DNA from: Candidatus Woesearchaeota archaeon
GTDB lineage: Archaea; Nanobdellota; Nanobdellia; SCGC-AAA011-G17; PNOQ01
DNA length: 64,000 nucleotides
Direction of reading: 5' to 3'
Assembly (NCBI GenBank): GCA_964408705.1
Contig: CAYPAI010000004.1
Location: forward strand, 57-64,056
The position numbers and the translations under genes are program-made. Positions 1-64,000 of this stretch are shown here, piece by piece. The notes below the pieces were generated by a model that worked only from the letters and a program-made list of their open reading frames with translations, had not been told where the DNA came from and searched no databases. How positions within the stretch are numbered: position 1 is the first letter of the stretch; each line of letters opens with the position of its first letter.

Positions 1-97
1 TCAAGTTGAAACTGAGGTTTTAGAAGATATAACTTCAGAAGTAGTTTTAGAATCCGATATAGGTGATGAAGAAAATTCATTCTTATCTTCATTTAGT

Positions 98-475
98 ATG
101 GCATTTGTAAATATATTTACTAATTTACTAGACTATATTCAGGAATATCGTGTCCATTTAATAATCTTGATAGTATTATTAATCTTGATCATAGCTTCTA
201 CTAAGACCGAATTTCTTGATAAGGTTAAGGAATTTTTTGAAGAAGAAATAGAGGAAGAGGCTGTACTTTTGGAATCTACTTCTAAGAAAGTTAAAAAAGA
301 TAAATCTGAAGAAGATAGGTCTGAAGAAGATTCTGGGGATGAAGAAGATAAATCTGAAGAAGATTCTGGAGATGAAGAAGATAAATCTGAAGAAGATTCC
401 GGAGATGAAGAGGATAAAAAGAAACGAAAAAAGCGAGAAGAAACTGAAGAAGATTTTATCATAGAATTTGATTAA
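98..475 (+). CDS. Small membrane-anchored protein with an N-terminal TM helix and an acidic tail containing three SEEDSGDEEDK repeats. The reading frame stays open upstream to the window edge, so the gene may start before position 1.
   Basis: ORF track gives 125 aa with a hydrophobic segment LIILIVLLILIIAS. A 33-nt tandem DNA repeat is present at about 320-418. The same frame from nt 2 to 97 has no stop codon. Confidence 0.4.
   Translation: MAFVNIFTNLLDYIQEYRVHLIILIVLLILIIASTKTEFLDKVKEFFEEEIEEEAVLLESTSKKVKKDKSEEDRSEEDSGDEEDKSEEDSGDEEDKSEEDSGDEEDKKKRKKREETEEDFIIEFD
302..421 (+). repeat. In-frame 33-bp tandem repeat (about 3.5 copies) encoding SEEDSGDEEDK.
   Basis: The unit tctgaagaagattctggggatgaagaagataaa recurs at about 320, 353 and 386, with synonymous changes only (ggg/gga, tct/tcc). 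Confidence 0.7.
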
Positions 476-531
476 GATTTAGTAAAGTTTTATCTTGAAA
501 ATTATTTATTTTTTATTTAATTCTTTAAAAA

Positions 532-604
532 AGCGCACGCCAGGATTCGAACCTGGGAATACTCGGGCTGCAACCGAGCGCGTTAACCACTTCGCCACGT
601 ACGC
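532..604 (-). tRNA. tRNA-Cys (anticodon GCA).
   Basis: The reverse complement folds as a cloverleaf. Acceptor stem is GCGTACG/CGTGCGC, with a U discriminator. Anticodon stem-loop is CTCGG-TTGCAGC-CCGAG. The T-arm reads GGTTCGAATCC. Confidence 0.8.
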
Positions 605-609
605 AAATA

Positions 610-684
610 CGGGCCCGACGGGATTTGAACCCGCGACCCCTAGCTTAGAAGGCTAGTGCTCTATCCAAGCTGAGCTACGGACCC
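610..684 (-). tRNA. tRNA-Arg (anticodon TCT).
   Basis: The reverse complement gives GGGTCCG...CGGGCCC as acceptor stem. Anticodon stem-loop is CTAGC-CTTCTAA-GCTAG. The T-arm reads GGGTTCAAATCCC. It sits 5 nt from tRNA-Cys, forming a tandem pair. Confidence 0.8.
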
Positions 685-762
685 GTAAGAAAAGTTAAGC
701 TATTTTATTTATAAAACTAACTAAATAAAAATATTTAAATAACGTTTTTAAAACTAAATTAT

Positions 763-3372
763 ATGGATTTCAAAAAAATAGAGAGAAAGTGGCAAAGAAG
801 GTGGGAAGAATCTAAAGTTTTTCAAACTAGTAAATCTAAAAAAAATAAATATTATGTTCTTGAAATGTATCCTTATCCTTCTGGTTCTGGACTACATATG
901 GGTCATGCCTTTAATTATAGCATTGGAGATATCCTAGCTAGATATAAGAGAATGCAAGGATATAATGTTCTTTACCCTATGGGTTTTGATTCGTTTGGAT
1001 TACCTGCAGAGAATGCAGCTATTAAAAATAAGTCTCATCCTAAGAGATTTACAGAGAATGCAATCAAGAATTATATAAAACAGATGAAAAATCTTGGATT
1101 GAGCTATGATTGGAGTAGAAAAATTGAAACTCATAAATCAGATTACTATAAGTGGGATCAGTGGATTTTTTTAAAAATGTTTGAAAAGGGTTTAGCTTAC
1201 AAAAAAGAATCTTCTGTAAACTGGTGTTCTAAGTGTTATACTGTTTTAGCAAATGAGCAAGTTATAGATGGTAAATGTTGGAGACATGAAGAAAACAATG
1301 TTGAAGTTAAGAATCTTAATCAATGGTTTTTAAAAATAACAGATTATGCTGATGAACTGTATGATGGTTTAGAAAAATTGAAAGGATGGCCTGAATTAAT
1401 TAAAAAATTACAAAAAAATTGGATAGGAAAAAGTTTTGGTACAGAAATCAAATTTAAAATTAATGGAGAGCATTGGCCAATATTTACTACAAGGCCAGAT
1501 ACATTATTTGGAGTTACTTTCATGGTTGTTTCTGCTCAACATCCAAGATTATTTGAATTAGTTACAAAGGATAATAAGAAAAAAGTTGAAAACTTTATTA
1601 AGAAACTTGGCTCAGTAAGTGAAGAAAGTATAAGTAAATTGGATAAAGATGGTGTATTTACTGGAAGTTATGCTATTCATCCTTTAATGAAAAAAAAGAA
1701 AATTCCAGTTTATGCTGGTAATTTTGTGTTAGCGGATTATGGGTCTGGGATGGTTATGGGTGTTCCTGCACATGACCAAAGGGATTTTGAATTTGCTAAA
1801 AAATATAAACTTCCAATTGTTAAGGTGATAGAATCCCATTGGGATAACAAAAGACATGAACTTATGAAAGAAGCCTATTCTGGTAAAGGTTGTTTAATCA
1901 ATTCTCCTGGTTTTGAAGGATGGGATAATGAGAAAGCAAAGGTAGAAATAACTAAAAAATTACAATTAAAAAAAATAAATAATGTTGGTCCAGTAGGTAA
2001 AAAGAAAAAGAATTTTAGATTAAGAGATTGGTTAATTTCAAGGCAAAGATTTTGGGGAACTCCAATACCTATTGTTTATTGTGATAAGTGTGGAGTTGTT
2101 CCTGAAAAAGAATTACCTGTTGTTTTACCAGATGATATTAAATTTAGTGAAACAAAGAATCCTTTAACTAAACATGATGCTTTCTTGAAAACTAAATGTC
2201 CTAAATGTAATGGAACTGCTACAAGGGAAACAGATACAATGGATACTTTTGTTAATTCCTCTTGGTATCACCTTAGATATTGTGACTCTCAGAATAGTAA
2301 AAATATATTTAATCCTACTCTTGCAAACTATTGGTGCCCCATAGATACATATATTGGTGGGAAAGAACATGCAACAATGCACCTCATATACATTAGATTT
2401 TATACTAAATTTTTGAGAGATCTAGGTTTGTTAGATTTTGATGAACCAGCTGTAAGATTATTTAATCAAGGAATGTTACATGGTCCGGATGGGGAAAAAA
2501 TGTCTAAATCTAAAGGGAATATAATTTTACCAGAGACCATATCTAAGAAATATGGGATAGATGCTGCCAGATTATTTTTAGTTTCTATTGCTTCACCAGA
2601 CAAAGATTTAATTTGGTCAGATAGTGGTGCCGAGAGTTCAAATAGATTTATTAATAATTTAGTTAATAAGGTCTCTAAAATAAAGATTGGAAAATCAAGT
2701 AAAAAGTTTGAAAGTATTTTACATTCCTCTTTGGAGGATATTACCAAGTATATTGAAGACTTCAAGTATAATCTGGCAGTAATCAAACTTAAAAGTTTAT
2801 TTGATAATTTTGAAGATCAAATTGGAAAAAAAGACTTAGAATCTTGTATTAAATTATTGTCTCCATTTTGTCCACATGTTGCTGAAGAACTCTGGGAAGG
2901 TATTGGTAATAACAAGTTTATTAGTTTGAGTAAATGGCCTAAATTCGATTCTAAGAAAATTAATAAGGAGTTTGAAGTTATAGATCATTTTATTGAGGGA
3001 TTATTTAAGGATCTGAAATCAGTTATTGGTTTTGTTAAGTTTAAACCTAGTAAGGCTAAAATTTATGTTTCTAATTCTTGGAAATATTCTTTTATTAAAA
3101 AGTTAAAGAAGGAATTAGAAAAAACAAGGGATATTGGTAAATTAATAAAAAAATTAATGGATGGTAAACATAATAAGGAAATTTCCAAGTTAGTACCTTA
3201 TTATCTTAAAGATGAATCTAGAATTTTAAATTTTGTGTTAGGTCAAAAAAAAGAGAAAAAAATAATATTAGATAATCTTAAAAAATTAAATAAAGAGTTT
3301 GGATTAGAAGTTTTACTTAAAGGAGAGGATAATAAGGCATTACCCAATAAACCTTCAATTATTCTTGAGTAA
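763..3372 (+). CDS. leuS: Leucyl-tRNA synthetase (archaeal type).
   Basis: 869 aa. HIGH-region motif HMGHAF and KMSKS motif present. CP1/editing region and zinc-knuckle cysteines (CSKCYT...CWRHE, CDKCG...CPKCNG) present. Confidence 0.95.
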   Translation: MDFKKIERKWQRRWEESKVFQTSKSKKNKYYVLEMYPYPSGSGLHMGHAFNYSIGDILARYKRMQGYNVLYPMGFDSFGLPAENAAIKNKSHPKRFTENAIKNYIKQMKNLGLSYDWSRKIETHKSDYYKWDQWIFLKMFEKGLAYKKESSVNWCSKCYTVLANEQVIDGKCWRHEENNVEVKNLNQWFLKITDYADELYDGLEKLKGWPELIKKLQKNWIGKSFGTEIKFKINGEHWPIFTTRPDTLFGVTFMVVSAQHPRLFELVTKDNKKKVENFIKKLGSVSEESISKLDKDGVFTGSYAIHPLMKKKKIPVYAGNFVLADYGSGMVMGVPAHDQRDFEFAKKYKLPIVKVIESHWDNKRHELMKEAYSGKGCLINSPGFEGWDNEKAKVEITKKLQLKKINNVGPVGKKKKNFRLRDWLISRQRFWGTPIPIVYCDKCGVVPEKELPVVLPDDIKFSETKNPLTKHDAFLKTKCPKCNGTATRETDTMDTFVNSSWYHLRYCDSQNSKNIFNPTLANYWCPIDTYIGGKEHATMHLIYIRFYTKFLRDLGLLDFDEPAVRLFNQGMLHGPDGEKMSKSKGNIILPETISKKYGIDAARLFLVSIASPDKDLIWSDSGAESSNRFINNLVNKVSKIKIGKSSKKFESILHSSLEDITKYIEDFKYNLAVIKLKSLFDNFEDQIGKKDLESCIKLLSPFCPHVAEELWEGIGNNKFISLSKWPKFDSKKINKEFEVIDHFIEGLFKDLKSVIGFVKFKPSKAKIYVSNSWKYSFIKKLKKELEKTRDIGKLIKKLMDGKHNKEISKLVPYYLKDESRILNFVLGQKKEKKIILDNLKKLNKEFGLEVLLKGEDNKALPNKPSIILE

Positions 3373-3899
3373 ATCAACAATATTTTTCCATGATTTAACT
3401 CTTTTTATATTTTTGTTTATTTCACCGGATTGGTTCCATGGGGTGTCTATTAAAATAACATTTATATTTTTTTCTGCACATTCATTTGCATAAGCTAAAG
3501 AGTCTTCTATCATTATGTCTATTTTGTATTCCAGGCAAACATCTTTTTTTCTTTTTCTGGCATTTTTACCCATGACCCAATCATTTGTGAAATGTATTTC
3601 TTCAAATTTATCTGGAAAATATCTGTCTAACCAACTTAGAGTTTGGTCATGAATCTTGTAAGGCCTAGAAGTTATAATTCTTAAGATATTATCTTTTTTT
3701 AATATATCCATAGCATATTGAGAGTCTTTAGTTGGGACAATATTATCAAAATAATATGTTTCATAGAAATCATAAACTTTTTTTATAGAAATTCCCTCTT
3801 CTATCCATAGTGATTTGACTTATATTTGATATTGTGGTATTTTATGAATGAACTCATAAAATTTGCTAATACATCATCGATATCTATTCCAATTTTCAT
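3355..3899 (-). pseudogene. HAD-superfamily 5'(3')-deoxyribonucleotidase-like gene interrupted by a frameshift near 3800-3815.
   Basis: From ATG (3897-3899) the frame reads MKIGIDIDDVLANFMSSFIKYHNIKYKSNHYG and then stops; DxDDVL is HAD motif I. A +1 shift continues as WIEEGISIKKVYDFYETYYFDNIVPT... into the 118-aa ORF 3355..3711, which carries the later HAD motifs. The break coincides with a 30-nt patch identical to the alaS gene. Confidence 0.5.
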
Positions 3900-3928
3900 A
3901 ATTAAGTTAATTTAGAAAAATTTAATAA

Positions 3929-5716
3929 TTATTCTAATACTGCCCTTATTCTTCTTATTCCTGCAGATGAACTTCTTTCTTTTAAGATTTTAAACTTTGT
4001 TAATTCTCCTGTTCGTTTAACATGAGGTCCTCCACAAACTTCCTTGGAATAATTCCCAACATAGTATACTCTCACTTTTTCTGGATATTTTCCCTTAAAG
4101 AAAGCTAATGCTTTTTCCTTTATTGCAGAATCATAAGTTGTTTCCTTAGATATTACTGGAAGATCTTGATTTATTACATTGTTAACTTCATTTTCAACTC
4201 TTTCTAGTTGTTCTAAATTCATTTTTTTAGGGTGTGAAAAATCAAATCTTAATCTGTCCGAAGTAATGTCAGATCCCATTTGTTTTACATGTTTACCTAA
4301 AACTTTTCTTAATGCTTGGTGTAAAAGGTGTGTAGCTGTATGTAGTTTTGTTACTTTTTCTAATTCTTCTTGGGTTGCTGCTTTTAGTTCACCTGTGTCT
4401 AGTATTAACCCATGTCCTCCAAACTTTTTTACCATACCTTTTTTTGATATTTCTTTGTGTTTCTCTAAGAGAGTATAAAATTCTTTTTCATCAATTTTAA
4501 ATCCTCTTTCTTTTGCTAGTTCTTTAGTTAGTTCAAAAGGAAATCCAAATGTATCATATAGCTTAAAAACTTCTTTAGTTGGAATTTTTTCTTGGTTCTT
4601 ATAAATTAATTCTTCAAATATTTTTAGACCATGGGTCAAAGTTTTTTCAAATTTTATTTTTTCTTCATTTATTATTTTTAGTATTCGATCTTTATTCTTT
4701 TTTAGGTCGCTATAGTCTTGATTATACTCTAGAATTATCTTTTCTACTAATTTATTTATTCCATCTTTTCCTAACTCTAAATTAGAGGAGTGTCTCATTG
4801 AACTTCTTATTAATCTTCTTAATATATAGCCTCTGTCTTCCTTAGAAGGTAAAACTCCGTCAGATATTAAAAATACGGATGCCTTGATATGGTCTAGAAT
4901 TATTCTAAAAGATCTTTCATTATTTTTATAACTTTTTCCACTAAGTTCTTCTATCTCTTCAATTATGTCTTGAAAACTATCTATCTCGAAAATACTTTTT
5001 TTGTTTTGTAAAATTAATGTTAGTCTTTCTAGACCCATCCCTGTGTCTATGCTCTTAGTAGGTAATAATTTGTATATTCCTTCTTTAGTTTTATTATATT
5101 CCATGAAAACTAAATTCCATATTTCAAGATATCTACCACACTCACAATTAGGACCACATTTGTTTCCACAAGATTTCCCTTTAACATCATAATGTATTTC
5201 TGAACAAGGTCCACAAGGTCCAGAAGCACCTACAGGTCCCCAAAAATTATCTTTCATATTAAACTCATAAATATTTTTTTTAGAAATTCCCTCTTCTATC
5301 CATAGTGATTCGGATTCTTTATCTTTAGGTAGGCCTTTTTCTCCTCCAAAGATAGTTATGGCTAATTTAGATTTATCTAAATTAAGCTCATTTTCTAAGA
5401 AGTCTATTGCGTATTTTATTGAATCTTCTTTAAAATAATCTCCAAATGACCAATTTCCAAGCATTTCAAAAAATGTTAAGTGGCTTTCATCTCCAACTTC
5501 AGATATATCACTAGTTCTTATACATTTTTGAATTGAACATAATCTTTTGTTAGGAGGATTTACTTCTCCTGATAAATATGGGATAAATTGTTGCATTCCT
5601 GCTGTAGTAAATAAAACAGTAGTATCTGCAGGAATTAAGGAGTAAGATTTAACTCTTTCATGTCCCTTCTTTTCAAAATATTCTAAAAATTTATTTACTA
5701 TCTCTCTTGATTTCAT
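3929..5716 (-). CDS. alaS: Alanyl-tRNA synthetase, short form with catalytic, tRNA-recognition and editing domains and no C-terminal C-Ala domain.
   Basis: 595 aa. N-terminal class II core. Editing-domain motifs HTATHLLHQALRKVLG and CGGPHV present. Confidence 0.9.
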   Translation of the reverse strand: MKSREIVNKFLEYFEKKGHERVKSYSLIPADTTVLFTTAGMQQFIPYLSGEVNPPNKRLCSIQKCIRTSDISEVGDESHLTFFEMLGNWSFGDYFKEDSIKYAIDFLENELNLDKSKLAITIFGGEKGLPKDKESESLWIEEGISKKNIYEFNMKDNFWGPVGASGPCGPCSEIHYDVKGKSCGNKCGPNCECGRYLEIWNLVFMEYNKTKEGIYKLLPTKSIDTGMGLERLTLILQNKKSIFEIDSFQDIIEEIEELSGKSYKNNERSFRIILDHIKASVFLISDGVLPSKEDRGYILRRLIRSSMRHSSNLELGKDGINKLVEKIILEYNQDYSDLKKNKDRILKIINEEKIKFEKTLTHGLKIFEELIYKNQEKIPTKEVFKLYDTFGFPFELTKELAKERGFKIDEKEFYTLLEKHKEISKKGMVKKFGGHGLILDTGELKAATQEELEKVTKLHTATHLLHQALRKVLGKHVKQMGSDITSDRLRFDFSHPKKMNLEQLERVENEVNNVINQDLPVISKETTYDSAIKEKALAFFKGKYPEKVRVYYVGNYSKEVCGGPHVKRTGELTKFKILKERSSSAGIRRIRAVLE

Positions 5717-5760
5717 AATATATAGATAAAAGATTAATTTAAAACATTTGCCCTAGTGTT

Positions 5761-6111
5761 TTATATACTTAGCTTAGAAAGTTTCAATTTTATTCTTTTT
5801 AATTCTTCATCTAGGGTGGTAGCTCTTTTTGTTTTTTTTGTTTTTGTATTTGATTTATCTTTTTTTAGAGGCTTTATCTCTCCAACAGTAGATTCAGGCA
5901 TTTCTTTATTTAATTTAAAAATTTCTCTTTTTATTTTTCTTGTGATAGTTCTTAATTTTTTTATTTGGGAAACTTTTTTATTTCTTATACTTTTATAATT
6001 TTCAAAAAATCTTAATATTTCAGTAGATTCTACTGCGGTTTCTAATAGTTTCCTCCTAAGAAAAATAGGTTGTTCGATTCTAACATACTCTGAGTTTTTT
6101 TTAGAAACCAT
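5761..6111 (-). CDS. Hypothetical basic, K-rich protein.
   Basis: 116-aa ORF. Its start overlaps the stop of the upstream gene by 1 nt (6111), suggesting an operon with the 193-aa gene. Confidence 0.4.
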   Translation of the reverse strand: MVSKKNSEYVRIEQPIFLRRKLLETAVESTEILRFFENYKSIRNKKVSQIKKLRTITRKIKREIFKLNKEMPESTVGEIKPLKKDKSNTKTKKTKRATTLDEELKRIKLKLSKLSI

Positions 6112-6692
6112 TATAGTTCAAACATTTTTTTGTCTATTGTTAAAAGATTATCTTTTATTTTTTCAATATCTGCTTTCCATTTGTTTAATTCTTTATCTTC
6201 TTCTTCTCTAGTCTGGTTTAGTTCAAGAAGAAGGTTTTCTGCATCTTTAGTTAAGTTTTTTATTTTATTCAAACTAGACTTAGCTGACTTATAATTATTA
6301 AGTTTTACAAATATTGGTTTTGAAGTTATTTCATCAGAGTTTACTTCTGTAGTATCTCTTTCAGAAATTTCTCTTAAATGAGGTAATGAAGCTTCTTTTG
6401 TTTTAGGGATATTTTTTAAGAATGAAGGTTTTCTTTTTGGAAGGTTCAAAGGTTCACCTTTTGCAGAAATATTTTGTTCTATAGATTTTTTTATATTTGA
6501 AAGACCACCTTCATATTTTGGGATTGGTTTATCTATTGCCCTCTTTATTTCTCCAAGTTCATGTTCATAACTTGGAAATCCTTTAGATTTTTCTTTCATA
6601 TCTGGTAAATTAGGTAGATTATGTTTATGATCTTCTATCTTTTTCTTATTTTGATTATTTTCTTCTTCTTTTTTCTTTTTGAATGGCCACAT
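6111..6692 (-). CDS. Hypothetical K/E-rich protein.
   Basis: 193-aa ORF transcribed divergently from tfe. Low-complexity charged sequence. Confidence 0.45.
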   Translation of the reverse strand: MWPFKKKKEEENNQNKKKIEDHKHNLPNLPDMKEKSKGFPSYEHELGEIKRAIDKPIPKYEGGLSNIKKSIEQNISAKGEPLNLPKRKPSFLKNIPKTKEASLPHLREISERDTTEVNSDEITSKPIFVKLNNYKSAKSSLNKIKNLTKDAENLLLELNQTREEEDKELNKWKADIEKIKDNLLTIDKKMFEL

Positions 6693-6849
6693 CTTTAGAA
6701 TCCTCTTTCTTTTGTTATTCTATTCTAAAAAAGATTATTAAAGTTTTTCTAATTATTATTGCGTAGTAACTTATCAAAAATTATCATATTTTTCAAAATA
6801 AAAAGCTTTTTAAGCTTTTTTCATAGAAATTATTGTATCGGGGGTTTAA

Positions 6850-7374
6850 ATGGAGTTATCTCAATCAGAAATAAATAGATTAGTGGAAGAAGTTGCAGGT
6901 AGAGACTCTGCTCCTGTGGCGGAACTTATAATCGTGAATGGGGAAAATGTGTCCGAGTTTTTAATAGCTGAAACGTTAGAGATTGGTATAAATCAGGTAA
7001 GAAATATTCTTTATAGGCTTCAAGAAAATAATTTGGTTACTTTTATGAGAAAAAAAGACAAAAAAAAGGGATGGTATATTTATTATTGGACGTTTAATAA
7101 AGTCCAAGCAAAGTTATTGATTAGTAAGTTGAAGAAAAAAAGAATACTTACTCTCAAGAAAAGACTTGAAAAACAAGCTGAAGATTTTTTAAGTTGTAAT
7201 AAGAAATGTTTAAGGATAACTTTTAATAATGCTCTTGAAAATGATTTTAAATGTCCCGAGTGTCATTCTGTTTTAAAACAAGTTAATAATAAGCGGCAAG
7301 TAGAATCTATTAAAAAATCTATTAAAAAAGAATTAGAAATGTTAAAGGATAACTCTAATGAAGCAACGGTTTAA
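6850..7374 (+). CDS. tfe: Transcription factor E (TFE alpha-like): winged helix plus zinc ribbon.
   Basis: The N-terminal winged helix (VAELIIVNGENVSEFLIAETLEIGINQVRNILYRLQENNLV...GWYIYYW) is typical of archaeal TFE. A C-terminal C4 ribbon is present (CNKKC...CPEC). Confidence 0.7.
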   Translation: MELSQSEINRLVEEVAGRDSAPVAELIIVNGENVSEFLIAETLEIGINQVRNILYRLQENNLVTFMRKKDKKKGWYIYYWTFNKVQAKLLISKLKKKRILTLKKRLEKQAEDFLSCNKKCLRITFNNALENDFKCPECHSVLKQVNNKRQVESIKKSIKKELEMLKDNSNEATV

Positions 7375-7375
7375 T

Positions 7376-7939
7376 TTAAGGCCCAAAGAAAACTTTTCTT
7401 CCATCAAAAGGTCCAAATGGAAGCATATTGAAGAAAAATAATAATCCATTAAGGTATTTGGTCATTTTTAATCCTGCTAATTGTTTTGTTGAAAATCTTC
7501 TATTCGATTTTAGTAAAAACATTGAGCTTAGCCAAAGTAAAAGATTTACGGCAGGACCAGAGAATGCTATTAACCTGTATGCTAATTCATTTGTAAATGC
7601 TAATTCACTGATTTGCACAAATCCTGGTGCAATTATTATGAATGGAGAGCCAATAAGTTTTAAAAATAAACCTAGGCCTAATCCAAATCCCCATATGTTA
7701 AAAGTTGCAGAATATCCGAAACCCATAGCTACAAATTTATGGGCAAGTTCATGAAGTACTACTGCAGGTGCAGTAACTAATATTGAAAATTTTAAGTCTC
7801 TAAAATCATATTTTCTTTTTTTCCTCATTCTTTCATATATATTTTTTGGTCTGAATGAGTAGAATCCGGTGAATATAAATCCAATAACAAAACTCATTAT
7901 TACTAATTTTATTATTTCTTCAAAAGTTATTAAGTTCAT
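7376..7939 (-). CDS. M50-family (site-2 protease-like) intramembrane zinc metalloprotease, short form.
   Basis: HELAH (HExxH) lies in a TM segment and is followed by FNMLPFGPFDG, which resembles the M50 NxxPxxxLDG motif. There are several TM helices. Confidence 0.6.
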   Translation of the reverse strand: MNLITFEEIIKLVIMSFVIGFIFTGFYSFRPKNIYERMRKKRKYDFRDLKFSILVTAPAVVLHELAHKFVAMGFGYSATFNIWGFGLGLGLFLKLIGSPFIIIAPGFVQISELAFTNELAYRLIAFSGPAVNLLLWLSSMFLLKSNRRFSTKQLAGLKMTKYLNGLLFFFNMLPFGPFDGRKVFFGP

Positions 7940-7982
7940 TATCTTCTTTGTTTAGTTTATATTTAAAATATTTTCGTATTTA

Positions 7983-9044
7983 TCAATAATAAGTTTTTCC
8001 ATTAAGGCCGTAGTCCTGTATTGCATAATTTTTAATGAAACTTTCATAAGATTTGCTAACTTCTTTGCTTTTTATTAATAAAATATTTTCATTATTCTTT
8101 CCAACACCCATTAAAGTAGGATTCATTGAACCAGTGATTGAGAGATCTTCCCCTAATCTGAATATTTTTGTATGTATCCTTCTTTTCCCGATGTTTACTT
8201 TTATCCAATCCATAATCTGATAATTTATAGTTGTTTTTACAACTCCTCTGGCATCTATAACTCCTTTAATTGGGGTGTTCTGATATAGCTCTTTTTCAAT
8301 TAATGCTTTTGTTATTTTTTCATTAGTAAATGAATAAACTGCAAAATTTATTTCGCCTTTGGAAATGTTTATTGCATCAACAATTAGATCTTGACAGTTT
8401 TCATATGGTGAAAAACAGGGTTTTACAAATAATTCTTCATTTATTTTTATAAATTCTTTTCTATATTGTTTATTTGTTGTAGTTTGATTGTTATACATTA
8501 TCCAAAAATCAGAATTGTATTCTGAAGCTAACTCAGTAGAATTTATTATTAAGATATCATGAAAGTTTTGCAATATTGTGTTATTATTAAATATTAGACT
8601 ACCTGTAAAAACAATCTGATTGTCGATTATACAATAATTATTATGCATCATTCCGAGTTCCTCAGATGATGAAAATCTTGTGTAAGGGAGATAAATGTCT
8701 TTATTCCCCATATAGTCTGAATCTATAAACAGTCTTACTTTTACTCCGTCGTTTTCTTTATTTTTTAGAATATTTTCTAATTTTTTGTGATTAAGGGCTC
8801 TTAATGCACAATGGATTTCTTCTTTACTATTATTGATGGTGTCTAATACTTTTTCTATATTATTTTCATTTGGAGCAAAATATAAATTAAAATTTTTAGC
8901 TGAAAAATCTTCATTTGGAAAGTAGATATTGCCAGTTTCATTGAGTAGCATTATACTATTTACTAAAATATACCCAAATATGATAAGTATTAGTACACAA
9001 AGCCCTATCATCATATCAATTTTATTCTTTTTTTCCATTTTCAA
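7983..9044 (-). CDS. Membrane-anchored phospholipase D-like (HKD-fold) protein.
   Basis: There is an N-terminal TM segment. One HKD-like motif is HTKIFRLGEDLSITGSMN. A second, degenerate copy is HNNYCIIDNQIVFTGSLIFN, where K is replaced by N. Confidence 0.55.
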   Translation of the reverse strand: MKMEKKNKIDMMIGLCVLILIIFGYILVNSIMLLNETGNIYFPNEDFSAKNFNLYFAPNENNIEKVLDTINNSKEEIHCALRALNHKKLENILKNKENDGVKVRLFIDSDYMGNKDIYLPYTRFSSSEELGMMHNNYCIIDNQIVFTGSLIFNNNTILQNFHDILIINSTELASEYNSDFWIMYNNQTTTNKQYRKEFIKINEELFVKPCFSPYENCQDLIVDAINISKGEINFAVYSFTNEKITKALIEKELYQNTPIKGVIDARGVVKTTINYQIMDWIKVNIGKRRIHTKIFRLGEDLSITGSMNPTLMGVGKNNENILLIKSKEVSKSYESFIKNYAIQDYGLNGKTYY

Positions 9045-9999
9045 TACTTATTTTGTGTTTGTATAGTGCGTTTATTTTAAAAAATGAGTTCATGCATACA
9101 TTATAGAATGGTGCAGAAATTATTAATTTGGATATAGGTCTCATTAGAAGAGTTATAAATAATAGGCCCACTATCAATCCAGATATTTGCAACCCACTTG
9201 TTATTATATACACCCCAAAATAACATAAATAAAACACCCTGAATAAACTTATGAATGATTCCATTGTTACACTTAGCGTTTTAAATCTATTTTTATTTTC
9301 CACCCTTTTTTTCATATTCCTTTCTAAATGGTTTACTAATGTTTTTCTTGTTAAATTATTTGAGGCATTAGTATCTGCCAATTTTCTTACAATATATCCA
9401 AAATCTGGTTCAGAAAAATCTTTTTCATCATTATTTGAAGTTATGGCTATTCTTTTACTTATCAGATAAAAAATAAAAAATATTGGAGATGCATATATCA
9501 AATATTGGAGTAGAGTTTTATCAAAGAAAAATATTATTATTCCAATTATAACTATCTTAGTAAGGTCCATCAAGTTATAATATACTGTTTTTACTAGCTT
9601 AGAATATAGAAAAATATGTTTTGTAAACAAATCAGATTTTTTAAATGCTAAAATGTTAAGTTTATCTACATATTTTTCAATCATTAATTCTTTTATTCTT
9701 TTTTCTAATTTTTCAAAATATTTTATTTTATATTTTTCAATTATCAAATCTGCTGTTAGTTTAATGATATACACAAAAATAAAAATAAGTGTAAAATTGA
9801 ATAAGAGGGTTAAACTTTCTTGTAAGTAAAGGTATTTTAAGTATAACTGAGTTATTATTGGGAATGATGCGTAAATTAGAGTAGATATAAATGATAAAAA
9901 TAAAATGGTGTATATTTTTCTTTTGTTAAATAAAATTATTTTTTTGAAATATGGATTTTTTAATATAAAGTATAAATTAGAATTATATTTATTATCCAT
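9022..9999 (-). CDS. Polytopic membrane protein of unknown function.
   Basis: 325-aa ORF with multiple hydrophobic helices. Its stop overlaps the start of the PLD-like gene by 23 nt, which suggests an operon. Confidence 0.5.
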   Translation of the reverse strand: MDNKYNSNLYFILKNPYFKKIILFNKRKIYTILFLSFISTLIYASFPIITQLYLKYLYLQESLTLLFNFTLIFIFVYIIKLTADLIIEKYKIKYFEKLEKRIKELMIEKYVDKLNILAFKKSDLFTKHIFLYSKLVKTVYYNLMDLTKIVIIGIIIFFFDKTLLQYLIYASPIFFIFYLISKRIAITSNNDEKDFSEPDFGYIVRKLADTNASNNLTRKTLVNHLERNMKKRVENKNRFKTLSVTMESFISLFRVFYLCYFGVYIITSGLQISGLIVGLLFITLLMRPISKLIISAPFYNVCMNSFFKINALYKHKISIENGKKE

Positions 10000-10250
10000 T
10001 TTAAAAAATTTTAGTAAGTGATTCCTTTCTTATCATGCTCCCGCACCTTAAAAAATCTTCAGATTGTTTTTCTCTTGGAAAAACAAACACACAATCACTT
10101 ACTAAACTTATATTGGTAAAACACCAACGAAAATCTTTTGAAAGATTATGATTTTTTAATTGTTAATTGTTAATACACTTCACTATATTTATATATTTTT
10201 TTATACTCTAGTAGTTGTTTTAAAAATTAATCTGTTTATTCACAGTTATA

Positions 10251-10260
10251 TTTATATATT
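10251..10260 (+). promoter_or_regulatory. Putative archaeal TATA box about 25 nt upstream of the 10280 start, implying a leaderless transcript.
   Basis: tttatatatt lies at -29 to -20 relative to the ATG. This spacing is typical of archaeal leaderless mRNAs. Confidence 0.3.
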
Positions 10261-10279
10261 AGTAACAATTTTATAGGTC

Positions 10280-12754
10280 ATGAAAAGAGGTATGTTAATT
10301 TTATTTTTGTTTAGTATTTTATTTATTTCGGGATGTGGACCTCAACAGTCAAGAGATGTTTTGAGTGCCGAAAAATTAGCTAGAACTCAGATAGATAGGA
10401 GTTTTAGTGATGGGTGGCAGTATGATTATGATTTCCAGCCAGACTGGCATGATGATTTCTGGGATCACTATAATAGTGCACGTATAGAAATGTGTTTAGC
10501 TGGTGACGATCAGGCTTGTGAAGATGTACCCCAATGGGAGTTTGAGTGTTATCAAAATCATCATCCTTGTGAACAATGGCCACAGTATGAAACTGGGGAG
10601 TGGGAGTGTGGTATTGGTGAATGTGGGGCTAGTTGTGGAGAGTATTTAGCTTGTGATGATGGTAATCCTTGTTCAAAAGATAGTTGTTCAGATCATCAAT
10701 GTGTCCATGAATATATGGAGCCTGGTCAAATGTGTGCTTATGGAAATACTTATAGTGGTGATAATAGTTATGGTAATTATCATAGATGTGTAACTGTTAC
10801 TGAAGCTTCTCTTACTGAGTTTGAAGCTGCATATTATTCTCCTCAAGGGGATGAGCTAGTGGAAAACGCATATTTAACAGAGACTATTGTATGTAGAGAG
10901 GCAGGTCAAGTTGGAGATGTTTGTGATGTGGATCTTAATTGTGCTGGTGCCGAAACACCAATTCCAACTGCTTTTTGTGATGATATAACTAATTCAAATA
11001 ATCCTACTTGTCAACTTCATCATTGTGGAAATGGGGTTGTTGAATCTCAGTTTGATGAAGAGTGTGATAATGGAGGATCAAACGATTGGTGGGGTTCAGA
11101 GTGTCTTCCTAACTGTAGATTGCCTAACCGAGAATCTAGAAGTAGTGTTAATATTCAAAATACAGGAATTCCTTGTGATTCAGATAGTGATTCTATTACA
11201 GAAGATAATTGGTATTGTCCTACTGAAATAGATGGTTTCATTACTCCTGATACAGAATGTTATCATGGTTTTAATATATGGGATGCAGGAACAATTGATG
11301 CAGAATTTTATAATTCAGGGGAAGGTCAAAGTGATAGGTGTGTAGATGGTCCAATGGGACTTAAATTCCTTGAAGAATATTGGTGTGATCTTTCTGAAAA
11401 TTGTAATGGTCAAGGATGTGTAATGAAGATGAGTAATATAGATTGTGCGGCATTAGTTATAGATCCTGAAACTGCAGAAGTAGATCCTTCAGTAGAAGAT
11501 TATAGTATAGTTTGTCCAGATGATGACAACCCTACTGCTCGTCCTCAATGTGTAGGTTATCCTTCTCCTCCAGATATGCCAAGTTGTGGTAATGGAATAT
11601 GTTCTGTTGAAGAATGTGTATGTTCTGATTCTGGTGATGAAACTCCTGAGTGTAATGGTGCAACTTGTGAATGGGAAGATTGTTTAACTTGTCCTGAGGA
11701 TTGTGGCGTTTGCCAAGGTAATGGAGAATGTGATAATGGAAATGGTAATGTTGCTAATGCTGGAGAAACTTGTTATATGGATTGTGTAGACTCCAATGGA
11801 GATGGCTCTCCAGACACAGATACTTGTCTAAGTCAAGATCTTTCTGGTGATAATTGTGGAAGTTGTTTAAATGATGAACACTGTGGTCCTTTTGAAACTA
11901 TTCAAAATTCTGCAGCATGTGCTATAAGTGATGAATTTCCTCTTTATGGTTATTTATATGTAGGAGGAATGGATGATGATTGGGGATGTGGACCTACAAC
12001 TTCTAGTAAAATGTATTGGGGAGGAGGACTTGATTCAGGAGCATTTAGTTGGGGCGATTGTGGTTGGTCAGGATCGGAATCAACAGATGGTTGTGTAAGT
12101 TTTGCTATGGAAGATGATTGTGGCTGTGGATGGACATGTAAGACATTTGGAACTGGATGTGATGATTGTTCTAAAGGAATTCATCAAAGAGGATATATTA
12201 TAGACTTTCAAAGATTGGGTTCATCTCAACCATTCACATACGGTAGTTTAAGTAACTGGGCAGCTTCATATGATGCTACTCAACCTGGAAATTGGTGGGA
12301 TTGGACTGGTTCTGATGCAGCATGTGTTCATGATGATCATAGATATTATCAAGGTATGGCCTCTCATGATAATTGGGCAACCTATTTATGTGCATTAGCT
12401 CAGAAACCTAGTGGTGCACAACTTTACAAATGGTTAAAGTGTGATAAGAATAATAAAGATGAAGTGCATTATGATACTCTTCATCAAAAAATGTATACTT
12501 GTACTGAAGATACTGTAGCTTGTACTTCAGGGTGTAGTGGTTTTACAAATTTTAAGAAGTATATATGGGAAGAATCAAGTTTCCTTGCAGGAAATTGTGG
12601 ACCAGGTAATATTCAAGAATTATATAGGCCTTCAGGCACTAGAGGAGATGAGGAATATAGATGTGTTTCATATGATATGAGTTGTAAGACTGAAAGAACA
12701 GGCCATTGTGGCGTTGAGCCTTATACTAAATACATGTGGGAGAAAGTTAGGTAG
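10280..12754 (+). CDS. Giant secreted, Cys-rich, acidic and Trp-rich lipoprotein with CGNG...EECD-type cysteine repeats.
   Basis: 824 aa. The leader MKRGMLILFLFSILFISGCG carries a lipobox (ISGC). Repeats include CGNGVVESQFDEECDNGG and CGNGICSVEECVC. The protein is very rich in Cys, Asp and Trp. Confidence 0.8.
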   Translation: MKRGMLILFLFSILFISGCGPQQSRDVLSAEKLARTQIDRSFSDGWQYDYDFQPDWHDDFWDHYNSARIEMCLAGDDQACEDVPQWEFECYQNHHPCEQWPQYETGEWECGIGECGASCGEYLACDDGNPCSKDSCSDHQCVHEYMEPGQMCAYGNTYSGDNSYGNYHRCVTVTEASLTEFEAAYYSPQGDELVENAYLTETIVCREAGQVGDVCDVDLNCAGAETPIPTAFCDDITNSNNPTCQLHHCGNGVVESQFDEECDNGGSNDWWGSECLPNCRLPNRESRSSVNIQNTGIPCDSDSDSITEDNWYCPTEIDGFITPDTECYHGFNIWDAGTIDAEFYNSGEGQSDRCVDGPMGLKFLEEYWCDLSENCNGQGCVMKMSNIDCAALVIDPETAEVDPSVEDYSIVCPDDDNPTARPQCVGYPSPPDMPSCGNGICSVEECVCSDSGDETPECNGATCEWEDCLTCPEDCGVCQGNGECDNGNGNVANAGETCYMDCVDSNGDGSPDTDTCLSQDLSGDNCGSCLNDEHCGPFETIQNSAACAISDEFPLYGYLYVGGMDDDWGCGPTTSSKMYWGGGLDSGAFSWGDCGWSGSESTDGCVSFAMEDDCGCGWTCKTFGTGCDDCSKGIHQRGYIIDFQRLGSSQPFTYGSLSNWAASYDATQPGNWWDWTGSDAACVHDDHRYYQGMASHDNWATYLCALAQKPSGAQLYKWLKCDKNNKDEVHYDTLHQKMYTCTEDTVACTSGCSGFTNFKKYIWEESSFLAGNCGPGNIQELYRPSGTRGDEEYRCVSYDMSCKTERTGHCGVEPYTKYMWEKVR

Positions 12755-12839
12755 TCATTTATAAGGCCTAGTTAATTAAGAATATAGAAATGTTTATATA
12801 TTCGATGTTACATTGTGACATTATAAAGGTGATATCATT

Positions 12840-13322
12840 ATGAAATTTGTAATAAACTTTGAAAAAAAACATTTTTATTCTAGTTTACTTATTTTGGTTG
12901 TTATTGGTGCTGCAAGTTTTGTTTTTGCTGCATATAATCCAGGTCATCCTGGAGATGATATATCTGTTAATTTTAATGGTGAAGTAATGTCTTTGTCTAC
13001 TGCAATGGGTCAATTGAGTGGTGCAGTGAGTGATGTTGAAGCAGTTTCTACTTCGTGTTCTATTACTAGTACAGACATGGGAAATTGTGATCAGGTTGGT
13101 GAATGTGATTGTGAGGTTAGTTGTCCTAGTGGAAAAAAAGTAATTTCTGGTGGAGCTTATATTAATGATCCTACTGATGAAACATGTGGCTTTTCATATA
13201 GTGGTCCTTCTTCAGATGGTTCATCGTGGAAAGTAGGAATGCTTCCAAGAGATCATTGTGGAAACCTTGGTGCTTCTAGTGGTGCAATAACGGTTGTAAC
13301 TACTGCAGTTTGCGTAGGTTAA
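12840..13322 (+). CDS. Small secreted Cys-rich protein with an N-terminal signal anchor.
   Basis: 160 aa. Hydrophobic N-terminus LLILVVIGAASFVFAA. Lies between the two giant genes. Confidence 0.55.
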   Translation: MKFVINFEKKHFYSSLLILVVIGAASFVFAAYNPGHPGDDISVNFNGEVMSLSTAMGQLSGAVSDVEAVSTSCSITSTDMGNCDQVGECDCEVSCPSGKKVISGGAYINDPTDETCGFSYSGPSSDGSSWKVGMLPRDHCGNLGASSGAITVVTTAVCVG

Positions 13323-13342
13323 TAATTATATAAATTTGAAAA

Positions 13343-16300
13343 ATGGAAAAAGGGATAAAAGAGGTAAGAAAAGGGACGTATAATAATTTAGTTTTAGGTT
13401 TAATGTTAGCATGTTTAGTTATTTTTTCTGGTTGTGTAGGAGATTATTCTCCAAGGAATGCAGGTGCTATTAGTTTAGAAGAGAGTTATAAAAATGAGTT
13501 TAACTCAAGAGGATGTGCTGATTCAACCGATGTTAAGTTTCTTGAAGTTAATGCTCGTTCGAATAAATATTCTGCTTCTTGTCATGATATGAGAACCATA
13601 TTGAGAAGTAAAACCTTATCTCAAAAACTTATGGATCCTAATGTTGCTAAGTATTGGGCAATAACTGATAAAGAAGTAAATTCTGCTGATTTTAAAAATT
13701 CCTTAAAAGCTTTTTCGGCGTTAGAGGACAAGCTTAGTATTACTACTATTTATTCTCATCTTGATAAAAATTTGAAGAAAGATGGAACTTATTATAATAG
13801 TGTTTTGACTGATGTAAAGATACCTACTTGTTTAGATGGTAATGTTCTTATGATGGAGTATACTGATACTGGAGATAAAGAATGTTTTACAAGTGAAGAA
13901 ATTGAAAAACAACTTTTACTTGGTTCTAAAACTGTACTTGGTAAATTTGGAAGAGATGTTTTAAAAATAAAGCCAGATTATTCACCTGGAATTTCAAGTA
14001 AAGGGCCAAGTAAATCATGGGTTCAACGTAATTGTCCTTGGTGTGATGATCCACAGTCTAAATTGAAAGAACTTTCATTTATGGATAAGATGAATGACCC
14101 TAGGGTTTTGAAAACTTTTGCTACACCTTTTGGTTCAGGAGTTATGCTTTGGGAAACTGAGCAAGGTGGTTATGAGGTCGCATTTACAGATTCAAAAGGA
14201 CATGGTAAAGATGGAAGTCCACAACCTCAATTAGTATATGAAGGTTTATCAGGTTTACAAATTTTTGGAAATAAAGTTGTAAATTATGATCTTGGAAAAC
14301 TTAGTGAAGATAGAGTAAGATGTAAAACATATGAAAAAGTTGATTATAATTCAGGATGGGCTGGTGAAGCTTTCCCTAAAGATCTTCTTGGAAAATTAAG
14401 TAAGATTGGTCATGATTGTATAGTTCAACCTCCTAAAAGGAATGGAGAAGTTATTGGGGGATCCGCTTCAATAGGTATTGTAGATATATTGGAATGTGAT
14501 CAAATGAATATAAATGGAGAATGGATAGGTGGAGATTGTAATGGAGGAAATGGTCCTACAGGTTGTCAAGTAGGTAGTCCTAATTATTGTTCAAATACTG
14601 GAGATCCTTGTTGTGGAGGAGATCATTGTCTTAAGGATGAAGATTATATTTGTGAAATATCTGATGATACTACTGAGTTGTGTAATTTAGTTGATGTTTG
14701 TGGTGCTGCAGCAGAAGTTAGTGGATGGTACAAAACTTGTACTGGTGCTAGTCCAGCTTGTCCTTCAGCAGGATGGCAGCAATTTGAAGGTATTTTAGCT
14801 GATGACGATTGTGGTCCTTATTCAGTTTGTGGTTATGAAGATCCTGAAACTTCTTTAGATCCATCATGTAAAGTACCTTTACAACAATGTGGTCAAGGTT
14901 CTGGTTCATTATTCTTTCAGGATGGAGAAGATGGTCAAATTTTAGGTTATGATCTTCGAGGAGATCTTAAATCAACAACAGATGCAAAAACAGGAACTAA
15001 AGAGTACCATGATACTAGAAGTAGAACTAATACTTGTGAAGATATAAGTTTAACAGGTGTAAAACCTGATGGAACTACTAAATATATTCAAATGGGACAG
15101 TGTGCTTGTTCTAATGATCATCCAGATGATTGGAAAATAATGAGTGGATGGTATCATGATGCAGTAGCTGCTGGAAGTGGTGAAAGCGAAAGTATATTTG
15201 CATATGATCAAATGGGTTGTGAAAATGATGCTATTGCAGAAGATTGTGGAGAGAATGCAATTCCTTTATGTTATTTGACAACATATACAGGTATGGATGA
15301 TCCATGGTCTTCAGGTTTTGAAGACAAAGGAATAGCAGTTGATAATATGGAATTACCATGGACATTTGTAGACCAATATGGTAATGGCCAAACTTATACT
15401 ATAACTGAAGATGATGTTCAAAATTCACATACTGGTTATTGTGAATGTCCTGAGGGAGTTGTACCTACTACTGCTTGTGATGGACAATTATTAGATGGTG
15501 ATGGAAATGTGATTGATAGTTGTTCAATGTCAGAAGATACTACACCTTATTGGACAATTGATTTTGGTAATAAACATGGTGCACAGAATCATTTATGGGA
15601 AATAGGTCCTTGTCAAGATGGAGAAGGAGTATTTTGTGTAGGTGATGGTTATTGTGAGACTGCATGTGATAGCGATGAAAACTGTCCTGTATTTGAAGGA
15701 GAGAGTCTTGGAATGTATGAATCTTATTTCAATTCACCAGATGATTGTGATCAACATTATTTATTGAATTTTGAATTAAGTACTATGGCTGAACCACATT
15801 CATTAGATGCACTTGGTGTGTGGTGGGGCGGAGAAAATGAATGTAGAGATACTGATTGGGATTGGGATTGGTTATTCTTTGATGAAATATTTAACGCTTA
15901 CGCTTGGGAAAGGCCAGATAATGGATATGCATTTAATGCTGAAACTAGTCAAGAAAGTCAATGTGCTGAAGGGTTCAAGAAGATTTATTGGACAAACTAT
16001 AAAGATACTTATCTTTTTAATGGTGTTGGAGAATTATTCACAGATTCAGATGTTGCGCATATAAGTAATTTTGGTGATACTGAGTGGGCCTCATTCCAGG
16101 AGTCAGATATATATGATGTTCGTTATACAGATTATTATACTAATGATGGTTTAGAACTAACAATAAATGATCAGTTGGCTGTTCCTAATATGTTTGGTTT
16201 TAACACTTACTATAAATTAAAGGCATTTATAGCTGGTGAAGAAGACGATTGGGGTGGAGAACATTGTGGAGGCTGGGGATCAGATAGTCAATCTGATCAA

Positions 16301-16840
16301 GCACATTATACAGTTATGGCTACAGGTTTAAATTTCAAATCATTAAACCCAGAAGGTACATTTGATCTTGGTGAAGCAGGATTCGAAAGTTGTAATGACG
16401 GAGAAGCTGGTGCTTGCAATCTTAAGGCATTAGGTGTCGGTATGACTTGGTGGGGAGATGAAAATAATCTTTGGTATACTATTGGTATAGAAGAAGGATC
16501 TGGAGAGTGGGAACCTTCTGCATGGGAAGATTGTGGAAACTTGTATAGCGCAGATGAAAACAATGAGATAGTTGGACCATGGGATGAAACCTGTCATGTA
16601 GATATACCTGCTGCATTTAATTGGGATGGGGAGTTTGATTATACTTCAGCTAATTTAGATGATATGTCAAGTTGGAGTCCGACTACAGGTGAAGACATTA
16701 CAGTTTATGACTATGATTCTGCAGACTCAGAATGGTTAAATGATATGAATCTAGTTAATAGATGGTATTGTTGTACAAATAACGCAGATAGAAATCGTGA
16801 AAGCGTAGTTTTAGGATGTACAACTGAAATATCTGCTTAA
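13343..16840 (+). CDS. Giant secreted Cys-rich lipoprotein (1165 aa).
   Basis: The leader ...LMLACLVIFSGCVGD carries a lipobox (FSGC). There are Cys-rich modules and Trp-rich acidic segments (WWGGENECRDTDWDWDW, MTWWGDENNLWY). Confidence 0.8.
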   Translation: MEKGIKEVRKGTYNNLVLGLMLACLVIFSGCVGDYSPRNAGAISLEESYKNEFNSRGCADSTDVKFLEVNARSNKYSASCHDMRTILRSKTLSQKLMDPNVAKYWAITDKEVNSADFKNSLKAFSALEDKLSITTIYSHLDKNLKKDGTYYNSVLTDVKIPTCLDGNVLMMEYTDTGDKECFTSEEIEKQLLLGSKTVLGKFGRDVLKIKPDYSPGISSKGPSKSWVQRNCPWCDDPQSKLKELSFMDKMNDPRVLKTFATPFGSGVMLWETEQGGYEVAFTDSKGHGKDGSPQPQLVYEGLSGLQIFGNKVVNYDLGKLSEDRVRCKTYEKVDYNSGWAGEAFPKDLLGKLSKIGHDCIVQPPKRNGEVIGGSASIGIVDILECDQMNINGEWIGGDCNGGNGPTGCQVGSPNYCSNTGDPCCGGDHCLKDEDYICEISDDTTELCNLVDVCGAAAEVSGWYKTCTGASPACPSAGWQQFEGILADDDCGPYSVCGYEDPETSLDPSCKVPLQQCGQGSGSLFFQDGEDGQILGYDLRGDLKSTTDAKTGTKEYHDTRSRTNTCEDISLTGVKPDGTTKYIQMGQCACSNDHPDDWKIMSGWYHDAVAAGSGESESIFAYDQMGCENDAIAEDCGENAIPLCYLTTYTGMDDPWSSGFEDKGIAVDNMELPWTFVDQYGNGQTYTITEDDVQNSHTGYCECPEGVVPTTACDGQLLDGDGNVIDSCSMSEDTTPYWTIDFGNKHGAQNHLWEIGPCQDGEGVFCVGDGYCETACDSDENCPVFEGESLGMYESYFNSPDDCDQHYLLNFELSTMAEPHSLDALGVWWGGENECRDTDWDWDWLFFDEIFNAYAWERPDNGYAFNAETSQESQCAEGFKKIYWTNYKDTYLFNGVGELFTDSDVAHISNFGDTEWASFQESDIYDVRYTDYYTNDGLELTINDQLAVPNMFGFNTYYKLKAFIAGEEDDWGGEHCGGWGSDSQSDQAHYTVMATGLNFKSLNPEGTFDLGEAGFESCNDGEAGACNLKALGVGMTWWGDENNLWYTIGIEEGSGEWEPSAWEDCGNLYSADENNEIVGPWDETCHVDIPAAFNWDGEFDYTSANLDDMSSWSPTTGEDITVYDYDSADSEWLNDMNLVNRWYCCTNNADRNRESVVLGCTTEISA

Positions 16841-16880
16841 TTTCTTTTCTTTTTCTTTTTCTTTTTCTTTTTCTTTTAAA
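16841..16880 (+). repeat. Simple pyrimidine (CTTTT/CTTTTT)n repeat and oligo-T tract directly after the giant gene stop. This is a likely archaeal oligo-T terminator.
   Basis: The sequence is tttcttttctttttctttttctttttctttt. Confidence 0.4.
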
Positions 16881-16894
16881 GACATATTAGAAAC

Positions 16895-16903
16895 TTTTAT
16901 AAA
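16895..16903 (+). promoter_or_regulatory. Putative TATA box for rpl15e, about 29 nt upstream of the ATG (leaderless-type spacing).
   Basis: ttttataaa is centred about 29 nt before ATG 16928. Confidence 0.35.
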
Positions 16904-16927
16904 TTAGTCAAATTCTCAAGAAGTATT

Positions 16928-17497
16928 ATGTATAAATATATTCGTGAGTTGTGGAAGAGTCCTTCAAGAGAAGTATTGAGAAGTAGATTAATAGCTTGGA
17001 GAAGAGATCCTGCATTAGTTAGAGTGGAGAAACCAACTAGATTAGATAGGGCTAGAACATTAGGGTATAAAGCAAAACAAGGATACGTTATAGTTAGGAT
17101 TAAGATTTCTAGAGGGAAAAGGCAAAGAGAATTAATTAAGAAAGGTAGAAGGTCTAAACATAGGAGAAGGAAGAAGATAGTCGGAAAGAGTTACCAGTGG
17201 ATTGCTGAAGAAAGAGTTTCCAGAAAGTATAAGAATATGGAAGTTTTAAATTCTTATGAAGTTGCTAAAGATGGAAAGAGCAAATGGTACGAAGTTATAT
17301 TAATAGATAGAGATCATCCAACTATAAAGAGGGATCAAAGAACTAAATGGGTGTTAAATAAATCAAATGTTGGTAGGGCCTTTAGAGGTTTAACTTCGTC
17401 AGGTAAAAAAAGTAGAGGATTAAGAAATAAAGGAAAGGGTGCTGAGAAAATAAGACCTAGTTTAAATTCTAAAGCTAACAAAAGAAGAGCAAAATAA
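16928..17497 (+). CDS. rpl15e: Large-subunit ribosomal protein L15e.
   Basis: [54 protein letters not shown] is the characteristic L15e N-terminus. The C-terminus is basic. Confidence 0.9.
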
Positions 17498-17773
17498 TTA
17501 TATTCTATACACTTTAAATTTTACATTTTTTGATTTTAATTTTTTTAATTTATTTCTGTTAATCAAAAACATAATGGCTCCTGCAATACTTAAGGCCATT
17601 AATAATGTTGTTCCAAATACTCCTGCAAGAATTAATAATCCTCCAATGAGTGGTGCAAATAATGACATTATTAAACTATTTTTAAAACTAAATCCCTTAT
17701 CATATAAAATAAAGAATGCTATGAAGGCTATAAGTATAGAAGAATATAATATTGTCTTGTAAATCATATTCAA
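17498..17773 (-). CDS. Small two-TM membrane protein.
   Basis: 91-aa hydrophobic ORF. Confidence 0.35.
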   Translation of the reverse strand: MNMIYKTILYSSILIAFIAFFILYDKGFSFKNSLIMSLFAPLIGGLLILAGVFGTTLLMALSIAGAIMFLINRNKLKKLKSKNVKFKVYRI

Positions 17774-17787
17774 AACAATTATAAACT

Positions 17788-18855
17788 ATGCATATAAGGC
17801 TTTCTGTTATGTTATTAAAGGAACAAATAGAAGAGTTTAGAGATTATCTTAAGAAGTCTGAAAATCCATTATTTTTATTTGATGATGATCCGGATGGGAC
17901 TTCATCATACTTACTTCTTAGAAAGTATATAAATAAAGGTAAGGGAGTTATGGTAAAGGCTAAACCAGTAGTTGGAGAAGAATATTTAAGAAAAGTTCAA
18001 GAAAATTCTCCTGATTTGATTGTTATTTTAGATATGCCTATGGTTGACCAGGAATTTATAGATAAAGTTAATGTCCCTATTATATGGTTAGACCATCATC
18101 AACCTGTTAAAAGGAAAGGAGTACATTACTATAACCCTAGAATGAATCCTCCAGAAGATAATAATCCTACAACTTATTATTCTTATAAGATTTCTGAAGA
18201 ACAAAATACTTGGATTGCTGCAGTAGGTTGTTTTGCAGATTGGTATTATCCAGATTTTGTAAATAAGATTTATTCATTGTACCCTGGATTAATTCCAAAG
18301 AATGAAAGTAAGAAACCAGAAGAAGTATTATTTGGTTCAAGATTGGGCGATCTAATTAGGACAATCTCTTTTTTGTTAAAAGGAAGTATTACTGAAGTTA
18401 ATAATTCTATAAATGTATTATCTAGGATAGAAAGTCCTTTTGAAATCCTGGATCAAACTACTTCGAGAGGTAAATATCTTTATAAAAAAGTAGATGGCTT
18501 GAGAAAAGAATATAATCTAGTTTTAGATAAGGCTCTCAAAACTAAAGAAAGAGATGATATTTTGGTTGTAGAGCATCCAAAAACTAGACACTCTTTTGTT
18601 AGTGAGTTATCTACTGAATTAAGTTATAGGACAAGAAAAACTTTGATTGTTACAAGAGAAGACAAAGATAGAATGAAAATGAGTATTAGAAGTACTGATA
18701 CACATCTTCCTAAACTGTTAAATGAGGCTTTAGTCGGGCTTGATGGTTATGGTGGAGGACATGAGCTTGCATGTGGTGCAAATGTTAAATTAGATCATTT
18801 TCCAGAATTTCTAGAAAGATTTAAAAATTTAGTAAAGAGTAAATCTTCTAGGTGA
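17788..18855 (+). CDS. DHH/DHHA1-family phosphoesterase (NrnA-like nanoRNase/pAp phosphatase or RecJ-like).
   Basis: DHH-domain motifs DDDPDG and LDHHQ are present. A DHHA1 motif GGGHELACGA lies near the C-terminus. Confidence 0.75.
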   Translation: MHIRLSVMLLKEQIEEFRDYLKKSENPLFLFDDDPDGTSSYLLLRKYINKGKGVMVKAKPVVGEEYLRKVQENSPDLIVILDMPMVDQEFIDKVNVPIIWLDHHQPVKRKGVHYYNPRMNPPEDNNPTTYYSYKISEEQNTWIAAVGCFADWYYPDFVNKIYSLYPGLIPKNESKKPEEVLFGSRLGDLIRTISFLLKGSITEVNNSINVLSRIESPFEILDQTTSRGKYLYKKVDGLRKEYNLVLDKALKTKERDDILVVEHPKTRHSFVSELSTELSYRTRKTLIVTREDKDRMKMSIRSTDTHLPKLLNEALVGLDGYGGGHELACGANVKLDHFPEFLERFKNLVKSKSSR

Positions 18856-18883
18856 TACTATTAAAAAAATTATATTATTATTT

Positions 18884-20776
18884 TTGTTGTTTATACCTCT
18901 TGCATCTGCAGAGGTAGATAATTATTATGGATATTCTGAACTTATAATAGATTATGAGTTTAATACTGAAGTTGAACTTGATGGTGGTAATGATCTCGAT
19001 TATTTAAATGCTAATTTAACATTAATCCCGTTAGAGAGTTATAGGCAAGAAGTTATTAGTTTTTATCCAAATTCTAATCCAGTTTCTGAGATAGTACATG
19101 GTGATACTTTTTTAAATTATATTTGGAATGAGTATAATCCAATATTTCAGATAGGAATTGAATCTAGTATAAAATCTAAAAGTTCATTCCATAAGTTAGA
19201 TCATATTTCTTTTCCAATAATAGATTTAGATGAGAATTATCAAATGTATCTTCAAGAAGGTGAAAAGATAGATATTACTGATGATATAGTGAATAAAGCT
19301 GCAGAGATAGTTGCAGGAGAAGATGATTTGTATACTGCCGTATTCAAACTTGCAGATTGGACGAGAAATAATATTGAATATGACTTAAATTCATTAACCG
19401 CTAAAGCTGCACTAAAATCCTCATGGGTTTTAGAGAATAGGCAAGGAGTTTGCGATGAGATGACTTCATTATTTATATCTTTTTGTAGGTCTGTAGGAAT
19501 TCCTGCAAGATTTATATCTGGTACAGCTTATACTAATGTAGATTATAGTTTTGGTAATCATGGGTGGGCAGAAGTTTATTTTCCAGATCATGGATGGGTA
19601 CCATATGATGTTACTTTTGGAGAATATTCTTGGTTAAACCCTGCACATATTAGTCTTGCTAAATCTCTAGATAGTGGAGATTCTGCAATAAAATATAGTT
19701 GGATGGGAAATAATATTGATATAGAAACTACTCCTATAATTATTAATGCAGAGGTAGTTTCTGAAGGAGATTATCTTGAACCAATTTTTGATATTGATGT
19801 CGATTTTTTAGTCGATCAAGTTGCCCCTGGAAGTTATGTCCCTGTAAGAGTTTCAATAGACAATAATTTTGATAAGTATGTTACTAATACTATATTTATA
19901 ACTAAATCGCCCTCTCCCTTGGCAGTAAAGGATAATCCTAGGCCAATATTAATGAAGCCTAACCAAGAAAAGTCTTCATTTTGGACGATAAAAGTTCCAA
20001 GTGATGTTGATCCCGGGTATGTTTATACTTCTACATTTGAGGTAAAAGATATTTTTGGATCAATTTCTTCGGATACTTTAGAATTTTCTCAACAATATGA
20101 ATTGTTTACTCAAGATGAAGCTTTGTCTTTAATTGAAGGCTTAGAAGAAGAAGAGGATATGACCTATTCTGAAAATATATTTTTAGAATGTTCTTCTTCA
20201 AAAGATTATTATTATTTTTTTGAAAAAGTAAAAATAAATTGTGAGGTGCAAAATATTGGAAATACTTTAATCAGTGAACTAAGAGTTTGTTTATATGAGG
20301 AATGTGAAGATATTGATTTAAATATAGCACAAAAGAAGAATATTTTCTTTAATACCGATCCTTCTATTGGGAATTTAGCAGTCTCTGCTAAGAATTCTGA
20401 TCTTGAAGTGTATTCCTTTATAAATTTCCTAATTTTGGATTCTCCAGACTTAGAGGTATCAAATTTTGAGTTTAAAGATATTGTAAGTTATAATGATAAA
20501 CTTGATATTTCCTTTGTGTTAAGTTCTAAGGCAATAATCAATAATTTAGAAATAGTTGTTGGTGGATTGGAACCAATTAATATTGAAAAAACAAAGGAAT
20601 CAATACCTGTTTCTATAAATACAGATGCCAAATATTTTATAGATAGAGTTGATTTAGTTATAAATTATGAAGATGAATATGGTAATAAATTTTCAATTGA
20701 AGAATTTAAAAGTATAAATATAAATGATATTCCTTGGTATGCTAGATTTTTTAATTTGTTTAGAAGGATTTTTTAA
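18884..20776 (+). CDS. Secreted transglutaminase-like (Cys-His-Asp) domain protein.
   Basis: The transglutaminase-like core reads QGVCDEMTSLFISFCRSVGIPARFISG...GNHGWAEVYFPDHGWVPYDVT. An in-frame signal-peptide-like segment (KKIILLFLLFIPLASA) sits upstream of the TTG start and has no ATG. Confidence 0.75.
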   Translation: MLFIPLASAEVDNYYGYSELIIDYEFNTEVELDGGNDLDYLNANLTLIPLESYRQEVISFYPNSNPVSEIVHGDTFLNYIWNEYNPIFQIGIESSIKSKSSFHKLDHISFPIIDLDENYQMYLQEGEKIDITDDIVNKAAEIVAGEDDLYTAVFKLADWTRNNIEYDLNSLTAKAALKSSWVLENRQGVCDEMTSLFISFCRSVGIPARFISGTAYTNVDYSFGNHGWAEVYFPDHGWVPYDVTFGEYSWLNPAHISLAKSLDSGDSAIKYSWMGNNIDIETTPIIINAEVVSEGDYLEPIFDIDVDFLVDQVAPGSYVPVRVSIDNNFDKYVTNTIFITKSPSPLAVKDNPRPILMKPNQEKSSFWTIKVPSDVDPGYVYTSTFEVKDIFGSISSDTLEFSQQYELFTQDEALSLIEGLEEEEDMTYSENIFLECSSSKDYYYFFEKVKINCEVQNIGNTLISELRVCLYEECEDIDLNIAQKKNIFFNTDPSIGNLAVSAKNSDLEVYSFINFLILDSPDLEVSNFEFKDIVSYNDKLDISFVLSSKAIINNLEIVVGGLEPINIEKTKESIPVSINTDAKYFIDRVDLVINYEDEYGNKFSIEEFKSININDIPWYARFFNLFRRIF

Positions 20777-20788
20777 ATGTAAAACCTT

Positions 20789-22234
20789 TCAATAACTTTT
20801 TCCAAAGTAGGCATGGTATTTTGCATTATTTTTACAACCTATGCATTTTTTATTTAAATCTTTTTGATTAAATGGAATATTTAGAGATTTAGCTCCATTT
20901 GTTTTAAGTTTAATAGATTCTTCGCATTTGATTTTGCCACACCATGGTATAAATGCTATTTTTTTATTTTTTATTGATTTTTTCAAATCTTCAAATTTGT
21001 TTGTTTTAACTATTTTTGATTCTAATGATTTTTTTGCTTTTTCATATAAGTTTTTTTGAATCTCAATTAATAACTCTTTGAACTTTTTTGGTAATTCCTT
21101 CTCTTTAACTAAAATTTTTTCAGATGTGTCTCTTCTAACTACTACTACTTGTTTTTTTTCTATATCTTTAGGCCCAATCTCTATTCTTAAGGGGATACCT
21201 TTCATTTCCCAATGGTTAAATTTCCATCCAGGAGTGTGATCTAGCCTAGAGTCTATTTTACATAACGAAGATCCTATTCTTTTTTGTATTTCTTTTGATT
21301 TATTCAAAACTTTATCCATACTATCTTCAAATAGTATAGGTATTATTATCGCTTTAATTTGGGAAATTTTTGGAGGTAAAATTAATCCTTTATCATCCCC
21401 ATGTATTGCTAACATTATTCCTAAACTTCTTGTTGAGAATCCCCAGGAATTTTGCCAAGCATATTGTTTTTTCCCCTTTTTATCTAAAAATTTTATATTA
21501 AAAGGTTTAGAAAAATTTTGGCCTAAATGATGAGTAGTTGCTCCTTGTATGCCTTTGCCATTAGGTAGCAATGCTTCTACACTTAATGAATAATCTGCAC
21601 CGGCAAATTTTTCTTTTTCAGATTTTTTACCGCTTAAAACTGGAATTGCATATAGTTCTTCAAATAAATTTTTATAAAATTTTAAAATTTTATTTGCTTC
21701 TTTGTCTGCTTCTTTTTTTGTTGAAAAAACAGTATGCCCTTCTTGCCATAAAAATTCCCTAGTTCTTAAAAAAGGTATAGGGTTTTTAAATTCCCATCTA
21801 ACTACTGAGCACCATTGATTATATCTCATTGGAAGATCTTTCCATGATCTTATCCATTTAGAGTAAGAGTCATACATTAGCGTTTCAGAAGTTGGTCTAA
21901 TCGCTAGTTTTTCACTAAGTTTTGTTTTACCAGTATGGGTAACCCATGCTACTTCTGGTGAAAAACCTTCAAGATGTTCTGCTTCTTTCATTAATAACTT
22001 TTCAGGTATAAACATTGGAAAGTAAACATTTTCAACCCCATCTTTTTTTATTTTCTTGTTAAAATATTCTTTTGCAGACTCCCAGAGTACAAAAGAATTT
22101 GGTTTAAACACTAAGCAACCCGAAACTTTACTATAATCAACTAAATCTGCTTTTTTTATTATTTGAGTATACCATTCTGAGAAATTTTCGGATTTCTTTA
22201 TAGAGATTCCTTCTTCATTATATTTTTTTTTCAT
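20789..22234 (-). CDS. proS: Prolyl-tRNA synthetase (archaeal/eukaryotic type).
   Basis: 481 aa. It has a class II catalytic core, an anticodon-binding domain and the archaeal-type C-terminal zinc-binding segment (CGKIKCEESIK...CIGCKNNAKYHAYFGKSY). Confidence 0.9.
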   Translation of the reverse strand: MKKKYNEEGISIKKSENFSEWYTQIIKKADLVDYSKVSGCLVFKPNSFVLWESAKEYFNKKIKKDGVENVYFPMFIPEKLLMKEAEHLEGFSPEVAWVTHTGKTKLSEKLAIRPTSETLMYDSYSKWIRSWKDLPMRYNQWCSVVRWEFKNPIPFLRTREFLWQEGHTVFSTKKEADKEANKILKFYKNLFEELYAIPVLSGKKSEKEKFAGADYSLSVEALLPNGKGIQGATTHHLGQNFSKPFNIKFLDKKGKKQYAWQNSWGFSTRSLGIMLAIHGDDKGLILPPKISQIKAIIIPILFEDSMDKVLNKSKEIQKRIGSSLCKIDSRLDHTPGWKFNHWEMKGIPLRIEIGPKDIEKKQVVVVRRDTSEKILVKEKELPKKFKELLIEIQKNLYEKAKKSLESKIVKTNKFEDLKKSIKNKKIAFIPWCGKIKCEESIKLKTNGAKSLNIPFNQKDLNKKCIGCKNNAKYHAYFGKSY

Positions 22235-22270
22235 TAGAATTAATTAAAATCAATTATATAAAAAACTTTG

Positions 22271-22439
22271 TTATTTTTCCTTAAGGTGTTTTATGTACTT
22301 TTTTTCTTTTAGTGGTTTTTCATTTTTGAAGCCACATTCCTTGCAATAGGCTATAAAATAAAGTCCATCATTAAATTTATGTTGTCCCTTGTGTAATATA
22401 TTTTTACAATTTGGACAATTTTCTCTAAGTTTTTTCATT
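22271..22439 (-). pseudogene. Small C4 zinc-ribbon protein gene disrupted by a 1-nt frameshift.
   Basis: The reverse complement reads MKKLRENCPNCKNILHKGQQ and then stops. The second half-ribbon, ...LYFIAYCKECGFKNEKPLKEKKYIKHLKEK*, lies in the adjacent frame with no start codon. Removing one A in caacaataaa restores a 55-aa CPNC-x18-CKEC protein. Confidence 0.3.
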
Positions 22440-22612
22440 TAATAAAAAAGCTCCAGATAATCTTCATTATTCCTGCAATAAAAAACATAATTGCAAAAAC
22501 TTTTTCTAAATCTAGAATTCCTTGCCATAATAAATAAGAAAAACATAGAGATATGACTCCACCAAGTAATATTCCTGTTTTACCAATTTTACTAATTTTT
22601 TTATCTACCATG
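22436..22612 (-). CDS. Small hydrophobic protein (58 aa) of unknown function.
   Basis: The reverse-complement ORF is MVDKKISKIGKTGILLGGVISLCFSYLLWQGILDLEKVFAIMFFIAGIMKIIWSFFIK. It falls below the ORF-track size cutoff and has two predicted TM helices. Confidence 0.3.
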
Positions 22613-22665
22613 TATTAAATCTAAAAAACATAATTTAAAAAAGTTATGGTATTATTTATTTTACT

Positions 22666-23505
22666 ATGCCAATCAATGCAGGTTTTGAGTATCAAAAACT
22701 AGAAAAAGAATATGCTAATGCAGATACTATTGAAGATAAAGTAAAAGCTCTTCAGAAGATGTTACAAGCAGCACCTTCTCATAAAGGTGCAGAAAACTTA
22801 AGGAACGATATCAAACAAAGAATTTCAAAATATAAAAAGATATTAGAGAAAGAAAAACAGTCAAAGAAAGGTTCAAGAGGATTTTCAGTAAAAAAAGAAG
22901 GGGCAGCTCAAATAGTTTTATTGGGTGTTACAAACATTGGAAAATCTACTTTATTATCAAAACTTACAAATGCAAAACCTGTTATTGCAGATTACCCATT
23001 TACTACAAATAAACCGGAAATAGGTACTCTTGAGTATAATGGAATAATTCTTCAGATAGTTGAAATTCCTGCTATAACTGAAAATTATTTGGATAAGGAG
23101 AATGGACCAGCTTTTATGGGTATAGTTAGGGGTTCTGATCTTGTGGTTTTATTATACAAACATAAAAAAGATGTTGTTATTGTTAAAAATCAACTTAAGG
23201 AAGCAGAAATTAATAAAAAATTAATAACTGTATCTAATCAAGATAGAGTTGTAGAAAGGATTTGGAAAAATTTAGATTTGATTTATGTGTATACAAAGTC
23301 TCCTGGAAAAGATAAAGACTATCCTCCTGTGGCATTAAATAAAAGATCTACAGTGAAGGATTTAACTCTTAAGGTACATAAAGATTTTTTTAAAAATTTT
23401 GATTATGCAAGAATATGGGGGAATTCAGCAAAACATCCAGGAATGAGAGTTGGTTTAGACCATGTTCTTAAGGAAAAAGATGTTGTAGAACTACATATTA
23501 AGTAA
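22666..23505 (+). CDS. Obg/DRG-family GTPase-like protein with a C-terminal TGS-like domain and noncanonical G3/G4 motifs.
   Basis: G1 is GVTNIGKST and G2 is YPFTT. The G3 position reads EIPA instead of DxxG. The G4 position reads SNQD instead of NKxD. Confidence 0.65.
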   Translation: MPINAGFEYQKLEKEYANADTIEDKVKALQKMLQAAPSHKGAENLRNDIKQRISKYKKILEKEKQSKKGSRGFSVKKEGAAQIVLLGVTNIGKSTLLSKLTNAKPVIADYPFTTNKPEIGTLEYNGIILQIVEIPAITENYLDKENGPAFMGIVRGSDLVVLLYKHKKDVVIVKNQLKEAEINKKLITVSNQDRVVERIWKNLDLIYVYTKSPGKDKDYPPVALNKRSTVKDLTLKVHKDFFKNFDYARIWGNSAKHPGMRVGLDHVLKEKDVVELHIK

Positions 23506-23545
23506 TAGAAATAAATAAAAAACTTAAATAATAATATTTATTAAA

Positions 23546-23854
23546 ATGGTAGATGATATTCAAATATTAGGGTTAGATGATTTTGAAGATGATGAAAAAT
23601 CTAAAATAATTGAGTTAGCAGATTCTCATTATAAAAAGATAAAAAGAGATCTTCCTGGAAAGTTAGTATTACATGCAAAAAAACATGAAAAAGATGGAGA
23701 TAGGTGTAAGTATTCATTTCATGCAAGAATTCAAGTACCAAATAATATAGTTAATGTTAATGGGGAAGATTGGGATCTTGCTAAGGCATTACATATATCT
23801 TTAATAAAAGTTGAACATTATATAAAGAATAGATTTAGAAGTATAGAAAAATGA
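23546..23854 (+). CDS. Hypothetical protein, translationally coupled to pth2 by an ATGA overlap.
   Basis: 102-aa ORF. Its stop overlaps the pth2 start by 4 nt. Confidence 0.45.
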   Translation: MVDDIQILGLDDFEDDEKSKIIELADSHYKKIKRDLPGKLVLHAKKHEKDGDRCKYSFHARIQVPNNIVNVNGEDWDLAKALHISLIKVEHYIKNRFRSIEK

Positions 23855-24195
23855 GTTTAAAGCAAATAATTATTGTTAGAAAGGATTTAAAAATGAGTTC
23901 TGGTAAAGTTGCTGCACAATCTAGTCATGCCTCTACAGAGGCTGTTCTTAAAACAGATAGTTCTAAAGTTAAGGAGTGGAGAGGCAAAGGGATGAAAAAA
24001 GTTATATTAAAGGTAAGTAGTCAAAAGGAAATTTTAGATTTAAAATTAAAAGCTGAAAGAGAGGGATTAGTTACATCATTGATAAAAGATGCCGGAAAAA
24101 CTCAAGTTACCCCTGGGACAATCACTTGTTTAGGTATTGGGCCTGATTCTGAAGAAAAAATTGATAAATTAGCTGCAAAGTTAAAATTGCTGTAA
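23851..24195 (+). CDS. pth2: Peptidyl-tRNA hydrolase, archaeal Pth2 type.
   Basis: IIIVRKDLKMSSGKVAAQSSHAS...VTPGTITCLGIGP matches the Pth2 family hallmark. Confidence 0.85.
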   Translation: MSLKQIIIVRKDLKMSSGKVAAQSSHASTEAVLKTDSSKVKEWRGKGMKKVILKVSSQKEILDLKLKAEREGLVTSLIKDAGKTQVTPGTITCLGIGPDSEEKIDKLAAKLKLL

Positions 24196-24224
24196 CTAGC
24201 AAAGTATAAAAAGGATAGTAATTA

Positions 24225-24782
24225 TTGATTGTTATGAAAAAGTTTAGTTTTATTTTATGTTTATTTTTGGTAAGTCTTTTATTTATTTCAAGTTGCTACG
24301 ATAGCAATGTGTTCAGGAAGAATGATGTAGCAGAATTTTGTGTAGGTGAAGGTGAATCAATAGCTATAACTCACCCAGATTATGCCGAGGATTGTTGTGA
24401 AGGTCTTGTACAAATTTCTAATAAAGATCCAGACTTTTCGGGGGCAGGTATATGTACTGGAAATTGTGGAGATGGGATATGTAATGAAGATTCAGAATCA
24501 AGTTATAATTGTGAAATAGATTGTGAATTGAATGATTCTAGAAATACTTCAGATGATGTTTTTAATGATTTTGATCAAGATGCTTCAGAGGAAGAAGTAG
24601 AATCAAATACTGAAGGCCCCAGGTGGGAAGATGTTTATGAAGATACTCAGTGTAATGGGGATGATGCAATTGCCATAATCTTTGAATTGGTTCAACAATC
24701 TGCTACTAATGAGCAGATAATGGAAGCTATGTGTGATATTAATTGTGAAGAATTGAACCCTCAAGACTATATTTGTTCTTAA
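24225..24782 (+). CDS. Secreted Cys-rich acidic lipoprotein carrying the shared 66-aa EFCVGEGES...EIDCEL module.
   Basis: The signal peptide has a lipobox (LLFISSC). Nucleotides 24331..24526 are 100% identical to 39282..39477. Confidence 0.7.
   Translation: MIVMKKFSFILCLFLVSLLFISSCYDSNVFRKNDVAEFCVGEGESIAITHPDYAEDCCEGLVQISNKDPDFSGAGICTGNCGDGICNEDSESSYNCEIDCELNDSRNTSDDVFNDFDQDASEEEVESNTEGPRWEDVYEDTQCNGDDAIAIIFELVQQSATNEQIMEAMCDINCEELNPQDYICS
24331..24526 (+). repeat. Copy 1 of a 196-bp segment that is 100% identical between two different lipoprotein genes.
   Basis: cagaattttgtgtaggtgaaggtgaatcaatagctataactcacccagattatgccgaggattgttgtgaagg... ...gtgaaatagattgtga is identical to 39282..39477. 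Confidence 0.85.
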
Positions 24783-24800
24783 TAAGAAGAGATAATATTT

Positions 24801-25493
24801 TTAATTTAAATTTTTAACTTTTCCAAAAAATTTTACTTCATCTTTTGATACAATATAACATTCAAAATTTTTAACACCTTTTTCTAAAAAAGGACTCAAA
24901 TGTTTATTTTTTGTTATATCAGAACCTTTTGTTAAATCATGAAAACTAGGGGTTACAATTAATTTATTTTTTTTATATTTTCCAACCAAGAAACACTTAA
25001 ATTTTTCATTTGGTTTCTCTTTAAAACTTATTGCAGGATGTTCGTGTCCAATTATTATAATCTTGTTTAATTTTTTTGGTATTTTGTGTCCATGAACTAT
25101 TGTAACATTTTCATCATTCCAAGAATCTATAATTTTTATATTTCTTTTTTTTGCAATTGGACCTAAAACAATATCATGATTACCTCTTATTAGAACTATT
25201 TCTTCAACTTTATTAGACAAGAAGTCAAATAAGTTTAAGGAATCTGTCCATTCCTGATTTAAGATAGATCCAAACTCATGTTTAATATCTCCATTAATTA
25301 TTACTCTTTTTACTTTTATTTTTTTAAATATTTTCTCTAGTTTATCTAATATGTTTTTTAGTTGAAATTTTGGAAGCAAAACACCTCTTTGTTGCAAATG
25401 TTCTTCATATCCAAGTTGTAAGTCCCCAATTATTAAATTATCCTTATAAACTAAGCCTAAATTAACTATCTTTATTTCTGAGGCAATTTTCAT
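24801..25493 (-). CDS. Calcineurin-like metallophosphoesterase (MPE), Lhr-associated.
   Basis: Metallophosphoesterase motifs GDIKHEFG, IRGNHD and GHEHP are present. The start lies 2 nt after the lhr stop. Confidence 0.8.
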   Translation of the reverse strand: MKIASEIKIVNLGLVYKDNLIIGDLQLGYEEHLQQRGVLLPKFQLKNILDKLEKIFKKIKVKRVIINGDIKHEFGSILNQEWTDSLNLFDFLSNKVEEIVLIRGNHDIVLGPIAKKRNIKIIDSWNDENVTIVHGHKIPKKLNKIIIIGHEHPAISFKEKPNEKFKCFLVGKYKKNKLIVTPSFHDLTKGSDITKNKHLSPFLEKGVKNFECYIVSKDEVKFFGKVKNLN

Positions 25494-25495
25494 AT

Positions 25496-28105
25496 TTAGT
25501 GTAAATCCTCTATCTTTCTATTTTTACCAATTTTGGCTAATACCATTTTATGCATTCTATTTATGAAATCTACCCTGTCTTCCATCCTCATAATATCTAG
25601 ATGAGACTGAGTTACAAGATTAAATGCAAATGGGCTTGGAATTGTTGTTTTTGTTTCTTTTAGTTTTATTTTTTTATTTTTTAAGTCTTCTAAAACTTTT
25701 TTTGCATTTTCAATATCCATCAAATCTTCTAATACTTCCCTTCTTGATTCTTTTAATATTGAAAATTCTTTATCAATTTGTCTTACAGCTTTTAAGAGTA
25801 TCATAGAACTAACTTGTTGTCTTCCTACTCTTTTTTTCTTTCCCTTGTAATTTCGAAGTATCATGAGTGCTCTTCCTGCACAATGTCTAAACCTTCTCTT
25901 TAGTATTTCAGTTTTTTCTATTGCTTCTTCCATTGTATGTTTTAATAGTTCAGGTTCTAAATAGGAGAAGGCTCTTAATGCTTGAATCGGTTTTTTACTA
26001 GATATATAAAAACCATTATCACTTATCCCTATCTCTAGGTCTCTTTTGTGAATTTTTCCCAAAATATATGCTACTGCCCTACTTAGAACGTCGTTAACCC
26101 TTCTACCAAATAAAGTATGAAATATTACATATTTTTTACTGTCTTCATATCCTTCAGAATAATATTCAATTATTATTTCCTTGTTAGTTGGTATTAATGA
26201 ATAAAGATATTGTTCTTTGAAATATCTGTATATAGAATATGCAGCATTATCGTCTACATATAAGTGATTGTTAATAAACTCTAAAATATTTTTTCTTGAT
26301 TCTTTATTTTCAAATCTTTCTAACATTAGGCCCCTAAACTTTTGTATACTAGTTGCTAGATCGAAGCTTAAGGGTAACATTTCAGATATCCAGGAAGGGA
26401 TTGTTGGTGATTTTCCTGTTGCAGATTTTACTTGGGCAACCATTCCTCTACTATGTTGAAATTCATATGTATCTCCTCCGATCACAAATCTGTCTTTTTT
26501 CTTTAACTTTTCAAGAAATCCTTCATCTATAGTTCCTATCCTTTGATCACCAATTTTTACAGTTACACCAGTTTGGTCAGGAATTGTCCCAATGTTTGTA
26601 AGATTAATGATCCTACTCATTGTACCTTTCTTTCCGATTTCATTTGTTTCTGAGTCATACCATATTTTTGCAAAAATATATCTTTCTTCTAAACTTACAT
26701 AATTTCCTGCTAAATAATCTATTATTTCCATAAAATCTTTTTTATCTAAGTTTCTATAACAATATGATTTTGTTATGGTTTCGTATAATTTTTCTAGATC
26801 CCAAATTTTTATACAAGCCATACCATGGATAACTTGTGCTAGAACATCTAAGGCGTTATTTGGTATGTGTATTCTATCTATTTTTTTTTCTAATGCATTT
26901 TTTAATAAAACACTACATTCTATTAAATCATCTCTATCCAAAACTATAATTTTTCCCTTTACAGTTTCATGTAGGCTATGTCCTGCTCTACCTACTCTTT
27001 GTAAAAATCTTGCTACAGATTTAGGAGACCCAAGGCAGATTACCAAATCTATAGATCCTATATCTATTCCTAATTCTAAACTTGTTGAACAAACTACTGT
27101 TTTTAGTTTTCCTTCTTTTAATTTATTTTCTATGTTTATTCTATGTTCTTTACTTAAACTTCCATGATGTGCCCCAATGTTTTCAGTATATTTAGATGGG
27201 TACATTTTTTTTAGATGGTGAACTATTCTTTCTGTTCCTGCTCTTGTATTTGTAAAAATTAAAGTTGTTTTATGATTATCTATTAATTTATCTACTGTTT
27301 TGTAAAGTGCCAAATGTGACCTTTCATAATCTACATCTATCAAATCAGGTAAGGGTGACATTACTTGTAAATCGAATTTTTTAGAAAATTCAATATTAGC
27401 TATTTTACATTTTCTTTTGGTTCCTACTAAGTATTCTGCAATTTCTTCTAGTGGTTCTATTGTTGCACTTAATCCAATTCTGCTTAGGTTTGGACTGATA
27501 CTGTTTAGTCTTTCTAGGAGTAAACTTAGATGTACTCCTCTTTTGTTTTCTGCCAATGCATGGATTTCATCTATTATTGTCCAATTTGTTCCTCTTAGAA
27601 GTTTGTAGAATTTTGGACTGGTTAGCATCAATCCTAAACTTTCAGGGGTAGTAATTACTATGTGAGGTGGATTTTTCAACATTTTTTGTTTTTGGTATGC
27701 TGTTGTGTCTCCCGTTCTTACTGCAACTCTTATGTTTATTTCTTGATTTCTTTTTTTTGCTAGTTCTTGTATTTCTTTTAGTGGTTCTTCTAAATTTACA
27801 AAAATATCGTTGTTCAATGCTTTTAATGGACTTATGTAAACCGCATAAACTCTGTCATCTAGTTTATTTTTAAGTGATAAAGTAACTAATTCGTTAAGGA
27901 TTGATAAGAATGCTGTTAATGTTTTTGTTCCGCCAGTTGGAGCAGATACTAAAATGTTATTTTTTTCATGAATTTCTTTAACTCCATAGAGTTGTGGCTC
28001 TGAAAAACTAGGATATTTGTTGAAAAACCATTCTTTTACTAAAGGGTGTAGGATAGCTTCAACTTCTTTTTTTGTATAAGGTTTTTTTAGTTTTTTGAGT
28101 GACAT
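25496..28105 (-). CDS. lhr: Lhr-type (Lhr-core) ATP-dependent DNA helicase, superfamily 2.
   Basis: Walker A is SAPTGGTKT. The DEIH box is IIDEIHALAENKRGVHLSLLLERL. Motifs SAT, QRVGRAGH and a C-terminal Lhr WH/domain-4 region are present. 869 aa. Confidence 0.85.
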   Translation of the reverse strand: MSLKKLKKPYTKKEVEAILHPLVKEWFFNKYPSFSEPQLYGVKEIHEKNNILVSAPTGGTKTLTAFLSILNELVTLSLKNKLDDRVYAVYISPLKALNNDIFVNLEEPLKEIQELAKKRNQEINIRVAVRTGDTTAYQKQKMLKNPPHIVITTPESLGLMLTSPKFYKLLRGTNWTIIDEIHALAENKRGVHLSLLLERLNSISPNLSRIGLSATIEPLEEIAEYLVGTKRKCKIANIEFSKKFDLQVMSPLPDLIDVDYERSHLALYKTVDKLIDNHKTTLIFTNTRAGTERIVHHLKKMYPSKYTENIGAHHGSLSKEHRINIENKLKEGKLKTVVCSTSLELGIDIGSIDLVICLGSPKSVARFLQRVGRAGHSLHETVKGKIIVLDRDDLIECSVLLKNALEKKIDRIHIPNNALDVLAQVIHGMACIKIWDLEKLYETITKSYCYRNLDKKDFMEIIDYLAGNYVSLEERYIFAKIWYDSETNEIGKKGTMSRIINLTNIGTIPDQTGVTVKIGDQRIGTIDEGFLEKLKKKDRFVIGGDTYEFQHSRGMVAQVKSATGKSPTIPSWISEMLPLSFDLATSIQKFRGLMLERFENKESRKNILEFINNHLYVDDNAAYSIYRYFKEQYLYSLIPTNKEIIIEYYSEGYEDSKKYVIFHTLFGRRVNDVLSRAVAYILGKIHKRDLEIGISDNGFYISSKKPIQALRAFSYLEPELLKHTMEEAIEKTEILKRRFRHCAGRALMILRNYKGKKKRVGRQQVSSMILLKAVRQIDKEFSILKESRREVLEDLMDIENAKKVLEDLKNKKIKLKETKTTIPSPFAFNLVTQSHLDIMRMEDRVDFINRMHKMVLAKIGKNRKIEDLH

Positions 28106-28214
28106 TTGGACGAGAATGAGATAGAAATCTTGTTTATAAAATATATGTTTGATTTATTATTTTATTTTTTAAATAATGGAAAGTTATTTAAATTGTTTTT
28201 ATTATAATTTAAGT

Positions 28215-28661
28215 ATGAAAAGGGGCAATCTAGTTTTAACTTTATTTTTAATTAGTATTTTATTTATTTCTGGATGTGGTCCTGAAATGGCTCCAGGTAC
28301 AGGAAAAGATTGGGGAAATTCTGATAAAGAACAGTTTATCCCTCCTGCTCCTAAATCTTCTAGTTCTTCTTGTTATCAAGATGAAGATTGTGAAATTTAT
28401 GAGTTTTGTGATATGGATCCTGGTGCAAAGAGTGGTGAGTGTAAATATTTAACTCATTGTTATAATGATAAGCATTGTTCAAAAGATTTTTATTGTTCTA
28501 TTCCAAAAGGTGCAAAGAGTGGATTTTGTATGGAATTATACTCTCAAATCCCTAATAAAATAATGGATGATTTGGGTGGAAATTCTCCTGAACAATATTA
28601 TCCTTGTATAACTTATGGTGGATTAGACTGTGGACAGGATACTTGGGGACCAATTCTTTAG
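28215..28661 (+). CDS. Small Cys-rich lipoprotein with an internal duplicated DPGAKSGEC / PKGAKSGFC motif.
   Basis: The probable start is the internal Met, giving MKRGNLVLTLFLISILFISGCG (family leader plus lipobox). The ORF track starts 13 codons earlier, at 28176. Confidence 0.6.
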   Translation: MKRGNLVLTLFLISILFISGCGPEMAPGTGKDWGNSDKEQFIPPAPKSSSSSCYQDEDCEIYEFCDMDPGAKSGECKYLTHCYNDKHCSKDFYCSIPKGAKSGFCMELYSQIPNKIMDDLGGNSPEQYYPCITYGGLDCGQDTWGPIL

Positions 28662-28662
28662 A

Positions 28663-29145
28663 TTAAGCCTTAAAACTCAAAGCTGATTCTCTTTTTTCTT
28701 CTAAAATTTTTCCAGAAATAGCATGAATCTTGACATGAATTATATTCATTGTCTTTGTTATATAGGTGATATTCCATAAAGGTGCTTCCAAATTTTGTAA
28801 AATTATTATTTCTTTGTTTACTTCTTCACCTTTGTATTTTTCTTCAATAAGGTTAGATATTATCCTTTTAGCTTCATTTATACCAATCTCAAGATCTTCA
28901 ATTTTTAATTCTTTTATTTCTCTCTTCTCTTTTCTGAAAACTTCTGAAGTTTCAACATTAATTTTTTTATCTTTAACTGTGAAACTTGCCATGTTATCTT
29001 CATCAGGACAATAAAAGTCTACTTGCCAATTATCTGAAGAATTAAAACAACTTGATAAGTAAGAGTTTAAATGTTTCTCCTTAAATTCTTTAAATTTAGA
29101 ACTGTTTTTTATGTCCCTTAAAATACTTTTTAATTTAATTAACAT
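28663..29145 (-). CDS. Hypothetical protein.
   Basis: 160-aa ORF whose stop abuts thrS. Confidence 0.4.
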   Translation of the reverse strand: MLIKLKSILRDIKNSSKFKEFKEKHLNSYLSSCFNSSDNWQVDFYCPDEDNMASFTVKDKKINVETSEVFRKEKREIKELKIEDLEIGINEAKRIISNLIEEKYKGEEVNKEIIILQNLEAPLWNITYITKTMNIIHVKIHAISGKILEEKRESALSFKA

Positions 29146-30848
29146 CTGTGTTCAATGTCACTTGCTAAGTCCTTAATAAATTTATCTGTAGGGACTCCAA
29201 ATTTTAGCTTTCCGGCCAAAGATCTAATTGCTAGTTTTTTAGCTTTCACTTCCTTATCGCCAATAGTTACTGCGTAAGGTATTTTTTGAATTATAGATTC
29301 CCTTACCTTTTTACCTATTGATTGGTTTTTATTATCGAAGTGAACTCTAATATTATTATCTTCTAGTTTTTCAACTACTTCTTGAGCAAATTTTTTATGT
29401 GAGTCATTAACTGTTAGTATGGATACTTGAGTTGGGCTTAGCCATAAAGGAAGTTTTCCAGCAGTGTGTTCTAGTAACACTCCAATAAATCTTTCTAAGC
29501 TTCCAAGAATTGCTCTGTGGATTACTATCGGAGTTTCTTTTGTTCCTTCTTTAGACTCATAATTTAATTTAAAATTTAATGGCATTTGGAAGTCTAATTG
29601 GATAGTTGCCAGTTGTTGGCTTCTTCCTAAAGAATCTTTAATATCAAAATCTATCTTAGGTCCATAAAAAGCACCTTCTTCTTTTTTAATTTCAAATTTC
29701 AATTTCTTCTTTTTTAGAATTGATTTTAATGATTTTTCTGCCTTGTCCCATAGTTGTTTATCTCCCATCGCTTGTTTTGGCATTGTGCTTAAAGAGATTG
29801 AGTAGGTGAATTTGAAAATATCTTTGTATATATGATCTATAAACTCTAGAACATTGCCTATTTCTTTTTCAAGTTGTTCGGGAGTTACAAAGATATGTGC
29901 ATCATCTTGTGAGAATTTTCTTACTCTTGTTAAACCACCAAGGACACCTTTTAATTCATTTCTGTGTAAGACTGAAAAGTCTGCTAATCTTAAAGGTAAG
30001 TCCCTATATGATCTTATTTTTGATTTGTATATTAGCATGTGTCCAGGACAGTTCATTGGTTTTATTGCAAAATCTCTTTTATCAACTTTTAATGTAAACA
30101 TGTCTTCTTGATATTTTTCCCAATGTCCGCTTGTTTTCCAAAGCCTATTGTCATACAGTTGTGGGCTTATCACTTCTTCATACCCTCTTTTAGAGTATTC
30201 TTTTCTTATCATACTGATTAATTTATTATAGACAAAAGCTCCTTTTGGGTAAAAAAATGGTGAACCTGGACTGTGTTTATTAAACATAAATAAATCTAGT
30301 TCTGTACCTAATTTCCTATGGTCTCTCTTTTTTGCTTCTTCTAGCATAGTTAGATGTTCTTCCAATTTGTTTTTAGTATCAAAAGCTGCAACATATATCC
30401 TTTGAAGCATCGGGTTTTTTTCTGAGCCTTTCCAATATGCTCCTGCTGTTTTTAAAATTTTAAAATGTTTTAGCTCCCCTGTAGATTTTGCATGTCCACC
30501 TTTACATAAATCTATAAATTTTTCTTGTCCATAAAAACTAACAGTTTTTCCAGGTAAATCTTTTAGTAGATCTAATTTATACTTTTGTCCTTTTAACATA
30601 TTTTTTGCTTTTAATTTTGATACCGTTGTTTTTTCAATTTTAATATTTTTATTTACAATTTTTCTCATATTTTTTTCAATATTTTTTAAATCTGAAGGGC
30701 TAAATCCTTCTTTTTTATCAAAATCATAGTAGAATCCATTTTCAATTACTGGACCTATCCCCAATTTTGTTTTTGGAAATAATTCTAATACTGCTTGAGC
30801 TAGAATATGTGCACCAGTATGTCTTAAATTGTGTAATTTGTCTTTCAT
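29139..30848 (-). CDS. thrS: Threonyl-tRNA synthetase, short form with the N2 editing-like region, catalytic core and anticodon-binding domain.
   Basis: The N-terminus NLRHTGAHILAQAV carries the HxxxH editing motif. The class II catalytic core includes HRAILGSLERFIGVL. Confidence 0.9.
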   Translation of the reverse strand: MKDKLHNLRHTGAHILAQAVLELFPKTKLGIGPVIENGFYYDFDKKEGFSPSDLKNIEKNMRKIVNKNIKIEKTTVSKLKAKNMLKGQKYKLDLLKDLPGKTVSFYGQEKFIDLCKGGHAKSTGELKHFKILKTAGAYWKGSEKNPMLQRIYVAAFDTKNKLEEHLTMLEEAKKRDHRKLGTELDLFMFNKHSPGSPFFYPKGAFVYNKLISMIRKEYSKRGYEEVISPQLYDNRLWKTSGHWEKYQEDMFTLKVDKRDFAIKPMNCPGHMLIYKSKIRSYRDLPLRLADFSVLHRNELKGVLGGLTRVRKFSQDDAHIFVTPEQLEKEIGNVLEFIDHIYKDIFKFTYSISLSTMPKQAMGDKQLWDKAEKSLKSILKKKKLKFEIKKEEGAFYGPKIDFDIKDSLGRSQQLATIQLDFQMPLNFKLNYESKEGTKETPIVIHRAILGSLERFIGVLLEHTAGKLPLWLSPTQVSILTVNDSHKKFAQEVVEKLEDNNIRVHFDNKNQSIGKKVRESIIQKIPYAVTIGDKEVKAKKLAIRSLAGKLKFGVPTDKFIKDLASDIEHRC

Positions 30849-30928
30849 GCTTATATTTTTCTAAATTACTATATAAATTTAACTAAGATTACAGTAAGAT
30901 TTAAATATAAATCTTATTTAAGGATTGT

Positions 30929-32554
30929 ATGAAAAGAGGTTTATTGATAATAGGTTTTTTATTGATTTTATTACCATTTGTTAATGCAGATTATGACGGG
31001 GCATTTAGTATGGATAAATCTTCAGTACAATTAGGAGATGAATTTACTATAATTGGAGATAATATTCAGTTTGATGGTCAAAAATATAATGGTAATGCGA
31101 TGATAATATTTGAGGGGTATAACGAATCTTTCACATTATTAACTGAGATTTCTGAAGGGGAATTTTCATATGTTTCTTCATTTTGTCAGTTACAAGATTG
31201 TGTTTTAGATAAAACTAGTGGAGATTTTAAGATTACAATTCAGTTGTTTAATCTTCAGTTGGAAGCATTACATGAATTTACCCATATCTTAACAATTAAT
31301 GTAGTTGATAAATTAGATATTGCTTTAAATTTGAAAGAATCTCAACTTATTCCAGGAGAGGACCTAGAATTAGAAGGTTCTGTGTTTAGGAAAGTAGATT
31401 CTGCTCCAGTTACTAATATGGATCTTAAGATTAATATTGATGATTATGTTGTAGATTTATTGTTAAATTCTGAAAGTTTTGAATATGATACTGCATTGTC
31501 TAATAAGATAGTTTCAAATTATCATGATGTCTTAGTTACTGCAGAAGATATTTATGGAAATTGGGGAAATAATACAATAAGTTTTTATGTTACCCCTGTC
31601 CCTACATGGATTGAATCTAGGACAAGTAATGGTACTGAATTCTCACTGGGAGAATCTTTAGAGTTTACTATTCAAGTTTATGATCAGGCTAATGCTCCAA
31701 TTTCTAAAGAAGTTAGTTTTAAAATTAAAAATTCAAATGGAAAGACCGTTCTAAAGGATTCTGCAATAAGTGGCCAGGATATCACCTATGATCTTGGAGA
31801 GTATCCTCTGCCAGGGGAGTGGATTATTGAAGCAGATTCAGAGGATTTAGAATCTGAAATGTTTTTTTATATTGAAGAAGTTAAGGATTTGGAGGTAACT
31901 ATAGATGAGTATTCGATTATTGTAAAGAATGTAGGTAACGTTTATTATCAAGATAATCTAGTTTTAGTTTCTCAAGAAGGTGATCAAAGAAATACCATTT
32001 CTAGAAGGACTAATCTTGAGCCTGGAGAGGAAATGGTTATTGATATGTATACTATGTTTGATGTAGGAAGAAAGAATTTGATGATATCAAATACAAATGA
32101 AGAGTTTGATGTTCTTGTTGAAGATCCGAGATCTTTTTTTACAAAAGTTGGAGATACTTTTTCTGAGTTTACAGGACAAGCAATAATGAGTTCAGGTAGT
32201 GGAACTTCTAATGCTCCTACTTTTGTTTTAATTATCTTTTTTGTAGTTGGATTGCTTGTTTTTAGTTATAGATTAAGGAAAGGGAGGAAAGGCCTAGTTC
32301 CGAGTAATAAAAGATTTAAATTTTTAAAGTTTAAAAAAAAGAAGTCTAGAGATGATGTTGATGATCTTAAGGATAGAATTTTGAAAGATATTGAAGATTC
32401 CCAAAAACATCAAAAAGAAGAAGTTAAGAAGGAATCTGTAGTGTCTCCTATGCCTTCTATTTTTGATAAGGATTTTAGTAAAGTGAGTGAGCCTAAATCT
32501 AAGTCTAATCCTTCTAGAGTTGATTTTGATAAACCTTATGGGAGCAAAGAATGA
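30929..32554 (+). CDS. Surface protein with a cleavable signal peptide, a C-terminal TM anchor and a basic cytoplasmic tail.
   Basis: The signal peptide is MKRGLLIIGFLLILLPFVNA|DYDG. The C-terminal anchor is PTFVLIIFFVVGLLVFSYRLRKGRKG, followed by a K/D-rich tail. Confidence 0.65.
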   Translation: MKRGLLIIGFLLILLPFVNADYDGAFSMDKSSVQLGDEFTIIGDNIQFDGQKYNGNAMIIFEGYNESFTLLTEISEGEFSYVSSFCQLQDCVLDKTSGDFKITIQLFNLQLEALHEFTHILTINVVDKLDIALNLKESQLIPGEDLELEGSVFRKVDSAPVTNMDLKINIDDYVVDLLLNSESFEYDTALSNKIVSNYHDVLVTAEDIYGNWGNNTISFYVTPVPTWIESRTSNGTEFSLGESLEFTIQVYDQANAPISKEVSFKIKNSNGKTVLKDSAISGQDITYDLGEYPLPGEWIIEADSEDLESEMFFYIEEVKDLEVTIDEYSIIVKNVGNVYYQDNLVLVSQEGDQRNTISRRTNLEPGEEMVIDMYTMFDVGRKNLMISNTNEEFDVLVEDPRSFFTKVGDTFSEFTGQAIMSSGSGTSNAPTFVLIIFFVVGLLVFSYRLRKGRKGLVPSNKRFKFLKFKKKKSRDDVDDLKDRILKDIEDSQKHQKEEVKKESVVSPMPSIFDKDFSKVSEPKSKSNPSRVDFDKPYGSKE

Positions 32555-32763
32555 ATTTAAGTTGTTTACTAAATTTTTATCAACTGTTATCTATCGATGG
32601 GGTTAAAGAAGGTGGTAATGAAAATCTGAATATTCTTAATAAAGACAGGTTTATTAATAAAATTTATAGGAATAAATTATTCTGGTTTTTTGCTGTTGTT
32701 TTTATCTTTTTATTTTTTAGATCTATATCTTAAGTTACGGGATCAAATTAATTATCTTTAACT

Positions 32764-33282
32764 TTATTGTAACTCATATAGTTTTTTTAATTCTTCTAAT
32801 TCTTGTTTAGATACTATGTCATCTTTATTAAGATCTGCATCTGATCCTATTCGTATTAAAAACTGATCTAGATACTGGTTATAATGTTTTAGATGATTTT
32901 CCTTTTTAAGTTCTGGCCATGATTCTTGAAAGCCGATATAATTTTTGTAAATATCTTCAATTAGTGGGATATAAGATGTTTTAGTCCATTTGCCTCCGCT
33001 GAATGGAACAATAATATCATACTCTTCATAATTACTTGGTCCGATTGTTTTTTCTGCATAATCTTTTTTATCTTGAATAATATACCATTTTTTTAACATG
33101 GAATCATCATATCTCGGTTTAAAATCTTTTTCTAAGTTTTTAGTTGAATTTGTTATAATATTTTTTGCCTTATCAATATAGGTTTCTAAATTGTTAGGAT
33201 TACAATCTTTTAATGAACATCCAGTTAAAGCTATTAATGAAAAGATTGTAGTGATGCCTTGTTTATATAATTGTTTTATCAT
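32764..33282 (-). CDS. Putative lipoprotein.
   Basis: N-terminus is ...IFSLIALTGCSLKDC (lipobox). 172 aa. Confidence 0.45.
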   Translation of the reverse strand: MIKQLYKQGITTIFSLIALTGCSLKDCNPNNLETYIDKAKNIITNSTKNLEKDFKPRYDDSMLKKWYIIQDKKDYAEKTIGPSNYEEYDIIVPFSGGKWTKTSYIPLIEDIYKNYIGFQESWPELKKENHLKHYNQYLDQFLIRIGSDADLNKDDIVSKQELEELKKLYELQ

Positions 33283-33815
33283 TCTATTTCAGGATAAAGT
33301 GTTTTAGTAATGTCTATGATCATTTTTGTTGCTTCATATTTGTCGTTATTTTTTTCTTGTTTATACTCTTTTAATTTTATTTCAAGTAAGTTTCTAAGTT
33401 TTCTCATTTTTAGTCTTGGAGACATACTTTCGAATTCAGTTCTAATCAAATCTTCAACCTTTTCTTCAGAATATCCAGCAAGACTCAGACTTTTTGAAGT
33501 CATTTTTCTATATTCTTCAGAACTACATTTTTCTAGGACGGTTTTATTTATCTCTTCCTTGTAGTTACCTTGAATCTCTGAAGCATCTTTATGTTCCTTT
33601 TTTATGGGTTCTTTATATATCTCATTTTCTGAGATGTTGTATTCAAATTTTTTCTCTATACCGTTACTTTCAAATTTTGGAAATTCTGTTGATTTAGACG
33701 TATTTGAAGGAATATATTTTTCTTTATGCTCAGTGCTATCTTTGTATCTTTCTTTTAAAAATTTAGGAACTTCTTCTTCCATTAAATCTTTAAGATATGT
33801 TTTTTTAATACCCAT
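33279..33815 (-). CDS. Hypothetical K/E-rich protein.
   Basis: 178-aa ORF with a 4-nt overlap onto the downstream lipoprotein gene. Confidence 0.4.
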   Translation of the reverse strand: MGIKKTYLKDLMEEEVPKFLKERYKDSTEHKEKYIPSNTSKSTEFPKFESNGIEKKFEYNISENEIYKEPIKKEHKDASEIQGNYKEEINKTVLEKCSSEEYRKMTSKSLSLAGYSEEKVEDLIRTEFESMSPRLKMRKLRNLLEIKLKEYKQEKNNDKYEATKMIIDITKTLYPEIE

Positions 33816-33890
33816 TTTACTGACTATCAGATCATATTTTAGTTTATAAGTCTTTTGTTTATCACTACTATATAATAGTTAATTATTTAT

Positions 33891-34343
33891 TTAATTTTTG
33901 TAGAATATTGTATCTTTATCTTCTTCAATTTTTTTGAAATTTTTTAGCTTATCTTCAATTATTTTAAATTTTTTTGCCCTCTTAAATACAGATATTGCTA
34001 TTTTATTTCTTGATACTCTTTTTATTTCGTTTATTCCCTTTATCGGATTTTTGAAATTATGAATTGCACTGATTGAAATTACTGAATCGAATGAGTTATC
34101 TTTAAAAGGTAATTTTTCTCCATCTCCTTGAATTACATTTGAAGAAGATTTCTTTAACATTTCATTACTTAAGTCTATTCCTGTATAATTTTTAAATAAT
34201 TTTGAATAAAAAGCAGTACCACATCCAACATCTAATACTTTTTCATTATTTAACTCTAACAATTTTATGATTATCTTTACCTTTTTTAGTTGTTCTTCTC
34301 TGTGTAGTTCATTATAACTTTTGGCTATGATTTTGTAATCCAT
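33891..34343 (-). CDS. Class I SAM-dependent methyltransferase (small, UbiE/type-11 like).
   Basis: Motif I is VLDVGCGTAFYS. Post-I acidic residue is present, followed by motif II/III-like segments. Confidence 0.7.
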   Translation of the reverse strand: MDYKIIAKSYNELHREEQLKKVKIIIKLLELNNEKVLDVGCGTAFYSKLFKNYTGIDLSNEMLKKSSSNVIQGDGEKLPFKDNSFDSVISISAIHNFKNPIKGINEIKRVSRNKIAISVFKRAKKFKIIEDKLKNFKKIEEDKDTIFYKN

Positions 34344-34396
34344 AATTTCTGGTTATTGGTAAAATATTTAAATGCCTTGATGTTTTAATTTTTTAA

Positions 34397-34467
34397 GCGC
34401 GAATAGTTTAGTGGTAGAATTTAACGTTGCCAACGTTGAGACCCGGGTTCGAACCCCGGTTCGCGCA
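34397..34467 (+). tRNA. tRNA-Gly (anticodon GCC).
   Basis: Acceptor stem is GCGCGAA/TTCGCGC with an A discriminator. Anticodon stem-loop is TAACG-TTGCCAA-CGTTG. The T-arm reads GGTTCGAACCC. Confidence 0.8.
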
Positions 34468-34521
34468 TTTATTTTATTTTTTGAGTTAATTTTTTATATT
34501 CTGACTTTTAATTAATTAAAA

Positions 34522-34920
34522 ATGAAATATAATTTTAAGTTTAGTAAGGTTATGTATTCTTTGTTAATTTATTCTTGTATACCTCCTAGTCCAGCAGAAT
34601 ATGATATTAATCAAGTTTGTCCAGATCTAAGTTTAAATTCAAGGATTGAACTTAAGGATACTAATAATGTAGATGGTTCTAATTTTTACTTGAAAATTGG
34701 TAAAAGTTTTATGCATTATAAAAAAGATAATCTTGATATAAAATTTAATCCTGTTTCAAAAGAAATTTTTAATAATGGTCAAAGATTTAAGGAAGTAAAT
34801 GAAGAATATTATACTAATTTAGATAAATTTATTTATGAACTTAACAATTTTAAAAATAAATCTTGGATAAATTTTAATTTGGATGATGTAATAGATTGTG
34901 TTGAGAAATCAAAATATTAA
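34522..34920 (+). CDS. Hypothetical N/K-rich protein lying between two tRNA genes.
   Basis: 132-aa ORF. Confidence 0.4.
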   Translation: MKYNFKFSKVMYSLLIYSCIPPSPAEYDINQVCPDLSLNSRIELKDTNNVDGSNFYLKIGKSFMHYKKDNLDIKFNPVSKEIFNNGQRFKEVNEEYYTNLDKFIYELNNFKNKSWINFNLDDVIDCVEKSKY

Positions 34921-34969
34921 TTTATAACAAAAACATTTAAATATATAGTATTAATCAATTGGAATTTAT

Positions 34970-35041
34970 GCCTCAGTAGCTCAGTGGTAGAGCAGCTGCC
35001 TTGTAAGCAGCAGGTCAGGGGTTCAAATCCCTTCTGAGGCT
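34970..35041 (+). tRNA. tRNA-Thr (anticodon TGT).
   Basis: Acceptor stem is GCCTCAG/CTGAGGC. The D-arm reads AGCTCAGTGGTAGAGC. Anticodon stem-loop is GCTGC-CTTGTAA-GCAGC. The T-arm reads GGGGTTCAAATCCC. Confidence 0.8.
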
Positions 35042-35065
35042 TTACTAATTTTTAACTAATTTATT

Positions 35066-35401
35066 TTATGTTTTATGATATGCTAACCAATATCCGATTA
35101 TTCCAAGGAGTAGTGGATTAAATAAAAATAATCCAAAATTAACATTTACAGTTATTATCATTCCAATAGATGTACCAACGAATGTCCCAATTAAGGTTTT
35201 TATATACTTTATTTTTTTATTAATTATTGATCCAATGCTCCATATGCCAATTGTGTTCAGAAATGGCCAAACAAAGTATACCCATGGTTCACTTGACCCT
35301 ATCCCTAGCCCATAAGATATAAAAAATGCTAGTAAATGGCCAGTCACTACTTGAAGAATAATTGTTATAAAAATAATTATTATTTTAAAGATTAATTTCA
35401 T
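35066..35401 (-). CDS. Small three-TM membrane protein.
   Basis: 111-aa hydrophobic ORF. Confidence 0.4.
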   Translation of the reverse strand: MKLIFKIIIIFITIILQVVTGHLLAFFISYGLGIGSSEPWVYFVWPFLNTIGIWSIGSIINKKIKYIKTLIGTFVGTSIGMIITVNVNFGLFLFNPLLLGIIGYWLAYHKT

Positions 35402-35486
35402 ATTATTATTTTAGCGTTATTTATTTATAAAAAATTAACTATTTTATTGTAAACATTTTTATATTAATAAATTAGTTAAAGTTATT

Positions 35487-36425
35487 ATGAAAATAAATAT
35501 TATTACTTTATTATTAATCATATTAGGTATTTTATCTTTTCAAGAGCTAGAGATTATAACTAATAGTCCTTATTTTTATTCTGATTCGGGAATTATCAAG
35601 TGTGAAGATGCTAAGATTGGAGATAGGGGTAGACTTAATGGGAATTTATATTTAGCAGTTGATGAAAAGATCCTTAGGTCTATGGATCCTGGTGAAAGGG
35701 GTGATGATTATACAACTTTTTGTGTGTCTCATGTTACAGATATGGGTTATTTGTTTTATAATGCGCATAGTTTTAATCAACCAATTGGATATTGGGATAC
35801 TAGCAATGTAGTAAATATGGGGTTTATGTTTTATAATGCAATAGATTTTAATCAACCAATTGGGTCTTGGAATACTAGTAATGTAGTTGATATGACTCAT
35901 CATTTCTATCTTGCAGAAAATTTCAATCAACCCTTAGATTCTTGGGATGTTAGTAAAGTGATAGATATGTCACGTATGTTTTCATATGCGTATAAGTTCA
36001 ATCAACCCTTAGATTCTTGGGATGTTAGTAGTTTAAAGTATATGCCTACTATGTTTGATAATGCAATAGATTTTAATCAACCAATTGGGTCTTGGAATAC
36101 TAGTAATGTGGAAAATATGGAGCTTATGTTTATGGATGCAGAAAATTTCAATCAACCAATTGGCTCTTGGGATGTTAGTGAAGTTACAACATTTCGTTAT
36201 TTATTTTATGATGCATATAACTTTAATCAACCCTTAGATTCTTGGAATACTAGTAATGTGGAAAATATGGAGCTTATGTTTGTTAATAGTTCATCTTTTA
36301 ATCAAGATTTGAGTGGGTGGAATGTAGATAAAGTTACAGATTATAGAAGATATGATTGTAATACTTTGGTTTGGGATGACAGTTATAAACCTTTTGAACC
36401 ATTTGGATGTGATGTTTTAGAATAA
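35487..36425 (+). CDS. Secreted protein built from about eight tandem 26-residue DUF285/BspA-like surface repeats.
   Basis: There is a signal peptide. The repeating unit is MF.NA..FNQPIGSWDTSNV.DM. The DNA is repetitive, with near-identical stretches of 38-60 nt. Confidence 0.75.
   Translation: MKINIITLLLIILGILSFQELEIITNSPYFYSDSGIIKCEDAKIGDRGRLNGNLYLAVDEKILRSMDPGERGDDYTTFCVSHVTDMGYLFYNAHSFNQPIGYWDTSNVVNMGFMFYNAIDFNQPIGSWNTSNVVDMTHHFYLAENFNQPLDSWDVSKVIDMSRMFSYAYKFNQPLDSWDVSSLKYMPTMFDNAIDFNQPIGSWNTSNVENMELMFMDAENFNQPIGSWDVSEVTTFRYLFYDAYNFNQPLDSWNTSNVENMELMFVNSSSFNQDLSGWNVDKVTDYRRYDCNTLVWDDSYKPFEPFGCDVLE
35760..36300 (+). repeat. Intragenic tandem repeats of about 78 bp that encode the 26-residue units.
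   Basis: ttcaatcaacccttagattcttgggatgttagta occurs at about 35925 and about 36001. tttaatcaacc...tcttggaatactagtaatgtggaaaatatggagcttatgttt occurs at about 36068 and about 36224. Confidence 0.7.
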
Positions 36426-36478
36426 ATATATTCTCTAATACCCAAATTTTTAAAAAAGAAAAATGATAATTTGTAGTT

Positions 36479-36703
36479 ATGAAGCAGGCATCAAACTTTA
36501 AAATTATTGTTTTAGTTTTGTTAGTTGTATTACTTGTTCTTCAAGTTACTGGTACTGCTCCAAGTTTTTCAAAAGGTATGATTACGGGCATATCTAAGGA
36601 TAAGATAATGGGTCCAGGAGGCCCATCAGTTTCAGATAATATTTGTGGGACAGATCCTGATGATGGTTGTGAGGGTTGTATCCATATTGAGAAGGTTGAG
36701 TAG
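36479..36703 (+). CDS. Small secreted protein (74 aa).
   Basis: Hydrophobic N-terminus IIVLVLLVVLLVLQVTG. Confidence is low. Confidence 0.3.
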   Translation: MKQASNFKIIVLVLLVVLLVLQVTGTAPSFSKGMITGISKDKIMGPGGPSVSDNICGTDPDDGCEGCIHIEKVE

Positions 36704-36708
36704 AAATT

Positions 36709-37032
36709 TTGAGAATGGCAAAAAAAAATAAAACTGGTGAAATTTTAAGTTATGGTATTGCTGCAGTAGTACTTGCATTATTAATTGTTAATACCGGGTC
36801 TTCGGAGTATAGTCCACGTCTTGATAAGGAACTTCAACAAGAAATTTTTGAGACTTCTATATCTTCATTAGATGAGGAAGGAGATTCAGTAACAAAAAAA
36901 GCATGTGATAGAGATACTCAAAATTACTGGGGAAAAACATATAGTTACCATGTTACTAGTAAAGAAGAATGTGATGCTGGTCCTATAGATTGTGAGGATC
37001 CTACAATAGACTGTCACCAAGATTACAGATAG
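36709..37032 (+). CDS. Small secreted Cys-containing protein (107 aa).
   Basis: Signal anchor is ILSYGIAAVVLALLIV. Confidence 0.35.
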   Translation: MRMAKKNKTGEILSYGIAAVVLALLIVNTGSSEYSPRLDKELQQEIFETSISSLDEEGDSVTKKACDRDTQNYWGKTYSYHVTSKEECDAGPIDCEDPTIDCHQDYR

Positions 37033-37075
37033 GGAATAAATTTAGTATAACTATCTTTATTTTTTTTAAGAATTT

Positions 37076-37558
37076 TTGGTTAAAATGGATGATAAATATT
37101 TTTGGATTATATTTTCTTTTTTGTTAGGATTTTTGATTCACCCTTTTATATATCAATCCTTTAATGATTTAGACACAAGAGATATTAAACCATTAGATAT
37201 GTTGGATTATGAAATTTATTCAATAGGACAAATTACTTTTGCTAAAAATGTGTTAAAGCAGAATGGTTATGATCCTGATTTAGTTGATTCTTTTGGATAT
37301 CATAGAGTTAGTACTAAAGGATTTATGAAACCTTCTCCAAAGGTTTCAGTTTTTCCAGAGGATTACTTTGAATTTCATAATTGGCCAGAATATGAGACTG
37401 CAGGGTTCCTTCATAGAGGATTAGATGCAAGGGTAACTGAGTCTGAAAAGTATACGAATGTATCTACTGAGATTATTATAATAGATGAAAATTGGGAGAT
37501 TTCTTTTACTAATATTACTTCTTTTGATATGGGTTATGGGGATTTAAAAGATAACTAG
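37076..37558 (+). CDS. Signal-anchored hypothetical protein.
   Basis: 160-aa ORF with the N-terminal TM segment FWIIFSFLLGFLIHPF. Confidence 0.45.
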   Translation: MVKMDDKYFWIIFSFLLGFLIHPFIYQSFNDLDTRDIKPLDMLDYEIYSIGQITFAKNVLKQNGYDPDLVDSFGYHRVSTKGFMKPSPKVSVFPEDYFEFHNWPEYETAGFLHRGLDARVTESEKYTNVSTEIIIIDENWEISFTNITSFDMGYGDLKDN

Positions 37559-37566
37559 ATATTATG

Positions 37567-37664
37567 TTTTAGTTATATTTTTATATTATGGATTATTATG
37601 AAACTTATGAAAAGAGGTATTTTGATTTTATTTTTGTTTAGTCTTTTATTTATTTCTAGTTGCG
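37567..37664 (+). repeat. Copy 1 of a roughly 98-bp promoter-proximal plus signal-peptide cassette (leader repeat).
   Basis: ttttagttatatttttatattatggattattatgaaacttatgaaaagaggtattttgattttatttttgtttagtcttttatttatttctagttgcg differs at 3 positions from 39067..39164. Confidence 0.8.
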
Positions 37665-39043
37665 ATTCTAAAATAAATTTTTTTACTAAAGAAATTACTT
37701 TAATTTGGGAAAAAGAAGTAAACACTTTTGCACATAGCTCTCCAGATTATGCTGATTTAAATAAAGATGGAGTGGAAGATGTGATCATAGTGGGAGGGAC
37801 AATTCCTTTTTTTGGAAGTTTAATTGCCTTAAATGGTGTTGATGGTTCCGTCTTATGGGAAAAACCACTACCAAATTTTTCTTCTGCAACTCCTGCTAAA
37901 CTTGAGAGCAGTGGTGATGATATCACTGATTTTGTTATTGGTATTTCCGCAGATACAAATACAGATTTAACTAGTAGAGATCCAGAATTATCAGATTTGA
38001 TTATGGTTAATGGTAAGGATGGTTCCTTATTATGGAGTTTTCGTAAACAAAATATAAATTTTACTTTTTCAGATACTCATTTTAGTTCAGCAGTTGTATT
38101 AGATGATCGTAATGAAGATGGAGTAGAAGATATAATTATATTGCAATCCGGAGGATTTGATGATATTCGTTCAGATAATCTAGGTTGGGACGATACTCAA
38201 AGGCCAACCTCATCATTATTTATTGTTTCAGGTAAAGATGGTAAAATTTTACAACAAAAAAATGTTGATGACGGAAAGGAAAGTTATGCTACCCCTGCCG
38301 TCTCTTCTAAGTTAGGGCTTATTATTTTAGGTACAGGTGGAGAAACTATCTCTGGAAATTTAATTGCTTTGGATTATTTTACATTAGAAGAAATTTGGAG
38401 AGTACCTTCTTATGGCATGGGGTTTATTTCTTCACCAGTTTTATCAGAGGATGAAAGATATGTTTTTGGAATTAGTTATAATGGGGAAATTTTTAAAATT
38501 GATGCCTTAAGAGGGAATATCATATGGAATAAAATTTGGTTTGACTCTATAGTTTATGCTTCGCCAACATTAGGTAAATTTAATGAAGATGAACATATTG
38601 ATGTAGTTGCCCTTATAAATTCAGATCGTTATTCTAATATATTTATAATAGACGGATTTAATGGTGAGATTATTTCTGAGTTTGAAAAAAGTAAAGGAAC
38701 TATTCCGACTCCACTTGTGCTAGATTATAACAATGATGGTATTGATGATTTGTTGACTTTAATGAATACTGGTTGTAGAATGGAGGGGAATGGTCCGCCT
38801 GATTGTAGTGGTTCATTACTCCAAATATGGGATGTTGGGTCTTCTAAAAAGATATTGGATATAAAGAGGTTACCTGGTTCTTTAGCTACACCATTTTTGA
38901 GAGATTTAGATAATGATAAAGAATTAGATTTATTAATAAATGTTATAGGTAAAGTCTTTAGATATGAGTTTAATTTAGATGTTGATGCAATAAATATGAC
39001 TTGGGATCATTTTCGTGGACCGTTTAGGCAAGGAAGAATATAA
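37598..39043 (+). CDS. Lipoprotein with FG-GAP/integrin-alpha-like calcium-binding beta-propeller repeats.
   Basis: The leader is MKLMKRGILILFLFSLLFISSCD. Repeats with D-x-N/D-x-DG-x-x-D loops include DLNKDGVEDVIIVGG, DDRNEDGVEDIIIL, DYNNDGIDDLLTL and DLDNDKELDLLINV. Confidence 0.7.
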   Translation: MKLMKRGILILFLFSLLFISSCDSKINFFTKEITLIWEKEVNTFAHSSPDYADLNKDGVEDVIIVGGTIPFFGSLIALNGVDGSVLWEKPLPNFSSATPAKLESSGDDITDFVIGISADTNTDLTSRDPELSDLIMVNGKDGSLLWSFRKQNINFTFSDTHFSSAVVLDDRNEDGVEDIIILQSGGFDDIRSDNLGWDDTQRPTSSLFIVSGKDGKILQQKNVDDGKESYATPAVSSKLGLIILGTGGETISGNLIALDYFTLEEIWRVPSYGMGFISSPVLSEDERYVFGISYNGEIFKIDALRGNIIWNKIWFDSIVYASPTLGKFNEDEHIDVVALINSDRYSNIFIIDGFNGEIISEFEKSKGTIPTPLVLDYNNDGIDDLLTLMNTGCRMEGNGPPDCSGSLLQIWDVGSSKKILDIKRLPGSLATPFLRDLDNDKELDLLINVIGKVFRYEFNLDVDAINMTWDHFRGPFRQGRI

Positions 39044-39066
39044 ATATACATTTTAGAATAAATTAA

Positions 39067-39164
39067 TTTTAGTTACATTTTTATATTATGGATTATTATG
39101 AAACTTATGAAAAGGGGTATTTTGACTTTATTTTTGTTTAGTCTTTTATTTATTTCTAGTTGCG
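39067..39164 (+). repeat. Copy 2 of the leader cassette, exactly 1500 bp downstream of copy 1.
   Basis: There are 95 identical positions out of 98. It covers the upstream AT-rich region and the first 22 codons (MKLMKRGIL.LFLFSLLFISSC). Confidence 0.8.
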
Positions 39165-40291
39165 GAGTTTGTACTAAGGAAGGTAAGGTGTGTGAGGATG
39201 GTACAGTTGTTGGAAGAGAAGGTCCTGATTGTGAGTTTGCAGAATGCCCTGATTTAGTAGAACTTCAAGAAGAAGTTGAACCAGAATTTTGTGTAGGTGA
39301 AGGTGAATCAATAGCTATAACTCACCCAGATTATGCCGAGGATTGTTGTGAAGGTCTTGTACAAATTTCTAATAAAGATCCAGACTTTTCGGGGGCAGGT
39401 ATATGTACTGGAAATTGTGGAGATGGGATATGTAATGAAGATTCAGAATCAAGTTATAATTGTGAAATAGATTGTGAGTTAGAACCAACGGAATATAATC
39501 TTGATCTAACTATGAAAGATCTTCCAGAAGGATATCAAGAAATAGAAGAATATTTGCCAAAATATGGCGAAGTTTTTGGGGTTCATTTTTTTGCTAGTAA
39601 TAAAGTTTCAGATGCAAAATTAATTTATGCAATGAATATAATGGCAGAATATTTAGATAATGATAAAGATGGATCGCCTGATAATCCTTTAGTTGTAGAT
39701 AGGATGGTTTCAGATAAAGTTGGTATGATGATGTTTGAAGACGAAGACGAAGACGAAGATTCCGAGTTATGGGAATCAGATTTAGAGATTATAGGTTTGG
39801 ATAACTTACAAGGATTATATGAAGATGAAACAAACCCATCTGGATCTAGATTTGATGCAAGTTTAGAAGAGATATTACACTTAATTACTCAAAGAGGTTA
39901 TGCAGAAGTATATCCAGAAATATTTGGAGAATTTTCAGGATCAACTGTTGCAAATTTAATGGACGAAGCAAGAGGTGGACATTTTGAGGAAGGTACAAAT
40001 TGGGATGAAGATAGTGGGGAAGGAGATAGTGCAGTTCCAAATTCTTATCCATCTGAATCTTGGTATCATTATGATGATGAAACATGTGACTATGCTTGTA
40101 TGATCACAGAGTATGTATATTGGTCGCTCACTTCTATCCTTGGAGCACAAGAAAATAGATGTTCAGACATAGATCATGAATGGGAGTTATGTACTAAAGA
40201 AAAAGTTCAAGAAAAAGATTCTGGAATATATAATCTTTTAACAGATCCACAGTATAAATTTGCAACTATTATTCCTGATGGATCATATTAA
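39098..40291 (+). CDS. Secreted Cys-rich acidic lipoprotein carrying the shared 66-aa EFCVGEGES...EIDCEL module.
   Basis: The leader MKLMKRGILTLFLFSLLFISSCG is nearly identical to that of the upstream gene. Nucleotides 39282..39477 are identical to 24331..24526. Confidence 0.7.
   Translation: MKLMKRGILTLFLFSLLFISSCGVCTKEGKVCEDGTVVGREGPDCEFAECPDLVELQEEVEPEFCVGEGESIAITHPDYAEDCCEGLVQISNKDPDFSGAGICTGNCGDGICNEDSESSYNCEIDCELEPTEYNLDLTMKDLPEGYQEIEEYLPKYGEVFGVHFFASNKVSDAKLIYAMNIMAEYLDNDKDGSPDNPLVVDRMVSDKVGMMMFEDEDEDEDSELWESDLEIIGLDNLQGLYEDETNPSGSRFDASLEEILHLITQRGYAEVYPEIFGEFSGSTVANLMDEARGGHFEEGTNWDEDSGEGDSAVPNSYPSESWYHYDDETCDYACMITEYVYWSLTSILGAQENRCSDIDHEWELCTKEKVQEKDSGIYNLLTDPQYKFATIIPDGSY
39282..39477 (+). 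repeat. Copy 2 of the 196-bp identical segment.
   Basis: It matches 24331..24526 base for base. The flanking sequence diverges immediately on both sides. Confidence 0.85.
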
Positions 40292-40310
40292 ATTATATTA
40301 AAATAATTCT

Positions 40311-40694
40311 TTAGGATAATAGATTAATCATAGTTAGTAGTATATTGATTATAATTATTCCTATTGGTGCAATGTCTCTTAACTGCCAAGGTGAATAAAG
40401 AATTAGTTTATCTACCATAAGATAAGCTGTTGGTAGTATTATAAAAAACAAAGATAATTGGTACCATCCTAAGTAATCTAATAAAATAGATATATAATTA
40501 GAAAATGTATAGTTTATTAATGGAAAAAAAATTAAAAATAGTGTTAGTAAAATTAATACCTTTTTCCAGTGTTCTATAGGTAATGTTGATTTTCTAAATC
40601 TATACTTCCATTCTTTTGTGAATAATACTATGATCATGATATGTGCAAATATAAATGATAATATTACTGAATTAATTATTGATAAAATTTCCAT
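40311..40694 (-). CDS. Small polytopic membrane protein.
   Basis: 127-aa hydrophobic ORF. Confidence 0.4.
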   Translation of the reverse strand: MEILSIINSVILSFIFAHIMIIVLFTKEWKYRFRKSTLPIEHWKKVLILLTLFLIFFPLINYTFSNYISILLDYLGWYQLSLFFIILPTAYLMVDKLILYSPWQLRDIAPIGIIIINILLTMINLLS

Positions 40695-40802
40695 TATATG
40701 TTGTTTTATTTTTTTCTTTTAAAAATTTTTCTTAATTATATGTTAATATTTTGTGTTTAGTTAGTTTTTTATATGGTTATTATGTCACTAAACTGATGAA
40801 TA

Positions 40803-42116
40803 ATGTCGTTTAATAAGTTAGGTTTTAATAGAGTAAATAATGCAATTCTAATGTGTAGTTACAATGATTATGGTAAAGGTGCAAAAGGATTAGTAAGGAA
40901 TCAAGTAAAATCAGAAAAGATTAATGGAAATTCTTATTTAAATCATCTTATATTGAGAGATAAATCAGAGAATATAGATAATGTTAAGTTTAATTTTCTT
41001 TTAGATGATCTTCCCATAATGACTTATTCTTTGATGAATCTTTATAAGTCTAAGATAAAAAATGTTGCAGTGGTTGGTAATCTGGATTCAAAAAGAATAT
41101 TTGAGAAGTTTATTGATTTTTATAATGTGAATCAAAAATATGATCGGTTTAAGTTTATGGATGAGGGAAACAATCTAAGTCTTTCTAATACACTAATTAA
41201 AGGGAAAAGCTGTTTGGAGATAGAGGATAATGATTTGAGTTTATTGCTTCCAGGAGATATTCCTTTGTTTTATGATTTAGAAGGTGCAATTAATGATCCT
41301 TCAACGATAAGCCATGATTGCATATTGAATTTAAATACTAAAGATAGTACTGGTGTTTATTTTCCAAGAAATTATCATCTTAGAGTTGATGATGGAAAAA
41401 AAATTCATGAAATTAAAGAACCAAATTTTTATTTGTTAAATTTAAATAAAGTTGATCTTGGTATTTTAGATATTTTTTACGGCGGTAGGAAAACTTATTC
41501 TAATTTTGATCAAAAAGATAAATCTCTTGAAAAAGGGAGAGGTTATGCGATAAAAGAGAGGTTTTTTAGTAATGGCAAGTGGAAAAAAACTTTAAATTCA
41601 TTAAGAGGTAATTATTGTTCATTTTTATTACCTCTAGTTTTTAATAAGTCTCCTTTATTAAAATTAAATACTTTAGAGTCTTTAGTAGATCAAGGTATTG
41701 GTTTAAATTCTAAATTAAATTTAAATAATAATGATCCAGGAACTATAGAAGATATTGATTCTTTAGAAGATTGGGCTTATCTAAATCAAATGTTTATTGA
41801 ATCAAAAAAAGATAAAAATAACAGACATAAATTTTATCCATATTATAAAACCCTTAATAAATTTAAAGGTGAACCAATGAAGGATTTAAGAAATGAATTA
41901 ATACTATATAAAAATTATGATGAACATATGAACAATTTATTTAGAAATTTTGGATTATTGGAAAGAGGTTATTATTCTGACGGGAAGTCTTTTCTTTTAA
42001 ATAAACCATATAGTGAAGGAAATTTAAATTTAAATTTTTCTAAATATTTTGTTAAAGATATGATAGTTAATAATGTAAAAAATCATAAAAATTTCTTTGA
42101 TAAAATCTCCAAATAA
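40803..42116 (+). CDS. Hypothetical protein whose N-terminal part weakly resembles a MobA-like nucleotidyltransferase fold.
   Basis: AILMCSYNDYGKG and LLLPGDIPLF resemble the G-rich loop and DMP segment of MobA-like NTP transferases. The rest is N/K-rich. This is tentative. Confidence 0.4.
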   Translation: MSFNKLGFNRVNNAILMCSYNDYGKGAKGLVRNQVKSEKINGNSYLNHLILRDKSENIDNVKFNFLLDDLPIMTYSLMNLYKSKIKNVAVVGNLDSKRIFEKFIDFYNVNQKYDRFKFMDEGNNLSLSNTLIKGKSCLEIEDNDLSLLLPGDIPLFYDLEGAINDPSTISHDCILNLNTKDSTGVYFPRNYHLRVDDGKKIHEIKEPNFYLLNLNKVDLGILDIFYGGRKTYSNFDQKDKSLEKGRGYAIKERFFSNGKWKKTLNSLRGNYCSFLLPLVFNKSPLLKLNTLESLVDQGIGLNSKLNLNNNDPGTIEDIDSLEDWAYLNQMFIESKKDKNNRHKFYPYYKTLNKFKGEPMKDLRNELILYKNYDEHMNNLFRNFGLLERGYYSDGKSFLLNKPYSEGNLNLNFSKYFVKDMIVNNVKNHKNFFDKISK

Positions 42117-42118
42117 AG

Positions 42119-42646
42119 TTATCTATCTACTTTACTAAAACTTAAGCCATCTTTTATATTTATTATTTCTGTTTTTAGTTTAGGATGATTCAAGATCTTT
42201 TTTTTAAAATTTTTACATTTTTCAAAATTTATATTATCTGCAATTATGTAATCACCGAGCCTTATACAATCTTCTAATATTTTTATATATTTTTTCTTGG
42301 CAAAATCTATGAATATAATTTTAAATTTTTTGTTTAAATTTTTTATTTCTTTAACTCCGTCTCCAACTATTATTTCTGATTTAATATTAAATTTCTTAAA
42401 ATTATTTTTTGCTTCTTTAGCCATTAAAGGGTTTATTTCTATTGTAGTTATTTCTGCACCATTTGACCCAAGAATTATTCCACTATACCCATTTGCTGTT
42501 CCAAGCTCTAATATTTTCTTTGGTTTCAATTCTAAAACTTTATTTAAGATCCAATTACCCTTTTTTGAACCAATAATGGGGATTCCCCTGGATATGCTTT
42601 CTTTTTCTAAGTTTTTTAAATCTGATATTATACTTTTTTTGTTCAT
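42119..42646 (-). CDS. Class I SAM-dependent methyltransferase (O-methyltransferase family-3-like).
   Basis: Motif I is ILELGTANGYSGIILG. This is followed by EINP...A and IIFIDFAKK segments. Confidence 0.65.
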   Translation of the reverse strand: MNKKSIISDLKNLEKESISRGIPIIGSKKGNWILNKVLELKPKKILELGTANGYSGIILGSNGAEITTIEINPLMAKEAKNNFKKFNIKSEIIVGDGVKEIKNLNKKFKIIFIDFAKKKYIKILEDCIRLGDYIIADNINFEKCKNFKKKILNHPKLKTEIINIKDGLSFSKVDR

Positions 42647-42690
42647 TAGAGATAGCCTTATATAATGATATTATATAAATACTTATTATT

Positions 42691-43158
42691 ATGAAAAAAA
42701 GAGGAATTTCTCCATTGATAGCTACTGTTCTTTTAATAGGTATGACTATAATGGTTTCAGTTATTGTTTTTACTTTTGTTAGAACAACTATCGAGGATAA
42801 AACTAGTGAAACTGAAATGCAAAGTAATATTCTTTTGGCATGTTCTCAAACTTTAGATCTCGAATATAATGATCCTATTATTTGTGGGGCTGATCAAAAC
42901 TTAATAGTTACAGTGTGGAATAGAAGTCCGATAGATGTAGTTGATCTTAAAATACAAGTTGTTTCCAATCAAGATTCAATGTTATTTGAGAGTGGAGTTT
43001 TAAATTCTTACAATAAAGAGTTATATGATATTGATCTTTCTTTCGGGGTGGGAGATATTAGTAGTATAATTTTAATTCCTACATTAGAGTTAGGTGATTC
43101 AGAGGGTACTTGTCCAGGAGAAGTTATAAACATTAATGATATCTTACCTTGTAATTAG
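42691..43158 (+). CDS. Archaeal type IV pilin-like protein with a class III signal peptide.
   Basis: The N-terminus MKKRG|ISPLIATVLLIGMTIMVSVIVF matches the canonical Pilin_N leader. This is [KR]G followed by hydrophobic residues, with cleavage after G by prepilin peptidase. The mature domain is small, about 150 aa. Confidence 0.7.
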   Translation: MKKRGISPLIATVLLIGMTIMVSVIVFTFVRTTIEDKTSETEMQSNILLACSQTLDLEYNDPIICGADQNLIVTVWNRSPIDVVDLKIQVVSNQDSMLFESGVLNSYNKELYDIDLSFGVGDISSIILIPTLELGDSEGTCPGEVININDILPCN

Positions 43159-43199
43159 CGAAATTTTTATAAATGATTAGATTATTAATATGAATTATT

Positions 43200-46100
43200 A
43201 TGGATTTTAAAAAGAGTGGTCTATTTAGTTTTATAGTTTTAGTATTATTGTTTATTTCTGGTTGTGTTCCTCAATTTAATGCAGAAGATTATGCTCAACT
43301 CTCTGATGAATCCAAATTAGTTGTTAATAAATATTTTAGTGGTACTAGGGAAGTTGTTTGTGGACCTTGGGAATTTCACCAATCATGTGGAGAAGATAGT
43401 TACTGTGCAAGTAGTACCGGAGATTTAGATAAGTCAAGATTTAGAAGAGAATGTTGGAATACTGGCGGAGGCGGAGGCGGAGTTCCATGTCTATCTTGGC
43501 CAGATGGTCCTTGTAATGTACCTTTAAGTCCGATGGTAAACTCTGATGATGTTTTTTATGAAGAAGGTGATGATTTTATAGTTGTTAAAAGTAAGTCAGT
43601 TATGGAAGAACTTAGCTCATTATTTAATAAATATGGTGGAGTTAAATTAGCTCCAGTTAGATCTAAATCTGAGGTAGGTAAACATATTAAAGGAAATAGA
43701 GATCTTAGTAATGTTGAAAAGAAGCCATTACGTCCTAAACCTTTAGAAAGTAGGACATGGTATCAATATAAGTGTGAGACGGATTCTTTATGTACTAACA
43801 CTTGTGGTGATGGACGTTTAAATAATTTAAATAATGCTGCAGGAGGAGATTTAGGTTGTACTTCTGCGACTTCATTTAGCAATGGTCAAGAAGAAGAAAT
43901 ATATTTTAGTTCTTATCCAAATTGGGAAACTAACTCTCATGAAACTAGGGATAGGGGACAATGTTCTAATCTTTTTGGGCAAGGCGGTTCGTGGATTAAT
44001 GATAATGGGTTATGTACTGGGGAAAGTGATGGTGTATATGATTTTAATTTAGATGCTCCTGGTGTTTGGGTAGATGGAGATGGTGATGCTTATGCACAAA
44101 TGATTAATCCACATTATTATAATATATATGGTGAAATGGGTTATTGGACAAATTATTTCTTTTGTGGTAGTCAAGATAGTTTTTGTTATATTAATCTAGG
44201 TGGTGCTGCTCATTCAGAAGAAGGGACATTAACTATGAACAATGGTTTGGTTCTTAATCACTTTGTATATGTTGGTGATCATTATTGTCAAGGATGGGCA
44301 GATGGTGAAGTTTGGGTAGCTTGTAGTGAAGGTGAGGATGAATGTTATGAAGGTACCATAGATTATTCTCCTTATCATAATAGTGTGTTGGGTATTCCTG
44401 ACCAAGAAGGTTGGTTCACTTTTAATGATTTTGAGACAGTTAGTGCAGATTATTATGGTTCTAATGAATGGCAAGATGGTACTGTTGAGACTGCTTATGG
44501 TTACGGTTGGGTCGATGGAGAAGGAATTTTCCAACATGATTGTGCCAAAGGTCCTTTAGATTGTGATGCTGGTGGAGACTCTAGAGTTGAAGATTGTGAT
44601 TTAGGCACTCATCATAGTGATGCATATGGTAATATTGATTGGTATGATTCTGTACTTGATGATGCAGATGATTCTAATTCTAATTGTGATTATGGTGATC
44701 ACACCGAAGTATGTGCAGGATGGAAATATACTGGAGATTGGGGAGATTGTACAGGTGCTATACCAGGTACTGAGCCTGCAGGTGCTCTTTGTAATGATGG
44801 TTATGATAATGATTGTGATGGTTATGGAGATAGTTTTGATACGGAATGTGGATCATGTTTAGAAACTCAAGGAGGAGGTACTGAAACTGAAGTAAATGGA
44901 GATTATCAACAATGTGGAACTAATGAAGGATTGTGTGAGTTTGGAACACAATATAGGAGTTGTGTATTTGGTACTGGAGTTTCAGGAGATGGTTTATGGT
45001 CTTGGGAATCTGATTGGGGAGACTGTGGTGATGGTGCTTTAGGTGATTATGTTGGAGAAGCTTGTGAAGATGCTATTGATTGTCCTTCAAGTTGTGCTGA
45101 TGGGGTAGATAATAATTGTGACGGATTAGTAGATGGTGCTGATCCTCTTTGTGATGCTGATTGTTTATATGGAGTTGATTCTGATCAAACTCAAGCTTGT
45201 GGTTATGATTATGAAGTTGATGATGTAACTTCTGAGGAGACTACTGATGGAAATTGGGATAATGGAGTATGTATAACTGGTAGTCAAAGTAGATCTTGTC
45301 AAGTAGATGGTACTTGGGCTAATTGGGGTGCTTGTAGTCATACTGGTCCAGATGGTGCTGAGAATTCTGCAGCAGGAAATTGTGATGATGGTTATGATAA
45401 TGATTGTGATGGTACTGGTGATGATGGAGAATCTGGAGAAGATTGTGGAGAATGTTTAGAAGGTAGTTTATTTTATTTCACTAATGGTGATGATGATATT
45501 TGTGAAGAATCTTGGTGGGTAGGTGATCAATGTTCAGCAGGAACATTTACTTCTACTTGTACTTTTGATGGATCTGTGGGTGGTTATTTCTATCCTACAT
45601 GGGTTTCTAGTCCTTTTGACGGAAATTGGGAAGATTGTGAGTATGAAGATGGACCTGTAGATGAAATTTGTTGGAATGGGTTAGATGATGACTGTGATGG
45701 AATTCCAGATAGTGAAGAGGAAGTATGTGACTCTTTTGGTATTGAGTTCTTGAATGTTCCTTCGTTTAGTAATGAACAAGGAGATGAATCTTCAATTACA
45801 TTGTTTAATGATCAACCATTTATTATTAGTAGTTTTATGGAAACTGGAAGCCCTTCAAATATTAATAGTTTAGCTTATGCTAAATATGTTGGAGAGGGTG
45901 GAAATTGTGGTTACGAAGGAGAATATGGTCAGTCAGTTACTTATGATTTTCAATGTGGATTTATTCAAAGAGGTACTCCTGGATTTATTTTTGATTCTAT
46001 AGTTGGTCAACAAAACTCAATAGTTTCAGATTCTAATGGGGTTTATGCGGCTTATTCTAATTGGCTACCAGATGATGGGAATTACAAATTTAAGTTTGCT

Positions 46101-47039
46101 CAGTATTGTGGAGATGGTGCATGTACTGGTAATTGTGGTTACCAATCTACAGGAGAAACTGGTGCACCTGGTCCGTTAGATTATACTTGGAGATGTGAAG
46201 TTGCTTCAGGAAATAATATAAATCAAATGCATGACCCTAAATTAATTGCTACTGGAAGCGATTTTTATTTGATGTATTCTTCATATCCTGGAAATGTTAT
46301 TAATGTTAATAAAAGGGAAAGCGAGGGTGATTGGACAAATTATGCATTAACTATTGCTAGTGCTAGTCAAAATATTATGTGGATTTCTCCAGAGTATTCT
46401 GCAGACGAAGAAAAGATATATTTTGCTTATGCTACAGTAGATAGTGGTTGGGCTTATAGAATTTATTATAGTTATGTTGATGTGTCATCTGGAGTAGTAA
46501 TACAGGATAATATAGATGAAGTGTCTAGTTTTTCTGATGATGGAACAATAATAGATCAGAGTTTAAGTCAACTTGATACAGCCTTGGATGATAATTGTAA
46601 TGACGGTGATGTAGGAATTTGTACTATGCATGTTGTTAATATGTATAAGACGGAAGATTATTCTTTTAGTATAAACTATAATAAAGCTAATGTTGGCCAA
46701 GCTAGTTCAGATAATCCTACTTTTTCAGAAGTAGATGTTTCTAGTTTGAATGGATATGGTTTTGGAGAAAGTCCTTCAATAGATATAGATAGTATGGGTA
46801 ATGCTCATTTGATTTCTGCAGCAAGAATTAGTGATACTCCAAAATATGCTGTTCAGCTTGATGATGGATCTTTTGAAGTTATAAATTATGAATCTGGTAG
46901 CTTCTTTACTAAAGGCCATACATCACTTATTCTTGATAGTACTAATAGGGCTCATTTATTATATTTAGTCGATCATAACTCATTAAATGAAAACATTCAA
47001 ACAGATTGGAGAGTTAGATATGCTTCTCATTTAGTCTAA
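43200..47039 (+). CDS. Giant secreted Cys-rich acidic lipoprotein (1279 aa) with repeated CxDGxDNDCDG metal/Ca-binding-like motifs.
   Basis: The leader ...IVLVLLFISGCVPQ has a lipobox. There is a Gly6-VPCLSWPDGPCNVPLSP motif. Four CNDGYDNDCDG / CADGVDNNCDG / CDDGYDNDCDG / CWNGLDDDCDG repeats are present. The N-terminal 400 aa are paralogous to the next gene. Confidence 0.85.
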   Translation: MDFKKSGLFSFIVLVLLFISGCVPQFNAEDYAQLSDESKLVVNKYFSGTREVVCGPWEFHQSCGEDSYCASSTGDLDKSRFRRECWNTGGGGGGVPCLSWPDGPCNVPLSPMVNSDDVFYEEGDDFIVVKSKSVMEELSSLFNKYGGVKLAPVRSKSEVGKHIKGNRDLSNVEKKPLRPKPLESRTWYQYKCETDSLCTNTCGDGRLNNLNNAAGGDLGCTSATSFSNGQEEEIYFSSYPNWETNSHETRDRGQCSNLFGQGGSWINDNGLCTGESDGVYDFNLDAPGVWVDGDGDAYAQMINPHYYNIYGEMGYWTNYFFCGSQDSFCYINLGGAAHSEEGTLTMNNGLVLNHFVYVGDHYCQGWADGEVWVACSEGEDECYEGTIDYSPYHNSVLGIPDQEGWFTFNDFETVSADYYGSNEWQDGTVETAYGYGWVDGEGIFQHDCAKGPLDCDAGGDSRVEDCDLGTHHSDAYGNIDWYDSVLDDADDSNSNCDYGDHTEVCAGWKYTGDWGDCTGAIPGTEPAGALCNDGYDNDCDGYGDSFDTECGSCLETQGGGTETEVNGDYQQCGTNEGLCEFGTQYRSCVFGTGVSGDGLWSWESDWGDCGDGALGDYVGEACEDAIDCPSSCADGVDNNCDGLVDGADPLCDADCLYGVDSDQTQACGYDYEVDDVTSEETTDGNWDNGVCITGSQSRSCQVDGTWANWGACSHTGPDGAENSAAGNCDDGYDNDCDGTGDDGESGEDCGECLEGSLFYFTNGDDDICEESWWVGDQCSAGTFTSTCTFDGSVGGYFYPTWVSSPFDGNWEDCEYEDGPVDEICWNGLDDDCDGIPDSEEEVCDSFGIEFLNVPSFSNEQGDESSITLFNDQPFIISSFMETGSPSNINSLAYAKYVGEGGNCGYEGEYGQSVTYDFQCGFIQRGTPGFIFDSIVGQQNSIVSDSNGVYAAYSNWLPDDGNYKFKFAQYCGDGACTGNCGYQSTGETGAPGPLDYTWRCEVASGNNINQMHDPKLIATGSDFYLMYSSYPGNVINVNKRESEGDWTNYALTIASASQNIMWISPEYSADEEKIYFAYATVDSGWAYRIYYSYVDVSSGVVIQDNIDEVSSFSDDGTIIDQSLSQLDTALDDNCNDGDVGICTMHVVNMYKTEDYSFSINYNKANVGQASSDNPTFSEVDVSSLNGYGFGESPSIDIDSMGNAHLISAARISDTPKYAVQLDDGSFEVINYESGSFFTKGHTSLILDSTNRAHLLYLVDHNSLNENIQTDWRVRYASHLV

Positions 47040-47077
47040 ATAAAAAAAGATATAAATAAGTGCTTCTAATTATTATT

Positions 47078-48904
47078 ATGTTTAAAAAATATGTCTTAAT
47101 ATCTCTATTTTTATTAGTTTTAATATTTGGTTCAACAATTTCTTTTGCTAAATCTAGGGATGACTATGGTGATCAAGATAGAATGAAGAATGAGGAATAT
47201 GAATCTGTTAGATCTAAAGTTGTAAAATTGATAAATGAGCAGTTTTTACAAAAACAAATTGATATGATAGTTATTAAGGATCCTAGTTCTTCTTTCCATA
47301 GATCAGTATGGTATGATGTTGGTTGTTCTTCTGGTACTGCTTATGAAGGTAATCTTTGTGCTGTCGGTCAACTTAGACAAATTTATGCAGAATGTTTGAA
47401 TAATGATCATTGTGGAGGAAGTGAGCCTTATTGTAAACTTAGTGGTTGTAATGATTATTCATGTGTAGAATGTCAGTCGGGTGCAGATTGTGAAAGTAAT
47501 GAGTATTGTAATCATTGTGGTACTTGTGCTGTGGCAGGAGGGGGTGGAGGAGTTCCATGTATACCTTGGCCAGAGGGTCCTTGTAATGTACCTTTAAGTC
47601 CCAAAAAAGGAGATAGTTATGTTAAACATATGATTGATCAATACTTTTTTACTGCTAATTCTTTATCAGAGTCTTTATTTTATTCAACATTAAAAGAAGT
47701 CAAATATAATCTTGATCGAGATCTTACAAATAAATCTCCTCGTGCCTCTTATCAATGTGTAGCGAGTGATAGTTGTGCAACTTGTGCAGATCTTTTAGAT
47801 AATGATTATTCGTCAACCCAAGATTGTGAATCTGCTGGGTGTGGTTATGATGATTGTGATAATAGTAGATATGATTTTGATAGACACGATAGAGATAGGA
47901 TGCAGTGTAGTAACTTTTTTGGAGAAAGCGGACAAGTTGCAGTTTTAAATGGGGTATGTGAAGGACAAACTCCGATAGGGGGGATTGTTCTTAGTGGAGA
48001 TCTTCCTTGTAACCCTCATGAAGGTTATGTTAGAATTTCGAATGCACATCCAGATTATGCGACTTATTTTTCAGGAGGAAATATTCCTTCTTTGGAAAAT
48101 TTAAATTATAACTTTTGTGGAAATTTGTATACAGATTGTTGTGTGGATATTAATCAGCCCGATTGGAGCGAGGATGGATCTCTTGGTGATCAAATTTTTT
48201 ATAATTATTGTGGGGATAATTATTGTCAAGGATGGTTAGATTCTTCAGATAATACTGTTTGTAGAGGTCCTTTCCATGATAATCCCAGCGGGGATTGTTA
48301 TGCAGATAGTAGTTGGAACCTTTGTGAAGATTCTCCTGAACTGTGTAGTTGGGATGGAGGTATTGCAGATATAAGAGAAACTCCTGAGTCTTGTTCTTGG
48401 ATAGATCATGCAAGTAATGTTTATTCTGATTGTCGTACTGGTTGTATACAATATGATGAACATGGTTTTGCAACTTCATTTGAGTGTGATTCAGCTATAC
48501 AATCAGATTGTACTATTCTTAACGCTGAATCTTGTCCAGATGGTTCAAATAAGGTTCAAGGTTTAACAATCAGTAGTGCAACAAATGGTCATTTAAGTGA
48601 AGAAGGATATGACTGGATTGTATGTTGTGATCCTAATTTATATACTGTTTCAACTTCAGGTACTTACGAGATGTTATCCTTATCAGGAGATTCAACAAAT
48701 TCTCATTTTGGTGTTTTTGGTACCACAGATTATATTAATTACTATATCGAAGGGTCAGGTATAAGTTCTGGTTGTCAAATTGTAGATCATGATGCTTGTA
48801 ATAATGAGGATGATTTTTGTTTTGTTTCAATTAGCGGTGAAGACAATGCCCATGTTGCAGATTGTATTCAAGAGGGGTATAGTTATAAATTGTGTTGTAG
48901 TTAA
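47078..48904 (+). CDS. Secreted Cys-rich protein that is a paralog of the N-terminal part of the giant upstream gene.
   Basis: The signal peptide is MFKKYVLISLFLLVLIFGSTISFA|KS. The ORF track starts 6 codons earlier, at 47060. It shares GGGGGVPCIPWPEGPCNVPLSP, DRMQCSNFFGESG and YCQGWLD blocks with 43200..47039. Confidence 0.8.
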   Translation: MFKKYVLISLFLLVLIFGSTISFAKSRDDYGDQDRMKNEEYESVRSKVVKLINEQFLQKQIDMIVIKDPSSSFHRSVWYDVGCSSGTAYEGNLCAVGQLRQIYAECLNNDHCGGSEPYCKLSGCNDYSCVECQSGADCESNEYCNHCGTCAVAGGGGGVPCIPWPEGPCNVPLSPKKGDSYVKHMIDQYFFTANSLSESLFYSTLKEVKYNLDRDLTNKSPRASYQCVASDSCATCADLLDNDYSSTQDCESAGCGYDDCDNSRYDFDRHDRDRMQCSNFFGESGQVAVLNGVCEGQTPIGGIVLSGDLPCNPHEGYVRISNAHPDYATYFSGGNIPSLENLNYNFCGNLYTDCCVDINQPDWSEDGSLGDQIFYNYCGDNYCQGWLDSSDNTVCRGPFHDNPSGDCYADSSWNLCEDSPELCSWDGGIADIRETPESCSWIDHASNVYSDCRTGCIQYDEHGFATSFECDSAIQSDCTILNAESCPDGSNKVQGLTISSATNGHLSEEGYDWIVCCDPNLYTVSTSGTYEMLSLSGDSTNSHFGVFGTTDYINYYIEGSGISSGCQIVDHDACNNEDDFCFVSISGEDNAHVADCIQEGYSYKLCCS

Positions 48905-48946
48905 ATTAGAAAGTTATATAAATGAAAATTTGTGAAATATAATATT

Positions 48947-50176
48947 ATGGAAAAAAGAGGAATTTCTCCATTGATAGCCACTATTTTACTTATTGGGTTA
49001 GTAGTAGTTATTGCTTTATTTGTATTTAATTGGATTGGTTCTGTTATTGATTCTCAAACTTCATCTACAGATGATTTAATGGAAACTTATATGACTGATC
49101 TTAGTTTTGATTTTGAGTGTCAAAATGATATAGATTTATCTGAAATTTATATAATGTTTAGTAATAACTATCATGGACCAATAGATTCATTTTTATTGTT
49201 GTATAATGATAGTACTATGTTATCCTTAGATGGTATTTTTTCACTTGAACCATATCAATCTGCTAGCTATACTGTAGTAAGTAAGAATAGTCAGTTTATA
49301 GAAGCTATACCATTAATTGAGATTAATGGAGAACTTCAATCTATTAATCATAAAAAAGTTTTGAGAACTTGTACAGACGTTGGTGCTCCTGTTGCATGTA
49401 GTGATGGGCTAGATAATGATGGTGATGGTTATTCAGATTTAGATGATCCTGATTGTGAAGGTGATTCTGAAGGTGAAGTAGAAGGTGGAACAATTTCTTT
49501 CAGTAGTTGTGATGATGAAAATCTAGATGATTTTTTTGATGATGGATATCCTTTTGTGTTAATGGATAACATAGATGATGTTGATGGAGATTGTTTAGTA
49601 TTTCAAAATATAGATGAAGGAATTACTATTGATTGCGAAGGTCATTATATTCATGGAGGTAATGATGTTGATTCTCAATATGGTATTTATATTTATAATT
49701 CAGATTATTTTGAGTTTAGGGATTGTGAAATAAGTGGTTTTGAGTATGGTATTGCTCTTCAAGAAGGTTCTGATTATAATATTTTTGAAGATATATCTTT
49801 GACTAACAATTGGGGCCAGGGTCAAGGTACTGGTTTGTTTTTTGGTGTACCTATGGGATTCGACCAGAATAATTATAATACTTTTAGAGATATTCTGATT
49901 GAAGATGGTTATTCTGGTTTTAAGTATAATGATGATGCTTTTGGATTTAATCCTTTTAATTTAGGTAATGAATTCATAAATATTCAGTTTGGTGATCACG
50001 AGGGTACTTCATTTTGGTGTTTAGGGAATACCCCTATCGATCTTGCTTCGGCTGCTACAGGGTTTGGAGTAGGATTAGATAGTGGAGATATATTTTGCGG
50101 AACTTCCGCTTGTCTTCAGACTTGCTATGAATCTTTAGGTCTTGATTTTGTAGGCTTAGGTTGTAGCGCATGTTAG
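48947..50176 (+). CDS. Type IV pilin-like protein with a class III signal peptide, fused to a Ca-binding-like CSDGLDNDGDGYSD motif and a parallel beta-helix-like C-terminal domain.
   Basis: The leader MEKRG|ISPLIATILLIGLVVVIALFVF is nearly identical to that of 42691. The ORF track begins 5 codons earlier, at 48932. The C-terminal region has repeating beta-helix-like rungs (GIYIYNSDYFEFRDCEISGFEYGIALQEGSDYNIFEDISLTNN). Confidence 0.7.
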   Translation: MEKRGISPLIATILLIGLVVVIALFVFNWIGSVIDSQTSSTDDLMETYMTDLSFDFECQNDIDLSEIYIMFSNNYHGPIDSFLLLYNDSTMLSLDGIFSLEPYQSASYTVVSKNSQFIEAIPLIEINGELQSINHKKVLRTCTDVGAPVACSDGLDNDGDGYSDLDDPDCEGDSEGEVEGGTISFSSCDDENLDDFFDDGYPFVLMDNIDDVDGDCLVFQNIDEGITIDCEGHYIHGGNDVDSQYGIYIYNSDYFEFRDCEISGFEYGIALQEGSDYNIFEDISLTNNWGQGQGTGLFFGVPMGFDQNNYNTFRDILIEDGYSGFKYNDDAFGFNPFNLGNEFINIQFGDHEGTSFWCLGNTPIDLASAATGFGVGLDSGDIFCGTSACLQTCYESLGLDFVGLGCSAC

Positions 50177-50210
50177 TTAAATTATTAAACTTGTTTTATT
50201 TTTTATTTTT

Positions 50211-51125
50211 ATGAAAAACTATCCTGAATTTAAAGAAAAGTTTATTGAGAGATATTCAAAATTAACAAATTTTAAAAAATTTAAAGAATATTCTTTAAAA
50301 CAGCAAGATAAATCTATAAGAGTAAATACTTTAAAAATAACAACTCCTAAATTAAAATCTAAATTAAATGATTTTAAATTAAAAAAAATTCCATGGTGTA
50401 AAGAAGGATTTTTTATTTCAGGAAGTAGAACTGATTTAGGAAATTTATCTGAGCATGGCTTAGGATATTTCTATATTCAAGAAGCTTCTTCAATGATTCC
50501 GCCTTTAGTTTTAAACCCAAAAGATGATTTAGTTTTAGATATGGCTGCAGCACCAGGTTCTAAAACTACACAAATGGCAGCTATGATGAAGAATAGTGGT
50601 GTAATAATTGCTAATGATTTAGATTACAAGAGGATTGTTTCTTTAAATTCTAATCTTCAGAGATGTGGTGTTTCAAATACAGTAACAACAATGATGGAGG
50701 GTAGGTTTCTTAAAAATTATCATTTTGATAAGATACTTTTAGATGCTCCTTGTTCAGGAACTGGAACTATAAGGAAGTCTCCTAATACTATAGTTGAATG
50801 GAGTCAAAATATCATAAATAGGATATCCGGAGTACAGAGACAATTAATAAGAACTGCTTTTGAAAATTTAAGAGAAGGTGGAAGTTTAGTTTATTCTACT
50901 TGTACATTAGAGCCTCAAGAAAATGAAGGAGTGATTAATTATTTATTAGATCAGTATAGTGATGCTAAGGTTGAAAAAATAAATTTAAAGAATCTAGTTT
51001 ATAGTAATCCTATTTTAAACTTTGAGGGTAAGGATTACGATAAGAGTATAAAGAATTGTTTGAGAATCTGGCCACAAGATAATGATACTGATGGATTTTT
51101 TGTTGCAAAGATAAAAAAAATATAA
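50211..51125 (+). CDS. NOL1/NOP2/Sun-family RNA cytosine-C5 methyltransferase.
   Basis: The SAM-binding motif is DMAAAPGSKTT. The catalytic motifs are DAPCSGTG (motif IV, Pro-Cys) and YSTCTLEPQENE (motif VI, Thr-Cys). Confidence 0.85.
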   Translation: MKNYPEFKEKFIERYSKLTNFKKFKEYSLKQQDKSIRVNTLKITTPKLKSKLNDFKLKKIPWCKEGFFISGSRTDLGNLSEHGLGYFYIQEASSMIPPLVLNPKDDLVLDMAAAPGSKTTQMAAMMKNSGVIIANDLDYKRIVSLNSNLQRCGVSNTVTTMMEGRFLKNYHFDKILLDAPCSGTGTIRKSPNTIVEWSQNIINRISGVQRQLIRTAFENLREGGSLVYSTCTLEPQENEGVINYLLDQYSDAKVEKINLKNLVYSNPILNFEGKDYDKSIKNCLRIWPQDNDTDGFFVAKIKKI

Positions 51126-51128
51126 AGT

Positions 51129-51995
51129 TTATTCTTCTAGATTTCTAATATCTGACTCTGAGTCTATGTCTTCTTCTATTTCGCTTGAGTAAATTTCTAC
51201 TAATTTAAATTTTGCATCTAGGATTTTTGATATTTTGTATTCCACGTCTTTTATTGATAATTGTTTTTTTCTATACTTTTTTATTTCAGGACTTACATAT
51301 TTATAAATTGTCCATATATTTTTTGGTATAAGTAATTTTCTTGAATTATATGCAATATCTACAAATTCTTTATTTTCAATATTATTTGGGTTTGCATAAA
51401 TCATATTACCTATTCTAAATCCTCTTCGGTCATATTTGTCATATATTTTGTCAACACTTTTCTTATTTTTTGAATCTAGTAGTTTTAATGCAGGTCTCTT
51501 TTTGTTTATTATTCCTGCTTCCCATCCAATTATTGGAAAATAAATATCATGATTTCCGTGACATCTTTTTAAAAAATCTCCTATAGAGAATGGAGTTATT
51601 TTTGGAATATCTGATGCTAGAAATAATGCATGATTTTTAGCTTCACTTTTTTCATAACCTATTAATGCATTTTCTAATATGCTTCCTTCTTGTTGAATAA
51701 TCTTTGTTGGTTTTTTATAATTCTCTCCTGAGAGGTATTTTTCTAGCCTATCTTTTTCTCCAACTATAGTTATATCTTCTATTGCCTGAGTTTGGTTTAA
51801 AGTAGATAGAACATAGCTTATTAGTGGTTTTTTAGGGGCATTTCTTTTTAGTCTAACTCTTCTTAATGGCTTGTAACCTTTTCCTAAAAGATATTTATCT
51901 TTGTAGTATCTATCTGTTAGTTTTTTTTCTAGATCACTTAAGTTCTTTTTTACCTTTCCACCTGCCATTACTACTGATTTTACCATTTTTTGCAT
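51129..51995 (-). CDS. MobA-like nucleotidyltransferase-fold protein.
   Basis: The N-terminus has VVMAGGKVKK (G-rich loop) and FLASDIPKITPFSIGDFL (DxP segment). Confidence 0.5.
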   Translation of the reverse strand: MQKMVKSVVMAGGKVKKNLSDLEKKLTDRYYKDKYLLGKGYKPLRRVRLKRNAPKKPLISYVLSTLNQTQAIEDITIVGEKDRLEKYLSGENYKKPTKIIQQEGSILENALIGYEKSEAKNHALFLASDIPKITPFSIGDFLKRCHGNHDIYFPIIGWEAGIINKKRPALKLLDSKNKKSVDKIYDKYDRRGFRIGNMIYANPNNIENKEFVDIAYNSRKLLIPKNIWTIYKYVSPEIKKYRKKQLSIKDVEYKISKILDAKFKLVEIYSSEIEEDIDSESDIRNLEE

Positions 51996-52079
51996 ACGAT
52001 CGTAATTTAATCATTCTTAAATATCTTTCTTTTTATGATATGAGAAAGATTTATAATATAATTATTCTATTTTTAGAAG

Positions 52080-53024
52080 ATGGAAAGGAGAGGTTTTATA
52101 ATTTTTTTAGGAATAATGTTTTTTTTCTTGTTTATTTCTACATTTAATCAAGATTTTGAATATCATATAACTGGTGCAGCAGAGATTACTTCAAAGAATG
52201 ACCAAGATATAGAAGATGAATTTTATAATGAGAAAGATGGTTTTGATGTTTCTATTCCTGATGAAGAATTATTAGCCCAAAAAGAACAAGCATATACTGA
52301 AAGAGTTAATTTTATTGGATCTGGAAGTAAGAATTCTGCAGATTATTATAGAGTACTGGAAAATGGAATTAATATAGAGTATTCTCCTGGAGATAATAAG
52401 TTTCTAAGAGTTTATAGTCCTTCTAATGAAGTTCTTAAAGATTTTGAACCACTTGAAGATATAAAAGTTATAGAATTAGAAGAAGATAAAGTTGAGATTG
52501 GGGTTTATGAAATTCAAGAGATAGAGAAGGATAGGGTTTTATCTAGGGATTATTTTTTTGTAACTTCTCCGGAAGGAGATTTAACAAAGGAAGAAATTGA
52601 AAAAATGTATAATATTAAACAAGAAGATATAGTTAAGGAATATGGTTTAGAAGAAGATATTTCTAGTTATTTATTAGGTAAGCTTGCTAATGCTGAAGTT
52701 ATTAAAAATACTCTTTCAAGTAGAGATGTTGGAAAGTTTAGAGGTGTTCTTGAGTTTGATAAAGATCAAATATCTATACTTGATAGTGTTGATATCTTAA
52801 GTAAAACTGATGATGTTTATTATTCTCCTTTTGAAGGAGATGATTTAGTTAAAACATTTGTTAAAAAAATTGATTTGGATTCTTCTGTAAAATTTTCACC
52901 TAATCAGAAAATGTTAGCTAGTTTTGGAATTTATTTTTCAGATAAACTCGAGTTAGGAGCTGAGTATAGTAAGATAAATCTTTTAGTAGTTAATGAAGAA
53001 CCTAAGATTGGGTTGGAATTTTAA
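52080..53024 (+). CDS. Hypothetical protein with an N-terminal hydrophobic anchor. The MERRG|FIIF start could also fit a class III signal pattern.
   Basis: 314-aa ORF with the N-terminus MERRGFIIFLGIMFFFLFIS. The rest is acidic. Confidence 0.45.
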   Translation: MERRGFIIFLGIMFFFLFISTFNQDFEYHITGAAEITSKNDQDIEDEFYNEKDGFDVSIPDEELLAQKEQAYTERVNFIGSGSKNSADYYRVLENGINIEYSPGDNKFLRVYSPSNEVLKDFEPLEDIKVIELEEDKVEIGVYEIQEIEKDRVLSRDYFFVTSPEGDLTKEEIEKMYNIKQEDIVKEYGLEEDISSYLLGKLANAEVIKNTLSSRDVGKFRGVLEFDKDQISILDSVDILSKTDDVYYSPFEGDDLVKTFVKKIDLDSSVKFSPNQKMLASFGIYFSDKLELGAEYSKINLLVVNEEPKIGLEF

Positions 53025-53025
53025 A

Positions 53026-54243
53026 ATGAAAAAAATTCTTCAGGATATTTTACCAAAAAATGAAGAGAAGATTAGTTTAAAAAAAGAAACAGGAATCATT
53101 CTTAATAAGTTCAAATCTCTTAAAACAGTAAATTTTATTGTTGGAGGTTCTTATGCTAAAGGAACTTGGTTAAAGGGTAATAAGGAAGTAGATATATTTG
53201 CTAGATTTAACTACGAGAAGTATAAAGATAAAGATATCTCTAAAGAATTAAAGAAGTTATTAACTAATAGGAGTATAGATTTTAAATTAGTTCATGGGTC
53301 AAGGGATTATTTCCATTTTATTAAAAATGACATTTTATTTGAGATTATACCTGTGTTAGATATTGATACATATCTAAAGGCCAGGAATGTTACAGATGTT
53401 TCTCCACTTCATGTTAGTTATGTTTGTAAAAATTCTAATTTAAATTTAAAAAATGAAATAAGATTATTGAAACAATTTTGTAAAGCTAATGATATGTATG
53501 GTGCGGAAAGTTATATTAAAGGTTTTTCTGGTTATGTCATTGAAGTTTTAATTATATACTATGGTTCTTTTAAAAAAGTTTTAAATTCTGCTAAGTCTTG
53601 GAAGGTTAAAGAGATTATAGATCCTGCAAGACATTATACTACTGATAGTGAGATTATGTTAAATTTAACCGATTCTAAAAAATCTTCACCTTTGATAATA
53701 ATTGACCCGGTACAGAAGAATAGAAATATTGCTGCTGCCTTAAGTGGAAGAATTTTTAATAAATTTATTAAAACTTCAAAAAAGTATAATTCTTCTGATA
53801 TTTTTTTTACAAAGAAGGAGGTTGTTTTAGAAAAACTTCAAGGATATAATATTTTTAAAATAACTCCACTAGATGGCAAGAAAGATGTAGTTGGTGCCAA
53901 ACTATTAAAAGCTCTTGAAAAGATTAAAAAAGGTCTTGAAATGGAAGGTTTTAAAGTCTATGACTATGGTTGGAAATGGAATAATTATGCATATTTTTGG
54001 TTTAAAACTAATCCTTCGCTTAGTAAAATTAAAAAACATTTTGGTCCATATAGGAAAATGAAAAAATATGTAGATAATTTTAAAAAAAAATGGAAGGGTA
54101 AAAGAGTATACTACGAGGGAAATAGGATTTATGTTAATTTACAAAGAAAAAACACTAGTTCACAAGATATAATTAAGAAATTGTTTAAAAGAGATGATAT
54201 AAAATCTAATTTTAGATACCAAAAAATTTATAAACAAGTTTAA
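53026..54243 (+). CDS. cca: tRNA CCA-adding enzyme (archaeal class I nucleotidyltransferase).
   Basis: VNFIVGGSYAKGTWLKGNKEVDIFARF matches the class-I Pol-beta-type NT motif (GS...DxD). The likely start is Met 53026, 1 nt after the previous stop. The ORF track's 52993 start is in the same frame. Confidence 0.8.
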   Translation: MKKILQDILPKNEEKISLKKETGIILNKFKSLKTVNFIVGGSYAKGTWLKGNKEVDIFARFNYEKYKDKDISKELKKLLTNRSIDFKLVHGSRDYFHFIKNDILFEIIPVLDIDTYLKARNVTDVSPLHVSYVCKNSNLNLKNEIRLLKQFCKANDMYGAESYIKGFSGYVIEVLIIYYGSFKKVLNSAKSWKVKEIIDPARHYTTDSEIMLNLTDSKKSSPLIIIDPVQKNRNIAAALSGRIFNKFIKTSKKYNSSDIFFTKKEVVLEKLQGYNIFKITPLDGKKDVVGAKLLKALEKIKKGLEMEGFKVYDYGWKWNNYAYFWFKTNPSLSKIKKHFGPYRKMKKYVDNFKKKWKGKRVYYEGNRIYVNLQRKNTSSQDIIKKLFKRDDIKSNFRYQKIYKQV

Positions 54244-54278
54244 ATCTATTTTAGTAATAAAATTCTATGGTTGTTTAA

Positions 54279-54914
54279 ATGGAAGATAAAAAACTTCATA
54301 CAGGTACTACAACGGTTGGTATTGTTTGCAAAGACGGAGTTGTTCTTGCTGCAGATAAAAGAGCTAGTGCAGGATATTTTGTGGCAAGTAAGGATATGGA
54401 TAAGATTCAAAATATCTCTGATGATTTTGCTGTAACAATGGCAGGATTGGTTTCTGATGCACAACTTATAGTTAAGCTTATCTCAGCTGAGATTAGATTA
54501 AGATCAGTTAGAACCGGTCAAAAATTAAGTACAAAAGAAGCAGCTAATCTTTTATCAGGGATATTATACCAAAATATTAGAAAAATGTCAATGGTTCCAG
54601 GTATAGTAAGTTTTTTACTTGGAGGACATGATAAAAAGGGAGATCACCTTTATGAGTTAGGAGTGGATGGTTCATTAACTAATATCAGTAATTTTTGTTC
54701 AACTGGATCAGGTAGCATGTTGGCTTACGGGGTTTTAGAAAGTTCATATATTGATGGTATTTCCATTAAAGATGGTATTGATTTAGCTATTAAAGCCGTT
54801 AATACTGCGATTAATAGAGATTTAGCAAGTGGTGATGGAATAGATATCTTTGTTGTAAACTCTAAAGGAGCACATAAGATACATTCAAAAAAAGTAGAAA
54901 AAATAATTCAATAG
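54279..54914 (+). CDS. psmB: Proteasome beta subunit.
   Basis: The short propeptide is followed by the catalytic TTTVGIVCKDGVVLAADKRASAG. Ntn-hydrolase fold. Confidence 0.9.
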   Translation: MEDKKLHTGTTTVGIVCKDGVVLAADKRASAGYFVASKDMDKIQNISDDFAVTMAGLVSDAQLIVKLISAEIRLRSVRTGQKLSTKEAANLLSGILYQNIRKMSMVPGIVSFLLGGHDKKGDHLYELGVDGSLTNISNFCSTGSGSMLAYGVLESSYIDGISIKDGIDLAIKAVNTAINRDLASGDGIDIFVVNSKGAHKIHSKKVEKIIQ

Positions 54915-54961
54915 ATTGTTTTTCTCTCAAAACTTAGAGAATTTTTAAATAATAATTATAA

Positions 54962-56863
54962 ATGGCAATAAAAATATTACAAGAAATAAAAGATATGCTT
55001 CCTCCGAATGCTAAAATATCTAGCATTCTTTTTGAAGGTGCAAATATTGTATTGTATACTAAGAATAGAGATTTCTTTTTAGATGGAGGAAATACTGTTA
55101 AAGAGATAGTAGGTTCTATCAAGAAAAGAGTAGAATTAAGGCCAGACCCTTCATTATGTGATGATCTTGAAAATGCAGAAGAGAAGATAAGGAAGATAAT
55201 TCCGTCTGATGCTGGTAAAATTGAGCTAAATTTTGATATTCCTAGGTCTGTTGTTGTAATAGAGGCAGAAAAGCCAGGTTTAGCTATAGGAAAATCTGGT
55301 GAACTTTTGAAAGAAATTAAAAAACAAACATTTTTTGTTCCTTTAGTTCAAAGAATACCTGCCATAGATTCAAAAATAGTTGAGAATATTAGAAGAGTTC
55401 TTTATGAAAGTAGTGATGAACGTAAGAAATTTTTACATACTGTTGGAGAAAGGATATATGGCACTAGGAAGAAGGATAGGCCTACTAAATGGGTAAGATT
55501 AACGTTTTTAGGGGCCTCTAGACAAGTAGGTAGATCTTGTTTTCTACTCCAAACTGAAGAATCTAATGTTCTTTTAGATTGTGGGATTAATGTTGCTGCT
55601 ACAGGAGAAGATGCTCATCCATTTTTTAATGCACCAGAGTTTAAAATAGAAGATTTAGATGCAGTTATAATCTCTCACTCTCATTTAGATCATGTAGGTT
55701 TATTACCTCTATTGTTTAAATATGGTTATAAGGGTCCAGTGTATATGACTGCACCTACTAGAGATGTAAGTGCATTACTTTTACTAGATTTAATAAGTGT
55801 AGGTCAAAAAGATGCAAAGGATGCTCTTTTTTCTTCAACAGATATTAAAAAAATGGTTAAACATGTAGTGACATTAGGTTATGATGAAGTTACAGATGTT
55901 ACTCCAGATGTTAGATTAACTTTTTATAATGCAGGACATATTTTAGGGAGTGCAATGTGTCATTTACATATTGGAGAAGGATTACATAACTTACTTTATA
56001 CAGGCGATATGAATTATGAATTAACTAATTTACTAGCTCCGGCTTCAACCAAATTTCCAAGATTAGAGACTGTGATGATAGAAACAACATATGGTGGAAA
56101 AGATAATATACAAGCTTCTAGAAAAGAATGTGAGGATTACTTAATTGGAGTTATAAATACTACTATCCAAAGAGGGGGAAAGGTGTTGTTACCGGTTTTA
56201 GGTGTAGGAAGGGCTCAAGAAATACAAGTTATTTTAGAGAAAGCTATGAGGGAAGGAAGAATCGATAAAGTTCCATTCTTTTTACAAGGTATGGTTGGTG
56301 ATGTAACTGCAATCCATACAGCTTATCCCGATTTTTTTAATAATAGAATAAAGCAAGCAGTATTTCATAAGGGTGAAAATCCTTTCTTATCAGATATTTT
56401 TAAACAAGTAGGGTCTAGAAAAGAAATGATGCAAGTTGTTGAAGATACAGGTCCTTGTATAATCATGGCTACGTCTGGAATGATGACAGGAGGAGCATCT
56501 GTAGATTATTTTAAGCATTTAGCTAATGATTCTAGGAATTCTATGGTTTTAACATGTTATCAAGGCCCAGGTTCCCTTGGTAAAAGATTACAGGATGGAG
56601 AAAAGGAAATAATGTTTCAAGAAGGAAATAAACAAATTCCAGTTAAAGTTGGAATGGATATCCATTCAATTCATGGATTTACTGGACATTCTGACAGAAA
56701 ACAATTAGTAAATTTTATTTCAAAGTTAAATCCCAAGCCTAAAAAATTAATCGCTATTCATGGTGAGCAATCTCGTTCTTTAGATTTTGCTAGTTCAATA
56801 CATAAGATGTTTAGGATGGAAACAACAGTCCCTAAAGCTTTAGAATCAATAAGATTAAGGTAA
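54962..56863 (+). CDS. aCPSF1/FttA-type beta-CASP ribonuclease (KH plus metallo-beta-lactamase plus beta-CASP).
   Basis: The N-terminal KH-like region is followed by the metallo-beta-lactamase motif HSHLDHVG. The beta-CASP motifs follow. 633 aa is typical of archaeal CPSF1. Confidence 0.9.
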   Translation: MAIKILQEIKDMLPPNAKISSILFEGANIVLYTKNRDFFLDGGNTVKEIVGSIKKRVELRPDPSLCDDLENAEEKIRKIIPSDAGKIELNFDIPRSVVVIEAEKPGLAIGKSGELLKEIKKQTFFVPLVQRIPAIDSKIVENIRRVLYESSDERKKFLHTVGERIYGTRKKDRPTKWVRLTFLGASRQVGRSCFLLQTEESNVLLDCGINVAATGEDAHPFFNAPEFKIEDLDAVIISHSHLDHVGLLPLLFKYGYKGPVYMTAPTRDVSALLLLDLISVGQKDAKDALFSSTDIKKMVKHVVTLGYDEVTDVTPDVRLTFYNAGHILGSAMCHLHIGEGLHNLLYTGDMNYELTNLLAPASTKFPRLETVMIETTYGGKDNIQASRKECEDYLIGVINTTIQRGGKVLLPVLGVGRAQEIQVILEKAMREGRIDKVPFFLQGMVGDVTAIHTAYPDFFNNRIKQAVFHKGENPFLSDIFKQVGSRKEMMQVVEDTGPCIIMATSGMMTGGASVDYFKHLANDSRNSMVLTCYQGPGSLGKRLQDGEKEIMFQEGNKQIPVKVGMDIHSIHGFTGHSDRKQLVNFISKLNPKPKKLIAIHGEQSRSLDFASSIHKMFRMETTVPKALESIRLR

Positions 56864-56939
56864 TTATGTAGTTGTTTCTTTTTAGTAGTAACAAATAGTA
56901 AACCTTATAAAGTTAAATTTATGTATATTTCTTGTAAAA

Positions 56940-57422
56940 ATGAGAGATTTAATTAAAATATTACTAATAAGTTTAGTATTCCTTATTGGTTGGACTTCAA
57001 GTTATGTTTATAGTGGGAGCTCTTTTGAAAATCCTTCAAGTTTTGTTTCAAAGGAATTAATTTCTCCCCAAGATAGGGTTTCGGAAGATGATGTTTATAT
57101 CTTTCAGAATCAGATTATAATAGACATAGAAGGTGTTTCTGGTGCTATTTATGCAGATACAAACTCAATGGACCCATTATTAGATGATGGCGCAATTGGT
57201 TTAGAAATAGTTCCTAGTTCTGAAGATAATATTTTTGTAGGAGATGTAGTTAGTTTTAAAACATCTTGGAGTAATAATCTGATAGTCCATAGGGTTATCA
57301 TGATTGGAGAAGATGATGATGGTTGGTATTGTGTAACTAAAGGAGATAATAGTGTTTTTACTGACCCAGGTAAATTAAGATTTGAGGATATAGAATATTT
57401 GTTGATTGGTGTTTTATATTAG
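56940..57422 (+). CDS. Signal peptidase I, archaeal Sec11/S26 type.
   Basis: There is an N-terminal TM anchor. The catalytic Ser-box-like motif is SNSMDPLL (compare SGSMEP). The KGDNS box is TKGDNSVF. Confidence 0.7.
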   Translation: MRDLIKILLISLVFLIGWTSSYVYSGSSFENPSSFVSKELISPQDRVSEDDVYIFQNQIIIDIEGVSGAIYADTNSMDPLLDDGAIGLEIVPSSEDNIFVGDVVSFKTSWSNNLIVHRVIMIGEDDDGWYCVTKGDNSVFTDPGKLRFEDIEYLLIGVLY

Positions 57423-57891
57423 AATGGCTATAATATTAAATATAAATGATAAGTTAAGGATAAAAAAGATATCTAAAGAATATGAAATTGGTGCTGAGTC
57501 AGATTTATTTTCAAATTTAGAGAGAAAAGATATAGTTTTAAAATATATTTTAAGGGATAATTATAGAGATAACTCAAAAACTAAAATTAATTTAGCAAAA
57601 AAATATTCTACAGATGAGAAAGTTATTGATAAGATAATTAGAGGTTTCCATTTAAAATTATTAGAAGATATTCCTTATTTAATTGAGGAATTTGGCCATA
57701 ATTTTGTTAATGACATGAATAGGGAAATAAATGATAGATATACTCTTTTAGGTGACTTTCCCTTTACTGGTTCTTACTTAAATTATATAGCAACCGAGGC
57801 AGGATTTAATTCATTTAGCCAATATAAAAAATATTCAGATAGTGAGAAAACTTTAGAATCAAAGGTTGAGGAATCACCTATCACAAAATGA
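57406..57891 (+). CDS. Hypothetical protein.
   Basis: 161-aa ORF that overlaps the neighbouring genes, as in an operon. Confidence 0.4.
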   Translation: MVFYIRMAIILNINDKLRIKKISKEYEIGAESDLFSNLERKDIVLKYILRDNYRDNSKTKINLAKKYSTDEKVIDKIIRGFHLKLLEDIPYLIEEFGHNFVNDMNREINDRYTLLGDFPFTGSYLNYIATEAGFNSFSQYKKYSDSEKTLESKVEESPITK

Positions 57892-59015
57892 AAGATCTAG
57901 AAAAGAAAGTATATGGAGCAATAAACAATGAATTTAAGTCTTTTATACTTGGATATCTTTTAGATGAGGATTATAAAAGTTCTTGGTCAATTAAAAAAGA
58001 AGCAGATGCTTTTGGTATTGATGGATTGCCTAAGGATTCAAAATCTTATCATTTTCATTGTGATTCTAATGAGCCTAGTGCTTCTTTATCATATTTTTTA
58101 GATGAAACAACTAAAGGAACTAAAAAATGGAAGTTAAATGATATTGCAGAAGAATGTGCAATTGGTGATATTGCAAGATTTTCTTTATATTTTCCAATGA
58201 AGTTTAATTTTAGTTTATATTCTCTTTTTGGAAGCGGACCTAATAATGTTCCTTATAATTCTGTTAAAACTTTAGAGTTTATTAGAAATAAAAAAACTTT
58301 ACAGAAAAAAGATTTGGAAGAAGAGTTAGGAATAGGTGTTGGTGTTGCTTATGATAGGTTAAACAAATTTAATGATTTAAATTTAATTAATTTTAATTCA
58401 ATTGATATGAACAAAAAAGGACAAATATTTTATGAGTTATCAAAATATAAAAAAAATGGAAATAATTCAATATTTAAAAGACAAGATGTTTCTGAAAAGA
58501 TATTAAATCATTTTGATAAGAATAAAGATAATTATAATTATATTGATCTTTCAAATATTTTAAATCTTGATAAAAAACAAGTTCAATCTGAGTTAAGACT
58601 TTTAGAAAGAAAAGGTTATCTTAAGTGTAATCAGCCTTGGGTTGGTTCAGAAAAATATTCAGAAATAAAAATTACCAATAGGGGAGTAAAACTCTATGAT
58701 GATTTTGTAAAACCAATATCTAAATTTCTTAAAACAAAAGATAAAAATTCATTAAAGTATATTAAAAGAAAACAGATTTATCCTAATAATTTACCATTGG
58801 CTCTTGAAACTTATTTTAATATTGCACCTAGTAAAATAAAACAAAGCAAAATGTCTAGGAAAGAACAGGTTTTAGATATTTTAGAATTAGGTCAAGGAAC
58901 TCATAAAGAAATAAAAGATCAAGTAGGGGTTAGTGTTATGAGGTATATTAAGGAATTAATAGATGAAAAGAAAATAAAAAAAATCTCTAGAGGGAAATAT
59001 TCTATTAAAAAATGA
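57888..59015 (+). CDS. Hypothetical protein with several predicted winged-helix-like modules.
   Basis: 375 aa. There are three segments with a wHTH-like pattern, for example LDILELGQGTHKEIKDQVGVSVMRYIKELIDEKKIKKISRGKYSI. It overlaps the upstream ORF by 4 nt. Confidence 0.45.
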   Translation: MKDLEKKVYGAINNEFKSFILGYLLDEDYKSSWSIKKEADAFGIDGLPKDSKSYHFHCDSNEPSASLSYFLDETTKGTKKWKLNDIAEECAIGDIARFSLYFPMKFNFSLYSLFGSGPNNVPYNSVKTLEFIRNKKTLQKKDLEEELGIGVGVAYDRLNKFNDLNLINFNSIDMNKKGQIFYELSKYKKNGNNSIFKRQDVSEKILNHFDKNKDNYNYIDLSNILNLDKKQVQSELRLLERKGYLKCNQPWVGSEKYSEIKITNRGVKLYDDFVKPISKFLKTKDKNSLKYIKRKQIYPNNLPLALETYFNIAPSKIKQSKMSRKEQVLDILELGQGTHKEIKDQVGVSVMRYIKELIDEKKIKKISRGKYSIKK

Positions 59016-59023
59016 AAAAAATA

Positions 59024-59854
59024 TTATATTAATAATCCTAATAAATAACCTATAAATATCCCTGCACCTATGAATGGCATTGCAGGATAGAATTTATTTT
59101 TTTTACTAAAAGTTAAAAGTCCTAAAAGGGCTAAAGCAGAAAATATTGCGATTAATGATGCATCTAAGAATCCAGTTTCTCTTAAAATTACTCCTGCAAA
59201 TAGCATCGGGAAACCTATATCTCCGCCTCCAAGTATTGCTGTTTTTGTAAATATTTTTTCTTTTTTCTTTGTTTTTTTATTAGTTATTATCTTTCTAGCA
59301 TAGGGTATTGCTAGTCCTGCAAATACTTTTGCCTTTGCTTGGAATTTGGCTAATTTTATCATATGTTTTGTTTTCCAAACTGCTATTGCGTCATATACCA
59401 TAATGATTAGTAAAAGAATACTTATTGAAAAAATACTTAAAATTGGAACAAATAATGAAGCTATTCCTGCATAGACAAATAGTTCAATAATATTATGGGA
59501 GATAATGCTTGGTCTAAAATATCTTAAGGATATAAAAGCTATTGAACTGATTAATGCGGCTTCTTGATTTATAAATGCTCCAAGAGATATAGTTAATAGG
59601 TATAAAGATGCTAATAAAAACCATATCTTCCATATTCTTTCTGCTCCAAAATTTATCAAGAGTAATGCAAGTCCTGTTGCAATTATTATTGCTATAGCCA
59701 TTGGCATATAACTTGTATCTTCTTGAATTTCAGGACTTTCTATACCAAAAGGTAATTCTTTTTCAAAGTAAGAATCAATTACATATAGTCCTATAAATTG
59801 TGCAACTAAAAATAAGCCAACAATTATTAATGAAACTTTTATATTATGCTTCAT
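59024..59854 (-). CDS. Presenilin/signal-peptide-peptidase-like intramembrane aspartyl protease (archaeal PSH, family A22).
   Basis: It has about nine TM helices. The YD motif is IIMVYDAIAV and the GxGD motif is LGGGDIGFP. A PAL-like segment YPAMPF follows. The motifs are in presenilin-like order and spacing. Confidence 0.65.
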   Translation of the reverse strand: MKHNIKVSLIIVGLFLVAQFIGLYVIDSYFEKELPFGIESPEIQEDTSYMPMAIAIIIATGLALLLINFGAERIWKIWFLLASLYLLTISLGAFINQEAALISSIAFISLRYFRPSIISHNIIELFVYAGIASLFVPILSIFSISILLLIIMVYDAIAVWKTKHMIKLAKFQAKAKVFAGLAIPYARKIITNKKTKKKEKIFTKTAILGGGDIGFPMLFAGVILRETGFLDASLIAIFSALALLGLLTFSKKNKFYPAMPFIGAGIFIGYLLGLLI

Positions 59855-59943
59855 CTTTTTATTTTAATTAGTTTATTTAAAAGGTTTATCTATATGTTAT
59901 ATATAAAAACTTATTTAAACAATCAATTTTTTATTTTTGTTAT

Positions 59944-60014
59944 GGGGCCATAGGCTAGTAGGAAACCGGTCGCCTCCAGAGCGACAATCGGGGGTGCAAA
60001 TCCCTCTGGCCCCA
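59944..60014 (+). tRNA. tRNA-Trp (anticodon CCA).
   Basis: Acceptor stem is GGGGCCA/TGGCCCC with an A discriminator. Anticodon stem-loop is GTCGC-CTCCAGA-GCGAC. The T-arm reads GGGGGTGCAAATCCCTC. Confidence 0.8.
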
Positions 60015-60067
60015 TTTAGTTAATTTTAAATATTATTATGTAATCAAAATTTATATTAAACTTTGAG

Positions 60068-60454
60068 GTGAATTTAATGGATTACAGTGAAGACGTTATG
60101 TACAGCGAAAAAAGAGTTATATCTAAACCAAGATTAAAGACAGTTGATTATAAAAAAATTAAAGTTTATAATAGGCTGAGTGATGCAATTTGTGATGGAG
60201 AATGGCAACTTGCAAGAAGATATATGGGTAAGATAAAAAGTCCAAAGTTAGTAAAAACTAAGAATAAGGAAGGAAGTTTTAAGAGAAACTATAAACCAAA
60301 ATCAAGTATATCAAAGTATGGTTCTCTTCCAGGAGTTAATGCTTCTGAACAAACTAGATTTGTAGGTCAGCTTGAATATCTTATTGATAATGAAATTAAA
60401 GCTGATATTGAATTTCATATAGATGAAGACGGTAATGCAAGATACAAAATTTAG
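60068..60454 (+). CDS. Hypothetical basic protein.
   Basis: 128-aa ORF. Confidence 0.4.
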   Translation: MNLMDYSEDVMYSEKRVISKPRLKTVDYKKIKVYNRLSDAICDGEWQLARRYMGKIKSPKLVKTKNKEGSFKRNYKPKSSISKYGSLPGVNASEQTRFVGQLEYLIDNEIKADIEFHIDEDGNARYKI

Positions 60455-60455
60455 A

Positions 60456-61079
60456 ATGAAAAAAATAAAATATTTTTTTCTTACTTCTTATTTTTTATTT
60501 TCACAATTAAGTGCCCAAGATAATTTAAGATTTAGTTCTGATAGATGGTTATTTCCAAATTTTGAGATTAATTATTTAAGATCCGAGAATGAAAGTAGAT
60601 TAGATGGAAAATTAGATAATTTAATTGATTTTGAATACAATGAGCTAATTGGTTTGGATGGTCTAATTAATATTTATGAAAGATTTAATGATGTTTATAC
60701 TAATTATAATTTTGATAAGGGAGATAACTTTGTAAGTGTAAATTTCAGTAATAATGATGGAGATAGCGGATTTTTACAAGCTGATTCTTCTGTAATTTCT
60801 GTAAATACTTTAATAAATAAATTTTTAGATTCTAAGGACCAAGAGGGATCTTATAAAATTATGGCAGGAGAACAATTTTATGATATCAATATAAATAAAA
60901 TAGTAGATAATGATTCTTTAATTGTTTATCAAGTTCCATTGGGGTATGAGCCTTTAAACATTAAAGAGGCTAGAGTCAAGCTTAAAAAATGTGAAAATAG
61001 TTTAGATCCATTAGAAATTTCTATTGATTTTCCTTGGTATTTTTCTTTTTTGAATTATAAACTAGAGAAAAAAGATTAA
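60456..61079 (+). CDS. Secreted hypothetical protein.
   Basis: The likely start is the internal Met, giving MKKIKYFFLTSYFLFSQLSAQ|DN (a Sec signal peptide). The ORF track starts at 60423. Confidence 0.45.
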   Translation: MKKIKYFFLTSYFLFSQLSAQDNLRFSSDRWLFPNFEINYLRSENESRLDGKLDNLIDFEYNELIGLDGLINIYERFNDVYTNYNFDKGDNFVSVNFSNNDGDSGFLQADSSVISVNTLINKFLDSKDQEGSYKIMAGEQFYDININKIVDNDSLIVYQVPLGYEPLNIKEARVKLKKCENSLDPLEISIDFPWYFSFLNYKLEKKD

Positions 61080-61126
61080 TTATTCTTATAAAAAACTTTA
61101 AATAATTAAAATTTAGAATTTATAAT

Positions 61127-62194
61127 ATGGAAATAACGCCTTATGAAGTAAAAGGAGAAATCAACTATGATAAAGTTGTAAAAGAGTTTGGAGCAACTCT
61201 ATTAGATAGTAAGCTAAGGACTAAGCTAAAGGGGATAAGATTGGTTGAAAAAGAAATATTTTTTGCACACAGAGATTTAGATAAGATAATAAAAAAAGAT
61301 TTTGCAATTGTTTCAGGAAGAGGTCCTTCTCAAAGAATGACCTTAGCCCACTTATTTATATTTAAATTTGTTAAAGATATGCAAGATAAGTTTGGGTGCA
61401 GGGTTTTTATTCCTTTTTCAGATGATGAAAAGTTTTTATTTAATAAAAATCTAAGTTTTGAAGATTCTAAAAAGTTTGCATATGATAATTTATTAGATAT
61501 ATTAGCCTTAGGTTTTGATCCTAAAAAAACAGAGATTATAATTGATTTTGAGAATATGAATCAAGAATTATATAATTTAGCAGTAACTTGTTCAAAGACA
61601 ATAACTAATAGTACAGTAAAATCTGCCTTTGGTTTTAAAAATAGTAGCAATATAGGGATTAATTTTTATCCAGCTATGCAGGCGGCACATATATTATATC
61701 CGACTGTTAAGTATCATGTTCCTTCATTAGTTGTAGTAGGGGCAGACCAGGATGTGTTCATTAAGTTATCAAGAGATGTTGCCCATAAATTAAGACTACC
61801 TAAACCTGGAGACATATTATCTAAGTTTTTGCCTAGTTTATCTGGAAAATCTAAAATGTCTTCTTCTGATCCAAATTCAGCAATTTATACTACGGATTCA
61901 ATGAAAGATATTGAAAAAAAAATAAAAAAAGCATTTTCTGGAGGTAGAGATACAGTAGATGAACATAGAGAAAAGGGAGGAAATCCTGATGTCGATGTTT
62001 GTTATCAATACCTTAATTTATTTTTAGAAGAAGATAATGCTAAATTAGGCAAAATTTATAAGGATTATAAATCTGGAAGTTTATTATCTGGAGATCTAAA
62101 AAAGTATACTATTGATAAATTACAAAAGTTTTTGAAACAACATCAAAAGAATAGGGAAAAAGCTAAATCTCAGGTAAAGAAGTTTGTAGTATAG
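61127..62194 (+). CDS. trpS: Tryptophanyl-tRNA synthetase (archaeal/eukaryotic type).
   Basis: N-terminus is EITPYEVKGEINYDKVVKEFG. The HIGH-region variant is SGRGPSQRMTLAHLFIF. The KMSKS variant is KMSSSDPNS. Confidence 0.85.
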   Translation: MEITPYEVKGEINYDKVVKEFGATLLDSKLRTKLKGIRLVEKEIFFAHRDLDKIIKKDFAIVSGRGPSQRMTLAHLFIFKFVKDMQDKFGCRVFIPFSDDEKFLFNKNLSFEDSKKFAYDNLLDILALGFDPKKTEIIIDFENMNQELYNLAVTCSKTITNSTVKSAFGFKNSSNIGINFYPAMQAAHILYPTVKYHVPSLVVVGADQDVFIKLSRDVAHKLRLPKPGDILSKFLPSLSGKSKMSSSDPNSAIYTTDSMKDIEKKIKKAFSGGRDTVDEHREKGGNPDVDVCYQYLNLFLEEDNAKLGKIYKDYKSGSLLSGDLKKYTIDKLQKFLKQHQKNREKAKSQVKKFVV

Positions 62195-62264
62195 TTTTTA
62201 CCACCAGTTAATAATAAAAATAGTAAGGTTTATAAATGGTCTAAATCTAAGTTATTAATATAAA

Positions 62265-62621
62265 ATGACTAAAAAATTTGTTGCAGGATTACAAAAAAGA
62301 AAAACATTAGAAGGTAAAATAGTTAGTAATGCAAAACTTGATAGAACTCATTATTCTGGTGAAGATTGTGTAGAATATTTTAGAGTAAGATCTAATGATT
62401 TAAGAAATCAAATGGAAAAACATTTTTCAGGATTATATGAATTTAGAGATAACGGTAATGAACATATCTATAATTTAAAATTAGGTACAGAGTTACCAGG
62501 AATCTGGAATGATGTTGAAGTATTTTCAGTACATTATATGGTAGATAACAAAGATATTTTTAGGGTTACAGAGGTAACACCCCACATAAAAGATATGAAA
62601 AGGAAATATGGACTAAAATGA
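62265..62621 (+). CDS. Hypothetical protein, translationally coupled to the downstream regulator by an ATGA overlap.
   Basis: 118-aa ORF. Confidence 0.4.
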   Translation: MTKKFVAGLQKRKTLEGKIVSNAKLDRTHYSGEDCVEYFRVRSNDLRNQMEKHFSGLYEFRDNGNEHIYNLKLGTELPGIWNDVEVFSVHYMVDNKDIFRVTEVTPHIKDMKRKYGLK

Positions 62622-63388
62622 TTGTTGATAAATATTTATTAAAAAAAGTAAGGTCATCTTTTGATCTTAATGAGTATGAAGTAAAGATATGGACAGCCTT
62701 ATTATCTAAGGGAGTTGCTACTGCTGGAGAATTAGCCGAAATAAGTAATGTTCCAAGATCGAGAAGTTATGATGTTTTAGAATCTTTAGAGAAGAGAGGT
62801 TTTATTATAGTTAAGATAGGTAAACCTATAAAATATATTGCAGTTAGTCCTCATGAAGTTTTATCTAGAATTAAGAAAGAAGTTTTGAGTAATGCTGAAT
62901 CTCAAGTTGATTATATTTCAAAAGTTGGAAATGAAGAATTTTTTAATGAAATAAACTTATTGTATAAGAATGGTATAAACCATGTTGACCCTAGCACTTT
63001 GTCTGGTTTAATACAAGGTAGAAAAAATATCTATAGTCATATAGAATCTATGATCAAGAGCGCTAAAGATAGTGTTATCATTTCTACTAGTGAAACAGGT
63101 TTAAAAAGGAAGTTGGACTTGTTTAATACAATTTTAGATAAGTTATCTAAGAATGGAGTTAAGATCAAGATTGCATCACCTAAGACGGAAGGTTTCGAAA
63201 CTACTGCACAATTAAAATCCTTTGGTAAATTTGATGCAAGATTTATTTTAGTTGATGGTAAAGAGTTGTTGTTTATGTTAAATGGTGATGATTCTACAGA
63301 TAGGGCAGATATAGGGGTATGGATTAACAGTCCTTATTTTGTTAATGCAATGTCTACTATGTTTGATGCTGCTTGGAATCAAAAGTAA
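62618..63388 (+). CDS. TrmB-family transcriptional regulator.
   Basis: The N-terminal wHTH LNEYEVKIWTALLSKGVATAGELAEISNVPRSRSYDVLESLEKRGFI is typical of TrmB. Confidence 0.7.
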   Translation: MIVDKYLLKKVRSSFDLNEYEVKIWTALLSKGVATAGELAEISNVPRSRSYDVLESLEKRGFIIVKIGKPIKYIAVSPHEVLSRIKKEVLSNAESQVDYISKVGNEEFFNEINLLYKNGINHVDPSTLSGLIQGRKNIYSHIESMIKSAKDSVIISTSETGLKRKLDLFNTILDKLSKNGVKIKIASPKTEGFETTAQLKSFGKFDARFILVDGKELLFMLNGDDSTDRADIGVWINSPYFVNAMSTMFDAAWNQK

Positions 63389-63418
63389 TTTAAATAATAA
63401 CCCATTAAGGAATATAAT

Positions 63419-63625
63419 ATGTATGAAAAAATATCTGAAGGAAATGAGTATTTTTCAAGGCCTTTGAGTAATTATTTAGGTCAAGATTATACTCTTTTTG
63501 AAACTAGTGATAATTTAACTAAAAATTATACTTCTAATGAATCGAGCCATAATGAGTCTGAATTTTTAAAACATGCAACCCATACCCCATTTACATGTGG
63601 TGGTTGTGAATACCATAATCATTAA
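63419..63625 (+). CDS. Small hypothetical protein.
   Basis: 68-aa ORF with low support. Confidence 0.25.
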   Translation: MYEKISEGNEYFSRPLSNYLGQDYTLFETSDNLTKNYTSNESSHNESEFLKHATHTPFTCGGCEYHNH

Positions 63626-63664
63626 ACGTAAGTTATTTATATCTGACATAATTCTTTTATTAAT

Positions 63665-63913
63665 ATGGTTAAAGGAGATCCTTATCGTTGTGAATGGTGT
63701 ACTTTTTCTTGGAAAACAAATAGTGATGTAATTCCTTTAAAATGTCCTAGTTGTGAAAATAGCAATATACTAAATGAAGCAGAGAGTTTTAAGAAGATTT
63801 TGGGAGAAGAAAATATTCTTCGCTTTCATAAACAAATTAAGAAAAAATCAGAAGTTGTTGAAGAGGTTAAGAAAAAAGAAAGTTTTTTTTCTAGAATTTT
63901 TAAAAATAAATGA
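63665..63913 (+). CDS. Small zinc-ribbon protein.
   Basis: CEWC...x14...CPSC forms a four-Cys ribbon. 82 aa. Confidence 0.4.
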   Translation: MVKGDPYRCEWCTFSWKTNSDVIPLKCPSCENSNILNEAESFKKILGEENILRFHKQIKKKSEVVEEVKKKESFFSRIFKNK

Positions 63914-64000
63914 AGGAAGTTTTTGTATCCTTTTTTCACACCTAGCTTATGCCTAAGTCAAAAAGTGTGGTTGAAACTTCCTGAATCCCGCCACCAGGGT

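Follow-up and report, generated by a model that had tools for sequence, protein, structure and literature searches.

The DNA window considered here comprises 64 kb (64,000 nucleotides). Its host is a DPANN archaeon, as was originally proposed: the FttA protein is 91% identical to that of a Candidatus Woesearchaeota MAG. Three adjacent open reading frames, here denoted A824, B160 and C1165, span exactly positions 10280-16840 and encode proteins of 824, 160 and 1165 amino acids; the initial annotation had both lengths and coordinates exactly right. A824 has one full-length homologue, P0002 (61% identity). The candidate features are the following.

10251..10258, plus strand: TATA-box-like TTTATATA, its 3' end 21 nt ahead of the A824 start codon; read from the sequence
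10280..12754, plus strand: A824, 824 aa, pI ~4, 69 Cys, predicted lipoprotein (from ORF and composition)
10280..10336, plus strand: candidate signal peptide and lipobox of A824 (MKRGMLILFLFSILFIS-G-C19); P0002 shares this leader (MKRGMLVLLLFSILIISSC)
10892..12574, plus strand: conserved Cys-rich core of A824, aa ~205-765, 64% identical to P0002
11024..11116, plus strand: sole full CGNG..EECDNGG..C...C module, A824 aa 249-279, CGNGVVESQFDEECDNGGSNDWWGSECLPNC
11585..11785, plus strand: Cys-dense stretch, A824 aa 436-502, with a second CGNG and a partial copy QGNGECDNGNG..C...C
12793..12800, plus strand: TATA-box-like TTTATATA upstream of B160, putative promoter element; read from the sequence
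12840..13322, plus strand: B160, 160 aa, N-terminal hydrophobic leader or anchor and 8-Cys C-terminal domain
13343..16840, plus strand: C1165, 1165 aa, pI ~4.2, 52 Cys, predicted lipoprotein (from ORF and composition)
13343..13435, plus strand: candidate signal peptide of C1165 with lipobox-like ...LVIFS-G-C31, Phe at position -3
13514..14554, plus strand: two tandem ~170-aa N-terminal modules, C1165 aa ~58-230 and ~231-404 (from BLASTP)
15014..16555, plus strand: C1165 aa 558-1071, the part covered by two homologues, the fragments P0006 (40% identical) and P0005 (68% identical)
15821..15871, plus strand: Trp-rich block WWGGENECRDTDWDWDW, C1165 aa 827-843; the homologues read WMGGVENECRDGDWAWDF and SGAVSDCNDEAGSDLF
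16841..16877, plus strand: T-rich (CTTTT)n tract directly 3' of the C1165 stop codon; read from the sequence

Gene structure and transcription signals

The gene structure is the same in ten independent assemblies with at least 99.9% nucleotide identity and no frameshifts. Thus the frames are not artefactual fusions, a possibility that had been raised as an objection. A824, B160 and C1165 are genuine genes, natively encoded by the Woesearchaeote. The ten contigs that encode an identical L15e protein are at least 99.9% identical, with ~5 SNP sites within the island; all recovered contigs represent one near-clonal population, and all of them carry the island, no presence/absence variation being seen among them. 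When a sister strain was sought via the 90% cluster of L15e, only a contig of 963 bp came up. The end of contig L001 looked like the start of 5S rRNA, and the truncated piece gave no match in Rfam.

The TATA-like box upstream of A824 is a candidate archaeal promoter; an mRNA started from it would have little or no leader. The box upstream of B160 is followed by GGTGA located 7 nt before the B160 ATG. B160 ends 20 nt upstream of C1165, and these two genes are probably co-transcribed. The tract after C1165 resembles an archaeal oligo-T terminator and may serve as one.

Candidate leaders and export

Both large proteins start with candidate lipoprotein leaders, in agreement with the initial annotation. 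The leader of A824, whose sequence begins with MKRGMLILFLFSILFISGC, consists of MKRG, LILFLFSILF and I-S-G-C19; that of C1165, beginning with MEKGIKEVRKGTYNNLVLGLMLACLVIFSGC, has a K/R-rich n-region followed by LVLGLMLACLVI and F-S-G-C31. The lipobox cysteines are residues 19 and 31, respectively. Candidate lipoboxes were defined by a positive n-region, a hydrophobic core and, no further in than residue ~35, the pattern [LVI][ASTVI][GAS]C. Archaeal lipobox lipoprotein leaders were recognized by sequence in both proteins, although Phe at position -3 in C1165 falls outside the strict [LVI] motif; it is permitted by the broader PROSITE-type rule. B160, described earlier as a small Cys-rich protein between the two large ones, indeed has a single N-terminal hydrophobic segment and 8 cysteines (5.0%). 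Thus none of the three lacks a leader, and no TM-like segments were found in them beyond it. All three proteins are almost certainly exported, and a lipid probably anchors A824 and C1165 at the cell surface.

The leader MKRGxLxLFLFSxLFIS[GS]C occurs on five proteins, one of which is an FG-GAP/PQQ beta-propeller protein. Besides P0002, the products of the window ORFs 28176, 37598 and 39098 share the leader of A824. To our knowledge, lipidation has never been demonstrated in Woesearchaeota. According to predictions, lipoproteins are widespread among DPANN, where AliA has been reported (PMC12462473); no genes for AliA, AglB or disulfide oxidoreductases were identified within the 64-kb window. The leaders of A824 and C1165 have the same organization as those of archaeal lipoproteins exported via Sec or Tat and lipidated by AliA/AliB in the Haloferax volcanii model, that is, an n-region and a hydrophobic core ending in [LVI/F]-S-G-C (PMC12462473). 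However, among the archaeal lipoproteins characterised so far, substrate-binding and redox proteins of known fold prevail, whereas A824 and C1165 have no recognisable domain and are far richer in cysteine. Moreover, unlike the proteins of the Haloferax model, they are known from genes of an uncultured Woesearchaeote, and their lipidation and leader removal, which would require machinery of the AliA/AliB type, are predicted.

Two compositional features are consistent with an extracytoplasmic location. Firstly, N-x-S/T sequons are strongly avoided: there are none in A824, B160 and C1165 (16 expected), and two in these proteins and their homologues taken together, compared to 31.7 expected (Poisson P 9e-12). 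Five of seven control motifs occur at the expected frequency; of the other two, N-x-[AG] is somewhat high (42 vs 32.7) and N-x-C somewhat low (6 vs 12.3, P 0.04). The non-exported window ORFs are not depleted (69 sequons, 75.6 expected). Such depletion implies exposure to an extracytoplasmic oligosaccharyltransferase. Secondly, after removal of the lipobox cysteine, the number of cysteines in the mature protein is even in 15 of 16 exported proteins (P 2.6e-4), whereas the non-exported ORFs show 11 even and 15 odd counts. This parity fits a lipobox cysteine that is unavailable for disulfides. Cysteines are also conserved beyond the rest of the sequence: P0002 retains 46 of 49 in the core of A824 (94%, vs 64% overall identity), where runs of identical residues exceed 30, and the two C1165 fragments retain 6 of 6 and 11 of 13. 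Taken together, the sequon and cysteine data point to export and disulfide formation. The ectodomains, probably displayed on the surface, are highly acidic, with net charges of -104 (A824) and -122 (C1165).

Motifs and modules

The initial annotation described A824 as a carrier of CGNG...EECDNGG repeats reminiscent of myxobacterial cysteine-rich repeats. The string itself is present; a repeat array is not. There is one full module (aa 249-279), one partial (479-502) and one bare CGNG (436). These CG[DN]G modules are spaced by 187 and 43 residues and are not tandem, and BLASTP self-comparison of A824 reveals no internal repeats. The full module does resemble the TIGR02232/DUF4215 repeat in its acidity and in the spacing CG[DN]G ... 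E-x-CD-[DN]-G ... C...C. However, TIGR02232/DUF4215 proteins have tandem arrays rather than one full copy, and relative to what we take to be the consensus of the myxobacterial repeat the module has two 2-residue insertions. The models do not bear out the proposed kinship either, as both remain under their cut-offs. The Pfam model DUF4215 gives 11.1 bits (E 0.53, cut-off 27) on the isolated CGNG..EECDNGG segment, on which TIGR02232 has no match; the latter touches A824 only at aa 110-157 (7.6 bits, cut-off 20.8). On full-length A824 neither model matches at E<=1.

Two further motifs of A824 are similar to known repeats. Residues 125-143 (CDDGNPCSKDSCSDHQCVH) resemble the C-x-D-x-N-x-C-x-x-D-x-C repeat of the Dictyostelium CTDC family (PF00526), and DSNGDGSPDTD at 504-514 is TSP3/EF-like, resembling a calcium-binding TSP3 loop. 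Each motif occurs only once, however, and no EGF or TSP3 model matched.

The two tandem modules of C1165 correspond to the N-terminal module of P0002, which is missing from A824. The region 5-205 of P0002 aligns with residues 17-220 of C1165 (BLASTP E 6e-9); the similarity of the P0002 module to the second copy (E 0.002-0.05) and of the two copies to each other (E 0.01) is weaker. The Trp-rich acidic blocks ascribed to C1165 amount to one WDWDW string, WWGGENECRDTDWDWDW, and two WW sites, so that the string is confirmed and the plural overstated. As the two homologous fragments do not conserve it, the WDWDW block is, judging from these alignments, a local idiosyncrasy of C1165. High tryptophan content extends to A824 (3.0%; 2.9% in C1165), the median in other ORFs of the window being ~0.9% (range 0-3.1%). 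Cysteine content is 8.4% in A824 and 4.5% in C1165.

Family searches were performed with Pfam, NCBIfam and PHROGs, using the full-length proteins as well as two sets of sub-segments, seven and five in number. No match exceeded the threshold for any of the three proteins, be it an adhesion, lectin, Ig, EGF, beta-propeller or other domain. The Cys-dense stretch of A824 (436-502) had no family match in the domain profile searches. PDB sequence and profile searches produced nothing under E 0.05, and B160 had no match in either the family profiles or PDB. Several sub-threshold hits were dismissed as compositional or too weak: Dicty_CTDC (PF00526, 17.8 bits, cut-off 27), DUF5334, and the above DUF4215 and TIGR02232 hits. 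A hit to ADDT (PF18724, 17.8 bits, cut-off 26.2), likewise dismissed, falls on a Cys- and aromatic-rich segment and would make no biological sense outside the cell. AlphaFold2 models were unusable, with pLDDT 27 for A824 (alignment of two sequences) and 31 for C1165 (three sequences). Thus no recognisable extracellular fold emerged, an outcome that the initial annotation had named as refuting its view. The reason lies in the orphan nature of the sequences and in the unusable models, and this outcome does not speak for a cytoplasmic location.

Homologues and evolution

The three proteins are real, with hardly any counterparts in public databases, and their earlier description as lineage-restricted proteins of unknown function holds, A824 having one homologue and C1165 two fragments. 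A word-index search with all three covered 5.8 billion clusters; in it, the only near-identical copy of B160 was P0004 (99%). An exhaustive HMMER search, run with C1165 only, against 1.84 billion representatives retrieved C1165 itself and the two fragments. Scans of GTDB genomes with the A824 profile, and of JGI metagenome contigs and IMG/VR with the A824 and C1165 profiles, revealed no relatives, each profile being represented by two short peptide patterns, and thus this evidence is weak. MAGs and marine assemblies are the source of the relatives, and the names of these point to water columns low in oxygen.

Comparison of A824, B160, C1165 and the other island of the window (43200-50176) by BLASTP and hhalign uncovered only the common leader and the relation of the N-terminal modules. 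The genomic neighbourhood of P0002 is different, with no B-like or C-like gene in the 150 bp before its contig end; on this comparison, the trio is not a conserved cluster. The dN/dS ratio between A824 and P0002 is ~0.5. As judged from these alignments, genes of the A824 type evolve fast and shuffle modules while preserving the cysteine framework.

Possible function

The most likely interpretation, with a probability of roughly 0.6, is that these are lipid-anchored, disulfide-stabilised, glycan-free surface proteins involved in adhesion or host contact. The role itself is suggested by location, composition and analogy. All three proteins would cross the membrane by the Sec pathway. A824 and C1165 would be lipid-modified at Cys19 and Cys31 and held at the outer face of the cytoplasmic membrane, and B160 would be secreted or signal-anchored and probably co-expressed with C1165. 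The very acidic ectodomains would be held by up to 34 disulfides in A824 and 25 in C1165 and kept free of N-glycans via selection against sequons, the genes evolving fast and by modules with the cysteine framework retained. They may mediate contact of an attached or symbiotic cell with the outside, that is, adhesion to or recognition of a host surface, particle or polymer, possibly assisted by bound cations. The present result is descriptive and concerns orphan proteins; the mechanism is not established.

A life attached to other cells is assumed for DPANN archaea, and we know of no attachment molecule in Woesearchaeota. The three proteins are concrete candidates, being exported, probably lipid-tethered, fast-evolving and nearly unique to one marine lineage. 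An analogy is provided by the SPEARE proteins of Ca. Nanohaloarchaeum antarcticus, TM-anchored proteins of 3,000-8,500 aa with laminin-G, protease, toxin-like and restriction-endonuclease domains (PMC6642349). Like A824 and C1165, they belong to DPANN, are mostly extracytoplasmic, have variable outer parts and were proposed to act at the symbiont-host interface (PMC6642349). However, A824 and C1165, 5-10 times smaller, have a lipobox anchor instead, and Pfam detected none of the SPEARE domains in them, which sets them apart from this class. The term "giant" applied to them initially is generous for 824 and 1165 aa, given that SPEARE reach 8,553 aa (PMC6642349).

A bolder and doubtful extension is that A824, C1165 and similar genes of the window make up a variable repertoire of surface ligands with new folds, free of glycans and knotted by disulfides. 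Diversified via module exchange and gene conversion, they would set which host cell can be attached to, like a surface-antigen or host-range system.

Several observations could also be explained by a structural role in the envelope, as an S-layer-like coat or matrix stabilising the cell surface rather than specific adhesins. The proteins are large, acidic and seemingly abundant, share a conserved leader and have several similar genes in one 64-kb window, and sequon avoidance could save the cost of glycans on abundant proteins. This is nevertheless unlikely. Heavy N-glycosylation and a low cysteine content are typical of archaeal S-layer proteins, whereas the three proteins have no sequons and 4.5-8.4% cysteine, as well as no PGF-CTERM, C-terminal hydrophobic segment or other C-terminal anchor, so that they do not resemble S-layer glycoproteins in either respect. 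The very narrow phyletic range and fast modular evolution are not what is seen in a core envelope protein. P0002 also differs from A824 in its domain make-up.

Another possibility, rather improbable in our opinion, is extracellular binding of metals, with cysteines serving wholly or in part as thiolate ligands for Fe/Zn/Cu/Ni and acidic residues for Ca/Mg, thus serving scavenging or buffering in oxygen-poor water. It would agree with the very high cysteine content, CxxC and CxC spacings, strongly negative charge and the single TSP3/EF-like motif of A824, and disulfides may be less stable in the low-oxygen habitat suggested by the assembly names of the relatives. However, the even cysteine counts indicate that cysteines bond in pairs and not in clusters, the searches matched no metal-binding family, and by inspection the cysteine spacing fits neither ferredoxin-type nor metallothionein-type motifs.

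It is quite improbable that the proteins are secreted or surface effectors against a host or competitor, acting as toxins, as pore formers or as lytic enzymes whose catalytic fold escaped recognition. Such a function would suit host-dependent DPANN, some of which bear surface toxin or protease domains, e.g. SPEARE (PMC6642349), and dN/dS ~0.5 would be in line with an arms race. On the other hand, searches of Pfam, NCBIfam, PHROGs and PDB revealed neither catalytic nor toxin domains, the sub-threshold ADDT hit being the sole enzyme-like match.

The near-total sequon avoidance and the even-cysteine rule could be used to screen whole DPANN secretomes for the same protein class. Both statistics would indicate that an oligosaccharyltransferase and a system forming disulfides outside the cell operate in these tiny organisms.

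GC content and origin

The GC content of A824 (0.377), B160 (0.362) and C1165 (0.351) is higher than in the neighbouring genes (0.22-0.33), as was initially noted; as a sign of foreign origin, however, this difference fails. Recent acquisition as foreign or mobile DNA, viral or from a host, is hardly credible: the GC contrast (0.35-0.38 vs ~0.27) and narrow phyletic distribution are offset by the leader common to other native lipoproteins, by the lack of an integrase, tRNA or flanking repeats at the locus, by the lack of matches in viral contigs, phage genomes (tblastn) or PHROGs, and by native third-position values. Indeed, GC3 is 0.162, 0.124 and 0.148, respectively, at or under the genome background of ~0.17. 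Thus the rise in GC is confined to codon positions 1 and 2 and is caused by an amino acid composition in which Gly, Asp, Cys, Ala and Trp are frequent, and Lys, Ile and Asn scarce.

Gene structure and protein composition

Three open reading frames are located on the same strand, at exactly the positions proposed in the initial annotation:

10280-12754, + strand, ORF A824
12840-13322, + strand, ORF B160
13343-16840, + strand, ORF C1165

The N-termini of A824 and C1165 are MKRGMLILFLFSILFISGC and MEKGIKEVRKGTYNNLVLGLMLACLVIFSGC, respectively. Both consist of a charged n-region, a hydrophobic core and a lipobox-type S-G-C, in agreement with the lipobox leaders originally assigned to the two large proteins. 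B160 has a single hydrophobic segment at the N-terminus, and none of the three proteins contains further TM-like stretches. Cysteine constitutes 8.4% of A824, 5.0% of B160 and 4.5% of C1165, and tryptophan about 3% of both A824 and C1165; the net charge of these two is -104 and -122, respectively, with pI of about 4.

The strings CGNG..EECDNGG and WDWDW quoted in the annotation do occur at positions 249-279 of A824 and 827-843 of C1165. However, CGNG does not form a repeat array, as A824 contains one full copy, a partial copy (479-502) and a bare CGNG (436). BLASTP self-comparison detected no internal repeats. WDWDW is a single occurrence, and this block is not conserved in the homologous fragments of C1165.

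In all, 10 independent assemblies contain the same 20 kb at 99.9% or higher nucleotide identity, with no difference in gene structure. A824 has a full-length homolog of 909 aa, P0002 (61% identity), which retains the lipobox leader and shares identical runs of more than 30 residues with A824; 46 of the 49 cysteines of the shared core are conserved, compared to 64% overall identity. Two homologous fragments of C1165, from contigs of about 1 kb each (68% and 40% identity), retain 6/6 and 11/13 cysteines. The identical structure in all these assemblies, together with homologs keeping the cysteines, means that the ORFs are neither artefacts nor fusions. Half of the 10 assemblies (L050, L051, L054, L055, L056) have breaks within C1165 or at its margin, at window positions 14551, 16503, 16849 and 15756, despite near-identical sequence there. 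Problems with coverage or micro-heterogeneity of the gene could be the reason. Most of the few SNP sites (12906, 15428, 15892, 15977, 16820) are in C1165.

Genomic context and origin

The neighbors of the three genes are archaeal housekeeping genes encoding L15e, TFIIE-alpha, FttA/aCPSF1 and several aminoacyl-tRNA synthetases. The FttA sequence shares 91% identity with its counterpart in a 'Candidatus Woesearchaeota' MAG, and the remaining close matches all come from Woesearchaeota or Nanoarchaeota MAGs, which supports the proposed DPANN host.

The increased GC content noted initially is real (0.35-0.38 vs. about 0.27 around the genes) and might indicate foreign origin. However, it is confined to codon positions 1 and 2, because the proteins contain much Gly, Asp, Cys, Ala and Trp but little Lys, Ile and Asn, whereas GC3 (0.162 in A824, 0.124 in B160, 0.148 in C1165) is at or below the background of about 0.17. 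The increase is thus not a signal in itself. No viral or phage relatives of the proteins were found, there are no repeats flanking the island and no tRNA in or adjoining it, and the Pfam-annotated neighboring genes include no integrase. The leader peptide is also used by other native lipoproteins. Foreign origin is disfavored, and by all these sequence features the three genes are native.

The sequence TTTATATA lies upstream of A824, with its end 21 nt from the ATG, suggesting that the A824 mRNA may be leaderless. A second TTTATATA and GGTGA are found upstream of B160. Since the spacing between B160 and C1165 is 20 nt, these two genes are probably co-transcribed. A perfect (CTTTT)n pyrimidine tract at 16841-16877, between the stop codon of C1165 and the promoter region of L15e, looks like an archaeal oligo-T terminator.

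Similarity searches

A search of 5.8 billion protein clusters produced one relative of A824 and only near-identical copies of B160 and C1165. An exhaustive HMMER search with C1165 against 1.84 billion representatives yielded the two fragments only. No relatives emerged when GTDB genomes and JGI metagenome contigs were scanned with patterns, although such scans are weak negatives. In the domain searches proposed initially, no Pfam, NCBIfam or PHROG model reached its cut-off with whole proteins or excised segments. Kinship with myxobacterial cysteine-rich repeats was not upheld: the CGNG segment of A824 scores 11.1 bits with DUF4215 (cut-off 27) and does not match TIGR02232. Hits of TIGR02232 to another segment (7.6 bits, cut-off 20.8), of Dicty_CTDC to A824 125-143 (17.8, cut-off 27) and of ADDT to A824 652-740 (17.8, cut-off 26.2) were considered resemblance or noise. 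Sequence and profile searches of PDB gave no match, and AlphaFold2 models, built on alignments with no more than 2 (A824) and 3 (C1165) sequences, have pLDDT of 27 and 31, respectively. The two large proteins are probably nearly orphan members of the cysteine-rich surface lipoproteins known from DPANN archaea.

Cysteine parity and lipobox leaders

Among the exported proteins of the window and P0002 (n=16), 15 have an even number of cysteines once the lipobox cysteine is removed (P 2.6e-4); in the non-exported ORFs the number is even in 11 and odd in 15. The even count fits complete pairwise disulfide bonding, with the lipobox cysteine presumably reserved for another fate, and would imply that this archaeon systematically pairs cysteines in disulfides outside the cell. 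Predictions indicate that lipoproteins are prevalent in DPANN, where the AliA family of lipidation enzymes occurs (PMC12462473).

A near-identical leader, MKRGxLxLFLFSxLFIS[GS]C, is found on at least four proteins of the window (10280, 28215, which is an internal Met of the 28176 ORF, 37604, 39104) and on P0002 (position 8502 of contig L001). One of the proteins sharing it is an FG-GAP/PQQ beta-propeller protein. The lipobox leaders of C1165, the giant protein E1279 and the 24225 ORF are more divergent.

Avoidance of sequons

The N-glycosylation sequon, N-x(not P)-S/T, is absent from A824, B160 and C1165, whereas shuffles predict 5.7, 1.3 and 9.0 occurrences, respectively. P0002 has none (8.6 expected), and the two C1165 fragments have one each. 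Pooled over these sequences, 2 sequons are observed and 31.7 expected, with a Poisson P of about 9e-12. Of the seven control motifs, five occur as often as expected (reverse [ST]-x-N, N-[ST], N-x-x-[ST], D-x-[ST], Q-x-[ST]); N-x-C falls somewhat below expectation (6 vs. 12.3, P 0.04) and N-x-[AG] somewhat above it (42 vs. 32.7). Window ORFs without exported-protein composition (K+R at least 9%) contain 69 sequons vs. 75.6 expected. Further large exported proteins are also depleted, namely E1279 (0 observed, 12 expected), F614 (1 and 5.9) and a transglutaminase-like protein (1 and 6.2).

The simplest reading is selection against N-glycosylation, which would require that the polypeptides encounter an oligosaccharyltransferase outside the cytoplasm. 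Both sequon avoidance and cysteine parity are cheap to test across genomes.

Window-wide, the eight most depleted large acidic exported proteins have 3 sequons vs. about 45 expected. The depletion is strongest at 10280-16840, 18884-20776 and 43200-50176. The exported proteins of ORFs 35487-36425, 37598-39043 and 24225-24782 are not depleted.

Module exchange

The N-terminal region of P0002 (about 200 aa), absent from A824, shares homology with the module at the N-terminus of C1165 (BLASTP E 6e-9), and thus modules move between lipoprotein genes. In C1165 this module is tandemly duplicated (E 0.002-0.05 for copy 2; E 0.01 between the copies). Between A824 and P0002 dN/dS is about 0.5, with the cysteine framework preserved. 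P0002 lies in an unrelated neighborhood, with no B-like or C-like gene in the 150 bp before the contig end; hence the three genes are not a conserved system. The end of that contig (L001 11290-11382) resembles the 5' end of 5S rRNA, although the truncated piece has no Rfam match.

Two other cysteine-rich lipoprotein genes (24225-24782 and 39098-40291) share an exact 196-nt repeat, at 24331-24526 and 39282-39477, coding for the module EFCVGEGES...CGDGICNEDSESSYNCEIDC. Positions 24438-24440 in copy 1 are GTA in four other assemblies of the population and TCG in the window, and thus copy 1 of the window seems to have been patched with copy 2 sequence through gene conversion. The match between contig L049 and the window is lost at 24167, which is about 165 nt upstream of this repeat.

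Possible function

A824 and C1165 are highly likely (about 0.85) to be strongly acidic, glycan-free proteins exported to the surface of a Woesearchaeote, with a lipobox and many disulfides, and B160 to be an exported companion. The ORFs, export, lipoboxes, DPANN host and unassigned function of the initial annotation are retained in this description, whereas the myxobacterial kinship, repeat array, WDWDW feature and GC signal are not. The two large proteins may, tentatively, adhere to or recognize a host cell, a particle or a polymer. This suggestion comes from their location, the way they evolve and the analogy to other surface proteins of DPANN, for example SPEARE (PMC6642349). Possible rival roles are a structural coat, metal or cation binding, and an unrecognised effector.

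A second surface-protein island

The region 42691-50176 encodes another surface-protein island, of mixed protein types and without Pfam matches for any of its proteins. E1279 is a lipobox giant with 60 mature cysteines and four DNDCDG-type motifs, and F614 is its paralog with a signal peptide (BLASTP E 1e-16). Two proteins of this island (42691-43158 and 48932-50176) have pilin-like archaeal class III leaders, RGISPLIATxLLIG.

Follow-up and report, generated by a model that had tools for sequence, protein, structure and literature searches.

One cysteine-rich domain sequence in two otherwise different lipobox genes of an uncultured marine DPANN archaeon: best read as recent non-allelic gene conversion or duplication of a domain-sized segment

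Ectopic gene conversion among paralogous surface-protein genes is known from several prokaryotes, including the pilE/pilS and opa genes of Neisseria, the vlsE cassettes of Borrelia and the variable lipoprotein families of Mycoplasma. In DPANN archaea, diversity-generating retroelements (DGRs) are common, and the cell-surface proteins of these organisms, presumed to serve in attachment to the host, have hardly been annotated at all. We have analysed a 64-kb stretch of DNA (the window) in which two predicted surface lipoprotein genes, here called A and B, carry the same 196-nt sequence. As in the Neisseria, Borrelia and Mycoplasma systems, a short and sharp tract of identity or near-identity is found between otherwise different surface-protein genes, these genes are located in variable regions of the genome, and lipoprotein genes possess a common promoter and signal-peptide cassette. 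The best reading of this arrangement is recent non-allelic gene conversion, or a domain-sized duplication, between surface-protein genes. Events of this type, whether non-allelic conversion or the shuffling of domains among surface-protein genes, are already known; the lineage in which one is seen here is little studied.

The window bears archaeal marks, namely L15e, PTH2 and pilin-like KRGISPLIATVLLIG N-termini, and the nearest named relatives of its ThrRS, at 52–62% identity, belong to Candidatus Woesearchaeota and Nanoarchaeia. Together, these features point to a marine DPANN archaeon (Woesearchaeota/Nanoarchaeia-like). The archaeal class-III (pilin-like) signal peptides (KRGISPLIATVLLIG) occur in the genes at 42691-43158 and about 48947-50176; the DNA encoding the two N-termini is 84% identical, and the second gene also encodes a beta-helix domain.

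The shared tract and the two genes that carry it

Nucleotides 24331-24526 and 39282-39477, both on the plus strand, match exactly over 196 nt, and the match extends by zero nucleotides past either edge. The preliminary description of this DNA had claimed this perfect identity, a common 66-aa peptide encoded by both copies and immediate divergence of the flanking coding sequence. Direct comparison within the window bears out all of this: the translations agree, and the flanks of the two copies are only 30–42% identical, which is the random level at 29.5% GC. The pair constitutes the longest exact repeat of the window, the runner-up being 52 nt long and confined to a tandem array, and the maximum exact repeat obtained by chance in 20 Markov-1 simulations of the window is 16–20 nt. 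Neither tblastn nor a search with the family profile detected a third copy of the module in the 64-kb window. The possibility, raised in the preliminary description, that the identity is part of a bigger duplicated block was also pursued, and no such block was found around the tract.

The reading frame is kept in both copies, codon position 2 corresponding to codon position 2: the tract runs from position 2 of codon 33 to position 2 of codon 98 in gene A, and from position 2 of codon 62 to position 2 of codon 127 in gene B. Within the tract, 8 nt precede the first Cys codon of the 8-Cys domain described below and 2 nt follow the last, indicating that the copied unit is exactly one domain. The last two of the 66 amino acids, Glu-Leu, are completed beyond the tract by differing codons, GAA TTG in gene A (24525-24530, plus strand) and GAG TTA in gene B (39476-39481, plus strand), with the tract ending after the second nucleotide of the Glu codon. 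The family shows no conservation of Glu-Leu at this place, and the chance of two identical residues there is ~0.004. The two synonymous differences just beyond the tract are a hint of older homology between the genes.

The lipobox signal peptide ...LLFISSC opens both proteins (N-termini MKKFSFILCLFLVSLLFISSC in A and MKLMKRGILTLFLFSLLFISSC in B, the motif being read straight from the sequence), and both display the Sec-type layout of a positive N-terminal region, a hydrophobic region and a lipobox ending in Cys. A similar lipobox start is present in at least five further genes of the window. The bacterial-style lipobox [LVI][ASTVI][GAS]C has also been predicted in DPANN archaea, in which lipobox proteins are reported to be prevalent and whose genomes reportedly encode AliA, a candidate lipidation enzyme (PMC12462473). 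A and B are predicted surface lipoproteins, and each looks like a complete expressed gene. The window also encodes very large lipobox proteins of 824, 1165 and 1279 aa (10280-12754, 13343-16840 and 43200-47039), with 52–69 cysteines each. Two separate large ORFs share a 65-nt segment that is 91% identical (43467-43531 and 47537-47601).

Gene A (24234-24782, plus strand) encodes a 182-aa lipobox protein composed of the signal peptide, a 12-aa linker, the 8-Cys domain and an acidic orphan C-terminus; no homolog of its C-terminal half was found outside its own population. The gene coordinates given previously are correct, ATG at 24234 (182 aa) being a likelier start for gene A than TTG at 24225. 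Gene B (39098-40291, plus strand) encodes a 397-aa mosaic lipobox protein, in which the signal-peptide cassette is followed by a B-specific segment made up of a small Cys mini-motif (CGVCTKEGKVCEDGTVVGREGPDCEFAECP) and a linker (39161-39280, plus strand), by the 8-Cys domain, and by a widespread ~270-aa C-terminal domain without annotation (about residues 130-397; 39485-40288, plus strand). The family of this domain is large, with 968 matches in marine archaea and bacteria, is sometimes duplicated within one protein, and has no Pfam model. The AF2 model of the domain has a pLDDT >94, and its PDB matches are weak, zincin-like and non-significant (E >= 0.035). Residues D187, D253, E257, E258, H261, E278, R292-G294, W322/Y323 and C330/C334 are near-invariant in the family. 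The closest relatives of the domain are found in P0012 and P0016 (64%), which are without the module, and in L001 (78%), which has a different N-terminal region. At positions 880-960 of L001, a Tara Oceans contig, this other N-terminal region and a (PE)n linker precede the B-type domain, with an in-frame TAA between; the TAA could mark a pseudogene, result from an error of sequencing, or separate two genes whose border coincides with that of the domains.

The 5' end of gene B forms a second mosaic segment. A promoter-like AT box, the 5' leader and the signal peptide down to the lipobox Cys (39067-39164, plus strand) match the adjacent upstream gene C (37567-37664) at 95 of 98 positions, with complete divergence thereafter. 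Weaker copies of this 5' cassette lie near 10240, 28214 and 43169, so that several lipobox genes share it at lower identity. The earlier designation of A and B as members of a diverged gene family does not hold, since only the signal peptide and the module relate the two to each other: the C-terminus of A is an orphan, and that of B belongs to a separate family.

The 8-Cys domain family and the genomic setting

The module is one unit of an extracellular domain of ~62 aa with eight cysteines, without annotation, that occurs in one to five tandem copies per protein. Among 1.84 billion representative proteins, a profile of the module matched 231 clusters at E <= 1e-3, nearly all of which were module-only matches. 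From 125 proteins, 186 instances of the domain were extracted; 130 of the 153 near-full instances have exactly eight cysteines, and a lipobox-like N-terminus is present in 44 of the 125 proteins. The cysteines are spaced C-x17-CC-x18-C-x3-C-x4-C-x9-C-x3-C, with EGE, GL, CT..CG.G.C and E..NC..DC motifs, and the family consensus reads C.xEGE.IPVI…CCxGLxLIxPK…GICTAKCGNGVCDxxTESxYNCPxDC. Residues C3, C21, C22, C41, C45, C50, E55, N59, C60, D63 and C64 of the module are invariant. The modules of A and B fit profile positions 2-64 with E ~ 1e-21. Scanning of A, B and ten further module-bearing proteins, multi-copy ones included, yielded no Pfam model for the module. Its many partners elsewhere are extracellular modules and include DUF333, SLH, Ig-like and Kazal domains.

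An AF2 model of the module, built from a 60-sequence alignment (pLDDT 86.6), predicts a small disulfide-rich knot with four disulfides. The best Foldseek match, mini-IGFBP-5 (1h59_B), covers 46 residues with an rmsd of 2.7, E = 0.02 and a TM of 0.42, and is non-significant. The module resembles the IGFBP N-terminal domain and knottin-like folds in its compactness, its few secondary-structure elements and its four predicted disulfides, but it has no sequence relationship to them, and membership in either group is not claimed.

Scans of metagenome and genome contigs with the module alignment gave distant relatives only, none of them from this population. The nearest foreign copy of the module, in P0122 from another organism, is 63% identical in amino acids and 79% in nucleotides, and has the A-like layout in which the module follows the lipobox. 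The distant bacterial contig L020 encodes the mini-motif of B (CTxE…CxDG..VGR.GP.CEFA.CP), then a module-like first half. Module-bearing versions of both layouts therefore predate the tract.

Two sister lineages (L021-L024 and L025-L026), with about 74–87% nucleotide identity to the window over aligned segments, keep the block 24797-34433 and the methyltransferase at ~42.1 kb; orthologs of A or B are absent from both. Gene A lies exactly at a synteny breakpoint, the break coinciding with the end of the gene next to it. Gene B lies in a lineage-specific island of 7.7 kb (34434-42100), which also holds two tRNA genes, a DUF285 gene, gene C and two further ORFs; in the sister lineages, the methyltransferase genes that flank this island are only about 0.5–1.1 kb apart. 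The synteny break at A and the island around B indicate that both module genes reside in lineage-specific variable regions. The DUF285 ('Mycoplasma protein of unknown function') gene of the island (35487-36425) contains seven 75-nt tandem repeats at 35733-36344, and contig L007 breaks inside these repeats. In L021, ~1.1 kb with a LAGLIDADG homing-endonuclease-like ORF stand in place of the island (590-1677), and the same contig carries an IMPDH gene with an intein (Hom_end_hint) at 17086-19671.

The two copies of the tract are direct repeats separated by ~15 kb (24527-39281). This interval encodes a metallophosphatase, the Lhr helicase, ThrRS, two tRNAs and gene C, among others, and most of it is syntenic with the sister lineages. 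Its core genes and its synteny argue that the interval is not a mobile element.

Copies of the tract in independent assemblies

Beyond the sister lineages, the contigs of A and B all come from one clonal population. A dozen contigs, up to 83 kb in length, are at least 99.95% identical to the window and represent one near-clonal population; L004, for example, is 100% identical to it over 21,185 nt. Gene A with both flanks and gene B with both flanks are colinear in 83-kb contigs from JGI and ENA, in the 64-kb NCBI contig and in several shorter contigs, and the protein clusters of A and B include members from JGI/IMG and ENA assemblies. The recurrence of both contexts in JGI, ENA and NCBI assemblies shows that neither copy is a misassembly.

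Seventeen copies of the module are invariant except for the codon at module positions 108-110, which reads either TCG (Ser) or GTA (Val). In gene A (24438-24440, plus strand) this codon is GTA in six of seven contigs (L010-L015) and TCG in the window alone; in gene B (39389-39391, plus strand) it is TCG in four of five contigs (the window, L004, L005 and L006) and GTA in L003 alone. Allele and locus are largely linked (Fisher p = 0.07, or 0.03 when the window is left out). The three long contigs display, for A and B respectively, TCG/TCG (the window), GTA/GTA (ENA scaffold_561) and GTA/TCG (JGI Ga0105016_1000370), and besides this codon the long contigs differ from the window at 0–2 positions per 20 kb. 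A SNP at 16820 is private to the window with respect to the other contigs, so the window may represent a distinct strain. One 8.2-kb contig, from a sister lineage that co-occurs with the population, is present at 100% identity in both ENA ERZ23498677 and JGI 3300007512, and both also include ~83-kb contigs of the population. These assemblies apparently derive from the same sample, yet they disagree at one place, the variable codon of gene B.

The family consensus at the variable site is I/V, and TCG accounts for 2% of Ser codons while GTA accounts for 35% of Val codons. On the basis of this consensus and of the rarity of TCG, Val in A looks ancestral and Ser in B derived, a direction read from sequence comparison. 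TCG and GTA differ at all three positions, with zero other changes in 196 nt, a pattern that is hard to reach via independent point mutations. The swap of the whole codon suggests either that several nucleotides changed in one event or that the residue is under selection. The distances from the codon to the 5' and 3' edges of the repeat, 107 nt and 86 nt, are large enough that a de Bruijn assembly with a small k could turn the two alleles into a bubble and retain a single one at both loci. Homogenisation by bubble removal is deduced from these distances. The usual natural state of the two copies is probably 193/196, and the 196/196 seen in the window would be due either to homogenisation by the assembler or to a true, very recent B-to-A conversion in this strain. 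The zero differences first reported are correct for the window, whereas other assemblies of the population usually give 193 of 196, with alleles that shift from one assembly to another.

The repeat is also the site of chimeric joins. In L007, L008 and L009, which come from three samples, the end of the interval (gene C and the 5' part of B) is joined via the module to the start of the interval (the 3' part of A, the metallophosphatase and Lhr), and the database proteins P0127 and P0128 are hybrids with the N-terminus of B, the module and the C-terminus of A. L009 is a scaffold, consisting of a contig that ends 28 nt into the module, 10 Ns, and a contig that starts in the signal-peptide repeat of gene B; it places the 5' part of A beside a B5'-module-A3' contig and is clearly a scaffolding artefact. 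The point of the switch varies, as L009 carries the allele of A, while L007 and L008 carry that of B. There are no distinguishing SNPs in the chimeric contigs. The reciprocal product, A5'-module-B3', is absent from a collection of 15 billion proteins (four sequence versions) and from the list of matches to B. With the two kinds of mis-join assumed to be equally probable, the asymmetry of three to none has p ~ 0.125, which is non-significant and makes the imbalance only suggestive. A B5'-module-A3' junction would fit a tandem duplication, an excised circle, or an assembler that leaves the repeat by the wrong exit.

Origin of the shared tract and comparison with known systems

An exact repeat that fits one domain, occurs in both of its contexts in independent assemblies and contains a flipping codon is, taken as a whole, probably explained by a very recent copying of the domain DNA through homologous non-allelic recombination, most likely the conversion of an older copy. 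The domain DNA would have passed very recently from one lipoprotein gene to the other, and the conversion tract would have overwritten an older, already homologous copy of the domain in the recipient, stopping at the domain boundaries because homology stops there. In the population, the two copies would then normally differ at one codon, with GTA in A and TCG in B. The repeat, its fit to the domain, its two contexts and the flipping codon are direct observations, whereas the older homology, the conversion mechanism and the direction of change are inferred. A difference of three adjacent nucleotides with zero elsewhere is odd for a simple point mutation, and speaks against this explanation. Recent gene conversion or domain-cassette transfer, as put forward in the preliminary description, is still the best explanation, although three of its premises needed correction.

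Conversion of a pre-existing copy is moderately preferred over a fresh insertion, by which one of the genes would have been without the domain, and without any earlier copy of it, until in-frame insertion by illegitimate or microhomology-mediated recombination. Such an origin is possible, if unlikely. Relatives of the B C-terminal domain are found with other N-terminal parts or with none, and the best full-length ones are without the module, which favours a fresh acquisition of the domain by B; gene A has no relatives at all, the tract edges fit the domain almost to the nucleotide, and B is mosaic in other respects, its 5' cassette being common with gene C. Yet the Glu-Leu beyond the tract is common to A and B with synonymous codons, a B-like mini-motif with the module exists in the distant L020 organism and an A-like layout in P0122, and a precise in-frame illegitimate insertion at both ends is rarer than conversion between homologs. 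Ongoing, frequent recombination at the module is an improbable account, according to which the three allele configurations are real haplotypes generated by repeated conversion and the B5'-module-A3' junction results from unequal crossing-over, as parts of a surface-variation system. It would accommodate the finding of three configurations among long contigs that are otherwise nearly free of SNPs, the B5'-module-A3' junction on three contigs from three samples with its reciprocal missing from the 15-billion-protein collection, the private SNP by which the window may be a distinct strain, and the fact that L007 and L008 tie TCG to the 3' flank of A, just as the window does. It is countered by the N-gap that plainly marks L009 as a scaffolding artefact, by the non-significant three-to-none count and by the lack of distinguishing SNPs in the chimeric contigs; moreover, recombination cannot explain why ENA and JGI assemblies of apparently the same sample disagree, and excision of an interval holding essential genes (ThrRS and the tRNAs) would be lethal. 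The specific proposition that the Ser/Val codon has moved both ways, and that unequal crossing-over has produced a hybrid lipoprotein together with a tandem duplication or a circle of the interval, is a little more doubtful again. If true, frequent recombination of the module would be a simple way to vary surface lipoproteins in an episymbiotic archaeon, within a near-clonal natural population.

The assembly alternative named at the outset has a true part, in that the repeat does confuse assemblers, as the chimeric contigs L007-L009 and the scaffold gap in L009 demonstrate; it fails in that neither copy is spurious, the contexts having been recovered by three pipelines. A pure misassembly, in which one copy or one gene would be nonexistent and the contig chimeric at the repeat, is very improbable. 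Typical k-mers are shorter than the repeat, typical short reads are of similar length or shorter, and chimeric contigs do form at this repeat, but the colinearity of both full contexts in JGI, ENA and NCBI contigs, along with the intact ORFs and sensible domain architecture of both A and B, stands against such an error. It is scarcely credible that the identity has been kept for a reason other than the protein, such as the repeats of a DGR, the attachment sites of a mobile element or a structured RNA. Direct repeats on either side of a 15-kb interval, the two ends of which some contigs bring together, and the frequency of DGRs in DPANN, would be in keeping with such a reason. The Pfam annotation of the window over ~14.2-50.3 kb includes no reverse transcriptase, integrase or transposase, and no match was found in viral contigs. 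A DGR was rejected, as the annotated 36 kb lack a reverse transcriptase and the differences between the repeats (T/G, C/T and G/A) are not adenine-specific. An integrated mobile element was rejected for want of an integrase in this annotated stretch and because 24797-34433, including the ThrRS and Lhr helicase genes, is core and syntenic with the sister lineages. A structured RNA was rejected on folding z-scores of +1.1 and -0.25 for the two strands and the lack of any hit in a permissive Rfam scan.

With recent copying of the domain DNA by non-allelic recombination as the preferred reading, the locus shows clearly, at a single moment, how one domain is copied from one surface-protein gene to another in a DPANN archaeon. 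Its analysis also brings out two sizeable protein families that have no Pfam model, the 8-Cys domain and the C-terminal domain of B. A caution follows for metagenome-assembled contigs, in which a 'perfect' repeat can be a 98.5% repeat with a homogenised codon. The module repeat has likewise given rise to chimeric genes in public protein databases (P0127 and P0128), at least one of them from a scaffolding artefact. Assembly may account for the final 3 nt of the identity and for several of the proteins in databases.

The systems of Neisseria, Borrelia and Mycoplasma differ from A and B, which comprise two copies only, both in apparently complete expressed genes, in a DPANN archaeon; A and B are accompanied by no silent cassette array, recombinase or guide sequence, nor by signs of programming. 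The 5' cassette of the B and C type recalls the conserved 5' ends of the Mycoplasma variable lipoprotein families. Like the template and variable repeats of DGRs, A and B present two near-identical repeats of ~100–200 nt, one of which lies in a surface-protein coding region in the DGR case; unlike them, they have no nearby reverse transcriptase, each copy forms an in-frame domain of an apparently expressed gene, and their differences show no adenine specificity. As with errors of short-read assembly at repeats, which comprise chimeric joins and the collapse of paralogous variants through bubble removal, allele assignments shift between otherwise identical assemblies, contigs leave the module for the wrong flank and one scaffold is interrupted there by a gap, but here the two-copy structure is genuine, and the suspect part is limited to the last 3 nt and the chimeric contigs. 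The shuffling of tandem Cys-rich extracellular repeats offers a further parallel, as the copied unit is one autonomous 8-Cys domain that has many partners elsewhere; in this case the domain has no Pfam model, and the event is seen at ~100% nucleotide identity instead of being deduced from proteins that have already diverged.

Follow-up and report, generated by a model that had tools for sequence, protein, structure and literature searches.

A 98-bp promoter and signal-peptide head shared by two adjacent, unrelated lipoprotein genes in a Woesearchaeota-like archaeon

Two neighbouring lipoprotein genes, whose mature products are unrelated, begin with almost the same 98 bp of DNA, and the identity extends from the upstream region to the end of the predicted signal peptide. 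The genes lie in the 64-kb window (the whole stretch of DNA that was analysed), on an archaeal chromosome with eL15, aminoacyl-tRNA synthetases and tRNAs as context. How two different proteins came by the same head is the question that this locus raises. The answer that we favour, with a probability of about 0.7, is that the 98 bp form a self-contained expression-export head that has been copied at the DNA level between unrelated lipoprotein genes, and that the two genes carry the youngest pair of a larger family of such heads.

Anatomy of the shared head

The two copies (Table 1) are identical at 95 of 98 bases (self-BLAST 96.9%, E 6e-41), and the chance of any such pair in 64 kb is between about 1e-24 and 1e-37. 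Both edges are abrupt, with identity at background level (2-5 of 10) directly upstream of 37567 and directly past 37664; the 5' edge lies at -40 and the 3' edge coincides with the Cys codon TGC plus one G. The near-identical 98-bp heads on adjacent lipoprotein genes reported in the first-pass annotation were thereby confirmed. The copies differ at 37576 (T/C, within the BRE/TATA motif), at 37615 (A/G, a synonymous AGA/AGG pair for Arg) and at 37626 (T/C, ATT/ACT, giving Ile in one copy and Thr in the other). The offset of exactly 1500 bp, to which the annotation had also drawn attention, was dropped as a signal since it is the plain sum of gene 1 (1437 nt from the second ATG), a 23-nt spacer and the 40-nt promoter. 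The same offset is kept in five further loci where both copies were located directly.

Table 1 Coordinates of the shared head, its two genes, related leaders and the internal Cys-module repeat in the 64-kb window
Feature	Position (strand)	Description
Cassette copy A	37567..37664 (+)	core promoter 37567-37606; signal-peptide coding region 37607-37663; 1 nt
BRE/TATA-like element, copy A	37572..37585 (+)	GTTATATTTTTATA; start at -35 from ATG 37607
Gene 1	37607..39043 (+)	lipoprotein precursor, 478 aa; signal peptide MKRGILILFLFSLLFISS before Cys, Cys codon 37661-37663
Cassette copy B	39067..39164 (+)	core promoter 39067-39106; signal-peptide coding region 39107-39163; 1 nt
BRE/TATA-like element, copy B	39072..39085 (+)	GTTACATTTTTATA; start at -35 from ATG 39107; PWM score 6.3
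Gene 2	39107..40291 (+)	lipoprotein precursor, 394 aa; signal peptide MKRGILTLFLFSLLFISS before Cys, Cys codon 39161-39163
Cys-module repeat in gene 2	39282..39479 (+)	encodes EFCVGEGESIAITHPDYAEDCCEGLVQISNKDPDFSGAGICTGNCGDGICNEDSESSYNCEIDCEL
Cys-module repeat in lipoprotein gene 24234-24782	24331..24528 (+)	
Leader family member	10240..10337 (+)	promoter and leader of lipoprotein gene 10280-12754; MKRGMLILFLFSILFISGC; older
Leader family member	24234..24296 (+)	leader of lipoprotein gene 24234-24782; MKKFSFILCLFLVSLLFISSC; rare TGC Cys codon too
Leader family member	28215..28277 (+)	leader of lipoprotein gene 28215-28661; MKRGNLVLTLFLISILFISGC

The first 40 bp of the cassette form an archaeal core promoter, in which 39 of 40 bases are identical between the copies. 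A BRE/TATA motif, GAAAnnTTTATAAA, was learned de novo from 58 other upstream regions with these two genes left out; of its 33 good sites, 25 have their start in the range from -34 to -43 (modes -35/-36), and in both cassettes its best match lies at -35 relative to the second ATG, the modal position in this genome. The motif AGTTAYATTTWTATATTA is found in the same register upstream of the gene at 10280 and of the gene for ThrRS. The promoter is of the archaeal BRE/TATA type, not bacterial. Scans for bacterial sigma-70 promoters and terminators were uninformative, as sites were no more frequent than in shuffled sequence. The distance from BRE/TATA to the start, together with the absence of a Shine-Dalgarno sequence, suggests that the cassette mRNA is probably leaderless and starts at the second ATG. 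Conserved RNA structure in the leader was ruled out (z-score +0.76), and Rfam matches were to tRNAs only. Given the near-identical core promoters, it is reasonable to expect that the two genes are co-regulated.

The 57 bp that follow the promoter encode a 19-codon Sec-type lipobox signal peptide, MKRGIL(I/T)LFLFSLLFISS-C, composed of a positively charged n-region (MKRG), an h-region (ILILFLFSLLF) and the lipobox I-S-S-C in both genes. Both lipoboxes fit the definition [LVI][ASTVI][GAS]C quoted in PMC12462473, where predicted lipoproteins are reported to be prevalent in DPANN archaea, and lipidation of the Cys at +1 is predicted for both proteins. The JGI gene calls for both genes begin at the second ATG (37607 and 39107), and an exact look-up found protein 2 as the 394-aa form but not as the 397-aa form, because gene callers took the second ATG. 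As this is probably the true start, the signal peptide would comprise 19 residues and not 22; of the 22-codon shared leader described at first, the shared head stands and the length probably does not.

Cargo, leader family and persistence across assemblies

The mature part of the gene 1 product is an FG-GAP/PQQ-like beta-propeller, in keeping with the FG-GAP assignment made from sequence at first, and three Pfam families score above their cut-offs: FG-GAP_3 (41.3 bits, cut-off 26.9), PQQ_2 (32.8, cut-off 27.6) and Beta-prop_FAM234A_B (36.8, cut-off 26.4). In the gene 2 product, a unique Cys-rich stretch is followed by the shared Cys module and a conserved domain of 270 aa (39479-40291). This domain is widespread and uncharacterised, without a sequence match of its own in Pfam, NCBIfam or PDB; its AF2 model has a pLDDT of 93.5 and gives weak matches to zincin-like folds.

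The Cys module constitutes a second mosaic tract that had been overlooked in the first-pass annotation. It is a 197-bp repeat shared with the lipoprotein gene at 24234, and the two modules, in genes 15 kb apart, differ at one base and have sharp edges. Within 24331-24528, the sole difference between the window and the other assemblies is at 24438-24440 (GTA vs TCG), where the window allele equals that of the paralogue. In three contigs, the Cys module has the 5' flank of the 39xxx copy and the 3' flank of the 24xxx copy. The shared module and the strain differences confined to it are a separate indication, at the level of sequence, that these lipoprotein genes recombine with one another. Path switches in the de Bruijn graph within the repeat could instead account for the 3-nt patch and the junction contigs.

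The near-identical pair is not an isolated one, as it had first appeared to be. Five leader copies are present in the window, all on the + strand, where 0 are expected by chance. Aligned over 98 nt in the same register, the 10240 member and copy A are 78% identical; the BRE/TATA element is common to both and the spacer is different, just 25 of the 40 upstream bases matching the cassette. In the 24234 member, positions 24251-24296 are 89% identical to 37618-37663. Another Woesearchaeota genome holds four leader copies with the same sharp boundaries, and in CAYFNK01 two loci (L005 and L006) agree at 109 of 111 positions over a tract that runs from about -48 and stops exactly at the Cys codon. 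Their flanks and cargo are unrelated, and the same anatomy occurs there independently. Among public proteins, the match is confined to residues 1 to about 30-60 in 93 cluster representatives (clustered at 50% identity), and the cargo behind their leaders ranges from 39 to 900 aa. This protein family was seen by an exhaustive search of representatives; a padded profile in a word-indexed search gave only short proteins. A degenerate 37-nt leader pattern had 0 matches in JGI metagenome_contigs, a collection evidently without the relevant contigs. Judged from these sequences, the pair at 37567 and 39067 is the youngest in a large, lineage-wide family of stereotyped leaders.

Both copies, with the same three differences, were recovered in seven further public contigs of NCBI, ENA and JGI origin (L001, L033-L037 and an 83,351-bp JGI contig carrying both genes), and gene order and the three copy-specific bases are the same in all examined contigs that span both genes. 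Short k-mer contigs end inside or just past the repeat, as a true repeat predicts: L038 and L040 at 37606, L039 at 37681 and L041 at 37673. The ends at 37606 correspond to 37576+30 and thus fit a break at k = 31, a word size that is assumed here.

Probable copying at the DNA level and its alternatives

Seventeen of the 18 leader codons that specify the same residue in both genes are identical, against 9.4 expected from the codon usage of the window (P ~4e-5), and the codons in common include rare ones, namely TGC (5% of Cys codons), TTG twice (12%) and CTT (18%). The spacer between TATA and ATG is also identical in the pair, is non-consensus and is not kept in the 10240 member. The codon excess and the shared rare codons, together with the 39 of 40 matching upstream bases, argue for copying of DNA beyond what constraint on the peptide alone would produce, and they uphold the earlier judgement that signal-peptide constraint is an insufficient explanation. 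Codon bias in this genome of 29.5% GC and selection on promoter and peptide do explain part of the similarity.

We propose that the 40-bp promoter and the 57-bp lipobox leader would serve as a ready-made head for surface lipoproteins in an AT-rich Woesearchaeota-like DPANN archaeon, and that one of the two copies derives from the other, which either overwrote it or was duplicated to produce it. The mechanism may have been gene conversion over a short tract, between leader paralogues that lie near each other, or else leader capture, in which one cargo came to be set behind a copy of the head. The two genes would then be expected to have near-equal basal promoters and to use the same secretion and lipid-anchoring route, and the Cys at the end of the unit would form the N-terminus and bear the lipid. 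What kind of recombination took place, and in which direction, we can only infer, as conversion, duplication and capture are alike compatible with the three differences. A search for positional orthologues suited to a concerted-evolution test found none (homologues of the gene 2 domain are non-syntenic, and FG-GAP homologues are at most 33% identical).

A more specific event would be the capture of a 1500-bp unit of FG-GAP cargo, spacer and head, maybe foreign, by a single crossover in a resident head; direct repeats around exactly one gene are the scar expected from such a Campbell-type insertion. The closest homologues of gene 1 would suit a foreign origin, since they are at most 33% identical, the few with a named source are Bacteroidota, and many bear a different, lipobox-like N-terminus of their own (...C). 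In the same direction, homologues of the gene 2 domain elsewhere have another leader (...LFSGC), lack the Cys module and occupy non-syntenic loci. We nevertheless regard this capture as unlikely: in GC3 (0.167) the FG-GAP gene does not stand out from the rest of the window, so that any transfer must be old, no contig without the insert was found, and every assembly examined shows the same three differences between the repeats.

It is improbable that constraint alone accounts for the pair, a strong promoter and an efficient lipoprotein signal having to look as they do with no recent exchange. Constraint does act on this family: the BRE/TATA consensus is common to unrelated genes such as that for ThrRS, the peptide is stereotyped over 93 protein clusters, and the leaders of members that have diverged by 12-30% stay recognisably alike through constraint alone. 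Codon bias by itself, furthermore, lifts synonymous identity to about 52%. However, what constraint maintains in the other family members is an identity of 68-88% in signal-peptide DNA and of 25/40 upstream, whereas the pair has in common both rare codons and an unconstrained spacer between TATA and ATG.

DPANN archaea are commonly regarded as living attached to host cells, and surface variation would be useful to such a cell with a small genome. Programmed antigenic or phase variation would make the 5' region a recombination site for silent cargo, as in the vsp, vpma and vsa systems of Mycoplasma, which present a like picture of conserved upstream region and signal peptide with divergent mature parts (PMC2268961). 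Such switching is very unlikely here, as each copy has its own BRE/TATA element at the correct register, the five leaders share one orientation with no inverted copy in the 64-kb window, a scan of ORFs near the locus revealed no recombinase, and order and copy-specific bases are constant in all spanning contigs examined. The first-pass suggestion of a shared expression and export leader on unrelated cargo holds; that of cassette-like recombination, in the sense of switching, is unsupported.

There is little room for a tandem duplication of one lipoprotein gene with later divergence of the mature parts, which would yield adjacent genes in the same orientation with the same head, because the heads are only 3% apart and the mature parts, as already noted in the first pass, lack detectable similarity (BLASTP best E 0.24) and come from different, widely distributed families. 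Although assemblies are disturbed by repeats, with contigs breaking at this one and chimeric paths possible through the 197-bp module, a k-mer path collapsed or duplicated during assembly, the alternative named at the outset, is hardly credible when seven public contigs hold both copies with the same copy-specific bases.

Significance and relation to known systems

To our knowledge, the archaeal lipoprotein biogenesis pathway has become known only recently, and we know of nothing on how the surface repertoire of DPANN archaea is built. Copying of the head at the DNA level suggests a one-step route by which new or foreign proteins could be given a promoter and an export signal in compact genomes. 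The stereotyped head also provides a sequence handle for listing the surface lipoproteome of uncultivated cells, having marked 93 protein clusters here, and a compact candidate promoter-plus-lipobox module for archaeal genetics. A further-reaching possibility, put forward tentatively and rather doubtful at present, is that the head acts as the recombination handle of a homologous-recombination cassette system, with which DPANN archaea of small genome place shuffled or horizontally acquired cargo behind a promoter, start codon and lipid-anchor signal that are already in working order, and so continually diversify the surface lipoproteome. If this were true, the contigs that join the two loci via the 197-bp module and the patch at 24438-24440 would be real population variants arising from the same process; if the pair reflects nothing more than sporadic gene conversion, it adds just an ordinary footnote on paralogue evolution.

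Signal peptides of the YSIRK and KxYKxGKxW types are conserved across unrelated Gram-positive surface proteins, presumably in connection with a dedicated export or sorting route. Their conservation is at the peptide level only, whereas the leader described here is accompanied by its promoter, and pairs are almost the same in DNA. The lipoproteins of the AliA/AliB pathway in Haloferax volcanii have, like those predicted to be lipidated here, a Sec-type signal peptide that closes with a lipobox Cys; PMC12462473 covers biogenesis enzymes and prevalence, and not stereotyped leaders or promoter-plus-leader repeats.

In M. agalactiae vpma, M. bovis vsp and M. pulmonis vsa, the 5' UTR and signal-peptide region are conserved and the mature parts are divergent and modular (PMC2268961), a likeness that extends to the conserved 5' region and signal peptide seen here on genes with divergent mature parts. 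What sets these systems apart is that one promoter serves the locus, a tyrosine recombinase (Xer1/Mbr/HvsR) is encoded next to it and site-specific inversions occur; nothing of this kind was found at the present locus. Among the tandem lipoprotein paralogues of the lpl cluster of Staphylococcus aureus, the conserved unit that homologous recombination reshuffles takes in an intergenic region and the 5' portion of the gene that follows (PMC2568036); as in the present case, this unit does not coincide with an ORF. Recombination in lpl takes place at a central conserved region of homologous ORFs, whereas the cargo here is non-homologous and only promoter and signal peptide are shared.

The Erp/Elp lipoproteins of Borrelia burgdorferi have an 'upstream homology box', and recombination is the explanation given for the likeness of their heads. 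As cited in PMC12242104 (Akins et al. 1999), the family is defined by OspE/F-like leader peptides. The two systems are alike in comprising multiple copies of a near-identical upstream region and leader on unrelated mature lipoproteins, a functional resemblance and not homology. The Borrelia genes have bacterial sigma-70 promoters, depend on the Lgt/Lsp pathway and are carried on cp32 prophage plasmids of a pathogen, whereas the heads described here combine an archaeal BRE/TATA promoter with a probably leaderless mRNA, in a chromosomal housekeeping context of an uncultivated DPANN archaeon.

The promoter and leader repeat

The first-pass annotation had described two near-identical copies of about 98 bp, three differences apart and offset by 1500 bp, in front of adjacent lipoprotein genes (gene 1 and gene 2), and this proved correct. 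The copies were identical at 95 of 98 bases (self-BLAST E 6e-41), with about 1e-24 to 1e-37 pairs as good expected by chance in 64 kb. Both edges are sharp: identity is at background within a few bases 5' of copy A, and at the other end it is lost directly once the lipobox Cys codon and a single further base are passed. The offset is the sum of gene 1 (1437 nt), a 23-nt spacer and a 40-nt promoter, and was found in five more loci, both copies being located directly in each.

With the three genes that have the cassette promoter set aside, a motif search of 58 upstream regions elsewhere in the window returned GAAAnnTTTATAAA, a BRE-like purine run with a TATA box. Of 33 good sites, 25 have the motif starting at -34 to -43 relative to the start codon (modes -35 and -36), a spacing that would imply mostly leaderless mRNAs. 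In both cassettes its best match falls at -35 when counted from the second ATG (37607 and 39107), but at -26, outside the usual range, when counted from the first. The second ATG is also the start in JGI gene calls and older family members begin with MKRG; on these three grounds the unit was counted from the second ATG. The repeat thus appears to consist of a predicted 40-nt core promoter, 19 codons MKRGIL(I/T)LFLFSLLFISSC and 1 nt, so that the signal peptide previously proposed stands, though not its length of 22 codons. The leader comprises a charged n-region, a hydrophobic core and the lipobox I-S-S-C, in agreement with the motif quoted in a study reporting that predicted lipoproteins are prevalent in DPANN (PMC12462473). 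The head gave no indication of RNA structure (z = +0.76). The window also encodes a presenilin-family intramembrane aspartyl protease (PSH-like), which could be relevant to signal-peptide clearance.

Duplication during assembly, the artefact that might have produced such a pair, is ruled out by seven other public contigs, in which both copies recur and differ at the same three bases (L001 and L037 from ENA, L033-L036 and an 83,351-bp contig from JGI). Short contigs end at the repeat: L038 and L040 stop at 37606, thirty bases beyond the first base that tells the copies apart, as a break at word size 31 would do if, as we assume, that size was used there, and L039 and L041 stop slightly beyond the repeat. 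The 98-bp repeat is therefore real, and its sequence argues for a coherent, predicted functional module copied by recombination.

Coordinates of the repeat pair and of associated features (window positions unless a contig is named)
Feature	Position	Detail
Copy A; copy B	37567-37664; 39067-39164	
Gene 1; gene 2	37607-39043 (+); 39107-40291 (+)	predicted lipoprotein precursors
Difference 1	37576	T/C
Difference 2	37615	A/G, AGA/AGG, synonymous
Difference 3	37626	T/C, Ile/Thr
Older leader copy	10240-10337	
Other leader genes	24234-24782; 28215-28661	
197-bp tract	39282-39479 vs 24331-24528	one base differs, sharp edges
Three-base patch	24438-24440	TCG in window, GTA in L042, L043, L049
270-aa domain of gene 2	39479-40291	
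DUF285 repeat protein	35487-36425	tandem 75-nt repeats 35733-36344
Shared stretch of pilin-like genes	42658-42726 vs 48914-48982	84% identity, about -33 to +36
70-nt tract	43463-43531 vs 47532-47601	90% identity
AlaRS gene	3929-5716 (-)	
AlaRS-like stretch	3748-3815 vs 5243-5310	82-87% identity
PSH-like protease	59024-59854 (-)	80.8 bits, under 125-bit equivalog cut-off
Diphthamide synthase pieces	L028, L030, L031 around 9700-12100; L029 ~5450-7820	88 aa, then 183-261 aa

Probable recent copying within a leader family

Constraint on the signal peptide alone does not account for the likeness. Where the two leaders share a residue, 17 of 18 codons were identical against 9.4 expected from the window's own codon usage (P about 4e-5), among them the rare TGC, TTG (twice) and CTT. 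Upstream, 39 of 40 bases match, including the spacer between TATA box and ATG, whereas the copy at 10240 matches at 25 of 40 and has only the BRE/TATA core in common. Family members outside the pair, though subject to the same functional constraint, are 68-88% identical in signal-peptide DNA. The codon excess, the matching spacer and this lower identity together point to a recent event at the DNA level, superimposed on the constraint that acts across the family.

The window has five matches to the pattern AGTNTTTTATTTATTTCNNGNTGY (0 expected), all of them on the + strand and each closing a lipoprotein signal peptide. Four genes of the Woesearchaeota assembly CAYFNK01 carry their own version of the leader; two of its loci on different contigs, L005 and L006, are identical at 109 of 111 positions over a stretch that begins at about -48 and stops exactly at the Cys codon. 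Their flanks and cargo are unrelated, and they form an independent replicate of the cassette anatomy. An exhaustive leader-profile search of 1.84 billion cluster representatives (E <= 1e-3) matched 93 proteins, at their first ~30 to 60 residues only, with cargo of 39 to 900 aa (LRR, DUF285, dockerin-like, collagen-like and many Cys-rich types). Many carriers (P0121-P0127, P0158, P0160, L005/L015) are predicted lipopeptides of about 40-90 aa, often Cys-rich; some of the very small ones may be truncated genes, while others may be true surface lipoproteins of small size. Signal-peptide DNA clusters according to genome (identity 0.88-1.00 in CAYFNK01, 0.68-0.96 in the window and 0.67-0.77 across the two), and the 37567/39067 pair appears to be the youngest in a lineage-wide leader family. 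Several copies of this leader type were found in one GTDB genome only, labelled Candidatus Woesearchaeota. The window has a GC content of 29.5% and encodes archaeal type IV pilin-like N-termini and an eL15 whose best matches are archaeal ribosomes. On these features, together with the PSH-like protease, the source was taken to be a Woesearchaeota-like DPANN archaeon.

Unrelated cargo and further mosaic tracts

The mature proteins behind the two heads are unrelated (E 0.24), as had been noted, and the FG-GAP assignment of gene 1 was confirmed by an FG-GAP/PQQ-like beta-propeller match. Its nearest relatives reach <=33% identity, the few with a source name being Bacteroidota; many carry a lipobox-like N-terminus of their own, and the first residues of the mature part (L-I/V-W-D/N-K) can be seen to be conserved. 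In gene 2, a unique Cys-rich stretch is followed by a 66-aa Cys module and then by a 270-aa domain, for which 968 homologues were found in marine archaea and bacteria. This domain, sometimes in tandem inside one protein, contains an EExxH and several Cys, Tyr and Trp residues, all of them invariant; no sequence match was found in Pfam, NCBIfam or PDB, and its confident AF2 model (pLDDT 93.5) shows weak likeness to zincin peptidases (E 0.013, TM 0.36). The nearest relatives that match gene 2 over its full length (P0012-P0026) begin with another leader (...ILFSGC) and have no Cys module, and their loci are non-syntenic. In related archaea, a diphthamide synthase gene (PF01866) looks split or interrupted: between its two pieces lie a lipoprotein gene with the domain and a 97-aa ORF.

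The Cys module, the 197-bp tract common to gene 2 and gene 24234-24782, is probably mobile, because one relative (P0177) carries the C-terminal domain of gene 24234 but no module, and in a second (P0171) the module occurs in another context. The three-base patch is the sole difference from the window over 10.7 kb in L042 and 7.5 kb in L043, L049 having one additional difference over 3.1 kb, and the window allele is identical to the paralogous module (39389-39391). In three contigs (L035, L036 and that of P0357) the 39xxx 5' flank runs through the module into the 24xxx 3' flank, with two distinct crossover points, and the resulting chimeric genes encode 211 aa and 181 aa (partial); the 90% cluster of protein 2 contained no reciprocal product. 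The module signals fit gene conversion with unequal recombination and assembler path switches inside the repeat equally well; patch and joins would stem from gene conversion, from a duplicated 15-kb interval, or else from assembler path switching.

Other likenesses were observed along the window. In two archaeal pilin-like genes with class III signal peptides (MKKRGISPLIATVLLIG and MEKRGISPLIATILLIG), promoter and signal peptide are alike together. Adjacent genes for large Cys-rich secreted proteins share a 70-nt tract encoding GGGGGVPC(L/I)(S/P)WP(D/E)GPCNVPLSP, another short mosaic tract between surface-protein genes. The DUF285 protein has 312 aa in the window and 237 aa in the sister assembly L001/L032; with three 25-aa units fewer there, repeat number is polymorphic between strains, and several contigs break in the array. 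Finally, the intergenic DNA downstream of AlaRS contains a stray gene fragment, a stretch that resembles an internal part of the AlaRS gene itself.

Switching and known systems

Cassette-like recombination, as first suggested, is supported as DNA copying by codons and spacer, but not as switching. Each copy has its own predicted promoter, no inverted leader copy was found in the window and no recombinase among the neighbouring ORFs scanned; no contig examined has a gene missing or swapped at the 98-mer, and the three copy differences are fixed in all assemblies examined. Own promoters, fixed order and bases, and the missing inverted copy and nearby recombinase argue against a programmed switch.

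A limited literature search found no description of promoter-plus-leader heads in archaea. A functional match to the cassette leaders is provided by the Borrelia Erp/Elp families, whose hallmark is an OspE/F-like leader peptide (PMC12242104); Mycoplasma vpma/vsp genes have conserved 5'UTR-plus-signal-peptide regions, as in the cassette (PMC2268961), although the switch features that define the Mycoplasma systems were looked for in the cassette locus and not found; and the S. aureus lpl cluster offers a precedent for evolutionary units straddling an intergenic region and the 5' end of the next gene (PMC2568036). The cassette family belongs to none of these systems, its parts, unlike theirs, being archaeal.

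Follow-up and report, generated by a model that had tools for sequence, protein, structure and literature searches.

Two genes with archaeal prepilin-type leaders enclose two genes for large, Cys-rich exported proteins in the window (the whole 64 kb stretch of DNA analysed), and the question is what such a set does for its owner. The host, a marine, tiny archaeon, is of the Woesearchaeota-type DPANN, in line with the DPANN-type organism suspected in the preliminary description. We consider it somewhat probable (about 0.55) that the four genes represent a conserved, fast-diversifying cassette for surface adhesion or glycan recognition, with a modular pilin at its centre.

The four ORFs, here A, B, C and D, are co-oriented and separated by short gaps, as described previously, namely 41 nt (A-B), 38 nt (B-C) and 42 nt (C-D). 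C was assigned the start ATG 47078, which agrees with gene calls, rather than the listed GTG 47060; the gene is present as claimed, and its length becomes 608 aa instead of roughly 609 aa. D starts at ATG 48947 (409 aa), not at the listed GTG 48932. The genes and their parts are as follows.

42691-43158, + strand: gene A, type IV pilin-like, 155 aa
43200-47039, + strand: gene B, acidic, Cys-rich (61 Cys), with lipobox, 1279 aa
43200-43265, + strand: B signal peptide with lipobox (…LLFISG-C22), read from sequence
43463-43535, + strand: B Gly6-VPCLSWPDGPCNVPLSP hinge block, gene-conversion tract shared with C
43485-44600, + strand: B N-terminal Cys-rich domain shared with C, signature (Y/F)xGDx(Y/L)CQG(W/F)
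44790-45734, + strand: four B repeats of ~96 aa, each ending CxDGxDNDCDG, MopE-type, acidic and disulfide-stapled
45777-47036, + strand: B C-terminal domain, ~420 aa, recurring …(L/I)DSxxxxH(L/I)xY…(K/R)YA… units
47078-48904, + strand: gene C, Cys-rich (46 Cys), secreted B paralog, 608 aa
48515-48901, + strand: C C-terminal domain, ~130 aa, three …S..(T/D)N(A/G/S)H…Y.Y… repeats, end YSYKLCCS
48947-50176, + strand: gene D, modular pilin, 409 aa
D aa 1-50: class III signal peptide and N-terminal helix
D aa 54-139: beta-sandwich head
D aa 151-174: single acidic CSDGLDNDGDGYSDLDDPDC repeat
D aa ~205-350: right-handed parallel beta-helix, followed by a Cys-rich tail

The class III leaders claimed for A (MKKRG followed by ISPLIATVLLIG) and D (MEKRG followed by ISPLIATILLIG) are exact, and score 29.7 and 29.8 bits, respectively, against TIGR02537 (cutoff 20). 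Against Pfam Pilin_N, which had been proposed as a check, the scores of 19.9 bits (A) and 19.5 bits (D) both fall under the gathering score of 25.2. No other class-III-like N-terminus was found in the 64 kb when any frame was searched. The small globular part of A contains Cys (4 Cys in total in the protein), and A weakly matches the solved archaeal pilins 8fj5 and 8fk7 (phmmer). Among solved archaeal pilus subunits, the D-family profile matches 8fk7 (E 8e-4), which is also the best Foldseek match for D (prob 1.0), using a structure model of moderate quality (pLDDT 57.6); the N-terminal module of D is accordingly modelled as an archaeal T4P subunit fold. The acidic repeat of D contains one CxDGxDNDCDG-type motif (aa 151), and its beta-helix is of the pectin-lyase/CASH type (PF13229), with polysaccharide lyases and depolymerases as the closest likeness. 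Hence D is a modular pilin, in which a pilin module leads via an acidic disulfide-stapled repeat to a pectin-lyase-fold beta-helix. The beta-helix is predicted to be sugar-cutting or sugar-binding, and no catalytic residues or motif were identified in it.

B and C are paralogs, as had been proposed (27 % identity over about 390 aa, BLASTP E 5e-17). Their common Cys-rich domain, recognizable in alignments by the short signature GDxYCQGW, matched no Pfam or NCBIfam family. The B family is very rare, with only 17 matches (E≤1e-3) in 1.84 billion representatives. The four CxDGxDNDCDG motifs reported for B are present at aa 531, 632, 728 and 824. Of the two affinities suggested for these repeats, the one to MopE held, as the excised region, with four matching stretches, reaches 28.2 bits against PF11617 (Cu-binding_MopE, 'putative metal-binding motif'; gathering cutoff 27), but that to thrombospondin type-3 did not, as there was no TSP_3 match. 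B, D and the C orthologue of a distant lineage, L009, all contain acidic repeats of this type, the latter two with a single copy each. However, scores against NF033662 are 16-30 bits (16.3 bits for the B repeats), under the cutoff of 41; the repeats are one module of B, whose metal binding is putative, and the long pure repeat arrays P0019 and P0021 are different proteins from B. The C-terminal domain of B gave no Pfam or PDB sequence match and only by inference may it be called beta-propeller-like; the L009 orthologue of B contains the Asp-box motifs SIDDGQTW and STNGGTSW and has a faint match to a beta-propeller rhamnosidase.

The designation of B and C as tandem lipoproteins was half right for this genome, because B has the lipobox (LFISG-C22) but C has a plain Sec-type signal (MFKKYVLISLFLLVLIFGSTISFA followed by KS) that lacks the lipobox Cys (…ISFA, then KS). 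The C orthologues in two related loci, L007 and L010, carry lipoboxes, and at least six other proteins in the window have a B-type lipobox signal. The C-terminal domain of C is its best-conserved part. It matched nothing in Pfam, NCBIfam or PDB, and N591, A592, H593, Y602, Y604, K605, C607 and C608 are invariant in an alignment across four lineages. The structure model of C was not usable (pLDDT 32).

The block Gly5-6-VPC(L/I)xWP(D/E)GPCNVPLSP, previously noted as shared together with an identical 26-nt run, is indeed in both B (aa 89) and C, and the run occurs in exactly two copies, at 43506 and 47576. It sits in a 70-nt stretch that is 90 % identical between the two genes (47532-47601 on the C side), and the counterpart B-C tract in L007 is 97.8 % identical over 369 nt. 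Local nucleotide identity of 90 %, set against 27 % protein identity, is beyond chance and points to local sequence exchange between B and C by gene conversion.

The genes also travel together in related genomes, as expected of a unit. The order A-B-C-D, then RsmB, was found in L007 (a Ca. Woesearchaeota MAG) and L010, B-C-D in L009, where the neighbours (SerRS, topoisomerase) are unrelated, and C-D in L006; B/C-family genes adjoin a D-type gene in every locus inspected, though L009 (with L013) is the only independent genomic context and adjacency in L007/L010 could partly reflect shared ancestry. In L009, the most distant cassette, gene A was not found, there is no further class III gene within 10 kb on either side, and neither B nor C has a lipobox. 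B-C-D form the core of the cassette, which the small pilin A often joins as a fourth gene. Sizes are about 1100-1300 aa in the B family and about 460-610 aa in the C family. Identities to orthologues are 54 % (L007) and 46 % (L010) for A, 26-27 % for B (L007, L010, L009), 43 % (P0013), 34 % (L007), 32 % (L010) and 26 % (L009) for C, and 34-40 % for D. This range of 26-54 % compares with 64-88 % for the flanking housekeeping proteins (RsmB, NTP-transferase, CCA enzyme, proteasome, CPSF and O-methyltransferase), and the cassette is evolving far faster than these neighbours.

Each cassette gene is preceded by a TATA-like box of its own, ~25-33 nt from the ATG, a distance typical for this genome.

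42658-42690, + strand: promoter-like region of A, upstream of ATG 42691
42658-42665 (TTATATAA) and 42671-42680 (TTATATAAAT), + strand: TATA-like boxes of A, before ATG 42691
43166-43174, + strand: TATA-like box of B (TTTATAAAT), 26-34 nt upstream of the B ATG
47049-47058, + strand: TATA-like box of C (GATATAAATA), 20-29 nt upstream of the C ATG
48914-48923, + strand: TATA-like box of D (TTATATAAAT), 24-33 nt upstream of the D ATG

The upstream regions of A and D are homologous (84.5 % over 71 nt in a self-BLAST, 42658-42726 versus 48914-48982). Because of the individual boxes, co-transcription of A, B, C and D appears doubtful, and each of the four may be transcribed on its own.

A true pilus tip complex is the strongest competitor to the adhesion or glycan-recognition reading, though we judge it unlikely. 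A and D would then be minor or tip pilins served by machinery encoded elsewhere, and D, with A, would prime a filament and present B and/or C, on the model of the bacterial minor pilin-PilY1, CofB-CofJ or TcpB-TcpF arrangements. A and D are pilin-like, and D is too bulky for a filament body, as are ComZ and PilB, for which a location at the tip has been argued (PMC6561018, PMC8179133). In L009, D is the only anchoring subunit, because neither B nor C is anchored there, and the B-C-D linkage survives different genomic contexts. Tip pilins are known to serve as docking sites for secreted partners (PMC6048534), and the acidic repeats found in more than one of the proteins could mediate Ca-dependent contacts. 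However, Pfam scans of 36 ORFs and the Pfam list covering 35-57 kb showed no TFF ATPase, platform or prepilin peptidase; the assembly genes are absent from the window, as already stated in the preliminary description, and a filament is therefore unsupported here. No major pilin candidate can be distinguished, A is dispensable in L009, and B and C have no PilY1/PilC family match. The lipobox of B here, and of B and C in L007 and L010, suggests a membrane tether rather than a distal tip. This makes it less likely that B rides on a pilus tip, and such anchors would hold the proteins at the membrane without any pilin.

Slightly less credible is a bindosome-like or PUL-like set for harvesting glycans, serving nutrient scavenging instead of host attachment. 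D, with its class III signal, would serve as a polysaccharide lyase or binder anchored in the membrane or in a filament, and B (propeller-like, with sialidase-type Asp-boxes in L009) and C would be accessory glycan-binding or glycan-degrading exoproteins. The likeness of the D beta-helix to lyases and depolymerases, and the Asp-boxes and faint rhamnosidase-propeller match of the L009 B orthologue, are consistent with this, and archaeal class III-signal proteins with functional C-terminal domains, among them beta-helical ones, have been read as substrate-binding 'bindosome' parts (bioRxiv 10.64898/2026.04.22.720090). Nonetheless, the cassette has no neighbouring genes for ABC transporters, sugar metabolism or other CAZymes at any locus, D lacks an identified catalytic motif, and catabolic enzymes less typically show extreme divergence with gene conversion than do recognition or antigenic proteins. 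The weakest explanation, that these are independent neighbouring envelope proteins (S-layer-like or a structural coat) with inherited adjacency and a class III signal acting only as a membrane anchor, draws on the at least seven lipobox proteins in the window (several giant and Cys-rich), the promoter-like element of each gene, the P0006 protein (pilin, MopE and beta-helix) that stands without a B/C-like neighbour on a short contig, and the fast divergence also seen in S-layer and coat proteins, but is improbable given that B-C-D stay together in L009 though all neighbours differ, that B and C have no relatives among the window's other giant lipoproteins, that both class III genes of the 64 kb, the only ones there, lie next to B/C, and that a D-type gene adjoins B/C-family genes at every locus inspected.

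The statement that no system of this type had been described was too strong, because several precedents exist (PMC8179133, PMC6561018, PMC6048534, bioRxiv 10.64898/2026.04.22.720090). By analogy, the logic of a modular or minor pilin plus a partner adhesin would be one already known. Streptococcus sanguinis PilB is a modular pilin that joins a pilin and a vWA module (PMC8179133), and Thermus ComZ is a tip pilin with a beta-solenoid (PMC6561018). D is built in a similar way, in that a bulky functional module is added to a class III signal and a small pilin module; in both D and ComZ this addition is a beta-solenoid or beta-helix. Such bulk would imply a tip or non-polymerised location and an external ligand-binding role. 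However, neither shares sequence homology with D, an archaeal protein whose leader is of the archaeal type and whose head matches archaeal T4P subunits. In D, an acidic Cys repeat connects the head to the beta-helix behind it, whereas the ComZ module is inserted within the head; the D beta-helix is of the PF13229 type and not a DNA receptor or vWA module, and no pilus machinery or major pilin has been identified here.

Pilin-like genes also adjoin large exported non-pilins in the Pseudomonas and Neisseria systems with PilY1/PilC, in ETEC, where the minor pilin CofB recruits the secreted adhesin CofJ (PMC6048534), and in Vibrio cholerae, where the minor pilin TcpB has the secreted partner TcpF (PMC9565799, PMC10120004). 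The proposed logic of pilin anchor and partner adhesin is the same, and the putative propeller-like C-terminus and acidic Ca-binding-like motifs of B recall PilY1. In contrast, B is a lipobox protein, the cassette lies outside any pilus assembly operon, the partnership here is a predicted one, and the B/C common domain and the C-terminal domain of C match nothing described. In archaea, PilY-like adhesins have been predicted in TFF loci, and a survey of class III-signal proteins lists C-terminal architectures up to 'long beta-helical structures', with genes away from TFF machinery loci (both bioRxiv 10.64898/2026.04.22.720090). The Sulfolobales 'bindosome' of sugar-binding proteins resembles D in placing a class III signal and hydrophobic helix before a functional extracellular domain, but differs in that the cassette has no solute-binding-protein domain or adjoining ABC transporter, includes giant Cys-rich partners and belongs to a DPANN lineage. 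Saccharibacteria, which are ultrasmall episymbionts and also a small-genome lineage, have type IV pilin genes that are candidates for host recognition or binding (PMC11623550); that system is bacterial, genetically tested and has complete machinery, whereas here only putative substrate proteins are seen and symbiosis is putative.

Domain identities, export signals, synteny, the pattern of divergence and gene conversion were read from the sequences; for the adhesion or glycan-recognition cassette we infer from there a physical complex, the role in adhesion and any glycan activity or filament. A PibD-type peptidase encoded elsewhere would cleave A and D, whose hydrophobic helices would keep them in the membrane or place them in a short type IV filament, D probably at the tip or in a non-polymerised position because of its bulk. 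B and C would be exported by the Sec route and then held at the cell surface, proteins with a lipobox by a lipid anchor and those lacking one, as in L009, probably by contact with D. Acting jointly, the proteins would bind glycans or other structures on the surface of a partner cell, host cell or substrate, and might also cut them. The cassette is most likely attachment gear, and its fast divergence, with gene conversion between B and C, would fit a determinant of host or ligand specificity.

The four co-oriented plus-strand genes at 42691-50176 are best interpreted as a conserved, fast-evolving surface cassette. They are referred to here as A to D:

42691-43158, + strand, A, small pilin-like protein, 155 aa
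43200-47039, + strand, B, giant lipobox protein, 1279 aa
from ATG at 47078 (GTG at 47060 as first listed), + strand, C, secreted paralog of B, 608 aa
from ATG at 48947 (GTG at 48932 as first listed), + strand, D, pilin with a beta-helix, 409 aa

The length of 608 aa for C was also called independently on four metagenome contigs. The gaps are short, as the preliminary description had stated, namely 41 nt (A-B), 38 nt (B-C) and 42 nt (C-D). A TATA-like box, TTATATAA(T), TTTATAAAT, GATATAAATA and TTATATAAAT, respectively, is found about 20-34 nt before the ATG of A, B, C and D, and an equivalent box is present at equal distance for about half of the genes in the window, as expected for leaderless archaeal mRNAs. 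Because each gene has its own box, separate transcription is no less likely than an operon, though boxes of this type are weak evidence in a genome of 28 % GC. A scan for bacterial sigma-70 promoters and terminators gave counts equal to those in shuffled sequence; these models are bacterial and the host is an archaeon.

The class III leaders described for A and D are present, namely MKKRG followed by ISPLIATVLLIGMTIMVSVIVFTFV in A and MEKRG followed by ISPLIATILLIGLVVVIALFVFNWI in D. Both have the basic residues, the Gly or Ala at -1 and the ensuing hydrophobic stretch (~20 residues or longer) of such leaders, and they are the only two of this type that a six-frame regular-expression scan found in 64 kb. 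Both proteins match TIGR02537, the archaellin/type IV pilin N-terminal domain (A, 29.7 bits; D, 29.8 bits; cutoff 20). The Pilin_N model (PF07790), which had been proposed as a check, was not matched at its gathering threshold of 25.2 (A, 19.9 bits; D, 19.5 bits; E about 1e-3), and a PF07790 match is precomputed for the homologous protein P0003. The A and D proteins are 50 % identical, with the identity confined to the first 42 residues. Their DNA is 84.5 % identical over 71 nt (42658-42726 and 48914-48982), a stretch that spans the TATA-like box, the 33 nt upstream of the ATG and the leader codons. Promoter and leader may thus have been duplicated as one unit, and the two genes may be co-regulated.

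For A, only weak phmmer matches to solved archaeal pilins were found. The D-family profile matches the solved archaeal pilus subunits 8fk7 (E 8e-4), 9myg, 7txi and 8rey. In the AlphaFold2 model of D (mean pLDDT 57.6, with two folded modules at about 65-80), an N-terminal helix of 43 residues (8-50) and a beta-sandwich (54-139; pLDDT about 65-75 in this part) lead through an acidic, disordered linker to a beta-helix at about 205-350. The top PDB match in Foldseek is 8fk7_A, a type IV pilus subunit of Pyrobaculum calidifontis (E 4e-3, probability 1.0, TM-target 0.53), and 8fj5_A ranks 10. The N-terminal part of D is thus predicted to have the 'lollipop' fold, a helix with a beta-sheet head, of solved archaeal pilins. 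The C-terminal beta-helix proposed in the preliminary description is supported by a match to Pfam Beta_helix (PF13229, 35.6 bits against a threshold of 25.9) that agrees with the model, and this part of D belongs to the right-handed parallel beta-helix proteins (pectin-lyase fold; PF13229/CASH, NosD). Its similarity to polysaccharide lyases and glycoside hydrolases is at the level of the fold alone (9-15 % identity). D also carries one CxDGxDNDCDG-type motif, at aa 151, and scores 30.2 bits with NF033662 (cutoff 41). D is thus a modular pilin, in which an acidic disulfide repeat links the pilin module to a beta-helix of the pectin-lyase fold.

B and C had been described as tandem lipoproteins. 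The signal peptide of B ends in a lipobox (…LLFISG-C22; pattern used, [LVI][ASTVI][GAS]C at the signal peptide end), making B a predicted lipoprotein, but C has a plain Sec signal (…STISFA/KS) and no lipobox. Among the orthologues described below, C of L007 and L010 has a signal ending in a lipobox (…ISSC), and both B and C of L009 are without one. At least seven proteins in the 64 kb, B included, have near-identical lipobox signal peptides, ending in …LFLFSLLFISSC or …LFISGC:

10280-12754, lipobox protein
13343-16840, lipobox protein
24225-24782, lipobox protein
28176-28661, lipobox protein
37598-39043, FG-GAP/PQQ-like beta-propeller lipobox protein
39098-40291, lipobox protein
43200-47039, B

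Several of these are giant acidic proteins, rich in Cys, that match no family. The others share signal peptides alone with B and C and are otherwise unrelated, and 10280-12754 and 13343-16840 were rejected as second cassettes on this ground; a class III leader is also absent from the 160-aa gene that separates them.

The paralogy of B and C holds (27 % protein identity over about 390 residues, E 5e-17), and the Gly-run/VPC…GPCNVPLSP block is found in both. The CxDGxDNDCDG-type motifs of B lie at aa 531, 632, 728 and 824. When aa 501-860 were excised, PF11617 (Cu-binding_MopE) matched in four stretches at 28.2 bits (threshold 27), and NF033662 gave 16.3 bits with B (cutoff 41). The family is named for a 'putative metal-binding motif', and the repeats of B are putatively metal-binding (Cu or Ca). 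Their assignment to thrombospondin type 3 in the preliminary description did not hold, as the excised repeat region had no TSP_3 match even at E ≤ 10.

The domain shared by B and C has the signature (Y/F)xGDx(Y/L)CQG(W/F), and the C-terminal domain of C consists of a conserved three-repeat, …TN(A/G/S)H…Y.Y…, that terminates in YSYKLCCS. These two domains and the C-terminal 420 residues of B had no match in Pfam, NCBIfam or PDB sequences, and profile searches of PDB sequences with the C family and the C-terminal domain of B found nothing. Neither B nor C, whole or in segments, had a Pfam or NCBIfam match indicating PilY1/PilC homology. Recurring …DSxxxxH(L/I)xY… units suggest that the C-terminus of B is a beta-propeller. 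The B orthologue of L009 (L009 5978-9328) contains the Asp-boxes SIDDGQTW and STNGGTSW at aa 834 and 1009 and its C-terminal domain faintly matches a beta-propeller alpha-L-rhamnosidase, which hints at a sialidase-like propeller. The structure model of C, made from a 7-row alignment, was unusable (pLDDT 32).

The B family is very small: when 1.84 billion representatives were searched exhaustively by HMMER with residues 80-1279 of B, 17 proteins were found at E ≤ 1e-3, four of them at E ≤ 1e-30. A word-index search with B returned only B itself, the candidates being swamped by low-complexity words, and a scan of viral contigs did not find the B/C signature. Contigs from marine metagenomes (JGI 3300008954, SUTE22-1 series, Logan) carry this DNA at ≥99.96 % identity. 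As loci L001-L004 are the window's own population at this level of identity, strain-level dN/dS is impossible.

Pattern searches and exact look-ups led to the following related loci. In L007, a contig from a 'Candidatus Woesearchaeota archaeon' MAG, A-B-C-D are found in the same order and are followed, as in the window, by genes for an RsmB-type methyltransferase and an NTP-transferase. A-B-C-D followed by RsmB are also found in L010, which represents another species in the same samples, and in L006 an orthologue of C (43 % identical) precedes one of D. The 197-kb metagenome contig L009, of which L013 (GCA_018652475.1) is a relative, has B-C-D without A, among neighbours that are entirely different (seryl-tRNA synthetase, topoisomerase); in the 10 kb on either side there is no further class III gene. 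The more distant protein P0006 (pilin, MopE and beta-helix) has no B or C neighbours on its short contig. The cassette is therefore conserved as a unit, in whole or in part. The rival reading that A-D are merely adjacent coat proteins is unlikely, and if correct would reduce the finding to the mere description of a surface-gene island. B-C-D also adjoin one another in a genomic context that is independent, which favours functional linkage over an inherited neighbourhood.

Identity between the window and two related loci, for the cassette genes and for flanking genes.
A: L007, 54 %; L010, 46 %
B: L007, 26 %; L010, 27 %
C: L007, 34 %; L010, 32 %
D: L007, 34 %; L010, 40 %
Flanks, L007: O-methyltransferase, 78 %; RsmB, 82 %; NTP-transferase, 75 %
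Flanks, L010: five downstream housekeeping genes, 64-88 %; O-methyltransferase, 72 %

With identities of 26-54 %, against 64-88 % for its housekeeping neighbours, the cassette diverges far faster than its surroundings. Just downstream of it, 52080-53024 encodes a protein of 314 aa that has a hydrophobic signal or anchor at its N-terminus and matches no family. This protein is 32 % identical to its L010 orthologue, against 64-88 % for the neighbours, and is a further fast-evolving exported protein.

The identical 26-nt string reported for B and C occurs at exactly two sites, 43506 and 47576, and sits inside a 70-nt stretch that is 90 % identical. Set against 27 % protein identity, this is a signature of gene conversion and not chance. 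The B and C orthologues of L007 share a much longer tract, 369 nt at 97.8 % (5877-6245 and 9703-10071), in proteins that are otherwise strongly diverged, and in both loci the tract covers the Cys-rich segment ending in the Gly-run/Pro-rich hinge. B and C evidently exchange sequence locally. Elsewhere in the window, 24312-24532 and 39264-39484 (222 nt, 96.8 % identical) lie in two otherwise different lipoprotein genes and encode a Cys-rich module common to both (about 74 aa, EFCVGEGESIAITHPDYAEDCCEGL…), which suggests that surface lipoproteins exchange modules or undergo gene conversion by the process also seen between B and C. Two further proteins may belong to the cell surface. The DUF285 (Mycoplasma/BspA-type) repeat protein at 35487-36425 (PF03382, E 8e-127), a likely surface protein, has internal DNA repeats of about 210 nt with 74-81 % identity. 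The 630-aa protein at 18884-20776 has a transglutaminase-like core (PF01841, E 2.6e-26) and a possible envelope association; it is called from TTG, a start that gives no evident signal peptide. Horizontal acquisition of the cassette was considered because of its higher GC content (0.33-0.37 against about 0.28), but a Gly/Cys/Asp-rich composition is the simpler explanation, as other Cys-rich genes shift likewise.

The cassette most likely mediates attachment to surfaces that bear glycans, on a partner cell or a substrate, and would perhaps degrade those surfaces locally. D, together with the small pilin A where it is present, would be inserted via the class III signal helix into the membrane or a short type IV filament, and B and C would be exported partner proteins acting with them. 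A glycan-scavenging, 'bindosome-like' set is a less likely alternative. D shares the class III signal with the Sulfolobus-type bindosome, but an SBP domain is absent from the cassette and an ABC transporter is absent from the flanks of every locus.

The preliminary description proposed that tip pilins present the giant proteins on a pilus, which is possible but unsupported. In L009, where B and C are without a lipobox, the pilin-type helix of D is the sole membrane anchor encoded in the cassette, which suits such an arrangement. However, B of the window has a predicted lipid anchor of its own, and assembly machinery is missing, as that description had already noted: Pfam searches of 36 ORFs and precomputed annotations found no type IV filament (TFF) ATPase, platform or prepilin peptidase in the window, the annotations being aminoacyl-tRNA synthetases, helicases, proteasome, CPSF and similar. 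The intramembrane aspartyl protease at 59024-59854 (- strand) does not belong to the PibD/FlaK prepilin peptidases; its family is that of the presenilin-type signal-peptide peptidases (PF06550, 64.9 bits).

The statement that no system of this type had been described can be kept only for this particular conserved cassette, as the logic is known from precedents. Functional modules are widely grafted onto bacterial pilins, and PilB carries a vWA module (PMC8179133). ComZ is a pilin with a beta-solenoid and an argued tip location (PMC6561018), and tip minor pilins recruit secreted adhesins from the same operon in CofB-CofJ (PMC6048534). A 2026 survey of archaeal type IV filaments lists class III-signal proteins with C-terminal domains up to 'long beta-helical structures' and reports PilY-like adhesins in archaeal TFF loci (bioRxiv 10.64898/2026.04.22.720090). 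In ultrasmall Saccharibacteria, episymbiosis is reported to be driven by type IV pili (PMC11623550). What is new is a DPANN modular pilin with a lyase/tailspike-like beta-helix and a very rare paralog pair with two undescribed domains, and the cassette carries the bacterial 'modular pilin' idea over to a lineage of archaea, in which the partners are new.

The boldest extension, which we consider improbable, is a new DPANN host-capture organelle in which D (with A where present) would cap or form a short archaeal type IV filament and dock B and C, either secreted or lipid-anchored, via shared acidic Ca-binding-type repeats, placing a depolymerase-like beta-helix and hypervariable Cys-rich adhesins at the tip. 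If true, the beta-helix would clear or recognise host surface glycans and the adhesins would set host range, giving an archaeal counterpart, in an entirely new protein family, of CofB-CofJ and of minor pilin-PilY1 tips.

Little is known of the means by which DPANN archaea recognise partner cells and hold on to them, and marine Woesearchaeota are almost all uncultured. The A-D cassette, which we read as probably serving attachment, supplies concrete conserved candidates, namely a modular pilin with a lyase/tailspike-like beta-helix and two Cys-rich partners from a very rare family. Two uncharacterised domains, the GDxYCQGW domain and the TNAH…YxYKxCC triple repeat, merit structural work. Fast divergence and local gene conversion between paralogs are the behaviour expected of determinants of host or ligand specificity. 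The cassette is no categorical surprise, but it is a useful, testable candidate for host or substrate recognition in DPANN archaea.
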